The notes beneath the pieces are model-generated. The model searched no databases and was not told where the DNA came from. It was given only the letters and a program-made list of their open reading frames with translations. The translations under genes and the position numbers were made by a program. Positions 1-64,000 of a stretch of DNA of 64,000 nucleotides are shown one piece after another. Positions within the stretch are counted from its first letter, which is position 1. Each line of letters begins with the position of its first letter. This DNA comes from Lingula anatina (taxonomy: Eukaryota > Animalia > Brachiopoda), in assembly GCA_051362555.1 (NCBI GenBank), contig CM120647.1:11756651-11820650 (forward strand), read 5' to 3'.

Positions 1-129
1 CCGCTTGCACTTCTCCACATTCGTTTTTGGTTTGGGAAATGGCACGAAAAAAACACCTGCCATATGCGGCCTGTCAGCGTGCCTTGAGTCGCTGTTACAG
101 GTGCCATAAGCACAATGCTTATGTACCAT
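1..129 (-). CDS. N-terminus of a THAP (C2CH zinc-finger) domain protein, probably transposon-encoded; runs off the left edge
   Basis: ATG at 129 reads open to base 1: MVHKHCAYGTCNSDSRHADRPHMAGVFFVPFPKPKTNVEKCKR. It shows the THAP pattern M-x-C-x4-C...F-x-x-FP...R, with the conserved W expected just outside the window. Absent from the ORF track because it is truncated. Confidence 0.8.
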   Translation of the reverse strand, partial: MVHKHCAYGTCNSDSRHADRPHMAGVFFVPFPKPKTNVEKCKR

Positions 130-472
130 TGCGGTATAAATACCAAATTCGTGAATAAAATGAAAAATAATCACTGTCAAGGGAAATATTTAAAGCACCT
201 GACACCTTCGCCACTGTTGTCTGTATGAGCCGTGTCACTGTGATGCCCGCCTACCACTGGCGCCACCTTGCGGAGCCAGCGTGGATAATCCGGGCTATTA
301 CTTTAAATAACCATGTCGCGCGACCTTATTGTCGACGCAGATGTAAACTTTCTAAAGTGTACCGTATTATTATGCAAAAGGTAATTTGCAAAGTCCCACG
401 AGCGCCCTCATTCGTTCTCGTCTCGTGACATCCCGATTCAGGGGCCAGGTCGTTGTCGTGATTGACTGACAT

Positions 473-575
473 GCCTCATCCGGGACGCGAACCCCTGACT
501 TTGCGTTACCAAGGTTGATGACGCTTTGGATGTCTCATTTGCATCCATCCACGCTACCGACTGCGCCGTGACTGA
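473..575 (-). ncRNA. tRNA-like Pol III module B (unit 1 copy; present in every unit)
   Basis: Minus strand has a D-arm GCGC-AGTCGGTA-GCGT containing an A-box-like CGGCGCAGTCGG, and a T-arm GGG-TTCGCGT-CCC (CGGG/CCCG in most units). The middle is expanded with the hairpin TGGATG-CAAATGAGA-CATCCA. The acceptor stem is poor. Confidence 0.5.
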
Positions 576-664
576 ACCGCCCACCCTCCATACGTGCGAG
601 TTTCCTCTTATAGTAATCAATCGCAATTTTCAAAAAATTAATTCTGGCAAGAAAAGAATGACAC

Positions 665-747
665 GGTAGCTACTGTGACTCGAACCAGCGTCCGAGCGTC
701 TGCCTGTATGCAAGACAGCAGAGTTACCACGCAGCCACGACAGCTCC
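665..747 (-). ncRNA. tRNA-like Pol III module A (unit 1 copy; present in all 8 units)
   Basis: Minus strand GGAGCTGTCGTGGCTGCGTGGTAACTCTGCTGTCTTGCATACAGGCAGACGCTCGGACGCTGGTTCGAGTCACAGTAGCTACC. It has an A-box-like TGGCTGCGTGG, a B-box GGTTCGAGTC, an anticodon-like arm CTGT-CTTGCAT-ACAG, pairing ends (GGAGCTG/TAGCTACC) and TTTT about 10 nt downstream. Not a canonical cloverleaf. Confidence 0.55.
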
Positions 748-3700
748 GTTGATACCGAGTGATCAGATGGAAACTTTCAACCTCCTCACGGAGAGCGCCA
801 GATTGGGTGTGCATGTGCAGACCTGCTGGCGCAATCGATAATTCGGGTGCCGCATTTCAGCCCACGCAACCCCAGCCCCCGACATGAACGGTAAAGTTCA
901 TGATGTACACGAAGTCGTGTTTGACAACACGACTCGGAGCTAGGACTTTGTTTTATACTGACATTGATTTTGGCCTTGCCCATGATATTAAAGAATACAA
1001 TGGGATCAGAGGCGGTTCACAGCAGGCGGGTTTTACTTTTAGCAAGACCATAAGAGGAGAAAAGAAATTAAAAAAATATATATATAATTTCAAGTATTTA
1101 ATTATTGGTGCGATTACAGCCACAGGAATTTTGAGGAAAACATATTTGGCAAATAAATCCGCCGAGGAGATTTTTTTTTTTCTACCGAACACGGTTAACA
1201 GGTGCTATGACGTGCTGTTATACCGGAAAAGCTACAGAATCAAAACAAGTTGGATCGTATTCATTGATAGGCCCTGCTCTGTACGTTCTTAGTAAGATGA
1301 CTTCGGATGCTTTTATTTTCATTTGGTTTTGCTTTGAGATAACGTTTGGTTTCACCTTTGACGTTGTAGAGCACGATGACGATCACAGCTGTTCACACCC
1401 CGGCAGTTTTAGCATTGAGTAGTCTTTGCTCTTTCCAATGTCGACTGCGGACTTGCCCCGGGTACTGAATGAACATACATGTATGAACAGTCTTGAGAAG
1501 CAAGAGCCCAAGATAGGAAAGGAGGGGCATAAAAAGGCAAAACGTGTACCTGATAAAAGGAGTAGAGGTGGCGCGACTTTTGTAAAAAAAAACAAAAGTT
1601 TTCTCTCTGCTAATCCCACCAAAAAGATGGCACATTTTGATGAAATGCAATCCATACGGAGTTAGTTATAGCTCAATTTAAATTCAAGATCTGTGGCACC
1701 AATAGAAGGAGTTTTAACTGAAGAGAAAGGAAATATAATTGTCGACGCAGATGTAAACTTTCTAAAGTGTACCGTATTATTATGCAAAAGGTAATTTGCA
1801 AAGTCCCACGGGCGCCCTCATTCGTTCTCAACTCGTGACATCCCGATTCAGGGGCCAGGTCGTTGTCGTGATTGACTGACATGCCTCATCCGGGACGCGA
1901 ACCCGTGACTTTGCGTTACCAAGGTTGATGACGCTTTGGATGTCTCATTTGCATCCATCCACGCTACCGACTGCGCCGTGACTGACCCGCCCACCCTCCA
2001 TACGTGCGAGTTTCCTCTTATAGTAATCAATCGCAATTTTTAAAAAATTAATTCTGGCAAGAAAAGAATGACACGGTAGCTACTGTGACTCGAACCAGCG
2101 TCCGAGCGTCTGCCTGTATGCAAGACAGCAGAGTTACCACGCAGCCACGACAGCTCCGTTGATACCGAGTGATCAGATGGAAACTTTCAACCTCCTCACG
2201 GAGAGCGCCAGATTGGGTGTGCATGTGCAGACCTGCTGGCGCAATCGATAATTCGGGTGCCGCATTTCAGCCCACGCAACCCCAGCCCCCGACATGAACG
2301 GTAAAGTTCATGATGTACACGAAGTCGTGTTTGACAACACGACTCGGAGCTCGGACTTTGTTTTATACTGACATTGATTTTGGCCTTGCCCATGATATTA
2401 AAGAATACAATGGGATCAGAGGCGGTTCACAGCAGGCGGGTTTTACTTTTAGCAAGACCATAAGAGGAGAAAAGAAATTTAAAAAATATATATATAATTT
2501 CAAGTATTTAATTATTGGTGCGTTTACAGCCACAGAAATTTTGAGGAAAACATATTTGGCAAATAAATCCGCCGAGGAGATTTTTTTTTCTACCGAACAC
2601 GGTTAACAGGTGCTATGACGTGCTGTTATACCGGAAAAGCTACAGAATCAAAACAAGTTGGATCGTATTCATTGATAGGCCCTGCTCTGTACGTTCTTAG
2701 TAAGATGACTTCGAATGCTTTTATTTTCATTTGGTTTTGCATTGAGATAACGTTTGGTTTCACCTTTGACGTTGTAGAGCACGATGACGATCACAGCTGT
2801 TCACACCCCGGCGGTTTTAGCATTGAGTAGTCTTTGCTCTTTCCAATGTCGACTGCGGACTTGCCCCGGGTACTGAATGAACATATGAACAGTCTTGAGA
2901 AGCAAGAGCCCAAGACAGGAAAGGAGGGGCATAAAAAGGCAAAACGTGTACCTGATAAAAGGAGTAGAGGTGGCGCGACTTTTGTAAAAAAAATCAAAAG
3001 TTTTCTCTCTGCTAATCCCACCAAAAAGATGGCACATTTTGATGAAATGCAATCCATACGGAGTTAGTTATAGCTCAATTTAAATTCAAGATCTGTGGCA
3101 CCAATAGAAGGAGTTTTAACTGAAGAGAAAGGAAATATAATTGTCGACGCAGATGTAAACTTTCTAAAGTGTACCGTATTATTATGCAAAAGGTAATTTG
3201 CAAAGTCCCACGAGCGCCCTCATTCGTTCTCGTCTCGTGACATCCCGATTCAGGGGCCAGGTCGTTGTCGTGATTGACTGACATGCCTCATCCGGGACGC
3301 GAACCCCTGAGTTTGCGTTACCAAGGTTGATGACGCTTTGGATGTCTCATTTGCATCCATCCACGCTACCGACTGCGCCGTGACTGAACCGCCCACCCTC
3401 CATACGTGCGAGTTTCCTCTTATAGTAATCAATCGCAATTTTTAAAAAATTAATTCTGGCAAGAAAAGAATGACACGGTAGCTACTGTGACTCGAACCAG
3501 CGTCCGAGCGTCTGCCTGTATGCAAGACAGCAGAGTTACCACGCAGCCACGACAGCTCCGTTGATACCGAGTGATCAGATGGAAACTTTCAACCTCCTCA
3601 CGGAGAGCGCCAGATTGGGTGTGCATGTGCAGACCTGCTGGCGCAATCGATAATTCGGGTGCCGCATTTCAGCCCACGCAACCCCAGCCCCCGACATGAA

Positions 3701-6700
3701 CGGTAAAGTTCATGATGTACACGAAGTCGTGTTTGACAACACGACTTGGAGCTCGGACTTTGTTTTATACTGACATTGATTTTGGCCTTGCCCATGATAT
3801 TAAAGAATACAATGGGATCAGAGGCGGTTCACAGCAGGCGGGTTTTACTTTTAGCAAGACCATAAGAGGAGAAAAGAAATTTTAAAAAATATATATATAA
3901 TTTCAAGTATTTAATTATTGGTGCGATTACAGCCACAGGAATTTTGAGGAAAACATATTTGGCAAATAAATCCGCCGAGGAGATTTTTTTTTCTACCGAA
4001 CACGGTTAACAGGTGCTATGACGTGCTGTTATACCGGAAAAGCTACAGAATCAAAACAAGTTGGATCGTATTCATTGATAGGCCCTGCTCTGTACGTTCT
4101 TAGTAAGATGACTTCGAATGCTTTTATTTTCATTTGGTTTTGCATTGAGATAACGTTTGGTTTCACCTTTGACGTTGTAGAGCACGATGACGATCACAGC
4201 TGTTCACACCCCGGCAGTTTTAGCATTGAGTAGTCTTTGCTCTTTCCAATGTCGACTGCGGACTTGCCCCGGGTACTGAATGAACATACATGTATGAACA
4301 GTCTTGAGAAGCAAGAGCCCAAGATAGGAAAGGAGGGGCATAAAAAGACAAAACGTGTACCTGATAAAAGGAGTAGAGGTGGCGCGACTTTTGTAAAAAA
4401 AATCAAAAGTTTTCTCTCTGCTAATCCCACCAAAAAGATGGCACATTTTGATGTAATGCAATCCATACGGAGTTAGTTATAGCTCAATTTAAATTCAAGA
4501 TCTGTGGCACCAATAGAAGGAGTTTTAACTGAAGAGAAAGGAAATATAACTGTCGACGCAGATGTAAACTTTCTAAAGTGTACCGTATTATTATGCAAAA
4601 GGTAATTTGCAAAGTCCCACGAGCGCCCTCATTCGTTCTCGTCTCGTGACATCCCGATTCAGGGGCCAGGTCGTTGCCGTGATTGACTGACATGCCTCAT
4701 CCGGGACGCGAACCCGTAACTTTGCGTTACCAAGGTTGATGACGCTTTGGATGTCTCATTTGCATCCATCCACGCTACCGACTGCGCCGTGACTGACCCG
4801 CCCACCCTCCATACGTGCGAGTTTCCTCTTATAGTAATCAATCGCAATTTTTAAAAAATTAATTCTGGCAAGAATAGATTGACACGGTAGCTACTGTGAC
4901 TCGAACCAGCGTCCGAGCGTCTGCCTGTATGCAAGACAGCAGAGTTACCACGCAGCCACGACAGCTCCGTTGATACCGAGTGATCAGATGGAAACTTTCA
5001 ACCTCCTCACGGAGAGCGCCAGATTGGGTGTGCATGTGCAGACCTGCTGGCGCAATCGATAATTCGGGTGCCGCATTTCAGCCCACGCAACCCCAGCCCC
5101 CGACATGAACGGTAAAGTTCATGACAACACGACTCGGAGCTCGGACTTTGTTTTATACTGACATTGATTTTGGCCTTGCCCATGATATTAAAGAATACAA
5201 TGGGATCAGAGGCGGTTCACAGCAGGCGGGTTTTACTTTTAGCAAGACCATAAGAGGAGAAAAGGAATTTAAAAAATATATATATAATTTCAAGTATTTA
5301 ATTATTGGTGCGATTACAGCCACAGGAATTTTGAGGAAAACATATTTGGCAAATAAATCCGCCGAGGAGATTTTTTTTTCTACCGAACACGGTTAACAGG
5401 TGATATACCGGAAAAGCTACAGAATCAAAACAAGTTGGATCGTATTCATTGATAGGCCCTGCTCTGTACGTTCTTAGTAAGATGACTTCGAATGCTTTTA
5501 TTTTCATTTGGTTTTGCTTTGAGATAACGTTTGGTTTCACCTTTGACGTTGTAGAGCACGATGACGATCACAGCTGTTCACACCCCGGCAGTTTTAGCAT
5601 TGAGTAGTCTTTGCTCTTTCCAATGTCGACTGCGGACTTGCCCCGGGTACTGAATGAACATACATGTATGAACAGTCTTGAGAAGCAAGAGCCCAAGATA
5701 GGAAAGGAAGGGCATAAAAAGGCAAAACGTGTACCTGATAAAAGGAGTAGAGGTGGCGCGACTTTTGTAAAAAAAAATCAAAAGTTTTCTCTCTGCTAAT
5801 CCCACCAAAAAGATGGCACATTTTGATGAAATGCAATCCATACGGAGTTAGTTATAGCAAAATTTAAATTCAAGATCTGTGGCACCAATAGAAGGAGTTT
5901 TAACTGAAGAGAAAGGAAATATAATTGTCGACGCAGATGTAAACTTTCTAAAGTGTACCGTATTATTATGCAAAAGGTAATTTGCAAAGTCCCACGAGCG
6001 CCCTCATTCGTTCTCGTCTCGTGACATCCCGATTCAGGGGCCAGGTCGTTGTCGTGATTGACTGACATGCCTCATCCGGGACGCGAACCCGTGACTTTGC
6101 GTTACCAAGGTTGATGACGCTTTGGATGTCTCATTTGCATCCATCCACGCTACCGACTGCGCCGTGACTGACCCGCCCACCCTCCATACGTGCGAGTTTC
6201 CTCTTATAGTAATCAATCGCAATTTTTAAAAAATTAATTCTGGCAAGAAAAGATTGACACGGTAGCTACTGTGACTCGAACCAGCGTCCGAGCGTCTGCC
6301 TGTATGCAAGACAGCAGAGTTACCACGCAGCCACGACAGCTCCGTTGATACCGAGTGATCAGATGGAAACTTTCAACCTCCTCACGGAGAGCGCCAGATT
6401 GGGTGTGCATGTGCAGACCTGCTGGCGCAATCGATAATTCGGGTGCCGCATTTCAGCCCACGCAACCCCAGCCCCCGACATGAACGGTAAAGTTCATGAT
6501 GTACACGAAGTCGTGTTTGACAACACGACTCGGAGCTAGGACTTTGTTTTATACTGACATTGATTTTGGCCTTGCCCATGATATTAAAGAATACAATGGG
6601 ATCAGAGGCGGTTCACAGCAGGCGGGTTTTACTTTTAGCAAGACCATAAGAGGAGAAAAGAAATTTAAAAAATATATATATAATTTCAAGTATTTAATTA

Positions 6701-9026
6701 TTGGTGCAATTACAGCCACAGGAATTTTGAGGAAAACATATTTGGCAAATAAATCCGCCGAGGAGATTTTTTTTTCTACCGAACACGGTTAACAGGTGCT
6801 ATGACGTGCTGTTATACCGGAAAAGCTACAGAATCAAAACAAGTTGGATCGTATTCATTGATAGGCCCTGCTCTGTACGTTCTTAGTAAGATGACTTCGA
6901 ATGCTTTTATTTTCATTTGGTTTTGCATTGAGATAACGTTTGGTTTCACCTTTGACGTTGTAGAGCACGATGACGATCACAGCTGTTCACACCCCGGCAG
7001 TTTTAGCATTGAGTAGTCTTTGCTCTTTCCAATGTCGACTGCGGACTTGCCCCGGGTACTGAATGAACATACATGTATGAACAGTCTTGAGAAGCAAGAG
7101 CCCAAGATAGGAAAGGAGGGGCATAAAAAGACAAAACGTGTACCTGATAAAAGGAGTAGAGGTGGCGCGACTTTTGTAAAAAAAATCAAAAGTTTTCTCT
7201 CTGCTAATCCCACCAAAAAGATGGCACATTTTGATGTAATGCAATCCATACGGAGTAAGTTATAGCTCAATTTAAATTCAAGATCTGTGGCACCAATAGA
7301 AGGAGTTTTAACTGAAGAGAAAGGAAATATAACTGTCGACGCAGATGTAAACTTTCTAAAGTGTACCGTATTATTATGCAAAAGGTAATTTGCAAAGTCC
7401 CACGGGCGCCCTCATTCGTTCTCGTCTCGTGACATCCCGATTCAGGGGCCAGGTCGTTGTCGTGATTGACTGACATGCCTCATCCGGGACGCGAACCCGT
7501 GACTTTGCGTTACCAAGTTTGATGACGCTTTGGATGTCTCATTTGCATCCATCCACGCTACCGACTGCGCCGTGACTGACCCGCCCACCCTCCATACGTG
7601 CGAGTTTCCTCTTATAGTAATCAATCGCAATTTTTAAAAAATTAGTTCTGGCAAGAAAAGAATGACACGGTAGCTACTGTGACTCGAACCAGCGTCCGAG
7701 CGTCTGCCTGTATGCAAGACAGCAGAGTTACCACGCAGCCACGACAGCTCCGTTGATACCGAGTGATCAGATGGAAACTTTCAACCTCCTCACGGAGAGC
7801 GCCAGATTGGGTGTGCATGTGCAGACCTGCTGGCGCAATCGATAATTCGGGTGCCGCATTTCAGCCCACGCAACCCCAGCCCCCGACATGAACGGTAAAG
7901 TTCATGATGTACACGAAGTCGTGTTTGACAACACGACTCGGAGCTCGGACTTTGTTTTATACTGACAATGATTTTGGCCTTGCCCATGATATTAAAGAAT
8001 ACAATGGGATCAGAGGCGGTTCACAGCAGGCGGGTTTTACTTTTAGCAAGACCATAAGAGGAGAAAAGGAATTAAAAAAATATATATATAATTTCAAGTA
8101 TTTAATTATTGGTGCGATTACAGCCACAGGAATTTTGAGGAAAACATATTTGGCAAATAAATCCGCCGAGGAGATTTTTTTTTCTACCGAACACGGTTAA
8201 CAGGTGATATACCGGAAAAGCTACAGAATCAAAACAAGTTGGATCGTATTCATTGATAGGCCCTGCTCTGTACGTTCTTAGTAAGATGACTTCGAATGCT
8301 TTTATTTTCATTTGGTTTTGCATTGAGATAACGTTTGGTTTCACCTTTGACGTTGTAGAGCACGATGACGATCACAGCTGTTCACACCCCGGCAGTTTTA
8401 GCATTGAGTAGTCTTTGCTCTTTCCAATGTCGACTGCGGACTTGCCCCGGGTACTGAATGAACATATGAACAGTCTTGAGAAGCAAGAGCCCAAGATAGG
8501 AAAGGAAGGGCATAAAAAGGCAAAACGTGTACCTGATAAAAGGAGTAGAGGTGGCGCGACTTTTGTAAAAAAAAATCAAAAGTTTTCTCTCTGCTAATCC
8601 CACCAAAAAGATGGCACACTTTGATGTAATGCAATCCATACGGAGTTAGTTATAGCTCAATTTAAATTCAAGATCTGTGGCACCAATAGAAGGAGTTTTA
8701 ACTGAAGAGAAAGGAAATATAATTGTCGACGCAGATGTAAACTTTCTAAAGTGTACCGTATTATTATGCAAAAGGTAATTTGCAAAGTCCCACGAGCGCC
8801 CTCATTCGTTCTCGTCTCGTGACATCCCGATTCAGGGGCCAGGTCGTTGTCGTGATTGACTGACATGCCTCATCCGGGACGCGAACCCGTGACTTTGCGT
8901 TACCAAGGTTGATGACGCTTTGGATGTCTCATTTGCATCCATCCACGCTACCGACTGCGCCGTGACTGACCCGCCCACCCTCCATACGTGCGAGTTTCCT
9001 CTTATAGTAATCAATCGCAATTTTTA

Positions 9027-10509
9027 AACAAGGCAGCAAAGCTGTCAAATGTACAGACAAAAAGCAGGAAATAACTATGCACAAAATAGGCTAATGTCAA
9101 TTCTGATGCAAAATTACATTATGTTAAACTGCAAATTTAACATCAAATTTTAATTATGCTCAACAGGTAATACCAATGTAAGTAAAATGTGTAACAAGCA
9201 TAAGGCTTCAGGCCCATGGAAGTTCAAGTTCACACTTTGAACGTGTATAACTTCCAGAAAAAGAAGCCAATTAGACTGCTTTTCCAACTCAGGCTGCATG
9301 CCGATTTCGAACTTGACTTGCGTTTTAGTAAGATCAATTACTCCTGTGAGTTTCATGACAACAAGCCTATCGGTTTTTCTTGAAATGTGCTTACAGTGTT
9401 GCATATATGCTGAAAAGTGAAAAAAAAAAAAGCATAACTTCTACAATAAAGGCCCGATCATGCTGATTTTTGAACTTGACCTGTGTTTTATGAATATTCA
9501 TCAGCTCTGTAAATATAAAGCCCAAAAGTAAAACTGCCTTCCACGGCGACGGCGATGACGGCGACGACAGACACAGGTGATGTCAATATGTACAGACACA
9601 TCTATATATATTTACTGTACTGTTTAAGAACAGTAATTGACATGGTTTTTCTTAAATGGTCATCATGGGAACAGTGCCCAAAATAGGTTTTTTTCAAATT
9701 TTGATGCAATATTACATAATGTTTAACAGCATAATGACCATCAATTTTTAATAATAAAATATTAGTATCATGGATGTTCAGAAAATGTGACTAGCAAAGG
9801 TCTTCAGGCCCATGGAACTTCAAAGTCACAACTTGAAAATGCCAAAATGTAAACAAGACAGCACTGTTCTGAAATGTTTTTTTTTTCCATTTTTAACAAT
9901 TTTTAACATAAAACAAAATTAACAGTTTACTGCCATTTTTATATGATCAACTAAGAAAATTGATGAGATGGGAAAAATATCAACAGAGCAGTGTTAAATG
10001 TCCAATTTCTTCCATTCTGAGATTCTGAACATAGTGAATGATTGAATCTGACAAACTGCAATGATATGAGTTTTTTTCTATTTTTGAAACTTTATTACAC
10101 AATTCATGATAACAAGTTTACCATCTTTTTTACAAAATCAACTAACAATGTTGTAAAGATGCAGGAAATGTCAAACAAACACTTTTATGTATCTTATTAG
10201 TTTAATAATGAGACTGTTAACATGCCTAAGAATTGAATCTGAGGAAATGTGAAAAATATGCTGAAAAGTGAAAAAACAGCATAACTTCTACAATAATGGC
10301 CCGATCATACTGATTTTCGAACTTGACCTGCGTTTTATGAATATTCATCAGCTCTGTAAATATAAAGCCAAAAAGTAAAACTGCCCTCCACTTATCGTGT
10401 TTACAAGGAAAGTGCACGGCGCCGGCATCGCCATCGCCATCGCCATCGCCATCGGCGACGACAGACGCAGGTGATGGCAATATGTACAGACACATCTGTG
10501 TCTGTACAT
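9027..10509 (-). mobile_element. Non-autonomous Helentron-type element (HINE/DINE-1-like), internally deleted copy inserted in array unit 7
   Basis: One end is AACAAG-GCAGC-AAA-GCTGTC plus subterminal ATGTACAGAC. The other has a (CATCGC)n microsatellite and the palindrome ATGTACAGACAC-ATCT-GTGTCTGTACAT. Comparison with empty units shows insertion into TTTTTA|AAAAATT with no TSD. Confidence 0.85.
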
Positions 10510-13093
10510 AAAAATTAATTCTGGCAAGAAAAGAATGACACGGTAGCTACTGTGACTCGAACCAGCGTCCGAGCGTCTGCCTGTATGCAAGACAGCAGAG
10601 TTACCACGCAGCCACGACAGCTCCGTTGATACCGAGTGATCAGATGGAAACTTTCAACGTTAACCTCCTCACGGAGAGCGCCAGATTGGGTGTGCATGTG
10701 CAGACCTGCTGGCGCAATCGATAATTCGGGTGCCGCATTTCAGCCCACGCAACCCCAGCCCCCGACATGAACGGTAAAGTTCATGATGTACACGAAGTCG
10801 TGTTTGACAACACGACTCGGAGCTCGGACTTTGTTTTATACTGACAATGATTTTGGCCTTGCCCATGATATTAAAGAATACAATGGGATCAGAGGCGGTT
10901 CACAGCAGGCGGGTTTTACTTTTAGCAAGACCATAAGAGGAGAAAAGGAATTAAAAAAATATATATATAATTTCAAGTATTTAATTATTGGTGCAATTAC
11001 AGCCACAGGAATTTTGAGGAAAACATATTTGGCAAATAAATCCGCCGAGGAGATTTTTTTTTTTCTACCGAACACGGTTAACAGGTGCTATGACGTGCTG
11101 TTATACCGGAAAAGCTACAGAATCAAAACAAGTTGGATCGTATTCATTGATAGGCCCTGCTCTGTACGTTCTTAGTAAGATGACTTCGAATGCTTTTATT
11201 TTCATTTGGTTTTGCATTGAGATAACGTTTGGTTTCACCTTTGACGTTGTAGAGCACGATGACGATCACAGCTGTTCACACCCCGGCAGTTTTAGCATTG
11301 AGTAGTCTTTGCTCTTTCCAATGTCGACTGCGGACTTGCCCCGGGTACTGAATGAACATACATGTATGAACAGTCTTGAGAAGCAAGAGCCCAAGATAGG
11401 AAAGGAGGGGCATAAAAAGACAAAACGTGTACCTGATAAAAGGAGTAGAGGTGGCGCGACTTTTGTAAAAAAAATCAAAAGTTTTCTCTCTGCTAATCCC
11501 ACCAAAAAGATGGCACATTTTGATGTAATGCAATCCATACCGTGTAAGTTATAGCTCAATTTAAATTCAAGATCTGTGGCACCAATAGAAGGAGGTTTAA
11601 CTGAAGAGAAAGGAAATATAACTGTCGACGCAGATGTAAACTTTCTAAAGTGTACCGTATTATTATGCAAAAGGTAATTTGCAAAGTCCCACGGGCGCCC
11701 TCATTCGTTCTCGTCTCGTGACATCCCGATTCAGGGGCCAGGTCGTTGTCGTGATTGACTGACATGCCTCATCCGGGACGCGAACCCGTGACTTTGCGTT
11801 ACCAAGTTTGATGACGCTTTGGATGTCTCATTTGCATCCATCCACGCTACCGACTGCGCCGTGACTGACCAGCCCACCCTCCATACGTGCGAGTTTCCTC
11901 TTATAGTAATCAATCGCAATTTTTAAAAAATTAGTTCTGGCAAGAAAAGAATGACACGGTAGCTACTGTGACTCGAACCAGCGTCCGAGCGTCTGCCTGT
12001 ATGCAAGACAGCAGAGTTACCACGCGGCCACGACAGCTCCGTTGATACCGAGTGATCAGATGGAAACTTTCAACCTCCTCACGGAGAGCGCCAGATTGGG
12101 TGTGCATGTGCAGACCTGCTGGCGCAATCGATAATTCGGGTGCCGCATTTCAGCCCACGCAACCCCAGCCCCCGACATGAACGGTAAAGTTCATGATGTA
12201 CACGAAGTCGTGTTTGACAACACGACTCGGAGCTAGGACTTTGTTTTATACTGACATTGATTTTGGCCTTGCCCATGATATTAAAGAATACAATGGGATC
12301 AGAGGCGGTTCACAGCAGGCGGGTTTTACTTTTAGCAAGATCATAAGAGGAGAAAAGAAATTAAAAAATATATATATATAATTTCAAGTATTTAATTATT
12401 GGTGCGATTACAGCCACAGGAATTTTGAGGAAAACATATTTGGCAAATAAATCCGCCGAGGAGATTTTTTTTTCTACCGAACACGGTTAACAGGTGCTAT
12501 GACGTGCTGTTATACCGGAAAAGCTACAGAATCAAAACAAGTTGGATCGTATTCATTGATAGGCCCTGCTCTGTACGTTCTTAGTAAGATGACTTCGAAT
12601 GCTTTTATTTTCATTTGGTTTTGCATTGAGATAACGTTTGGTTTCACCTTTGACGTTGTAGAGCACGATGACGATCACAGCTGTTCACACCCCGGCAGTT
12701 TTAGCATTGAGTAGTCTTTGCTCTTTCCAATGTCGACTGCGGACTTGCCCCGGGTACTGAATGAACATATGAACAGTCTTGAGAAGCAAGAGCCCAAGAT
12801 AGGAAAGGAAGGGCATAAAAAGGCAAAACGTGTACCTGATAAAAGGAGTAGAGGTGGCGCGACTTTTGTAAAAAAAAAATCAAAAGTTTTCTCTCTGCTA
12901 ATCCCACCAAAAAGATGGCACATTTTGATGAAATGCAATCCATACGGAGTAAGTTATAGCTCAATTTAAATTCAAGATCTGTGGCACCAATAGAAGGAGT
13001 TTTAACTGAAGAGAAAGGAAATATAATTGTTGACGCAGATGTAAACTTTCTAAAGTGTACCGTATTATTATGCAAAAGGTAATTTGCAAAGTC

Positions 13094-13660
13094 GTTTGGT
13101 TTCACCTTTGACGTTGTAGAGCACGATGACGATCACAGCTGTTCAAACATATATATATACTTTCAAGTATTTAATTATTGGTGCGATTACAGCCACAGGA
13201 ATTTTGAGGAAAACATATTTGGCAAATTATTCCGCCGAGGAGGTTTTAGCATTGAGTATTCTTTGCTTTTTCAAATGTCGACTGCGGACTTCCCCCGGGT
13301 ACTAAATGAACATATGAACAATCTTGAGAAGCAAGAGCCCAAGATAGGAAAAGAGGGGTATAAAAAGACAAAACGTGTGCCAGATAAAAGGAGTAGAGGT
13401 GGCGCGACTTTTGTAATATCGGTAAGCTACTGAATCAATTCAAGTTCCATCTGTTTCATTGATATCCCGCTGGGAACGTTCCTAGTTAGATGGGTTCAGA
13501 TGATTTTACTTCCATTTTATTTTGCACTGAGATAACGTTTGGTTTCACCTTTGACATAATAAAGCACGATGTGGTCCACAGCTGTTCACACCTTGGCGGT
13601 TTTAGATTTGTGTAGTCTTTACTCTTTTAATGTTGACTGTGGAGCTGCCCTGGGTACTGT
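13094..13660. repeat. Scrambled and diverged array-edge sequence
   Basis: 13094-13415 consists of out-of-order fragments of the unit. 13420-13660 is a much more diverged homologue of the unit segment at ~1225-1467. Confidence 0.85.
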
Positions 13661-13757
13661 ATAAAAAACGACTTTTTTTACCTGTAAAGTGAATGTCAAT
13701 GATGGAAAATGAAAACACGTTTCAGTTAAAAGAAAAATGAATTATTTCATTTTTCAG

Positions 13758-13844
13758 ATTGCACTAGTGTTTGATGGTGCCACCAACGGTCCGTTATTCG
13801 GTCTTTTCTTTTTGGGTATTTTGTGTCCGTTCACCAATTGGCAG
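13758..13844 (+). CDS. Single 87-nt exon of an SLC5 sodium:solute symporter (SLC5A5/A6/A8/A12-like subfamily)
   Basis: tttcattttttcAG|IALVFDGATNGPLFGLFFLGILCPFTNWQ|GTaaga, phase 0-0. It matches the subfamily motif G-x-x-x-GPLxGxFxLGxxxPxxN. Confidence 0.75.
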
Positions 13845-14078
13845 GTAAGATATTTGCAGTGGTTCTAAGTTGAAGGATTCCACTTGCATTGTGAAGTTTT
13901 TGTTAAATTGTATCTTTTTTAGCTCTAATGTTTGGTTCCTTTGTTTTATCTGTGGTAGCTAACTCAGTGTAAACGTTTCTTGAAAAGAACAGTCTTAGTC
14001 ACAAAACATAATATGCTTACTTCTTGATAATATAAGTTGACACACTTAAATCACACAGCTAAAACACATTCAAATTAA

Positions 14079-14418
14079 AGGGATAATAACTCTTCGTTTT
14101 GGCCAAAAAATGAATTTTCCTGGAGTAAACAACAAGTTTCCCATACTTACCAATGGTTAATGAATCCATTTTTACAGTCAAAGTTAAGTCCCTGGTTTTT
14201 TTCTAAAAAGCTTGTTTTTTTTTATTAAAATCTTTTAAGAGATTTTAACAGAGTATAGCCATCAATGGAGGTCACGTGGTCTAAAGACAAGCTCAGATAT
14301 CAGAATAATAGCTTTAACTGCCGTTTTTGTGGTAAAACAGAATATTTTATATTTCTATGAGTTATTCACAATGTTTTTATTGTGAAATATAGATCTCATA
14401 CGAAGAGTTATTATCCCT
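14079..14418. mobile_element. MITE with TTAA target duplication (Kolobok-like AG termini)
   Basis: ttaa|AGGGATAATAACTCTTCGT ... ACGAAGAGTTATTATCCCT|ttaa, a perfect 19-bp TIR. Confidence 0.85.
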
Positions 14419-14637
14419 TTAACTGTGTTCTTGAACTTGTAGCTTTCGAAATAATTCAATAATATTTTCTGAGATGTCCATTTAAAAACTCGCTTTTACC
14501 ATGGCCCATCGGAGAGTATGCGTGCGTCTTTAACACGCCCCTGAACTTGCGATAACGACTTGCACCGTGCTTATTTCTTATTTTATTAAGCCCAATAGCA
14601 GCGGAATTGACAAGGCCCATACCGCATTCGTCTCTTA

Positions 14638-14867
14638 AGCCTAGGTCCCAACCAAACGTATGGGCCGCTACGTGTGGTCTACGGCCAAAAATGGGGGGAA
14701 ACGTGGGAGTTCGTGCATGAGAAGCACGTCCATCGTGCGACTTCCGGGAGGACGAAACAGCACGTAGAATCTTTTCGAAATGATCAACAGTCCCGACGTG
14801 CGATCTAGCTACGTGCTAGCAAGGAACCTAAAAACCGTGGGTCCAAAACGTAGTTGGGACTTAGGCT
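14638..14867. mobile_element. PIF/Harbinger-like MITE
   Basis: tta|AGCCTAGGTCCCAAC ... GTTGGGACTTAGGCT|tta, with a 3-bp TTA TSD. Confidence 0.75.
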
Positions 14868-16309
14868 TTACTGTGGATTTTTGAGCTTCAAATGGCTATG
14901 CTATAAAACTCGAAATTCACATGGTCGTGTCTTGTTCGTCATTCAACGAGACCCATAGATGCGAAATTGCCAAGACCTGCGCTGCATTTGTCTTATACTG
15001 TGCATGTTATAAAACACGAAATTGACATAAATGTAGTCATGCTTATTTCGAGACATGCTGGCTCCCATATAATAAAATGCAAGATTGCCTTGTGCCAAGT
15101 CACATTTGTCTTTTACTGTGGAATTTATGCTTTTAAATGTCATAAAGCACGAACTAAGCATGTCTCATGTGATTTTCGTAGTCGTGTCAACAGAGCCAAG
15201 TACTTGTATCACGAATTTAAGGGTGTAAAAAGAAAAAAAAAATATTGCATTTAGAACGACGAAAAAATTAAGTGATATTACAGTCATTTCTATTGGCTTT
15301 TGCATCAAACCTTTGTTAATTCAACACTGTCACGTTTTGCAGTAAAGGGAATTCAGGGTCGTAGTGTATAAGTATTTATTTCTTGAAAAATGAAAACCAC
15401 AGCTTAAATAAATAAAGCAACAATATTCATTGGGACATTCCAAAATTAAATATTGCTATACAGTGTAACAAGATCAAATAGTACCATATTAAACATAAGA
15501 CCTGTTTAGTCAGTGTACTACTACGTGGTAAAGTTGACACTTTTGGAGATAAAATACAGAAACCAGTTCTGCATAATGCTGAATCCTATACATCATATAG
15601 CAACACAAAATAGATTCAAGCTTTCACAAGAATTTACACACAGTGATCACAGAATCTGCAGTAAAAAAAAAGAGGAATAAAAACTCATTGCAATGTTTTA
15701 GTAAACTAATTATAGTGTAAACAGCATTATGTTGATTCTTCAACAAGTGAAATATAAAATTTAATGATAATAATAATAATAAAATTTAAAACATGTTTAA
15801 CTGTATACACTTTATCTTACACATGACCCTCCATGACAAATACTATGATATACAACATCATTTAATTCTAAAAAACAGTTAGGAATGTTCAAATAGCACC
15901 TTATAATACCATCAAATGGTACGGAAATAAGACATAACATTTACATTATATAAATCACATATGTATATCACAGTCTTTAAATATTCTAAAAACATGTATA
16001 ATAAAGAAATATTGATTTGACTAAAAGAAAAATCTAACTGAGTTAAAATCAGACAGCTTTAGTCTGCATAAACTATAGAGTTGTGGCAGAAGTTTTTCTT
16101 TCTTTTTAATGATTTATCATCCTGCAGATCAAAAGCACTTTTGTCTCACATTAAAAAATGCCACTGGTGTCACATTGCGACTGATTAAAATGACTGTTGG
16201 TGCACTGATATCTCATTTAAGTTTTTGAAAAAATCTAAGTTTGTGACAAAAAAAGTACATGTGACCAATTATCCTCTTGCCTTCATTGTCTACTAGAACT
16301 CTTGAAAGT

Positions 16310-19300
16310 TTATCTCAAATTTAAACAGTTTTCTTTCTGCAGCTTGACACAAAGTCTTCCCAACTGACGGACACAGTCCTCCCCCATAGTGGACAGCATG
16401 GTCAGCCTCTTGACCACTAAGCTGAAGGAAGTCTGGGGCTGACCACTGGTCATCTGGAATAACAAATACATTAATAAATTGATGAATATGTATACCATTA
16501 TGTTTTTGGAGGCCATCTTGGAAAAAATGTCCACCAGATGTCACTGGGTGCTGGTTCTATATCCCAAAATCCTCAGCTAGTTAGTTATCTGGGTTGTCAA
16601 CATTCTGAGCAAGATTAGTGCTTGCTTTCACAGAAATGAAGGATTGTGGTAAATAACAGCTACATTACAGAATTTAGTGTGTTCCGATGTAGACCCAAGG
16701 AACATAAACCAATTTCCCCCTTCATTTTTTATATAGATTTAATTTCATGTTTTACATAATTATTGCTATTTTTCTAATTCATGTTTTTTTCTCAACCACA
16801 AGTTGTCTCTTTAAACTTCCATCACATGAATTTGCTTGCCACATGAACAGAGCTTAATTTAAGGCTGTTACATCCACCCCCCTCCCCTCTCAGAAAACCC
16901 CACCTGTTCTTCACCTACCTGTTCTATTTGTGAGGCAAAAAAGTCCAATCTTTCCAGACAGCTGAAGAGAAGTTTGTTCTGGGCTAGTTGTCTTCTTGTC
17001 AGAGTGCACATGATAGTGTAAACATTTTCCATAACCATATGGTACTAAAAACAAACAGATTGAATGTAGTAAAAAACATTTACTTGTTAAATTTAAACAG
17101 CGATATCTTCTACTCTTATTAATACTAATATCTATTTCTGGTAGTATTTCTGGTTTTCTAATTTTCCTACCTAAAAAAATTACCCAGTAAATTTAAATAG
17201 TAATATTAAAAAAAATAAATCAAGTTATATTAAATGTTTATCTGTGAGTAACTAAGAGTGATAAACCAAGAAAATGTAAAATTCAGAATATGTTATACTT
17301 CTTTTGAGAAATAAGCATATCGTTAAAAGAAAAAAAAACTTACCTCAGCTTTAAGTTTGATGACATCATATATGAAATCTGCTGCAGATGGTGTTACCTG
17401 GTTAAAATATGAAGATGTAGCTTACATAATTTAATTTAAAATGTTTGATCGAAAGACAATGTTTCATATTCCATAGAAAATAATAACTGAAGAGATTTTT
17501 TTTTTTTGCTTGGTTTCAGTACTGTATATAAACGGGGCAGACAAAAATGACCAAAAATTTGAAGAATGTGCACTTTTAACTTTTTTAATGGCTGATAGAG
17601 TGATTAATTCAGTTAATCCCCAGTTTATCTCTTGGCACATCTTATTTATAAATTCGAGTCACGTAAGAAACTAATATAGGGTGCATAATATGCATTACTG
17701 GGGATCCAGGCTCCACTGACTCTCACTTCGAATGTACCTTTAAATATCTTAGCTTAAAACTACCAACTCAGGTGCAAGCACAACAGTCTAAAAATCCTAA
17801 AAGTATAATTTGTGCAGTTTTTACCTTCATAATGTGGCAGCAGTTCACAGCGGCTTGTCTTGCATGCTCTGCTCTCCACCTCTTCCACGCTCTGCGATGT
17901 CTGAGACACTGACGATAAAACGTGTTGGTTCTTAACATCCACCTGGGTGCAGAATCTAGTTCGACAGTCTGGAAATAAATACATCATATAAATTCCAGGT
18001 ACAGGGATCTACTAGACTATGAACTGTAACAGCTGCTGTAGTAAAAAAAAAAATTCATCATAAAGGAAGTCAAGGAATAATGAAAAAAATTTATAAATAA
18101 TCAGTTTGCTAATATCGAGTGTCAAGTAAAAACAAAAAAAAAAAGTATGTTTAGTGACAGAAAATTAGAAACTGGATATATCTTAAGGTTAGCCGTTTTA
18201 ACATTAAAGTCAGTTATTATTTTTATTATACTTTACTTTTAGAATATAATTAAGTATTAAAAAATCAATTTTTGTTAGACAGTCCACAACAAGCTACTGC
18301 AGAAAGAGGCTCCACCATGTATCTGAGATTAGGCCTATTCAAATTCAATTAAAAATTAATAATTCATTTTATAATAGAATTCATTTATTTAAACAGATAA
18401 AACTCTCATTCAACTCACGGTTTCTTTTTTGGCCATAGAGGAGCAGCTCGAATTCAGATGGTTACTAGTCCAGGGTTTTAAACACTCCCAGCAAAAATCT
18501 TGTCCACAACGGCAGGTCATGTGTTGACAGCCTCCATTTTTCTGCATGGGGTAACTGCAGTGAGGGCATTTCTTGACCCTCACATAAAACAAGTAGCTGT
18601 CCTCACCTGCCTTACAATTCTTTCCTGTATGTCCTACAGATATGAGGCACAATTGTCAGAGCCAGGGATGCTCAATGCATGATGGATATCGTTCTTCAAA
18701 TTTACAAAGTTGCAATTATTTCAATTTTCTAAATCTTTGCTTAAATTCAACAGCCGTTTAAAGCTAAGAGCAGTAAAAAAAAAAGAAGACTTTTTATTGC
18801 TTAAAACTGTAAAACACTAGAGTGGCATTAGAATTAAAATGTGACATATAATACAGACGTACCATTCTGTTTAAGAATTTTCTGATAGTTTGCCGCCAAG
18901 TCGCAGGTTGCTGGCCAGTGTGCCTCCTCATGGCAGTCAAAACACCAGGTGGCTCCACAGTCACAACCAACGCAGGGGGTCTGGCCAAGAAAAGCCTGTG
19001 TCCTCTGCACCTGGACGGTACGTCCACATTTTGGGTTGGGGCACCAGGCGAGGTGGGGGCTGGTGTCCACCGCGAGTTCTCGTGTCCTCTGCTCCAGCAG
19101 CTGGTAGGCTGGTAACGGCACCAGACAGAGGACGGTGGCCGGGTCAACCAGTTCTGAACATTTGTACGCCTGAGAAATGAACCCATCAATTCATCAATGT
19201 TCAAATGTATGTGAAATTAAGGTGTGTGTGTGTGTGTGTGTGTGTTTGCATTGTTTCTCAACTACATGTACTAGTACTACTTTTACTGTATGGATTTCAT

Positions 19301-22300
19301 CAGTCTTACAGTAATTATCTACTGGTATAGATAAATTGTGTGGGTGCATGCATGTGTGGAATTTGCTTCTCAACTATCAATTAAAATAAACGAAAAAGAG
19401 CAAATCAAAGACTGAACACATTCAGTTTAATTTTGTCAAAATATGACAATATACATGTAAACTTTGATATAACCCACATATTAAGATAAGATACTGGTGC
19501 ATTTACATAGTATCCATAAGCACATGTCAAGTACTTATTTATTTCTTTGCATCATCATCAACAGAATTTGTTTACAAAATCATAATAATAAATAAATTCA
19601 CTCACAGGACACACAAGGTTGGAAAAACCTTGTTTTATGATTGACAGAAGATAATCTCTCCAGCAGTCTACGCAGAACCAGTGTTGGCATGACAACAAGG
19701 CAGAAGCTTCCCCATTGGTCAGTTCACTGTAACAGATATCACATGACATGTCGTCTGATGCTGGGGTACAAGATGGCAGACTGGCTGTTTTTCTATGAGA
19801 GTTGTCTTGCAGATCCTGGAATAGTTTAATAGTCTCAGTTCCTGGTTGAAATCTGACAGTATGGACGACAAAAATATTTCAGTTTTACTTAAAATACTTA
19901 TATCAATGGTGGATCTTTCAAAAATAAAAAATAAATAAATAAAAATAAAAACATGTTTTCAGAAAACGTGAGTCTCTTAGACCAATTGCATACTGAGCAT
20001 TTTATAGAAATGGAACATTTTTCCAAGAAAATAAAATTAAATTACAAAATAAAAAATAAAAAAAAATCTTACCCTTTGACAGATATCTAAAAGTGACTTC
20101 ATTTCCATGTCATAATTCTCCATTTTCCAGCCACAAACTGTCTGCAGAAGTGAAAAGTGAAACTTTTGTGGTGACTGAAATTTCTTTCTGAACTTCTTTC
20201 TTTTCTCAGAACAAACGTCAAGTTGGCCAAGTGTCTGTACAATACTTTCTACAACATCATGGAAAGGGCATGGTCCTGTGGAAGCCAAGTCAAACATTGT
20301 ACTCTGAAGAACATCTGCTGTGTTTGATGAAAGGTCACCCTTTACTTGTACCCTAAAAAGCAGAAAAATATTAGTAATTGGGGTATAACAAGAAAAAGCA
20401 GGAAAAGCATATTTCAGACAATTACTAATAGTACATGTAACTTTGCTAATGAAGTTTAATTCGGAAAACTACAGTCCTTATTTCTTAGTTTTCTTCTCAT
20501 ATTTTACAATTTTTCCTTTTTATTTTAAATCTGCTACACTCATGTATTTCTCCATCAGCATTGCAAAAAATAAAATGAAATAACTTGCAAGTCTGTTTAC
20601 TAACCTTAATTGCACAACACCAGTACTAGTATCTTTCTGAATATCAAAGTCACAGAAATCCCAACCATTATCACAAGTATCACCAAGACCACCATGTCCA
20701 ATACTGCCTAGTGACTCAGCGATGATAAACATCGAGATTTCTTCCTCTTTCCCAGAACTGATGTCCTTGCTGATATCGATGACAAACCGACGGGGGACTG
20801 TATAAGACTCTCTGTACCTGCCACCAAAGTACTGACGCATGACACTGTCACTGATGCTGTCTGTTGTCACGGTGATGTCGCTTACAGCGTGATGAGTGTC
20901 AGTGTCATCAAATGCACTATTGATGACATCCTGGGTGACATTGACACTATCTTCACCTGTGTCTTGGTCATTTTTATCACTGACATTGTACTCATCATTT
21001 CTGGAGTCCTCATCAATAAGAATTACCATGCTTCCCTTTGAGTGAAATTTTACAATATCACTACCACTCATGATTAGGTTAGGGTGGGTGGCTTTTACCC
21101 TAGAGGAATTCCTTTTTTCTTTTTTCATGGACTTTTTCTTGAGAGAAACATTTGTCAGGAAATCAGATAAAGTAAACGGTCTAGTAATTTTTTCTGCTTG
21201 CTTATAAGTTTTATATGGATTGTCTTGATCATCAGTGCCGTCTACAGGACCACTGGAATAATAGCCCTCATCTTGATCAGCAGTGACATCTTGTGAACAA
21301 ACAGAAACATTTTCTTCATCCAAAAGAATTTCATCATCTAACCAGTCAACTCCGTCATATGATTCCCATTTTTTACAATAATGATACCAGGTCAGATCAG
21401 GGTTGTTTCGTCTGCCTTTTCCCTTGGACTTTGCTTTATTCAATGGCCATGACCTATCTATAATTAAAAAAAAAAATAATTGACAAAATTATTACTCCAG
21501 AAAAATTGACTTGCACTGCATAGGTACAGTCCTTGCAAATGTTACGTGGAAGGTGATGACGACTACTGTCCTTATAGAATACAACAGAAATCATTATTTT
21601 CTTTTAAATAAATGGACCAGTACTGGTAGAGTAACCTGTAATTTAAAAGGGGGATGGGGGAAGGGGGTTTGAAAACATGGACCTGTTTACCCTGGCCCCT
21701 TAGTTGATCTTAACTGAGAAGTAATATAAAACCGCACATTTTGAGTCATGACCTCCTGAACCCCCCCCCCCCCCCAGCCCCTTCCCCCTTCAAACCACGC
21801 CTGGTGCCTGCCCAGGTATCAGTTTAAAGAAATACAGTATTTTTCCCAACTGAAGGGACCTTCTTTTCAGAGATGACTGGCCAAACCCCTTGCTCCACCC
21901 TGTATACAAACATGCCAAAGTCCAGACTGACTCAACTTACCCCATCTGAAGGGACCATCTTTGCACAGCATGTGAGCCACAGGCCTCGTGGGATAACAGA
22001 CTTCATATCTCAGTTCTGCGGGACCATCTGTCGGTACATGGGGGCTAGCATATGGAAACATCTCTCTGGGAATTGTCAAGAAAAACTGCCAATAAAAGTA
22101 GTTTTCCCTGAACATTTAAATTTTGTACACATTTTAAGAAAATAATGTTTAGATACAAGATTTCTAGTAGACTTTCTTGATATTTTGTATATATACTGTT
22201 TGTACCTTTCAGTTTCAGCATTTTCCTTCTCTTCCTGTGGCTGCAACATCACCTGGTGCCTTTGAGCTCCTCTTATTTTTCTAAGGGTGTTGTTCTTCCT

Positions 22301-22864
22301 CTTTTCCTTCATTCTATCCCGTGTTGTTTTTCCCACTGAATTTCTCGCCATGCCATTGCGTCTCAGATCAGTGATATAACTTCTTTTACTCTTGGGGTAC
22401 GTGCTAGGAAATTTTCTTTTGCTGTCATGGTAACCAATACAGTCCGCTATGAACCGGTTTCTACGAGGACTAATCATTGATGAATAGGTAGAGCGCTCAA
22501 ACAATGTCAGCTTGGACTTTTCCACTTCCTGAGCATCTGCATCACTGATAGCTTCCTTAACAGTTCCGGGAAGAAGCCAGCGTTTCCTTTTATTCAGAGA
22601 ATACAAAACATCCAGTCCATTGTAACGCGCATTCAGTCTCAAACCGCCATCTTGAATAATGTCAGTAAACTCTCCTTCGATCTCCCTGTGATAGTCCTCT
22701 CGATCATCACTAAACAAGCGTGTTAAGATTTCTTTAATGATGTAGCCACCCTTGTACTCCGAGGTGTGATGCTGCCTCCAACACTTCTGCACTGACACCC
22801 ATGGTCCAACTTTCGGCATAGAACAGCCTGTGTTCAGGCCTTGCTTGCTCCTCTTTAGCACCAT
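16310..22864 (-). CDS. RBR-family (RING1-IBR-RING2) E3 ubiquitin ligase, Ariadne-like, with long N-terminal extension; 11 coding exons, ~1038 aa
   Basis: Exons 22864-22206, 22065-21941, 21457-20605, 20352-20073, 19815-19606, 19169-18863, 18633-18419, 17968-17825, 17397-17344, 17044-16919 and 16453-16310. All introns are GT-AG and phase-compatible, total 3117 nt. RING1 is CDICY..CQHWFCVDCW..CPAYKC, IBR is WCPNPKC..CDCGATWCFDCHEEAHWPATC, and RING2 is KKCPHC..KNGGCQHMTCRCGQDFCWEC with the catalytic Cys intact. Confidence 0.9.
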
Positions 22865-23552
22865 GCTGGTTATTTTACTGTATGCAACGTTCTTCTATGT
22901 GAAACTCTGGATAATGATAATAAAAATAATATGATCAAAACAACAACAACAATAATAATAATAACAACAACAAAAACGACTGGTTCTTAAAATTGTCTTC
23001 ATTTCACATGTTTGAGGACTTTGCTTTCGTGCTTTAGCAAGGCGTCAAGAATAATACAAAGGGAGTGCTAACATAAGAATATTCGGGCGAGAATATTCCA
23101 TGAGCACTAACAATTATACCGAAGACGTTGGGAAGTTTTAAGTTTGTTTATGAAGTTTACCTCTTTAGTCACCTCTTTACCTAGGCTCTCTTCACCTTCA
23201 CCCTCCAAATATTAATGTTTATATACATCTTCGCTTTTATATCCCGATGGTGTCAGCAAAAAATACTATGAAGCCACCGTGGTGCAATACTCGTGGTGCA
23301 ACCACCGGATGTTTTGATAGGTGCTCAGCATTAACAGTCCAGCCAGGCTTTGATTGGTTGAAAATAAACCTAAAATCAACAAAAAATATAGGCCAGTTGC
23401 TGGGTTGTATTGCTAAAGAATTTAATGTTTTTAATTTAATGAATTTTTTTATTCAACATTGATTTATATAGATTTATCCGTTGTTTGTTACCTATATTGG
23501 ATTTGGAGCATCTTGAAGCACCCCACCTACCGACGGAAAGATTGTTTATAAC
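22865..23552. promoter_or_regulatory. Probable bidirectional promoter / 5' UTR region
   Basis: Only ~690 bp separate the start codons of two divergently oriented genes. Inferred from position only. Confidence 0.5.
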
Positions 23553-23846
23553 ATGGCAATAGGAGTCAGCGGTGCTATTTTTATAGCTCGCATTTTCTTC
23601 GTGATACTGCTGTTCCAGAAATATTTGGTGGGTATTTAAAGACGTAGATTGGATGGTGCATATAGCTTATTGGAGAATTATAATGAAAAGACGCAATTGC
23701 CTCTTTTAAATACGATTTATCCTTAGAACTTGCTCGAATGTTTAACCGAGTTCTTGATTATCATGAGCACTCGTATTTCACATATATAGATGTATTACAC
23801 ATTATCATTTATGAATAGATTTTTCTTACCCCACCATCCCCTTCCA

Positions 23847-23896
<50 letters not shown>

Positions 23897-25852
23897 GCAC
23901 ACACTTATACTTGTCTGTCCTCAACTCTCAGATACAACTTTGTGTAGATGCCTTAGTCGGGTGCAAAAGTCCAGAATGACATTTTGGTTAATTAAGTGTC
24001 CCCTTTTCAATCTAGGTGTTCTCTGCTGAGGAAGATGACCATTTCCATGGTGTCAACTACACTGTGGGCAGCCAGGAAGGCAACGGGAGCTATGTGACCT
24101 TTGATAAAGGAGGAGCCGAGGGTAAATCTCAGGAGATGACGGAGGCGGTCTTCTGGGTCTTCCAGAAGACAATCAGAAATCTTTAGTTTACATTGATAGG
24201 CGATTCATTTATTTTGTGGGAAACCGATCAAAAAAGATGAAGGAATAAGCTAAACAAAATGATTATTATAATAGAAATTAAAATGTAGAAAAAAAGAGAG
24301 AAATAAAAAGAAAGTTCTTCTGACTTCTTTAAATTTCAACAAATTCTCTTAATCACCAAGTTTTATCTTATCCAAAACTGTTGATAAACTTACAGGTTAT
24401 ATATATTTTTTATTGTTCATTTTTATGTACAGACACAGATGTGTCTGTACATATAGCCATCATCTGCGTCTGTCGTCGCCGTCGTCGCCGTCGGCGCCGT
24501 CGTCGCCGTCGTGCACTTTTACCGATAACACGATAAGTGGAACACCGTTTTTGCTTTTGGCTTGAAACTTACAGAACTGGTGAATATTCCTAATACGCAG
24601 GTCAAGTTCGAAAATCAGCATGATCGGGCCATTTTTAGGGAAGTTATGCTGTTTTTTCACTTTTTTCAGCATATATGCAGCACCGATAACACGATAAGTG
24701 GAAAACCATTTTACCTTTTGACTTGAAACTTGCAGAACTGATGAATATTCATAATACGCAGGTCAAGTTCGAAAATCAGCATGATCGGGTCACTTTTAGG
24801 TAATTTATGCTGTTTTTTCACTTTTTTCAGCATATATGCAGCACCGATAACACGATAAGTGGAAAACCATTTTACCTTTTGACTTGAAACTTACAGAACT
24901 GATGAATATCCATAATACGCAGGTCAAGTTCGAAAATCAGCATGATTGGGCTATTTTGAGGGAATTTATGCTGTTTTTTCACTATTTTCAATATAAATGC
25001 AACACTGATAACACAATATAAGAACAAGGCAGCAAAGCTGTCAAATGTACAGACAAAAAACAGAAAATAAAGATGCAAAAAAGGTCATTTTGTCAATTTT
25101 GATGCAATAATAAATAATGCTTATAATAGCACTGTCAGTCAACACTGAATTTTAATCTTGCACAACAGGTAACATGGTCAATAACAGGAGCGGACCCAGA
25201 GGTATTTTCTGACAGTATTACAAAGTATCTATTTTGATCCATCCTCCATTTTGATGGTCTTCCAACAGAAAAAAATAGATACCAGTCAATATAAACTTAA
25301 TAACCTGACTGTCTTCAGGAAGACCCAGAAGATGGTCCACCCCTTCAATAAAATTACAGTTTCAGGACCATGAGAGTTCAAATTCACATTATGAAACTCT
25401 CAATATTTGAAAAATGATGACAGTGCATAAAATAATATTACATAATGTTTAAAGACATAAAAAACAATACAACTGCTTATGTGGAAATACAGAAAATGTG
25501 CAGAGCCCCAGGCAGATGAGAGTTAAAAGTCACAAATGCAAGTGTTTGAGAAAAAATTATAAAGGAAAACATAACAAAGCTAGAAAAGCACTTTGAGAGT
25601 GCAGACCTCTGCCAAGGCAGCAATTGTTGATTATTATTGATAATTGATTGATTATTGTTCCAGACCACCACCAAAAATTAATCATTGTCCTCATTGTCCG
25701 ACAGTTCCTGAAAATTTCTGCAAAATCAGTCCATAACTTTTTGTGTTATGTGGATGACAGACAAACGGGGGTGAAAATATGACCTCCTTGGCAGAGCTTG
25801 AGGTAAATATAATTCCAATGAAGATGCTATTCAAACTTTTAATCTTCCAGTT

Positions 25853-25917
<65 letters not shown>

Positions 25918-28882
25918 AAAACTTATTTGCAATATTAAACAAAATTTACCTGCATAATTATCACTGCTTCCTTATTATTAATCTAGCAGAGAGCTTTACC
26001 TTTGGGAGTTTACAGGGAAATATCAACAAGTGTGCTTTATGTAATCTCATTTAATGGCCTATTAAGGCAAATGACTTTATAACTCTGAAATTAATCTAGT
26101 GATACCCAAGGGTAATTTACAGACTGACCCACTCAAAGGTCTTTAGGCCCATAAGTCACACTTTAAGAAAAGCACAAAACCATAATGCCCAAAATAGGAG
26201 ACTACCAATCCTGATGCAATAATACATTATGTTTAACTGCACAGTCAACATCAACTTATGTACAACAGGTAACACAGACGAAATTAAAAGCATAAGGCTT
26301 CAGGCCCATCGGAGTTCAAGTTTATACTTAGAAAGTGCCAGAATGAGAAAAATGAAAATTTCACAAAAAATGCATAAATTCAATAAAAATGATAATCCAA
26401 TAGAGCTGGTTTTCTCATATGAGCTGAAGGCCAATCCTAAAAATCGTACTTGTAAGTTAAAAATGATAATAAGTAGCACAGTATTCTTTTCATAATGTTT
26501 GCAGTAGCAGTGCAAAAAGATTGTTGTCAATTTTGATGTAACATTACATAATAAATTAGAGAATAATTATCACCAATTTTTGTTTATTGACTATAAATAG
26601 GATGGACATGTAGAAAATATGATTACCATTCGGCTTCATGTTCATGGGAGCTCTGAGTCCCACAATGAATATGCCAAAAAGATAATGAATATTACACTAA
26701 AATGTATAGCTTCCAGAAAAAGAAGCCAATTAGACTGCTTTTCCAACTCAGGCTGCATTTTAGTCCTGTGTTTCTTTTTTGAAAGTTTGACAGTCATAAG
26801 TAACACAGTTTTCCCATAATGGTCATCAAGGCAGCAGCACCCAAAATTGTGTTTTCTTCTATTTTGATGCAACATTACATAATGCTTAATGGCATAATGA
26901 CCATCGATTTTTGATAATTAAATATAAGTGTCATGAATTTTCAGAAAATGTGACTAGCATGGGTCTTCAAGCCCGTGGAGGTTCTAAGTCACACCTTGGA
27001 AATGACAATATGTGAAAAATTACATTTTCACAAAAAACTGTTTAATTGCCAGAAAAATTTACCAAACAGACTGCATTGCCTACTGAAGCTGTATTTTAGA
27101 CCCATGTTTCTTTCCTGTAAGTTTGAGAACAGTAATTGACACGATTTTCCTTAAATGGTCATCATGGGAGCAGTGCCCAAAACAGGGGTTTCTTCAAATT
27201 TTGATGCAACATTACATAATGTTTAACAGCATAATGACCATCAATTTTTAATTATAAAATATTAGTATAAGGCATATTCAGAAAATGTGACAAGCAAAGG
27301 TCTTCAGGATCATGGAACTTCAAAGTCATACATTGAAAATGCCAATATGTGAAAAATTAAATTTTCACAAAAAAACTGCTTAACTACCAGAAAAATTTAC
27401 CAAACAGACTGCATTGCCTACTGAAGCTGTATTTTAGTCCCATGTTTCTTTCCTGTAAGTTTGAGAACAGTAAGTGACATGACTTTCCTTAAATGGTCAT
27501 CATGGGAGCAGTGCCCAAAATAGGGGTTTCTTCAAATTTTGATGCAATATTACATAATGTTTTACAGCATAATGACCATCAATTTTTAATCATAAAATAT
27601 TAGTATCATGGATATTCAGAAAATGTGACTAGCAAAGATCTGCAGGCTCATGGAACTTCAAAGTCACATCTTAAAAATGCCAAACTGTAAAAAAGACAGC
27701 ACTGTTCTGAAATGGGTTTATTTCCATTTTAACACTTTTTAAACAAAACAAAATAAACAGTATACTTCCATTTTTATATGACCAACTAAGAAAATTGATG
27801 AGATGGGAAAAATATCAATAGAACAGTGTTAAATGTCCAATTTCCTCCATTCTGAGATTCTGAACATAGTTGATGATTGAATCTAACAAACTGCAATATG
27901 ATATGATATGAGTTTATTTCCATTTTTGACACTTTATTACACAATACACGATATCAAGTTTACCATCATTTTTACATAATCAACTAACAATGTTGTAAAG
28001 ATGCAGGAAATATCAAACAAACACTTTTACGTATCTTATTAGTTAAATAATGAGACTGTTAACATGCCTAATAATTGAATCTGAGGAAATGTGAAAAAAC
28101 AGTATAACTTCTTAAGTAATGGCCCGATTATGCTTATTTTCGAACTCAACCTGCGTTTTAGTAAGATTGACCACTCCTGTGAGTATAATTACAATTGGCC
28201 AATCCATTTTTCTTATATTGTGTTATCAGTGTTGCATTTATATTGAAAATAGTGAAAAAACAGCATAAATTACCTAAAAGTGACCCGATCATGCTGATTT
28301 TCGAACTTGACCTGCGTATTATGAATATTCATCAGTTCTGTAAGTTTCAAGTCAAAAGGTAAAATGGTTTTCCACTTATCATGTTATCGGTGCTGCATAT
28401 ATGCTGAAAAAAGTGAAAAAACAGCATAAATTCCCTAAAAGTGACCCGATCATGCTGATTTTCGAACTTGACCTGCGTATTATGAATATTCATCAGTTCT
28501 GTAAGTTTCAAGTCAAAAGGTAAAATTGTTTTCCACTTATCGTGTTATCGGTGCTGCATACATGCTGAAAAAAGTGAAAAAACAGCATAAATTCCCTAAA
28601 AGTGACCCGATCATGCTGATTTTCGAACTTGACCTGCATATTATGAATATTCATCAGTTCTGTAAGTTTCAAGTCAAAAGGTAAAATGGTTTTCCACTTA
28701 TCGTGTTATCGGTGCTGCATATATGCTGAAAAAAGTGAAAAAACAGCATAAATTCCCTAAAAGTGACCCGATCATGCTGATTTTCGAACTTGACCTGCGT
28801 ATTATGAATATTCATCAGTTCTGCAAGTTTCAAGTCAAAAGGTAAAATGGTTTTCCACTTATCGTGTTATCGGTAAAAGTGC

Positions 28883-28913
<31 letters not shown>

Positions 28914-30923
28914 CGGCGACGGCGACGACAGACGCAGATGATGGCTATATGTACAGACACATCTGTGTCTGTACATAAAAACGGATTGGCCAATTGTAAT
29001 TATACTCACAGGAGTGGTCAATCTTACTAAAACGCAGGTTGAGTTCGAAAATCAGCATAATCGGGCCATTATTTTAGAAGTTATACTGTTTTTTTCACAT
29101 TTCCTCAGATTCAATTCTTAAGCATGTTAACAGTCTCATTATTGAACTAATAAGATACGTAAAAGTGTTTGTTTGACATTTCCTGCATCTTTACAACATT
29201 GTTAGTTGATTTTGTAAAAATGATGGTAAACTTGTTATCATGTATTGTGTAATAAAGTGTCAAAAATGGAAATAAACTCATATCATTGCAGTTTTTCAGA
29301 TGCATTCATCCACTATGTTCAGAATCTCAGAATGGAGTAGTTGGACATTTAACACTGTTCTATTGATACTTTTTCCATCTCATCAATTTTCTTCATTGGT
29401 CATATAAAAATGGCAGTAAACTGTTTATTTTGTTTTATGTTAAAAAAGTGTTAAAAATGGAAATAAACCCATTTCAGAACAGTGCTGTCTTGTTTACATT
29501 TTGGCATTTTCAAGGTGTGACTTTGAAGTTCCATGGGCCTGAAGACTTTTGCTAGTTACATTTTCTGAATAACCATGATACTAATATTTTATAATTAAAA
29601 ATTGATGGTCATTATGCTGTAAAACATTATGTAATATTGCATCAAAATTTGAAGAAACCCCTATTTTGGGCAGTGCTCCCATGATGACCATTTAAGGAAA
29701 ATCATGTCACTTACTGTTCTCAAACTTACAGGAAAGAAACATGGGACTAAAATACAGCTTCAGTAGGCAATGCAGTCTGTTTGGTAAATTTTTCTGGCAA
29801 TTAAACAGTTTTTTGTGAAAATTTAATTTTTCACATATTGGCATTTCCAAGGTGTGACTTAGAACCTCCACGGGCTTGAAGACCCATGCTAGTCACATTT
29901 TGTGAAAATCCATGACACTTATATTTTATTATTAAAAATCGATGGTCAGTATGCTGTTAAGCATTATGTAATGTTGCATCAAAATAGAAGAAAACACAAT
30001 TTTTGGTGCTGCTGCCTTGATGACCATTATGGGAAAACCGTGTTACTTATGACTGTCAAACTTTCAAAAAAGAAACACAGGACTAAAATGCAGCCTGAGT
30101 TAGAAAAGCAGTCTAATTGGCTTTTTTTTCTGGAAGTTATACATTTTAGTGTAATATTCATTATCTTTTTGGCATATTCATTGTGGGACTCGGAGCTCCC
30201 ATGGACATGAAGCCAAATGGTAATCATATTTTCTACATGTCCATCCTATTTATAGTCAATAAACAAAAATTGGTGATAATAATTCTCTAATTTATTATGT
30301 AATGTTACATCAAAATTGACAACAATCTTTTTGCACTGCTACTGCAAACATTATGAAAAGAAAACTGTGCTACTTATTATAATTTTAAACTTACAAGTAC
30401 GATTTTTAGGATTGGCCTTCAGCTCATGAGAAAACCAGCTCTATTGGATTATCATGTTTATTGTATTTATGCATTTTTTTGTGAAATTTTCATTTTTCTC
30501 ATTCTGGCACTTTCTAAGTATAAACTTGAACTCTGATGGGACTGGAGCCTTATGCTTTTACTTTCGTCTGTGTTACCTGTTGTGCATAAGTTGATGTTGA
30601 CTGTGCAGTTAAACATGATGTATTATTGCATCAGGATTGGTAGTCTCCTATTTTGGGCATTATGGTTTTGTGCTTTTCTTAAGGTGTGACTTATGGGCCT
30701 GAAGACCTTTGAGTGGGTCAGTCTGTAAATTACCCTTGGGTATCACTAGATTAATTTCAGAGTTATAAAGTCATTTGCTTTAATAGGCCATTAAATGAGA
30801 TTAGGCAAAGCAGACTTGTTGATATTTCCCTGTAAACTCCCAAAGGTAAAGCTCTCTGCTAGATTAATAATAAGGAAGCAGTGATAATTATGCAGGTAAA
30901 TTTTGTTTAATATTGCAAATAAG

Positions 30924-30973
<50 letters not shown>

Positions 30974-33761
30974 AACTGGAAGATTAAATGTTTGAATAGC
31001 ATCTTCATTGGAATTATATTTACCTCAAGCTCTGCCAAGGGGGTTATATTTTCACCCCTGTTTGTCTGTCATCCACATAACACAAAAAGTTATGGACCAA
31101 TTTTGCAGAAATTTTCAGGAACTGTCGGAAGTGGGCCAAAGAGGACAATGATTAATTTTTGGTGGTGGTCCGGATCAATAATCAATCAATTATCAATAAT
31201 AATCAACAATTGCTGCTTTGGCAGAGGTCTGCACTCTCAAAGTGCTTTTCTAGTTTTGTTGTTTTCCTTTATAATTTTTTCTCAAACACTTGCATTTGTG
31301 ACTTTTAACTCTCATCTGCCTGGGGCTCGTCAGATTTTCTGTATTTCTACATAAGCAGTTGTATTGTTTTTTATGTCTTTAAACATTATGTAATATTATT
31401 TTATGCACTGTCATCATTTTTCAAATATTGAGACTTTCATAATGTGAATTTGAACTCTCATGGTCCTGAAACTGTAATCTTATTGAAGGGGTGGATTGAG
31501 ACCATCTTCTGGGTCTTCCGGAAGACAGTCAGGTTATTAAGTTTATATTGACTGGTATCTATTTTTTTCTGTTGGAAGACCATCAAAATGGAGGATGGAT
31601 CAACATAGATACTTTGTAATACTGTCAGAAAATACCTCTGGGTCTGCTCCTGTTATTGACCATGTTACCCGTTGTGCAAGATTAAAATTCAGTGTTGACT
31701 GACAGTGCTATTATAAGCATTATTTATTATTGCATCAAAATTGAATGACCTTTTTTGCATCTTTATTTTCTGTTTTTTGTCTGTACATTTGACAGCTTTG
31801 CTGCCTTGTTTAGATTTTTTTTTCACTTTTAGCAATATTGATGAAGTTCAACAGCTTCATTATGAGAGTGAATGAAAAATTACAAACTAACTATCATTAT
31901 TATTTCCAGTGCCCAATGTAACGGATATACATCCAGGTCTTGTTGTCCATATTGATGCAAATGATGATGAAATCAAACCCAAGGTTCCCACTAACAAGAA
32001 AAGTAAGTAGTGTGACATCTGAGACCTTTGTACAGGGTGAAACCTGATAGAAAAAAAAAAAACAACTATTCTTGGGGGCAGTCTCACTGGCAAATTAATG
32101 ACTGCCAAAAATAACTGAGACTATTTGATTTTTGTCAAAGGTATTGGTAGCTTTTGGCTTAAAGTTACACTTTTGAACAATTATTCATTTTGTTGCTTTT
32201 GTGATACCATGTGCCATTAGATTAAAGTATGTGAAGCATGAAATTATCCATGGACAGATATGACAAAAAAGGAAAGTGAATTAAAAAAAATATCTTAAAA
32301 AGTAAAGAATACTTACAAGTACCGATATGCAAAATACTAGTATTTGATTGTCTTTCTCCGTCTTTTCCTCAGAGAATGACTTACAGGCTAACCAAGATGG
32401 TGGCATTGAGATAACAGATGAACAAATAGGAGTCATCATGGTGATAGTCATTGTTGTCATGGGGATACTGCTCTGTGTTGTTATTGTTATCTGTAGAAAA
32501 TCAAAGAAGATATACAGGAAGAAACACCCACTGGAGGAAGGTAATTTTGAAATAAACTGGAAATGAGATAATGTTATTTTTTCACAAAATATTCTTTAAG
32601 ATATTCAAAGATAAATTTCTATGTCATTATGATACTTGTATATTCAGTCTGCACTGGGTCTTGTGTTGTTAGTGCTTGAAAATGGTGCTGACATCTCATA
32701 GTGAGTATATGTGACTATTGTAAAAAAATAGTTTGTGACAAAAATATTAGTTTGCTACCAATTAACAACTACGTAACTCGTTACTGGTGAATCTATTTCA
32801 ACTATGTCAACTTATGATTTTGAAATGCAGTGGTTTAAGCTGATATGTATATCAGATCTTGTTTGATATGGTGTGTTATGAAAGGAACAAATATGAAAAA
32901 AATAGTAGAGGAAATATAATTTTGGAAATATTTTGTATTTAGTCATGTATTTGTTAAGTAGAGATGAATGTCCTCAGGATTTCTCCAGAAATCTGGATAA
33001 TATTTGTGTTATATTTTTGCTCCCTGGCCCCCACATATGGGTATTATTGGCATTTGAAATTGTCCAATTTGTTTGAAAGGTCCACTTGCATCTGGCCAAG
33101 CAAGAACCAACAAAAATATAAAAATTGCTGTTTATTATCAAGGGGGTTGTGGGGTAAGAAAAATCAAAATTTTATCATGGACTTTTTCGGGGGGGGGGGG
33201 GGGGGAGGGAGGTAGAAATGATTGATGAAATGTTGCCCTTGTTTGTTATATATTGCTACATGTTGTTATTTATTTAGACCACAATGAGCTTGTTGAGTGT
33301 GACGACTTCAACATGGAAAGGCAGAGGTTGAAACCTGAAGACCTGCAGAGGATGGAATTAACGGAATACAAAACAGAGGGCAAAGGTTTGTTGTTTTATT
33401 TACATACCAGGGGCGGATTTAGGCCGTCTTCTGGGTCTTCCGGAAGAGGGTCAGATTTTCAAGTTTACATTGATGGGTATCTAATTTTTTCTGTCAGAAG
33501 ACGGTCAAAAATGAAGGATGAATCAACAAAGATAATTTGGAAGACTGTCAGAAAATATCTTTGGGTCCGCCCCTGCATACTGCTTATTTAATCACATGTT
33601 AATTGATTAATTTTATTTTTTATAATGCATGAATGAATTTTCTAAACACATTTTAAGAAAATTTGTATTGAACCTTCTGTTTTTAATATTTAATTTTAGG
33701 AGAAGAAGAACCAATGATGCTGCAGTCAAATACTAAGACAGGTGACTCAGGTGAAGCATAG
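23553..33761 (+). CDS. Uncharacterised type-I single-pass membrane protein, 6 exons, 203 aa
   Basis: Exons 23553-23627, 24016-24121, 31910-32002, 32373-32540, 33278-33385 and 33700-33761 (612 nt, GT-AG, phases 0,1,1,1,1). It has a signal-like N-terminus MAIGVSGAIFIARIFFVILLFQKYLVFSA, sequons NYT/NGS/NVT, a TM helix IGVIMVIVIVVMGILLCVVIVIC, a basic stop-transfer RKSKKIYRKK and an acidic tail. Confidence 0.8.
23848..23893. repeat. (CA)n microsatellite
   Basis: Seen directly. Confidence 0.95.
25578..25806. mobile_element. Small unrelated Helentron-type element carried inside the HINE (mirror copy at ~31019-31253)
   Basis: CTAGAAAA-GCACTTT-GAGAGTGC hairpin, subterminal ACCTCTGCCAAGG, GACA repeats, and ACCTCCTTGGCAGAG...GGT at the far end. 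Confidence 0.6.
25855..25912. repeat. (AT)n microsatellite inside the HINE (mirror at ~30925-30971)
   Basis: Seen directly. Confidence 0.95.
28255..28876. repeat. ~4 x 161-bp internal tandem repeat of the HINE (about 3 copies in the outer element, 24521-25020)
   Basis: ATGAATATTCATCAG at 28321 and 28482, continuing at the same period. ACCGATAAC at 24521, 24682 and 24843. Confidence 0.92.
33408..33575. mobile_element. MITE with CAGGGGCGGA TIRs and 5-bp TSD
   Basis: catac|CAGGGGCGGA ... TCCGCCCCTG|catac. Related copies lie at ~24145-24240, ~25185-25340 and ~31490-31652. Confidence 0.85.
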
Positions 33762-35608
33762 GTGGCGCTTTAGGCAAGAGAAGATATCCTGTATAGATGA
33801 CTGTTTTCCTTAAAGGAAAGACAAGACACAAATTGGCTTGGTTGTATGATGCTTGACAAATGGTCGGTGGATACAGATTTATATGTACTTGGTATAAATC
33901 ACAGATTCACTAATACCATATCCACTGAAATGATTGACTATTCCATGTTAATGTGCAATAATTTTAAAGGCATCTTAACACATGATATTATTTTTAACTG
34001 CTTTTCTGATGTGTTGAAGAAAATTCAGTTCTCTTGTTAACTGTTTTAAATGTGGATGAAACAAAAGTTTGCATAATATTCTGACCAAACCAACTAAAAG
34101 TGTGGTGAAATTCAAGATATTTTTTTACTGAACTTATGTTAGTTGTTCCATAAAGATCAAGCTCTGTTTTTCAATCAGGGGTGTATTTAAAATAATCAGG
34201 TTTCAAATTAAGTGTTTTTTTTCTAACACAGTAGGTGTGTGTGAATCTTTTATTCATATGATAATACAGAAAAAACTTGATATTTTCACCCTTAAAAGAA
34301 AAAGCTTTTGATATATTTTCAGACTTGGTAAAAATTCTAATTTTTTAGATGTTACATGGATGTTTTTTTCTTACTCTAGATGAAAAATGGAGAAAATATG
34401 TATATTTTCAGATATTACACATCCTTTTGATTAACAGTGATATTTTGAACTCCAGATATTTTAGGAAAGCTGAGTATAATTTTGATATTCTAAGCCTCAT
34501 CCTCATTGTGTGGTGAAATACTGATTCTTTACACAAACATGAGCTTTTCTTTAGAATTTTAAAATTATGCGTAATTTTGAGATTTTTTTGTATAACTCTG
34601 ATGAGTCCTGAGGATCCTGGGGGGGGGGGGGGGGCAGATGTTTAATTATTTTGTCTGGAGCCAGTTTCTCAGAGAATTTTATAATCTATCCCTTAATCTG
34701 TCACACCGTGTAACTTTCGTGAGGAGAAGTCAAGATGAGACACAACTTATGCATATCAGTTATGTATAGATAGATATTTATAATTCTTTTATTTTTGCCT
34801 GTTTTTGTTACTCTTTATTTAGTCAACTTACACTAATTGGTTTGTGCTTTATCATGGCATTGATTTGTCAGTCTGAACCAACTTACAATATTGATATTGT
34901 TGTTATTATTATCATTATAATTGGTTTTACTCTCATATGAACAATGTGGTGTATTTCAATTATAGCTCTATCATTATTATTGCATAAATATACACTTTTA
35001 TTTTAACTTACTTTAAATAATTTGCATTGGGTCAGACATGTTATGTGGATTTGACAAATGTTTTGTGTTCACTTCAAAGATATTGTAAACTTACATTTTA
35101 TTACATTTTGTACTTATTTTTGTGCATTTGTCAATCATATCACAATTGAATGCTTTACTTTGTGCAGAGACTTTATGAGCAGTGAACTTAAATTTTTGTT
35201 GGTGCGCTTCATTTCCTTGTAGCAAAAAGAAACTATTCTGAATTTATGTTATGGTGCTTATATGCTTAGATCTATATTAATTATGATATATGTTTGAAAA
35301 AAAATATGTAGGTAAAGTTTTTTCTACCCTTCACATTAAAAGATGTTTTGCACCTATCTCAGCATTATTTTCCAAAGTGTCAGATGTTTTTGTGTATTTT
35401 AGTAGTATATTTTACTGTAATCCACTCATTTTAAGTAGCTTAATTTTGGTGATCCCATAGAAGTATTAAGACATTGTAAGTAGAATAAGAGCAGTCTAAT
35501 GCATTGTTTTCATTTTATAGCAAAATACATGAGTTTTACACTCTATACCTCACTCATGGTTGTAATATTTTATGGTAATATCTGATGAAATATTAAAAAT
35601 ACCAAAAA

Positions 35609-35611
<3 letters not shown>

Positions 35612-35674
<63 letters not shown>
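35612..35674. repeat. (AT)n microsatellite
   Basis: Seen directly. Confidence 0.95.
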
Positions 35675-35675
<1 letters not shown>

Positions 35676-36955
35676 TCTGAATATGCAGTTTTAGCCATAT
35701 ATGCACAGGATTTATGCTTCTGTGTTGTATATAATTACATGCAGTATTAAAATTTAATCAAAAGGCATTTAAATTAATGAGATATACTTGCCATGGTCAA
35801 AGCAGAGTTCAGTTAAATTAAAGGGAATCTGAGATTGAATTAGTTAAATGTTGTGTGGGGATTGTGAAGAAACCAACACCCTACTTGAATATTATTGTGT
35901 TAGGTGAGACTGGTGCGCCTGGAAATGCGTTTGTTGTTAACGCATCCGGCACACCTCGGCTTTGTGGATGCTTTGATGACGGTGTCTCCTGAAATGTTAC
36001 GCCGTCCAACAGAATCACCTGATTTATGCGTATGAGGTTATATAGTAACAACGAAATAAAGCGATGTTAATACCACACTAACTGTTGTTTTACGACTTGT
36101 ATATGCCATGTAATAATTGTCTAAAATTACGAGTTAACGTCGTTGGAAACGTTGCAATAACTATGATGCACCAAAAGTGTCCAAATGTACCGAAAATTAC
36201 CTTCAATGAAAACGCGTACAATATGGAGCCAATTACTATGCTTTTTAATGCTTTGATGGACGGGCCCATAGATTGTAGTCGCTTTCGCACGTGGGTGTGT
36301 CGCGAAGAATTGAATCGATGAAATTGTTTAACAAAGATAGGGTTTTTCAGTAGTCGGTAAAAATAGCGTATGCAACGAAATGCATGGTGTTTGCCCCCTA
36401 CCCTTTTGGTATTTGTTTTACTTACTAAGCACTGATATATGCAAGGTTGTGACGTTACATGCACTTTCTGTCATCGTGAATATGTGTTCCATTAAGTAGT
36501 GTTTGTAAACATTGTTGCCCCCGGCGCTTGTCACCCTTTGCAAAGCTGAATTAACTGGCGATGCATGTGCCGTACGCGGTACAGGGACTGAACATTTCCT
36601 GTCCGAATTCCACCTCTAAATTTGCTTCAGTATATGGTTTGACAGAAAAATCGAAAGCTTCGTTTGGCTTAGTTGCTTCAACGCGTTGGAGGAAAATTGC
36701 GTGAAACCAGCGTAACGTTTCTATTCCCTGACAAGGTTAAGTCTTGTTCAGATACAGACCGCAAGATAATTAGCAACCGTACTGAACAGCATTTAGGGGC
36801 CTACTTTCTTTAATTAAATTCTGTGAACTGACAGCTGCACGCAACCACATATTTTCAAATTTGGCTATTTTCAAACACGCTCAGCGCTATTTTGGATTGC
36901 TACTCAAATAATTCGCATCACCCTGTATAACGCTAAAAAGATCGTATCGGCATAG

Positions 36956-39542
36956 TAGTCTGGATGACTGGTGCTATATTTTGGCCAAATTGCTCAAAAT
37001 GTGGAAAAAGGATGAAACTTGGCACAAATGTTCTTTGGTCTATGCTGATCATTTTCAAGAGCAGTGCCCAAAATTTCAAAGCGTTGCTTAGCAACCGTTG
37101 CTATGGAAGTGAATTTCCTTAGTAACAAGCTAATTAGACCTTTCTTGTCCAGTTTAAATGGTTTAGAAATGCTAATAACTATGTTTCAGGGCATCAGAAC
37201 TATCACTAGACTATTTTAAGGCAATTAAAACCCAAATTAACCTTAGCCACGATTGCTAGGCAGCTTATTACCCTAGCAACAAGCATTTAAAGTTGCGTTA
37301 GTCTATTAAGTAAGGCAAATCTATAAGACTAGCTAAGAACTACACTTTTGAGCAAGATGTTCATACTTTTAATCCAGTAAGTTGAACCAATTGTGTGTTT
37401 ACACACATCCGATCAAATACATTGCCAGTGCATATACTTCAGGCAGCATGTTCAAAGTTAGTAACCAGCCATTTCCATGCTTTTATCACCTTACGACTCT
37501 TTATAAAACTTTGCAATAGTTAAGACGTTAAATTCTCCCTTGTATGTGCAATATACAGTGCATTTTGCTCTTGCACATTGTCAGCCTCTACATCTGCACC
37601 TACATGCACACTGGAGCAACTCTGGGCAGGTCAATAGCTTATGGCAAATGTGTCCACAAAGGCCCACTGTTCCGCACAAGTCCAACCAGAGTGAGCACAT
37701 GGTGTCTGATGACATGGCACCGTAGTGCTGATTCAGATATGTTCATCTCGCAAGAATACTCTTATATTGTTGTAGAGCAGCCTTGGTAGAAGTAAGATAT
37801 GGCATCTAACGGCCTTTGGGTGTGAACAGAAACTTTTGAACTTCATTGATTAACAAAAAGAATTAAAATAGAACCATGTACGTTTATTTTAGTTACTTGG
37901 TAGAGAATAGAAACTGACAAAATACAATGTGAAAAAACTTTTTAGAAAATATTGAACAAAATGAAAAATATCTTGGAAATCTGGTCTCTGAGAAACCTTT
38001 CAATAATAGAAAAGTCAACAGTGGTTAAACCTTTAGTATTTCTCATCTTACGTATTGCATGTATAAACTCCTACCTCAATACTTAAAAATATGCATATCA
38101 TATTTAACTTTATCAGGAATGAAAAAAGATACAAAATAAAATGAGCAAGGATGGCGTCTGATTACAAAAATGGACGGTAAAAGGTACCAAAAATAAAAAA
38201 TTTACCAAGGCCCTAAACTTTACATGGCTTAAAAGACATCTTTGTGAAGAAAATAAGAGTAAGTGGAGAGCGTTTTTCTCAGCGAAATGTCAGGAATCGG
38301 TAGTAACAAAAGGTGGATTAAAAATACTAAAAGAAACTTCTTATCCCTTTTGGCAAAGATTATTGGTTCTTTGAGTGAAATTCGGGAAAATTTCAATTTA
38401 ACCCCAGATGAAATCTTATCACAACCATTATGTCAAAACTCAAAAATTGAAAGAAATTAAAATTTTTTTTCCATAAAAGATGGTGTAAATTTTTTTTTAC
38501 ATCAGTGATATTGTAAATGACATTAGAAATCCCCTCTCTCTAGAGGAACTCAACAAAAAATCAACCTTGACACTAACTTTCTGGGCTAATTCAGCATCCA
38601 AAAGAGCTTACCATCTGAATGGCTATCTATTCCCATGGACGAAAATTACATATAGCATTCCAAGAAATAATGTACTCAATTAAACAAGTTACCAAACCAT
38701 CCAGATATTTTTTCGCAAAAAATCCTCCAAAGCCATATAATATCACCAGATAAAGGTGTAAGTGAATGGCAGACATATTTTAAAAAAAACCTTGAGTACT
38801 GATACTTGGGAACTAACATTTAAGAAACGGATCACAAGAAAATGAAGTTGCTCCAATTCGGAATAAATAATAGAATATTCAATACTTATGCTTATCTTAT
38901 GAATTTGAGAATTTTGCAATACTGCTAGGGAAAATATTCTGTACCTTTTTTGGGATTGTCCACATGTAAAAAATGTTTGGATGTGCATCATTTGCCCCGC
39001 TAAAGATAATTTAGGTGTGGTCATTGATAGATCTCCGGAAAGATTTGTATTTGGGTTTGTGCAAGCATACACTATTTATGTACCTATCTTAATAATTAAG
39101 AAACATGTTAGTATATGTAGAATGGGAACAGAAAGATGTAGGAACTGGAGGGTATGTAAAATGCTACAGAAATATCTGTATATATATTATTAAATATATA
39201 TTATTAAATATACAATGTTAAATACTTGTTGCTAGGGTAATATGCTGCCTAGCAACTGTTGCAATGGTTTACTTGGGTTTTTAATGTCTTAAAATAGTAA
39301 AGTGATAGTTCTGATGGTTTGAAACATTATTAAAAGCCTTTTTAAATCATTTAAACTGAACAAGAAAGGTCCAATTAGCTTGTTACTAAGGTAAATCACT
39401 TTCTTAGCAACGGTTGCTAAGCAACGCTTTGAAATTTTGGGCACTGCCCTTGAAAATGATCAGCTTAGTCCAAAGAACATTTGTGCCAAGTTTCATGCTT
39501 TTTCCACCTTTTGAGCAATTTTTGCACCAGTCATCTAGACTA
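36956..39542 (-). mobile_element. Academ-type DNA transposon, internally deleted derivative
   Basis: ~330-bp imperfect TIRs TAGTCTGGATGACTGGTGC/GCACCAGTCATCTAGACTA with a 3-bp TAG TSD. A minus-strand remnant at ~37530-37800 reads SESALRCHVIR..PLWTHLP..ELLQCACRCRCRG*QCARAKCTVYC, resembling the Cys-rich C-terminus of Academ transposases. Confidence 0.75.
38200..39180 (+). mobile_element. Decayed L1/Tx1-type LINE ORF2 3' fragment inside the Academ element
   Basis: Frame-broken peptides EILSQPLCQNSKI and EFCNTARENILYLFWDCPHVKNVW, a decayed CCHC knuckle typical of L1/Tx1 ORF2. Confidence 0.65.
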
Positions 39543-39632
39543 TAGCAGAACTACGAGAGGTATTGGCAATGCTAAGGCATATAGCAAAATGTCTGGGTAC
39601 CCCAAAGCGTTATCCGTCCACCTAGGGTGAAC

Positions 39633-39671
<39 letters not shown>

Positions 39672-40079
39672 TATGTTTGTTTGTTTGTTTGTTTATTCAT
39701 ATGGTTATTTACTCGCTTTTAACAGCGTACATAAGTTTGAAATCTGTTAAAAATAGAATATTCAAATATCATGCAGTAAGTTTTCATTGCTATTGGATGC
39801 GGCTTATCCAAACACTCCAAAGGTGAATGTCCTATAGATATTTGAATCCCCACGAGGTGACGTGCATTAGATTTACCAAGGTTGCTCTGGGAATTGAGAA
39901 GATAAATACATCAGAAATGAGCAAGAGATTGGCATGTTGGTACTTAAACATAAGAATCTTCAAAAAAAAACTCTCTCTGTCTCTCTCTATATATGTTTCT
40001 GTATAAGAGTCCTTGAATTTAACTTAAACCAAAAAGCACAAAAAAGTGCAGGAATTGAACAGTTGCGTTGAAACGTCTG

Positions 40080-40450
40080 GAAATTACTTCATTGAGAGCA
40101 CAGATGATATTAAAGAATGGATTCCATCGTCAATCTAAGACTACTCCTGATCCGGTAAGATAAATATATGCTCACAGCCGTCATCTATTATCACAAGGAA
40201 TGAGTTCTGACAAAGATAAGGCAGTGGTATTAAAGGATCTTCCGCTAAATGCATTTATAATCGGGACGAGCGATTGCCGGCATATAATGTGTATTCCGTG
40301 CGGGAAGGAGAAGTGCTCCAAAGGCAGTTTTCCAAGAATGTGGAAGACAAATGACCAAGGCAAAAAAGAGATAAAACTGGAAACGTATTCCAGTTGGCAT
40401 GGTGTAATCTTTTACTTAGTGCAGTCCACTGATTCCCGGCTGGGTTAATC
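40080..40450 (+). mobile_element. Possible decayed RTE-type LINE 3' end
   Basis: PCGKEKCSKGSFPRMWK..SW..LVQSTD loosely resembles the RTE C-terminal P.GKR.RGRP..W..AQDR motif. Confidence 0.3.
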
Positions 40451-40531
40451 GGTATACATGTACAGAATGAATAACGGTACAAACAGAGACACACACGCAC
40501 ATAAACACAGACAAAGTCTTGCCCCCCCTCC

Positions 40532-40562
<31 letters not shown>

Positions 40563-43500
40563 AACCACACACACAGTGACACACATACAGAAATTAATGT
40601 GTTGGATTGTATAGCAGGCATAATCATTTTTGCGTGTGTTCTAGAAATTAACATTATCGATATATTTGGAAAAGTTCATAACAAATGTCAAAGGGAAAGA
40701 ACGCAAGCAAACAAGACTCGGTACGTTGTCATAGAAGACAACTGAGATTTTGGCTGCGGAACTAGAGTGATTTGCCCATGGTGAAAGAGTCTTGCTCAAT
40801 TAAAACATTGAGGTTATCATCATATCATGAGCCCACGAGAACAGTAGAGTTGTTAAAGCAATCACAATCACTGTATTCAAATAAAAGCTTATGGGTCATA
40901 TAATATCTGTAGACATCCATGTACACGTTGACAGCATAAGCATGGATACTCAACAGCACAATCAACCACAGGCAGTCCCGTGAGACATTTTTCACTAACT
41001 TACAATTACCGGTGGCACAAATGAGGCATTTCTGGCAAAACGGAAATTGGACAATAGCTTACTGAGATGCATTAAAAGCCACATTATTAGAATCGGACAT
41101 GCGCGGCTCAATTTGCTATTAATGGTCGCTCTCATAACAGGGTCAACTACGTTATATTGGTAGTTGGTATAGACATACTGACGTCATCGAACGGCCATAT
41201 TGCTTAACATGGGGTTTAATGGCCTACATGTACATGTACGTTCCGATGGGGCTGACACGTGTTTGGATCGACTGGAGACAATACTTTTAAGTTACCTTCA
41301 TTAAAATCAGTCCCCGGTGATGTCACATATCTATTTTCGGTGACGTCACTTGAACAGTTCCCACTAACGTCAGTTAGTCAATATCCCGTGACGTCAGTCA
41401 ATTTTTTTTTTCTATGGAGGTCAGCTACTCTACACCCGGTCCACTACGAAACAAATATGAACGCGCCTTTGAAAATAGAAATTGCTATAGCTATGTGTTT
41501 TAAATCCGCAGACAATTGAGACTGAATCAGTTATACATACATCAGTCAAACCCCAGTGCAAACTTAGCTGATACAAGCAGGGATGGTCTCGCTGATTAGA
41601 AAAGGTGAATGTATCAATTATACAAAAGACGGGCAATAGGGAAAACTAGACTGGTAGTTAAGTTTGTTTGGAAGCAGTCTGGCTGACACGCGGTATTCAT
41701 TTGGTTGTGTATATCCCTCAGACAGAACTGGTAAGTATGGTTTGAACACTGCTTTCTTTGATTTTCTAGACATAAGTATATGCGTGTAATGAGCTAGGAG
41801 AAGTGATTTCAGGAGTTGATGAGCAGGCAGAATTGGCAAGAATCTTGTGATAAGTGTCTGTTTTGACTTCAAAATATTACTGTGATGTTTTTTTGTATGT
41901 ACATGCAGATATATTAAGGTATTTAAAAACGATGAAAAATACACCGGGTACCTAATTTATGTGCACATTAAAATTAAAGATATGCTATTTATAAACCAGT
42001 GAATTCAAGTTTGCATTTATGACAACGACAGTATATTTTTGATGAAACAAGGCCATTGATATTACTTGTTGTTTAAAAGCTCCCAACTGTTTTATTAGAA
42101 TGTAAGACTCATATAGACTTTCCGCATGAAGAGGTACACTGTATGTACACCGTGTTACGAACGTGATTATTGTGATATTGCCGTAATCAGACTTCAATTT
42201 AGAACTGTGTCCCGTGGCACGCTTGGAAGAAAAATCAAGACATGTTTATTCTCCCTTGCTGTTGTCATTTGGCCAATTTTCGAAGAAAACTACAGTATAA
42301 ATAATTAGATGAGTAGGCCTATATAAAGGAAGGGGATGTGTTAATAAGCACTGAAATCATTTGTGTTAAAATCAATGTTTTGATTACATACTGTGGGCAA
42401 TTATCATATCAAAGCCAAATCAGACAACAAAATGTCAGATTATACAAAAACAAAAGAGGCGAAATCATGAGAGGACTGAGTCATGACTGCGACCTAGAAT
42501 ATAGGACGATTAGCGTCTTGGAGAAAACTTTTGGCCTGTCTATCTCAAATGTCAATCTAATAGCAGTTTTAACATAAAATATCAGAGGTGCTTTGAGAAA
42601 TGACTGCGATAAGAGGTGTGGATCAAATTAATGACCTGTTCATGTATAACTATAACATTTCTGTGCTCTGGTCGGTAGACGGCACCACCAGATGATGTGG
42701 CCCGACCGGTAGATGGCACCGCCAGATGATGTGGCCCGGTATAATTACAGTAAAGTTAATTTGATATAACGAAAACAAATGTTTTACGGGATTTGATTTT
42801 TGCAAAAAAGCCTTGAAATGAAACTTGACCTCTGTGGGTTATTGCACAAAAGGCGAACATTTCAGTCAGGTCCGTGATGGACACAGTTTGTGTGACATTT
42901 GCATAATTAAGTCTTGCCCAATTATTTTTGCTATTCTATACACTATGATGCCGTCCAGTGTGGAAAGAAATTAACGGATATATTTGAAAAAGTGGCATGA
43001 ACAGTCACGGAAATATTTGACAAAACGCCTCCATCCCAAAATATTACGTTGAAAGACTCATAGAACTAAACACCAATATTTATATGTACATGTATAGCGT
43101 CTAATATATCATGTCGATTTAAAGATAATTTAAAGCAATTCATCCCTACAATGTATATTACACATATTTAAAATACAGCAATGAAGGGATGATACAGGTT
43201 TTCAGTGAAGTAAATGCATATGACGTGTAATAAGGCCTTTCTAAATTAAATTGGCGACGTGTATTCGAACGTTGATAACGTCATTAAAAGTGTTCCATTC
43301 AATTTGATCCGATTGATCTTCGTGGACAAATGTTTCTGGGAAAGATTGATTGGTGGCTTATATGTAATTCCAATTGCCTATTAAAACTGCCCTAGGTTGC
43401 CATTTTGGCATTTGATGGCTGATTGACAGCGTGATTATCCCCAGTTGCTTAATAGCTTTGATACGCACAATTCAACATCGATCTCGACACGCTTCATTGC

Positions 43501-43582
43501 TGTTTACGCATTCCTTCCCCTAATTTTCGAGCTCGTGCTTCGGGAAATGGTTTCTTCACATCTGGAACGAGATCAGTTGACG

Positions 43583-43786
43583 ATCCCTATTCAGAACCAA
43601 AGTTTATCCGTGGATTAACAGATCCGCGGACCAAATATGGCCGACCCAATGAAAATATTACCACGTAATTCCCGCAAGGAATATATATATATATATAATG
43701 TCTATTAGGTGATTATGCGGCAAGCTTTAAATTGGGTTTGATCTCTGGATCAGTTAATCCGCTGATCAACTTTTTCTGAATACCCC
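43583..43786. mobile_element. Palindromic MITE family (TATTCAGAA termini, AAATATGGCCG core); further copies at ~54345-54500 and ~59128-59308
   Basis: TATTCAGAA...TTCTGAATA ends, internal inverted GATTAACAGATCC/GGATCAGTTAATC, and the shared CCGCGGAYCAAATATGGC. Confidence 0.6.
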
Positions 43787-44029
43787 CTCAGAGAAGCTCG
43801 AGCTCATCCAAGTACACTGGCGCGGAATGTAAGTTTATATACCCTCCGCAACGGGTATGTTTGTCCGTACTCCCTGTCGCGTTAACCATGGAAATAACAC
43901 TGCCGTCCATACGATTTCAGTAAAACCCCGATTTTCAAAGACAGTGGGTAAATTACTTCTGTAAGCTCCGAATCTAAGCCGATCTAAGCTTAAGCAATAA
44001 AACACTGTTACCCGGGATGCAATTATCAT

Positions 44030-44310
44030 CAGTGGCGGATTTAGAGGGGGGGGGGGTGAGGGGATCCTGACCCCCCCCCCCCCCCCCCCTTTGATTTCTG
44101 GGCCCCTCTTGAAATTAAAATTTTGACTAGATGAATCATAGTCCTAAACCGTACCAAATGGCACCGTACGCTCTCTACAATACCAAAAGATGTCGAGGGC
44201 CTTCGGCGGGCCTCGAACCCCACGCAAAATTTGTGTGTGTGTGTGGGGGGGGGGGGGGAGGGGTCGGCTTCGAATCCAAGGCCCCCCTCACCCCTTAATA
44301 ATCCTAGACC
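44030..44310. mobile_element. G/C-tract MITE (CAGTGGCGGA terminus), right end decayed
   Basis: CAGTGGCGGATTTAGAGGGG start, internal poly-G/poly-C tracts, and the inverted GGGGTGAGGGG/CCCCTCACCCC. Confidence 0.55.
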
Positions 44311-46749
44311 ATGGACCTAGACAAATTAAGTGTTTTTTCTCCTTATTTCATTTATTATAATTTGCCTATTGTTATTATTATTCATTATTAATTACGCATT
44401 CATGGGTTTATCTAAGTAAGAGAAGTTTGAAACAGTGACAGGCAATTTACGGATGTTAATCCGAGTGAAATAGAGTTATCTTTATTTTGTAAGGAAGCAT
44501 CGTTTTTTATACATTTTTATGCAGCGGCCTGCCTCCACAATATTGCTTTATGCAAATGACAAAAAATTGCTTAAGCTGAATTGCCTATGCTTATCTTACG
44601 GCTTAACGGTACAGAATCTCTTCAAGGGAAAACTGAATTTAAGACACGATAATTATATCTGTATCAGACGTCCTTTACAGTGCGCTTGCTTGATAGAGGG
44701 ACATCTTCCTCTCTCCAGGATTAAGATTGCTTGCAATTATGTGCTGTGTGCTACAAGGTGATGCAATGTGCGAACAAATGTTTTACCTGTTTTTCATGTT
44801 ATGGAATTTTGCGGCAAAAACGCTTTCACCTGAACACGAATTGTGTGTTTTTATCTTCATCTGAGGACTTTGTTTGCCATCAGGTTGGGCAAGAAGATTT
44901 GAAAGAGGTTCCCTGGTATGACCTTGATGCTCAGGGACTATAAGGTAATGCATCGATATTGTTAAGGGGAAAAAAGTATCAATTCTTTAGAAACAGGGGC
45001 ATATGCTTTTATTCAAATTAATTTCATGTTGTCGAGTATCATTTTTGATAAATACCACATCTCACGACGTTTTCAAGTAACGGTTTATTGTTTACAAGCA
45101 ATTATTCCTGGAATGTGTGATGTTGAAAAATATATGAGTCTCGTAAATCCATTTAAATTGGAGAGAAAGACATCGTGCTGGAGCAGATTGGCAGAGCAGG
45201 CAATTTGATGACGCTTTTAAGCTATATCTACGCAGACTTAAGGAAAAACAGGAAAATTGAAGTGACCATGAAACTGAGGACCTCTCTTAAAATTTTTACT
45301 GAAGATACAGGCCTAGTCTTGACTAAATTACTAATCATACATATACACTGATCATTTCTTTAGAAACCAATTTATTTTTTTCGCCTGAAGTGTTTGTAAC
45401 GAAGTTGTTGACTTTATCTTTTGTTGTTACGTGAGGCATTAAATACAACACCGTTATATTCTTTCATGAACTACCTTCCAGTTGATTCCCTCGCCGCCTT
45501 TATTCATTTCTCTTTCTTCCTCTTTCAATTTCTAGAGACCTTCTCTCCGTTTACATTAACCGCAGTTGCGTAAGCATCGTGACGGCATGTCAATCATCTC
45601 AGTTCTTCTATAAAACACTCCCCGCTCCTAACTCAAACTAGGCTGTCAAATAAAAAGCATTACATGTCGTCAACTTTGATTTTAAATCTCATTAATTTAT
45701 AAAACAGCTATGAGTAAATTTATGTTTTGACACGAAACTGTGCTTTTGGGAGATTGTGTTCGCATTTTACACACGTAAGAGTTGCGATTTAATTCTAGAA
45801 AAGAAGGAAACCCAACAGGCGGAGACATGTGCACACATGGCGGGAAATAAAATATGCGCAGATACGATGAACCGTCAGCATACATACAAGTATAACAAAC
45901 CATCCTCTTCTCTGACACACTGAATTATTTCGAAAGCTTTATTTTTGACGGTTTAGATGCAGTAAAACATTACAAAAACTCGATTATTTCTAAAAACATA
46001 TGCTCACTGCACGCAAATGCGATTTTCACGGTACGATTTTCGTGTACTGGCGCCAAACTCTAGCGCTGACACAGGCATGTGTATACTTAATACTACCTCT
46101 ACTCTCAACAGTGTACCGGTGATTCTATTACCTTGTCACCACAACATGCGATACCAACGTCACCAGTGCGGTTTTAAGGATACAAAACGGAAATCAACTT
46201 CCATTGATACTAATTATAACAACCCCACCGAAGATTTTTTATTTTTACCGCAAGGCACGCAATGTATACGGGTGTGTTGAAGCATGATAATTGCTACTGG
46301 AAAACATTTACCTAACACAAACTAGTTAGTTACTAAGTCTGTTTTAAGTCGGAGAAAGCAATCAACATTATTATATGCAAGTTTAACTAAGCGTAATTTG
46401 AAAATTTATGCATATATATAATCTTATATTTAGCCAAACCAAGTCTACTATATTTACAGACATGTAAGTCCATGATTCGAGAAAACGAGATTCAAATTGG
46501 TAAAGTCTACATATTTTGAGCTAAGCTGTTCTAGGCACTCTGCCGTGTACGTTGTATATGTAGCCACAGAAAAATTGTTCTTCGTTTTATCACACTGGAA
46601 TTAGTCAACCTATAACGGGCGACTGCCGACCACCATATTGTGACTGTCATTTACAGCAATAGTAAGGGCAAAATACAGTATAATGAACATACTCTGAAAT
46701 AAAATGGAGTGTATTCCCAACAGAAAACTGCATGTGCCAGTTCACCCAG

Positions 46750-46751
<2 letters not shown>

Positions 46752-46803
<52 letters not shown>
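46752..46803. repeat. (TAA)n microsatellite
   Basis: Seen directly. Confidence 0.95.
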
Positions 46804-46904
46804 TTAAAAATCAAACATGAAACTTCAGATAACATTATGGCAAAGCTATAGGCATGATCAACAAGGGGGATTCATGTTTATATATCACTCTCACACAATG
46901 CTCA

Positions 46905-47023
46905 CAGACATGGACGTCTCAGACGGGGGTCTCTCGACCGATTCCGTCACTTAATGAAATACGGAATCACCCGAGTTTAGCCGAATTCAGAACACCTGTC
47001 GGGGACACTGTACTCCGTGTCTG
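46905..47023. mobile_element. Short MITE-like inverted-repeat element
   Basis: CAGACATGGA ... TCCGTGTCTG ends and an internal hairpin GATTCCGT-N13-ACGGAATC. Confidence 0.4.
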
Positions 47024-49119
47024 AAACACACCCCACCTCAGCGACCTCTACAGGTGTGTTCGCATTATTTCTTAGTGCTAAACGTCTTTATCGTTGTCAT
47101 TTCATGACATTAATCAAATCATCAATCATTCGCGCAATCACTTGGCAAGCAGTTTTCTCAGATTTCCAAGAAGTAATGATAAATTGGACTTCACAGCTGT
47201 ACACTGCATTTTGTACATAGAATATCATGATTGGTATTTTGATGATTTGGATAGGCTTGTTAGAAGTATCAATAAAGAGGACCTTGCCTATCTTTCTAGT
47301 AATTATTTCGTACATTGTTTTACGGGATATTACTCGACAAAACAGAGGATAGAATGTAATGCACTTTTACCAATGAATATCCTGAAAACAAATGAATTGG
47401 AAGCAATAAAAGTTGAGCAGAGTATCCCTGATGAACGTAGTCTAGTTTAAGTACACACATACTAATCACATGAACAGTGACAAATGCACGAAGCCGCTAG
47501 GGAACAGGGCCTTGGATTAGAACAAGTTGTACCGTTGACAGCGAATCATTACTCAGGATATGACTACAAGGTAATGAGAATACAAATTGCAGTGAAATAA
47601 TGAAATACATCGACTCCCGTATCAAAGCGAAGACCATTAACTCCAAAGCTAATCGACTAAAACTAGTTTATGTACACAGGCCGTGTCGACGTTGTTTTCC
47701 GAACTATATGGGAATAGCTTAAAAGAACTAAATTAATGAACAGGATATTAATGGCGACGGTTTGATTGCGTGATCTCCTTCGGCTTCTGGGATTATTTCA
47801 AGCTTGAAGAGCTACGTGATGGAGGAGAGAATAGGCCTATTCCTACTATACAGGGTAGGAATCAAGTGAAGGATAAATGTCGGGATTATCTTTTGCGGAT
47901 TTTTCCCGCCAAAATGAATTTTACTCGGGGAAGAAAGTAGTTTTCTCTTGCTTACAGATCATTGCTCGACCCGCCCCTACTATAAGATTGGCTATTTTGT
48001 TCCATTTTTAATTTGATAATTTTGTTCTAAATGAATGGGCAGTCAATTAGAACGCCTTGAGGCGTTTCATACTTTTTAAGGTCTGAATTGGAAAAGATAC
48101 TGTGGAAAAAATCTTTTGGAAGATTTCAAACGCGTACAGACCACCTCTAAGCAATGTATACACATGCATTTTTGTCGGTAAGAGCGTATAGACATTCTTT
48201 ATCGGTATTTTATTGACCTTAACCTTGGTATTGTATCTCGTGACACGAAAGGCGTTAAATGGTGCAATCGTTTCATCTGTAACTTTATTTAACTTAATTT
48301 TTTTCTTTTCTTTATTGGTTATTATTTTTATGTTTCCAAAATGAAAAGATTGATTACTGCACTGCAAAGGAAATAAAACATTGGCATAGGATAACTATGC
48401 ACTCTTTGGTTCTTGTGTATATTGGATACTAGTCCCAGTGTGTTAAAGTGTGCACAAGTACATGTCTACGGTATTTTCATATGGGTATACCGTACGCTTT
48501 AGAATATGTTGTAAATCACATTTTCTGTGTCTATATGTATCCATCCAAGCTACTTACTTTTTTTCCAATACAGACTTTCAATATGATAAATTTCATCACG
48601 CAAAAGTACCAAATGTTCGATATTTAGGGTCCGATATGTACCTCTGAAATGTCAGAGTAACAAAGCAATCTAATCGAGATTAGTTTAGATTGAAGTTATT
48701 AGAGATGGCATAAAGCAGCTTATCAAAGTGAAGGGATGGATCAAGCAACGCTACGTGAGTAAGATATTTTCTAATGAAGAAAATCCGATTTGACGCGAAA
48801 ATCCCGTACAGAATTCAATGAAACAAACGAGCCGTCCATTTTTCGTGCAACATACATGTAACAAGAGTCCTGATAAACAGGTGTCCTAGAAAATAAAAAG
48901 AAAATTGCTTTGTATGCATGTTCAAATCAGGTAACCTTTATTCCATGCATTACCTTCAACTGGATAAAAACGTGGTGTATTTCTCCATAGTTTGTTTAAA
49001 CCATCGTTTTCCTCAGGTTAATTTGACGGCTGTTTATTTTGGAACAGGCACTGCATTACTATGAGTTGAGCGCATTTAAGGGCACCTGCGCTCCTTAAAG
49101 TGAAAGTGTTCCAAGAAAG

Positions 49120-49330
49120 TGCCTTGCCACCATTACACTTTGGCTCGACTCTATTTATTTTCCCACCTCAAAGTAATACAGAGGAAACTACTGCCCAGAA
49201 TTTTAGGAGTCCCCAGCAGGTTGGTCAGATCTTGTTCACAGCCTGACGAACTTAAAACAGAAATCACTAATTTACGTCATCATGCGACTAAAATCTTATG
49301 GATATTCTCCGCGCATCATAAATGCTAAAC
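49120..49330 (+). mobile_element. Possible decayed Penelope-like RT C-terminal fragment
   Basis: RLVRSCSQPDELKTEITNL followed after a frameshift by YGYS, similar to the Penelope R..RICS...EL..L...NGYP motif. Confidence 0.35.
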
Positions 49331-50096
49331 ACGTATGCAAAGCAGTTTTGTGGCTTCAGTTAATATACGTGTATATTTCCAGTATAAGCTAGTTCGGCTG
49401 TAAACACAACTTGAATTTCTGTGTCGTCAACTGATTTGTTTTCGATCTTTATTAGCGCCGTTGTGAACGTGCCTCGATTTACCTTTGGAGTGTAACAGAA
49501 GGTGGCAGAGCAAGGAGACTGAAACGAGATCGCACGCCACAAGTGCCGTATTTCCAGTGATATCTAGGAACAATCTCGCAATTGTCTTCGCCTCTTGGGA
49601 CTCGAGGTGAATTAATCTGAGACTGTATGTGTTTGTAATATTGACTTAGTAGTGATCAGACGCAACGCACCGTCTGTATCTCAAAGACGCGAGCCGAGCT
49701 GATTAATGAAGACGTGTTTGTTTAGCTGTTTGCAGAAAAACAGACTGATAGCTACCCAAATTTTTCACTTCCAGACAATATCAAATGTAAAATGACAGGA
49801 ATCCCTCAGGAAAAATGAAGCTTTTTGCGTGGAGTCTGTTAAGGTAGGTTAAGATTCAGATGTATGTCAAACAAAAGATCACAGTGCCGGGATATTTCTA
49901 GAGGATGTAAACCATATTTCAATTCCGTAATGCCAGCGTAGGGTTACGTGAGCCGTGCGTGAGTTTAACGTAACTGACGTTGGCGTGACGTTAAAACAGC
50001 TCATATATCTCATAAATGTGGCTCTGGGAGCGCAACCTCTGTCGGTAATACTTTGCAATTTATCTTCTTATTGACGCAAGCTCTCTTAATGTGTTA

Positions 50097-50518
50097 CTGA
50101 CCCGTAGCCAGAGGGGGGGGGGGGGGGGGGGGGGGCGTTCGAAGGGACCGCCCTTTTTGCCAGGGAAAAAGTCCGCTTTGGTTAAAATTGGATGCTGGTA
50201 CATGAAAGTTTCATGGTAAAAGGTCCACTAAATTTTTAAAAAATAATAATAAAATTAAATAAAACTCTTATAAAATGCTGGCTACGGGCCTGTGTCAAAA
50301 TAATCAAACACGCGTTATGCAAACCGAACTAAATATCTGGCTGGATATATAACAGCAGGCCCGTAGCCAGCAATTTTAAAAGGGTGTGCTTTTTCTGAAA
50401 AAGTGGACCCTTTTCCATAAAAAGCTTCATGTACCTAGATCAAATTTTACCCAGAGTGCACCTTTTCCCAGCAAAAAGGGCGGTTCTTTCGAACCCCCCC
50501 CCCCCCCTCCCCGGCTAC
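50097..50518. mobile_element. Two adjacent, mutually inverted MITEs of one family (50097-50292 and 50356-50518)
   Basis: Termini CAGGCCCGTAGCCAG/CTGGCTACGGGCCTG and a shared AAAAGTGGACC core in opposite orientations. Confidence 0.75.
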
Positions 50519-51087
50519 ATGATGTTTTCTGTATTCGTTAAGAGCCCAAATTGCAATCTTGTTTTAACCATGCGGTGTACAGATCTAGCGCACAAAGAAA
50601 AAGGCTGGATAGCGTGAGTTCCTCGTTGTTATGATGCAAGGCAAGCCGTTTAACGAAAACATGACTTAGCTGAACACAAAACTTCATGTACAGCGTACAA
50701 TTTCTAATGTGATGACGTTAGAGTCGTATTTTCAAGACGTCGTCTGTTTCTAAATTTTCTACTCTAAATTGATTAGATCCGCCTTTCACAAAAAGAAAAG
50801 AAACACCTATTTTTAATTAGATCTCACGCAATGTTTACCGCAGTGTAATGTGTCTGAAAATGCTACACAAACAGTCTCGAAAGTGCAGATTGTCGTATTT
50901 GTCTCATTGCATTTAAAGCTATATTTACAGAACGTTGCATCTTACAGATAATACTGCTTTGAAAGGTTCTACCACGCACATTGGGCATTTGAAAACTCAA
51001 CAAAAGAAATGACCTCCTTTCACAGTAATTCAACAAGCCCGAACTGTTTAGATATAAACTCATGAATTGGCCCTTCGAATGTTAGAC

Positions 51088-51337
51088 CCCATTCCCTCAG
51101 ACACACCATCGATGAAAGTGGATCGACCTAATTCTGTGGGAACTCTCGCTAAGTGCAATCAGCTTAACTGTGTGACACGTCTCCTTTTGTTTTCGACGTA
51201 CTCACATAATCACCATCTTTTCTGTATTCTACTCAACGACAGGAGGAGGCGTGTTAATTTGTTAAGCTGATTGCACTTAACGGAAGCCCCGGAGAGCTGG
51301 ACCGACCCACGTAGGCTGGTGTGTCTATGGGAATGCT
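51088..51337. mobile_element. Fold-back MITE; partial second copy at ~53290-53432
   Basis: CATTCCCTCAGACACACCA/TGGTGTGTCTATGGGAATG ends and a perfect inner inverted repeat AAGTGCAATCAGCTTAAC/GTTAAGCTGATTGCACTT. Confidence 0.7.
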
Positions 51338-53207
51338 CCCTCTCAATACCTCTACCAGTTATTATTGTGGACATTTTTTGCTGACTGAGAGCCAAAATGA
51401 CTGTCTATTTATCTAGAGACATTATCTGTGAATATCTGTGGAAAATTAATCTGTAGCCCTGGTAGGGGGTACCCTCTCAATACGTCTCTTTTGCGTATTG
51501 CCCAGAAAAGCAAGTTGTAAATCCCTCAAAACATACCAGTAAAGCTGTAACGCAATGTTATAAAGGACAGTCGTACATGAACAACAACCGTTGGCACTGC
51601 TTCAGTTAAATTCACCCTGACTCTTAAGGCTTCAAATAGAGATTATTTTATGCTGTAGTGCATTTGCAATCTTGTACAACGTCGCATTTGTTAATAGCGG
51701 TGTATTTGTTAATAACCTTAAAATTAGATTGTTGCAAATGATATGGGTGCAAGTCGACAGCATTAATTGAGCTAAAAGGCTTGAAAATACAGTAGGTATT
51801 GTGTGAGTAAAGTGAAAGTAAATATGTTGTGCGTGGATAAAATGGTTACAAGACAGGCTTTGTTCTCATTTTGCTTTTGTAATCTGAGCAAATAAAATAA
51901 CTTTTAAGGCTTTTGGTGCAGAGGCAAAAGCAAAGAAGCCGTTGAATATTCCAGGTAAAACGATTAACGGGAAAATGTATCCTGTTTCAAAAATGGCTGT
52001 CACTCGCCTACCGGTAACATTGTAGCTAGATTATTAATGTTGTGTTAATCGATTTCTGATTTATCTTTAATAATTAAAAGAATAATAATAATAACAATAA
52101 AAACAGCTGCGCATCTTAAGGCAGATTTTCAGGGATAGCTAGAGAACCGCATTTCAATCCCAGTGACAACATTGCTTTCATCACGACCGGCGTCACTTGA
52201 GTCGATCCGTCTCTAAAACCACTCTGTGTGGATTAAACGCATCCGCAAAGTAGGCGCAGCTCTCCTACCATATTAATGAACTTGCCCGTATGCTAGCTAC
52301 ACTGCCATATGATGATACGCTTTACGCTGGATAGAGGTTAACTTAATTGACTTTATCCCGGCGTTCTGGGAACAGACGAGTGCGTGCTCGTGCCTTGGGA
52401 ACAATCATAAGTTGCGGCAGTGTTTGGACACTATGATCAGTATTGTGTATGCACTCGAGCGTCGATAGGGACGATTCATTATTAATAACGACGGCATACC
52501 TGACGTTGGCGTAAATGCTCAGTCCCACCTTGGACTAGCATGGATCATCGGATTAACGAAGGCGACGCGTGTATAATCAAGTTAATTTCGTTTAGTCTGT
52601 CAATTGACGTGAAGATAGGATAGGTTAAAGGCAAAGGTGAGTTAAAGTCTCATAGTTGTATATGTATGTGCTACCAGTTCATTTGACTGTATTAAAGTAG
52701 AGAATATGAAACGTGTGTTAACAAACGCGTGCTCGTGAAGTTTAGATAGACCCGTGTTTAAATCTGACGGGAAAGGTTATTTGTTAAAATGTGATCAGCT
52801 GATCCGTGATGTAAATTACACTTTGCGTTATTACACAACAAGTGAGAGATAAAAATCTGTATATGTAGGTTTGGGACAGTCGCTTGATTGCAATACCCTG
52901 TCTGAAATACCTTTGTCATGCCGTTCATATTATTGGGCCCTTTGATTCGCTACTAATATCACTTATTAAAAATTGGATTGTTAGAATCTACTATTATTGT
53001 TAATAATATTTCTTTAACACTCGTAATACTAGTTGAAAATATCCTTTCACAAGTGAATGCCTTTTGCTGTCTTGTGGCAATGATACACTAAGGCCAAATG
53101 AAATTGAAAACCACTATTTAAGTGTATAAATAAAACAACGTTTATGATATATGGGTAAGGGTGTACACAGAAATAAAGAGACAAGCAAATACGGGAACAG
53201 ATGTATT

Positions 53208-53288
53208 AATAGATAGATAGATAGGTAGATAGATAGATAGATAGATAGGTAGATAGGTAGACAGATAGATAGATAGATAGATAGATAG
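53208..53288. repeat. (GATA)n microsatellite
   Basis: Seen directly. Confidence 0.95.
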
Positions 53289-53711
53289 AAGGGCCCATTC
53301 CCACAGACACCATCGGTCTATGTAGGTCGACCCAACTCTGTGGGGACTCTGGCTGAGTGCAATCAGCTGAACTGAATGCCACGAGGAGGAAACAAGAGGA
53401 GGCGTGTTAATCTGTTAAGCTGATTGCACTAAGATTAATGGATTTGCTTATGGATGGATGGGCGTGCCACTGGGTGGACAGATGAAAATAAATAAAACAT
53501 ATAAGTAATGAAATTGGTCGCCTAGAAAGAGGTCCACTGTCACTATTAAAATATGTTTATTGTGATTAATACTGATATAACAGGAAAGGGCTGTATCGAT
53601 ATCAAGAAGTGTATTAATCACTAGAGGGTAGCTGAATCTTTGTATATTTTGTTTATAAGAGCGTTCCTTGTTAACATTCATATTTTGATCTAAAATGCAG
53701 AAGCCCTATTT

Positions 53712-53742
<31 letters not shown>

Positions 53743-54830
53743 TCTTTTTTTTTTTTTTTTTTTTTGAAAAAAGTCGCATTTGATGAAGAGCCTTAAAGCT
53801 GTAATAGGTCTTAAATGGAAATGTAAAAGTTGTTTATTGAATGGAAAATAATGGAAAGGGTTGGTGGGGGGGGGGGGTTAGGAGGATAATTCAATGACGC
53901 GGTTTTCCTCCGCTTTCACAGCCATTATTTTTCTCTGTGATACATACATATAATACCAACTCGAATGCTGATCATTATAATGTTTGTTTTCCTCACTCAG
54001 TGTATTTTTTATTAGTTGTAGTATGAATAAATGAGTACCTGCAGCATTTGCTTCACAGAATGTGAACCAAAAGGCCGATTTCTATACATATATTTTAGAG
54101 CAAACAAACAGCCGATGGTGGTCAATTTCAGATTGTATATTTGTATTAACACCATTGGCACTGGTATGTTTGGGGCTTACTATTAACTGTAAATCCGAAA
54201 AGGATCTTATGCGTGTCTTTAAAAAATAAAACCCCATTGAAATTTTAGTGAACAAAAGCCAAATGGTATCAGCAAGACTTAGTGTTTTGACTGCAAGCAG
54301 ACAATGATGGGGAAAGGACATATTTGATGCTGTTCACTTAGACAGTATTCAGAAGGGTAAACTTACTAGTCCGCGGATCAAATATGGCGACCTACTAAAA
54401 AGCTTGCTGTTTAATCCGGTTTAATCCGGTGAGGAAGTATTTAAGAGGGCCGGCCATATTTGACCCTCAGACTAGTTAGTGCACTGTTCTGTATTCGGTC
54501 TTAGACTTGCGCTTAGTACTTCAAGGCAATGATGCGTGGTATCTCAAATAAGAACCAACGACCTTACTATCGTGAGAGGACGAATGAAAATGCATTTTGA
54601 TTGAAAAGTGACTTACGTCTGTAATTGACGTAGAAAACCAATTCATTTCCCCAAAATGTGATTTCCAATTATTTTGTGGTCGAAAAGATCTGCAATTACA
54701 GACGTTTACATCACTTTAGATAGATATGTAAGTCTTCTAAACGATAACCATGAAATTGATTTCTACATTTGTATTTTCTTGGATGCAAATGACTTGCTAT
54801 ACAAACATTATCTTTGAGGTAATCTGAAGT

Positions 54831-54865
<35 letters not shown>

Positions 54866-57741
54866 GAATTTTTAAAAACAATAATAAATGCATGCACAAG
54901 CAGTCTTGGATTTAAATCAAAATAATATTTGCCCAAAATGCTCGGAATCCCTTTATACCATTTTGAAATGTCAGCGACTGTGTTGATAGTTGTGAAGCAG
55001 ACTATGCTAAATGTTATTCCGAAATGAATAGCATGCAGTCGAAGCGATAGCAGTATAGACCCGTATACTGCCTTCAACTGTGACTAATCGTTTTTCACCA
55101 TTTAAGCTGACTTGATTTTTCAATTTGTTTATTTATATATATTCTCTGGTTTATATGGAGGTCAAAAATGAGTCGTAATTCTACCTGTATCTTAAAGGTT
55201 TCCAATCAATTGTGACAGTGACTTAAGTATTAGTCATCTACCTCTGACCACAGTTGTTGCTTGTATAAAGCCACACAGTGAAATAAACCTCTAATTATAT
55301 TAGCTAAAATATTTATATACCAGGAAATATTATCAGCTTTATATTTATCGTCTGGATCTACCAAAACCTAAAACCGTTCTCGGAATTCTGATCCATAAAG
55401 CAGCTTTTGAACGTTAAAACATCAAAATGAAATTTCTGATCCATCCAGTTTGGGATTCTAACCCCTTAGCTTTTTAGACAATTTTTAAAACAATGTCATG
55501 ATGAAGACAGAGACGGGGAAGTGTCACTTTCTTTACATTATAGCTAAAAATTATTTTCATTTATTTTTTTTTTATTTATTTTTATTTATTTATTTATTTA
55601 TTTATTTATTTTTTTGGGGGGGGGTATCATCTTCTTTCCAATGAACCGTTTACAGAATTACCACCCATAAACCAAAATTTGAGCTCTCTATTGAAAATAT
55701 CAATCAGAAAGTTTTTGGTTCGTCCAGTTACAGATTCTTTATTTTAGTCTTAAAAAGGGGAAACAATGGCGGTCTAGGAGGCAGAAAGTGATGAACTTCA
55801 CTAGAAGTGGTACGAGTGTGGAATTTAAAACTTGATTCAGTGAATGGCTTCGGGAGAAACTACCAAGGAAAATAATGGTTTACTTTATAAAAGATTTTAA
55901 TGCTCATTATGTACCTTCAATTTGATTTAAAACGAACTGTAAAATGAAATAAGGGCAGCCATCAGAGACTAAGATAACGGAGAGAGCAATCGAATTTTAT
56001 TTTATCATTGCTAACGCTGTGATCAAATAGGAAGCTGACTATGGTGGATATTAATTACAGACTCGGAGTGGCGCTGTGGAAAGAACCCCAGAGACGTCTT
56101 GCTTACCCCAAAATCGTTAACTGCTGTTAATTGAAACCGAAACATTATATTGTTGTATAAAACTAGCGACCGCTTGCAAATACACTAAAACATTGATGTT
56201 TTACAATCAAGTGCATGTATGAACGCTGAGATAATCAAAAAGAACAGCACGAATAGCATCGACTTTAATCGATTAACGACCGCCAGTAGAAACTAAAATC
56301 TTGCGGGTAGTGGTCGTTTGCAACATAAAAAACGGCGTATCAGACTATTAATTTGGCGCCAGTGTTCAAATCGACGATAATATCAGCTTGCGTAGATTCT
56401 AGATTGTGTAGAGGGTGTAGGCGGCGCAGATCTACATTAGAGTTTAAGCCTGTTAAATCGCCGAAGCAGGCACCGAGTGTAAAGTGCAAAAGCTGCAGAC
56501 CCAACGCGCGCGAGACCAGGTACCTTAAGACTACTGGTACATGCAGCCGCTCAAGGTAGGTTCTACACGTACATGCGAACAAAGCTTGAAACCTTTAAAT
56601 GTCATGATAAATATTAACAAATGTAGATACGTATTGGCGTAGAGTGCAACTGGTGTCTACGTGAGCTGTTTCCAATATCCAATTTAGCGGTAACCGGATT
56701 CCACCTTGCACACAGCCACAGGTCTGTACCTTTGGGGACGTGCTTTCAGTTTTTGGTCCAGGACTCTCCGAAAGCTGCTGGCTTAATAATACTATAAGCG
56801 AGAGATTGCGTTGTTTCTGACTTGTGAATATTGCCGAAGGGGAGTTTAACACATAGACTCCACTGGGATATTTTAACATTATGCAACATGCATTGACGAC
56901 AGTGTTTTCGGAATCATATACCGTCACAGTTGCTGTAAGGCAGGTGTATTTAACTGGAATGTATTTAATTGATCTAGAAGTGATTTATGATGACCAACAG
57001 GTAGGAGCATTTTATACTATTGTTAAAGTTGAACGGGTTACACTAGCTAAAGCCCAGCCGTAGTAACGTGGTACGTGACCAGAATTATTTTGCGGAGCCT
57101 TTTTATTTCATGAAGCACCTGAAAACAATGATGATATGTTTAAATTTGGCAGCTACATCGTGTTAAAACCGAAAACAGTAATCCAACAGAAGAAATACCG
57201 TTTATTTACATTCATGTACTTTGTTGATTTATGTTGTAAATAATCGCAACCTTTATATTATAGATATAAAACCCGTATATTCTGACTTAGTATAAAACAT
57301 CATGTATGTTTGATAGCTGTTTTTCTGGATCATGAACATACGTTACTGTTCTCGGCGCCTTCATTATATATAATGCATCACGGAAAATGATTGATCTGCA
57401 TCGGCAAAATGAATTTTAGCTTCAGCTGTAGGCAGTGAGTATTCTCCAGGCCACAGTTTACATGTACTTTTACCTATTTTGGCCTCAAATTTTGAAAGAT
57501 TCTAGACACGTCGTCTTCCTTTTTACGGGAACCTTAAGAGTATTTTCATTTTCTTGTTTGTTCTAAAACGACAAAGTTATCTCTCTTATGTACGGTAATA
57601 TGATTATAATAATACCGTGCATAAGGGAGATAATAACGTAGGCGAGTTCAATTTTATTGCATACTAAATGTACATTACTATATGTAACTATTAAAGTGTA
57701 TCAATTTGATTAGAACTAGAAATAATATGTATCTTGGGGAT

Positions 57742-57779
<38 letters not shown>

Positions 57780-57870
57780 ACTGGGAGGTGGCCCTGTACC
57801 ACGTGGAATCCGGGTAGTTTAAAAAGAGAGATCGGTAACCGAAAAGCGGATATCTCGAGGTGGAGATGGT

Positions 57871-58031
57871 CAGGCCTGTAGCCAGCAATTTCAAAGGGGG
57901 TGCTTTTCTGAAAAAGCGGACCTTCCTTCGTCTACCTAGATTCATTTTCACCCACAGGGGACATTTCACCGACGAAAAGGGCTGTTCGCCGGAACCCCCC
58001 CTCCCCCCCCCCCCCCCGGGCTAAGGGGCTG
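57871..58031. mobile_element. MITE of the same family as 50356-50518
   Basis: atggt|CAGGCCTGTAGCC ... GGCTAAGGGGCTG|atggg, a near-perfect 5-bp TSD. Confidence 0.75.
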
Positions 58032-60528
58032 ATGGGTACATGTATCCTGCCGTTTGACCTACTGTTAACCCTATCGGCTAAATTAATGTTCTGCACTCTA
58101 ATGTCAGTCTGATCCGACGACCAGCTTGATGACGCGGCGTCATGTGGGCTGTATGTTTTAAAATAGCTTAATTTTCTGTCCTCTTCCTCATTGTGGAATT
58201 CTACACAGGGTGTCCGACCGGCGCCGCTCTCCCGTCTCATGCAGGAAACTTAATTAATCAGTGCAAAATTAATTAATCGGCTTCATGGTAAATGTGGCAA
58301 TGTACATATGTTGACGCCAAAGTACCATTCAAACTAAAAAAAATCATTGTCTACGCAGGCGTTTCCTAGATTTAATTCCGTATCCAGTCTTGGGGATCTA
58401 TTGTTTGCCTTTAATTTTGAGGCATTTCACAGCGAACGTGCTGTGTTTCATTTTAGTGTGCGATACATGCATTAAGGACTTTGTGCTATATGCAATCGCA
58501 ATATTCGGTATCTATCGCCTTTGTTTCCAATGAAAACCCGCCATAATGTACCGGGAAGGCTACCGTTTAAGTTGTTATAGACGAAGCCTTTACCCAGAAA
58601 ATGCTGTCATTTTAGATTATTTGCAAGGTAATCCAGTGATCCAGCACAGCCTATTCGATTGATCGCGCATTTTCAATTGTCAACACTTATATAACGGAAT
58701 AAGCTAAACAGTCGTGAGTGTTTCTAAATGGAGTAAACGTTTAGAACAGAATCAACAAACCGGACATAGCATAACTGACGTCACCACACGACTAGACCAC
58801 GTGCCGCTGGCGGGTCCAAGATATGCCTGAGGGGCGCATATATATATGTGTGTGCATGTGTGAGAGAGAGAGAGAGATAATAAAATATATTTCCCTAAGC
58901 AAGCAAGCCTATGCAATAGATGACGAAGGCTATTGACCTATAAAATGCAGTAGACAGAATTGGAAATGAATGCTTGGTTTTGTCTTGTTTCGTTTATTAA
59001 AATGGTCTACCAGTACAGTATAACAGGGTGCAGAGGAAGAAAAGGGGGGAAGGCTGCCTCAGAAATCGGTGGAGTCACGTGACTAATGTGTTCTCCACTG
59101 GATCTAGCTTTGTTTGCGGATGCCAAAGGGTGTATTCAGAGCAAGTTAATCCGGACCAAACATGGCCGAGCCACTTGAAAATTTTCATCCCCTAATAGAC
59201 ACTGAAAAGATTCCCCGCTGGCATTACGTGATAATATTTCAATTGGGTCGGCCATATTTGATCCCAGGATCTGCTAGTCCGGAGACCAACTCTGATTGTG
59301 AATGCGGCCAAAGAGACCAGGATCCCGCCTTAAAGCCGATCTAATCATCAAGACAATGAAAGCGTCATTCAGTTCATCATTTTTCATCGTCATACATGCA
59401 CAGCTATCGGTGCCTTGTCGTATTAGCATATAAAACAGCAGCTGCAGGTTAATTGACTTTCATAGCGATCTCAGTGAGTACTGTTATTAAACGAACTGCC
59501 TGACATTAATGCTTAATGGCTCTTACGGTGCCCAGTAATGTTTCAAACAAAAATGACATTTAAGCTCGCGTGAGTATCACATTGCTTTGGTGCGGCACGT
59601 CACGTGTTGGCTCGTTTTCATAACTCACTAGTGCATATGGTGAGAGGGCAATGTCGGAGTATATTCTGTAAGCATACAAATGGTGACTGCCCGCGTCACA
59701 TGTATATTTGATGTGTGATGTACATGTAGCAGACAGCGCGTGACTGTTGCACGCATGCGTTTTAAATACCACGGTACATTTATTCTGGGCATGACAGTCT
59801 CGTCAACCCTAATCGGTTTTTGTATTTGATAACAGGAAACATTTTAGACATTTTATTCATTCCATAGAACAGTCTAAGAGACAAAGGAATTATGTATGAA
59901 AAGATGTAAAAAATATCTAATTTCTGACATACAGTACTCTCGTAATGGAGGCAAGAAATGGGTGAATTATTGCTGAAATGAGAAATTAAAAGAACTCCAA
60001 ATCAGTATTATATCATGTAATTATCTCAAAGATTTAAGGCAGGAAAACCGTGATGTTTAAGGGAAAATCGTTGACATTTGCAGAGAAGGTAGTGTGAAGG
60101 TATTTTAAGTTCAGTGGTTAAAGTACGATCAGCACGTGTCACCATTTCTTCTTAATCACATTGCGGATGGCTGATAATAAACCAGGTAACGAGTACTTAC
60201 ATCCCACCAAACACAAATCACACTTAATAATCGTCTGGTATATTAGTGTCTCCTGCCAAGCAATTAGCTAGCTGTGATAAATGTAACATCGGTGAGAAGT
60301 CGCTGCTGTTTCTGTCACGTCTGCCTGAGATCTGAGTCATAGATGTATATTCAGCTTAGTTTCCCAGATATTTGTCTTGTTACTGATGGATGGTACAGGG
60401 AAGCAGGTCTTGCTCATTAGTCAGACGACAACTATTTTACTTTTGCATTAATTTTGTAAATTGAACTCCGAATGTAAATGTATATGTAGTTGTATATGTA
60501 GTTTTTCTACCTGTATATATATTTTTTC

Positions 60529-60532
<4 letters not shown>

Positions 60533-60571
<39 letters not shown>
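60533..60571. repeat. (TC)n microsatellite (another at ~54832-54862)
   Basis: Seen directly. Confidence 0.95.
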
Positions 60572-60575
<4 letters not shown>

Positions 60576-60849
60576 ATTGCTGTAAGCAATGAATATGTAT
60601 TGTGTATGTTTATATTCCTGCGTGACAACCGGTGACGTATGACATATAATAAGAGATGTTTGCTTTGAGCGACAGAGTTTGTATGTTGTGGACATACAGT
60701 GTGTACACATGTGCAGTTCAAAGGGTGGGATGTCTAAGAACTCACAACGTATGTCACCTTGAAACGCGCATGCGTTGGTACATGCGTCTATTTGTATGTG
60801 TTAATTCAGAGAACTCAAGAATAAAGAGAAACATCAGTGGAAGACATTT

Positions 60850-61900
60850 ATGTGACATTCTTCTCCATATATCGCGATGCATTTGTAACTGCAGAGGCTC
60901 TATTGGCAGTTCCCTACTTCTGTGTCTTCGTGAGAAATCACCAGGCTTTAGACCAATTATCCAACGTGATTTCCTTCATTTATTGACTTCATCGTCAACT
61001 GTGGTCCGCGTCAGTTGGGGATTGTTACACAATCTTTGAATTAATCTGCTGCCTTTGAGCTAATTCCAAGTGGCACCAAATACCAAAGGGTGAGAAAAGA
61101 CCACAACTATTAATAAAGAGACGAAATTATCAACAAATCATTTCATCGCCAATTAAGATAATATTAATGGCAGGATTCCATTGAAGTGTGAAGGCCGAGC
61201 AACTTGTATGGAATGCCATAAGAAACTGGAACTGGGGAAGTTATTCCAGAAAAAATGGTTGTCACCATCTTTATTGCAGCTAAGCGTTCTCGACGCAAGT
61301 ATTTCTTTTTATAACATGTTAATTGTTTAATGACAAAGGTGGGGGCATGGCTCATCCCATTTTATTGAAGGATTTCTTTTCTTTTTTTAATATCCTTCGT
61401 TTCAAAATTTGGCAAATGGATGCATTTGAATATACTGATATCTTTTAATCGGGTCCTTAATACAGTTGTGACTGTTGTGGCGCCTACACGTCAATTACTT
61501 TTAGCTAAAAAGTAAGTAGGCTTAATGAAAGTAAAATTATGGATGAATCTATTGGAGCATATTTTTCAATTTGGTATTACTGGTTTGTTTGATAACCTCC
61601 TATGTTTGTAAATTTTTGTCCAAATGTCGATTAATTTGAGCAGAGAAGATGAATGCAGTTGAATCAGATACATTGTCCATGATATCTCGCATAAACAATG
61701 AATATTCTCCGTAGGGATTGGTACAGACTTGATTAAAAATAATCTCTGTTGTTTGGACAATATAGTTTGAAAAGACCTAACATAAAATTCCAAGAACGTG
61801 AAATTGAGAAGAAAATCTAGGCATTTTCGTGGGTGTCCTAATAAAGGAATGTTCCACATACCACCCACATTCTATAGTTTTAACAATACTGTAAATTGAT
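60850..61900 (-). mobile_element. Possible highly decayed non-LTR reverse transcriptase
   Basis: FSGITSPVPVSYGIP resembles the LINE RT S..V..GVPQGS motif. The region has many stops. Confidence 0.3.
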
Positions 61901-64000
61901 TGGTTTTCTTCCCTTCTTTCATTAACTTTTACACGTGTCTCTTTGTGGTCTGCAATGAGTGTGACGTATTCTGTTTTATCTCAAGCTGTCGACTAACGCA
62001 TGAGAGCATTGGTCATATATTTGGCAAATCAATGCGTTGGAGCACAATGCTCTCTTTTTAATATTGCCATTTAAGCAACAGTGCCCACTTTTCACCGTGA
62101 TCAATGAAAGTTAATAACATGGTCGTACTGTGTCCCCTGTAAGCTTTATGTATATTATCATGCATATGAACACTGTCGTATCTCCTTTCAATTAGTTTGG
62201 TATCAAACATTTGTTTGATAAATTGCATACGTTTGGGTTGAAATGATGTGGAAATATTCACCTAATTGACAATGTAACGACCAGGAAGTGGTTTTCATAT
62301 TGTTGATAGGTTTTATAATTCACTTGCTTGTCTTTTCAGAATTTGTGGATTAAAACATTTTGTTTGGCGATATACCGGTAGGTTGCACTTGTATTAAATG
62401 GCTTAAAAGGGACTTTCGGATCAGCATATTGTAAGACTTGATAATCCTCATCGAATTTAGTGATTTTAGAATGGAGATATTTGTCCAGGTAATTCTGTAC
62501 GTGACACGACACCAAGTAAATTAATCGTTTCAATACGCGACAAAATTGACTGCGATTTCAATATACTTGTATTTCTAAAAAATCAAAATCGAATTAAAAT
62601 TTTAAAAATGTGTATCACAGACGTCATGATCTGATTTTTTCTCATCCAAACTGTATGCATTAGTTAAAGCCTTTAACCAATCTTAAATTTTCTGTCTGGC
62701 TGTGAGAATTTTTAAATTTTTAAATTTTTAGATTTTAGTTTCGCTAAATAAAGACAGCAGTTAGGGTGGTCGCTGGTTATAATGCCTGGCCAACCATTTT
62801 AAACTGGGTCAACATCTAAAAATTCAATTACAGGTCGAATCTACGTACAGAGAGGGATAGATAAATGGTTCGTGAGTACAAGAAAATTGCTTATTTCCTC
62901 GGGAAAATCCATGTTGGCGGGTAAATCTCATGGAACTGCACTTTAATTACAGCACGTAACTTAGTGACTTGTGGACAGAAGGCTCAGGTCATGGCTATAC
63001 GACAGATGTATAGTAATTAGTGTTACGATACCAAAAGTATTTATAATAATAATAAGAAGAAGAAGAAGAAGAAGAAGAAATAAAAAGAAATACATACCAA
63101 AGACGAAAAATGCGGATTAGGTTATTTTTCTCTCTCAAAACCAATCCGACTTTCAGATTCTGGGCAGTGTGATCAGAAGAACTGAGCTGATGGCATTTCT
63201 AAAAAAATGTTTTATGACACGACTACCTGAACATTTAAGTCTGCTAGTTCATATTTCACATTATATTTGCAAACCAAAATTGTGTGTAAAATTAACTTGA
63301 GGCAAGGTGATACTTATATATTATTATAAATCGGGTGGTTATACACTGTATTTACTAAATAGATTTAAATTGCAGATGGACAAACTGCAGTGTATCTAAG
63401 ACATTCAAGTTTTGCAACTTAGTTCCTGGTTTCTGATAAAAAGGACCATTATGGTGGAGAAAAATACCGCTTTGCCTCTACGACTTCTGCTACGTTTGTG
63501 ACTCCGTCCAACAGCAAATAACAAGGGACACTTATCCAATAAACTTCGGTCTCAAGATTCACGTTGTCGAGAGAGTTCCTAAAGTGATTGACGTCACGGT
63601 ATTAACGTTAAAAGCCAGCTAAGGTCAGATCCATAGCATCCAATTATCTCTTCCCTGACCTCTAGTTGTCTTAAAAGGCAAAATAATCTACTTATCTATT
63701 TCCTGTTTGTCATCAGTCTTTTGGATGAAGACTGCCTTCAGCCAGGGCGAACATTATGATATTCATCTGCAAAGAAATACGAAGACTGCTGCTTAGCATG
63801 GTTTGGCTCATTATATATATATATCCTTCAAGCTTTGGTCTGTACGTGTAGCTCGTAAATAAGACTGCTTTGCTGATTTAAGCTGATATCGGTAATTTCG
63901 CATCAGATGAAGAAAGGGACCGTTTTCACCGAATATCGTAAGAACGCAACTTGAGTGTATTCTTTTATATCAAAAATTGCTTTACATTAATACATGATAC

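What the first reader, a model, noticed from the sequence alone, without database searches (positions are those of the whole stretch)
328..13093. Homogenised 1.4-kb array in which every unit carries two non-canonical tRNA-like Pol III modules
Seen: eight near-identical units, each with two co-oriented minus-strand modules about 90 bp apart (unit 1: 747-665 and 575-473). Both have A-box-like and B-box sequences, and T-runs lie between them. Module A has pairing ends, an Ala-like CT-TGC-AT loop and a long variable region. Module B has good D and T arms but an expanded middle. Known: tandem kb-scale units with internal Pol III promoters are how 5S, tRNA and other small-RNA genes are often arrayed. 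I do not recognise either module as a canonical tRNA or 5S gene. Inference: this may be an amplified cluster of undescribed tRNA-like small RNA genes or TFIIIC-binding insulator elements. The alternative is that SINE heads were passively caught in a satellite.
Basis: partly seen in the sequence, partly recalled or inferred. Interest (0 to 1): 0.8.

Follow-up and report, generated by a model that had tools for sequence, protein, structure and literature searches.

The report
Brachiopod macrosatellite with tRNA-like promoters
In the lamp shell Lingula, eight near-identical 1.4-kb repeats are a local offshoot of a much larger repeat family whose units carry two tRNA-like promoter sequences that are not working tRNAs; one promoter box is mutated in all eight copies here, so this array is likely a passively copied satellite of a kind known from frogs and newts, and whether other copies make small RNAs is untested.

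Summary
In detail: eight 98.6-99.4% identical 1.4-kb units, each with two minus-strand A-box/B-box modules (2 box pairs per unit, none in 300 shuffles). Neither module is a tRNA, 5S, vault or other Rfam family. The genome is Lingula anatina. Genomic contigs show the whole unit, not just the modules, is a many-copy family (roughly 80-400 copies), apparently tandem, so these are not heads of an abundant dispersed SINE. All eight local units share 29 letters absent from the family majority, including a substitution at the conserved A of module B's B box. The modules vary as much as spacer DNA, and single variants delete either one. Long-RNA libraries gave 47 reads, no module-shaped pile-up; short RNAs are untested. 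Best reading: a long-period tandem repeat with tRNA-derived promoters, like Xenopus OAX or newt PolIII/TAN, copied at DNA level, this array being a partly damaged orphan. Open: majority alleles restore B's box and pairs, so other arrays may make small RNAs. The scan noted similar two-module repeats on other DNA (an octopus-type genome, Perkinsus).

The parts
328..13093 (.). Tandem array: 8 units of 1375-1418 bp plus a 68-bp stub
328..1737 (.). Unit 1 (reference unit, 1410 bp)
663..749 (-). Module A: A box at 737, B box at 686 (intact core in 8 of 8 units), tRNA-Ser-like spacing, paired ends, D and T stems broken in tRNA register
632..655 (-). T4 (655-652) and T6 (637-632) runs, predicted Pol III terminators of module A
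   Evidence: function inferred
607..612 (-). TATA-like hexamer 30-35 nt upstream of module B (weak, untested)
   Evidence: sequence
473..577 (-). Module B: A box at 568, D arm, two middle hairpins, T arm; B box at 493 with an array-specific substitution at 487 in 8 of 8 units
376..379 (-). First T4 run downstream of module B (predicted end of an RNA of about 200 nt)
   Evidence: function inferred
870..945 (-). Y-shaped twin hairpin, the strongest fold of the unit; part deleted in unit 4; no Rfam match, no canonical hammerhead core
9029..10509 (.). Transposon-like insertion in unit 7, in the T/A run between the two modules; relatives at 24420-31841
   Evidence: the Helentron/HINE-like label is recalled, not tested
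13093..13665 (+). Scrambled older pieces of the unit (98, 95, 94 and 80% identical); the 80% piece has the family-majority letter at 8 of 9 diagnostic sites
13759..13845 (+). Mid-protein exon of an SLC5-type transporter with AG/GT ends; the array likely lies antisense in the intron before it
   Evidence: sequence; SMCT1, E 0.016; upstream exon not found in the window

Best explanation
This is a locally homogenised eight-copy offshoot of a many-copy 1.4-kb Lingula repeat whose unit carries two tRNA-like A-box/B-box modules and a strong twin hairpin, and it likely spreads by DNA-level copying as a satellite in which the modules ride along, with module B's promoter predicted to be weakened in every copy here. 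Shown: the array, the boxes, the failure of both modules as tRNAs, the larger family, the array-specific B-box substitution, mosaic exchange among units. Inferred: the modules descend from tRNA genes or old SINE heads (A from a long-variable-arm type, B from a short-arm type with an extra hairpin); one founder unit, likely in an SLC5 intron, expanded by unequal crossing-over and gene conversion, fixing its private mutations regardless of promoter function; a whole unit cannot be a single Pol III transcript, so retroposition of the unit is unlikely. Module A keeps an intact B-box core and terminators and could give an RNA of about 95-115 nt; that is untested.
For: Whole unit is high-depth in two DNA runs of the organism from two studies: 7,991-154,926 per bin against 104-238 in the left flank; 15,490-206,765; no excess over the modules. 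Share running on into unlike DNA is 0.02 and 0.03; a head-to-tail joint 1737 to 328 is seen; among the loose-end rows shown no place has more than 11 contigs. Of 35 majority-difference rows tested, 29 are absent from all 8 units, among them 487 in the B box; the 80% end piece sides with the majority at 8 of 9 sites, so the array letters are the derived ones where this can be tested. Common variants: module A 2 in 83 nt, module B 5 in 103, other 15 in 315 (p 0.54, 1.0); within-array 5 of 41 substitution columns fall in 186 module bases of 1410 (p 1.0). Joints delete module A (635 to 759/761, both runs) or module B (384 to 582). 81 of 153 site pairs fail the four-gamete test and identity does not fall with distance. 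14 minus-strand runs of 4 or more T per unit, 5 of them 5 or longer. RNA: 31 and 16 reads in 9.5 and 12.4 million records, 0 of 47 at 99% or more, no start or end pile-ups; 94% and 56% run on into unlike sequence; all 10 reads over 487 carry the majority letter. Precedent: OAX, PolIII/TAN, Rana/polIII, Hy/polIII as summarised in PMC10702118.
Against: Majority alleles improve module B: 487 restores the B-box consensus, 495 a T-stem pair and 548 extends the hairpin predicted from the window's own sequence (three tests fixed beforehand); 549, 573 and 576 fit further pairs that I drew after seeing them. Module A has no majority difference from the family in 83 nt. The twin hairpin folds better as minus-strand RNA (z -5.8) than plus (z -3.8), the strand of the modules. 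The conservation test has little power (22 sites, one species). Summed contig depth is not a copy number, and only 6 loose-end rows per run were shown (267 and 93 hidden), so 'mostly tandem' is supported, not proven. The RNA libraries are polyA or unspecified long-insert and about 6% was read; RNAs of about 100 nt are lost in such libraries.
Confidence: 0.6

Rival explanations
1. The family's main arrays are a real Pol III gene cluster making two (or three, with the twin hairpin) structured small RNAs, possibly stage-specific as reported for OAX or vault-like in shape; the window's array is an orphan in which gene B has been damaged.
For: Majority alleles restore the B box and pairs of module B; module A is unchanged in the majority, has paired ends and T4/T6 runs 8 and 26 nt behind; TATA-like hexamer 30-35 nt before B; vault RNAs are defined mainly by boxes A/B and paired ends (PMC7058938 passages); some copies keep B's 5' part and change the middle at about 538-554.
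Against: No excess conservation; folds of A and B no better than shuffles (z -0.9, -0.3); no Rfam match at E up to 10 even on 121- and 141-base stretches; deletions of either module exist; 0 and 2 RNA reads on module A; no terminator right after B.
Confidence: 0.2
2. The unit is a non-autonomous mobile element (rolling-circle Helitron/Helentron type, or an LTR mini-element of the Helenus/Cassandra type) that forms head-to-tail concatemers; the twin hairpin is its replication or end signal and the tRNA-like parts are captured promoters.
For: Many internal-deletion variants; strong hairpins that fold as DNA on both strands (z -4.0, -4.3); a purine tract precedes the TG at which the array starts (1720-1741); Lingula has Helenus families (PMC10886601); Cassandra forms long arrays (PMC7215508 abstract).
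Against: No recurring terminus among loose ends shown; the plus-strand CTAG after the hairpin is in only 3 of 8 units and not in the majority; the purine tract is 6 nt from the TG; no match to the Helenus_LAn primer site or LTR motif (0 matches); Helenus has one tRNA-like part per LTR and Helenus-1_LAn is 323 bp.
Confidence: 0.13
3. The boxes act as DNA only: TFIIIC-binding (ETC-like) insulator or boundary sites kept in arrays.
For: Boxes are better kept than the tRNA fold; two B boxes per unit in the majority type.
Against: The B box, the TFIIIC anchor, is substituted in one of the two modules throughout this array; no excess conservation; A boxes and terminators would not be needed.
Confidence: 0.05
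4. The modules are heads of currently abundant dispersed SINEs caught in a satellite.
For: tRNA-Ser-headed SINEs and short SINE tandems are common in bivalves (PMC11481361 passages).
Against: No depth excess over either module and little run-on into unlike DNA at 80% likeness; no other copy in the remaining 50 kb; no SINE tail or TSD seen. An extinct SINE as the remote source is not excluded and is part of the best explanation.
Confidence: 0.02

Closest known systems
Xenopus OAX / satellite I, newt PolIII/TAN, Rana/polIII, Hydromantes Hy/polIII (as summarised in PMC10702118, Background read; original papers not seen)
   Same: Head-to-tail repeats whose unit holds a tRNA-derived segment with no matching dispersed SINE; PolIII/TAN is reported there to be transcribed in vitro.
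   Different: Those are amphibian, with units of about 200-360 nt where given and one tRNA-like segment. Here: a brachiopod, a 1.4-kb unit, two unrelated modules plus a twin hairpin; no sequence comparison was possible; transcription not shown.
SINE-derived satellites (sSat) of squamates (PMC10702118, Background and Discussion) and tandem HCD-SINEs of bivalves (PMC11481361, passages)
   Same: tRNA-head-bearing tandem repeats, homogenised within loci, some in introns.
   Different: Their units are parts of an identifiable abundant SINE; here the modules are 13% of the unit and no abundant dispersed parent shows in contig depth.
Helenus / Cassandra TRIMp3 elements (PMC10886601, parts 1-4 of 6 and supplement passages; PMC7215508, abstract)
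   Same: Pol III promoter relic inside a repeat that can form arrays; three Helenus families are described from Lingula anatina.
   Different: Different sequence, Helenus-1_LAn is 323 bp against 1410 bp, no LTR pair with primer site and adjacent purine tract found.
Vault RNA genes (PMC7058938 passages)
   Same: Internal boxes A and B, paired 5' and 3' ends, variable middle, size near 90-140 nt (module A).
   Different: No Rfam match; a many-copy satellite context; terminator not directly at the stem; particle binding untested.

Membership tests
tRNA gene | Detected by ARAGORN or Rfam tRNA models | tested here: not met
   relaxed ARAGORN gives only scattered chance folds, none spanning a module as such
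tRNA gene | 7-bp acceptor, D, anticodon and 5-bp T stems in register | tested here: not met
   A: 4/7, 1/4, 4/5, 1/5; B: acceptor 2/7, D 4/4, T 3-4/5
tRNA gene | Internal A and B boxes | tested here: met
   2 pairs against 0 in 300 shuffles, each box with 1 mismatch; B's mismatch is at the conserved A
5S rDNA array | 5S rRNA gene in the unit | tested here: not met
   no Rfam match
Vault RNA | Match to the Rfam vault model | tested here: not met
   (E up to 10)
Vault RNA | Boxes A/B and paired 5'/3' ends | tested here: inconclusive
   A pairs 4+5 bp or 8+3 bp in two alternative registers but fold z is -0.9
Vault RNA | Abundant RNA bound to TEP1 or vault particles | not testable with these tools
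   needs small-RNA data and vault purification
Dispersed SINE | Head far more abundant than its flanks, in many unique contexts | tested here: not met
   no depth excess, run-on share 0.02-0.03
Dispersed SINE | LINE-derived tail and TSDs on solo copies | not testable with these tools
   no whole genome held
Helenus (TRIMp3) | Sequence of Helenus-1 to -3_LAn (primer site, LTR motif) | tested here: not met
   0 matches (motifs)
Helenus (TRIMp3) | TG...CA LTRs, primer site, adjacent purine tract, 4-bp TSD | tested here: inconclusive
   purine tract 6 nt before a TG at the array start; CA-TGG candidates listed but not compared with a tRNA set; right end is scrambled, so no TSD test
Retrozyme / Sm-alpha type | Canonical hammerhead core in the unit | tested here: not met
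   0 of 9 pattern matches lie in the unit sequence (one lies in the insertion in unit 7); no Rfam match
Helitron | 3' hairpin followed by CTRR, constant ends, insertion between A and T | tested here: inconclusive
   hairpin present; CTAG in 3 of 8 units and not in the majority; ends not mappable without the genome
tRNA-containing tandem repeat (OAX / PolIII-TAN kind) | Head-to-tail multi-copy repeat with a tRNA-derived A/B segment and no abundant dispersed parent | tested here: met
tRNA-containing tandem repeat (OAX / PolIII-TAN kind) | Transcribed by Pol III in vitro or in vivo | tested here: inconclusive
   long-RNA libraries only, 47 reads, none module-shaped

The most novel reading that the evidence does not exclude
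The main arrays of this family are an undescribed Lingula gene cluster of three co-oriented structured small RNAs, with module A a vault-like Pol III RNA of about 100 nt. I found no vault RNA report for a brachiopod or mollusc in the listings. The cluster would be amplified a few hundred-fold like 5S genes, and the window would show a half-dead orphan copy.
Probability: 0.15. Interest if true: 0.75.

Novelty: new variant of a known kind. Interest (0 to 1): 0.36.

Why it matters
As most likely read, it extends tRNA-promoter-bearing long tandem repeats, described from amphibians, to a brachiopod, with a two-module plus hairpin design, and it shows a promoter-box mutation fixed across a whole array, a clean case of concerted evolution ignoring the embedded promoter. 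It also gives a built-in test: majority-type and array-type module B differ at one B-box base. If the majority arrays make RNAs, they would be a new high-copy Pol III small-RNA class, possibly bearing on what vault RNAs look like outside deuterostomes.

Tried and rejected
No whole genome is held, so no genome-wide BLAST. TRF finds no sub-period of 500 bp or less in the unit; an apparent 460-bp internal period did not beat shuffles, nor did similarity of the left flank to the unit. ORFs in the unit match no Pfam family at a curated cut-off (2 unit ORFs among 7 proteins). Run search: no RNA holder listed. Runs of four other organisms (B, C, D; E) gave 6, 8, 1 and 5 contigs, the unit-specific ones at depth 2-15 and carrying the family-majority letters; I read them as likely trace DNA, and lack of cover proves nothing, so cross-species conservation remains untested. 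An exact module-B motif found nothing in metagenome or viral contigs. A looser module-A pattern gave 109 and 2 loci: 81 of 111 are one unrelated interspersed repeat, others include tRNA-Ser genes (4 of 10 loci scanned); none aligns to the unit beyond chance AT-rich or box matches (best 36.5 bits). A decayed plus-strand hammerhead in the twin hairpin was considered and dropped (several core changes). The likeness of B's A box to a tRNA-Ser primer-binding site (recalled) was dropped because the D arm and T arm explain it better. First protein search at near lengths found nothing. Paper searches for vault RNA evolution, Lingula repeats and TFIIIC macrosatellites listed no description of this repeat; Repbase and most subscription papers are not covered. 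Earlier scan notes held no look-alike sequence.
Full report
Observation. The array is real. BLAST of unit 1 against the window gives seven whole units, an eighth split by a 1.48-kb insertion, a 68-bp stub ending at 13093 and scrambled pieces to 13665. The eight units are 98.6-99.4% identical. ARAGORN finds no tRNA. Rfam finds nothing at gathering scores and only chance matches at E up to 10 on the unit and on each module alone.

Organism and place. A neighbouring minus-strand exon is 100% identical to Lingula anatina LOC106167576, an RBR E3 ligase. An exon at 13759-13845 with AG/GT ends resembles residues 416-438 of SMCT1 (E 0.016). It is a mid-protein exon, so the array likely lies antisense in an SLC5 intron; I did not find the upstream exon.

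Anatomy. Module A (749-663) aligns in register with long-variable-arm tRNA-Ser genes, but its acceptor pairs 4 of 7, T stem 1 of 5, D stem 1 of 4 and anticodon stem 4 of 5 (one search had some registers off by one). Its ends can pair in two alternative ways and its B box can fold into an 8-bp hairpin, but the fold is not better than shuffles (38 of 200 as good). T4 and T6 runs follow, so an RNA would be about 95-115 nt (inferred). Module B (577-473) has a D stem of 4 of 4, two middle hairpins, a T stem of 3-4 of 5 and an acceptor of 2 of 7; the conserved A of its B box is C in 8 of 8 units. The first T4 is at 379-376, so an RNA would be about 200 nt. A scan of 44 windows of 90 nt found the unit's strongest fold elsewhere: a Y-shaped twin hairpin at 945-870, z -5.8 as minus-strand RNA, -3.8 as plus-strand RNA, about -4 as DNA (0-1 of 200 shuffles). 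Unit 4 has lost 21 bp of it. It matches no Rfam family and has no canonical hammerhead core.

The family. With no genome held, I laid public contigs at 80% likeness. In run X1 every bin wholly inside the unit has summed depth 7,991-154,926 against 104-238 in the left flank; 1,611 contigs lie on it, 916 of them under 95% alike. Run X2, of another study, agrees on 330-830. Summed contig depth is not a copy number. Two rough inferences give a range: the lowest unit bin over the flank gives about 80; the share of depth without the majority letter at 487 (4% and 2%) and 495 (about 0.5%, carried by two units) gives about 200-400 if this array is the only bearer. Depth over the modules is not above the spacer, 2-3% of laid sequence runs on into unlike DNA, a head-to-tail joint is seen, and no shown loose end has more than 11 contigs (only 6 rows per run were shown). 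So the repeated thing is the whole unit, probably mostly in tandem, and not a SINE head. Single-contig joints delete module A (both runs) or module B, and 11 contigs in X2 keep B's 5' part but change at about 538.

This array is a derived offshoot. One search showed 40 of 149 difference rows; I kept the 35 in the unit with a share of 0.74 or more (dropped 297, 392, 401, 424, 1629). At 29 of the 35 no local unit has the majority letter. The 80% piece at the right end has the majority letter at 8 of 9 such sites, and the 94% piece shares 4 of 6 with the array, so the array letters are derived where this can be tested and the lineage has sat here long enough to leave older ends. One array-wide change hits the B box of module B (487: 96% and 98% of depth have the consensus letter). 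Among units, 81 of 153 site pairs fail the four-gamete test and identity does not depend on distance (rho -0.20, p 0.31), as expected from repeated unequal exchange or conversion (inference). Fourteen T runs per unit on the minus strand argue against a unit-length Pol III RNA.

Selection. All 22 places that differ in 30% or more of X2's depth are listed: 2 in module A (83 nt), 5 in B (103 nt), 15 in 315 other nt; Fisher p 0.54, 1.0 and 0.66 combined. Within the array, 5 of 41 substitution columns fall in the modules (p 1.0). Power is low. Against a purely passive reading, the majority alleles in B restore the box (487), a T-stem pair (495) and extend a hairpin (548, only 59%); 549, 573 and 576 also fit pairs, but I drew those after seeing the alleles. 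Module A has no majority difference. Depth is lower over the 3' half of A (19,000-37,000 against 118,000-200,000 over B in X2); this may mean fewer variants or fewer copies and I cannot tell which.

Expression. About 6% of two raw RNA runs was read: 31 reads in 9.5 million records (selection unspecified) and 16 in 12.4 million (polyA). None is 99% alike to unit 1, 26 of 31 in X18 are under 90%, most run on into unlike sequence, none piles up at module ends, module A has depth 0 and 2, and all 10 reads over 487 carry the majority letter. This fits read-through of scattered diverged copies. Strandedness was not calibrated, and such libraries lose RNAs near 100 nt, so short transcripts are untested.

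Comparison. PMC10702118 (outline, Background and Discussion read) lists newt PolIII/TAN, Xenopus OAX, Rana/polIII and Hy/polIII as tandem repeats with a tRNA-like segment and no confirmed parent SINE; this is the closest kind. I did not see the original papers. PMC10886601 (parts 1-4 of 6 and supplement passages) reports three Helenus families in Lingula, with other sequence. PMC11481361 (passages), PMC7058938 (passages), PMC550661 (passages) and PMC7215508 (abstract) supplied the SINE-tandem, vault and Cassandra comparisons. Searches listed no description of this repeat, but Repbase and Dfam could not be checked, and supplements of the other papers were not opened. Earlier scan notes describe similar two-module repeats in an octopus-type genome and in Perkinsus; these are unchecked AI notes.

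Verdict. Most likely (0.6) a long-period tandem repeat with tRNA-derived promoter modules, copied at DNA level, of which the window shows a partly damaged local array. A functional small-RNA cluster in the majority-type arrays (0.2) and a non-autonomous mobile element (0.13) remain open. New variant of a known kind; interest 0.36.

Noticed in passing
window 9029-10509; 24420-31841: Insertion in unit 7 and larger relatives with 161-bp and 338-bp internal tandem repeats, short GC-rich microsatellites and a terminal palindrome; two large copies lie inverted (24988-27356 against 31841-29490, 94.5%). Helentron/HINE-like by recalled anatomy.
   Followed up: partly
window 870-945 (minus), in 7 of 8 units intact: Y-shaped twin hairpin, strongest fold of the unit, unexplained; could be a third RNA module or a DNA replication or end signal.
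   Followed up: yes
L065:1272-1332 and 80 other loci of L001-L109: An interspersed repeat in metagenome contigs, probably animal host DNA, carries an internal tRNA-Ser-like A/B module of the same 61-nt span as module A, with at least 150 nt of shared sequence upstream, so it is not a 5' SINE head; possibly a non-autonomous DNA transposon. Not homologous to this unit beyond the boxes.
   Followed up: partly
window about 16300-22900 (minus): RBR-type E3 ligase gene (LOC106167576; IBR domain), lying opposite to and just downstream of the SLC5-type exon; may be nested in an SLC5 intron.
   Followed up: partly
window 150-300 (minus): Left flank has an A-box-like stretch and short motifs in register with module A and its T runs (offsets 459-470), but the alignment score did not beat shuffles; may be a very old copy.
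   Followed up: partly
window 541-630 and 761-827: In RNA run X18, two diverged partial copies appear in about 13 reads each, embedded in longer transcripts, mostly with the first mate on the minus strand.
   Followed up: no
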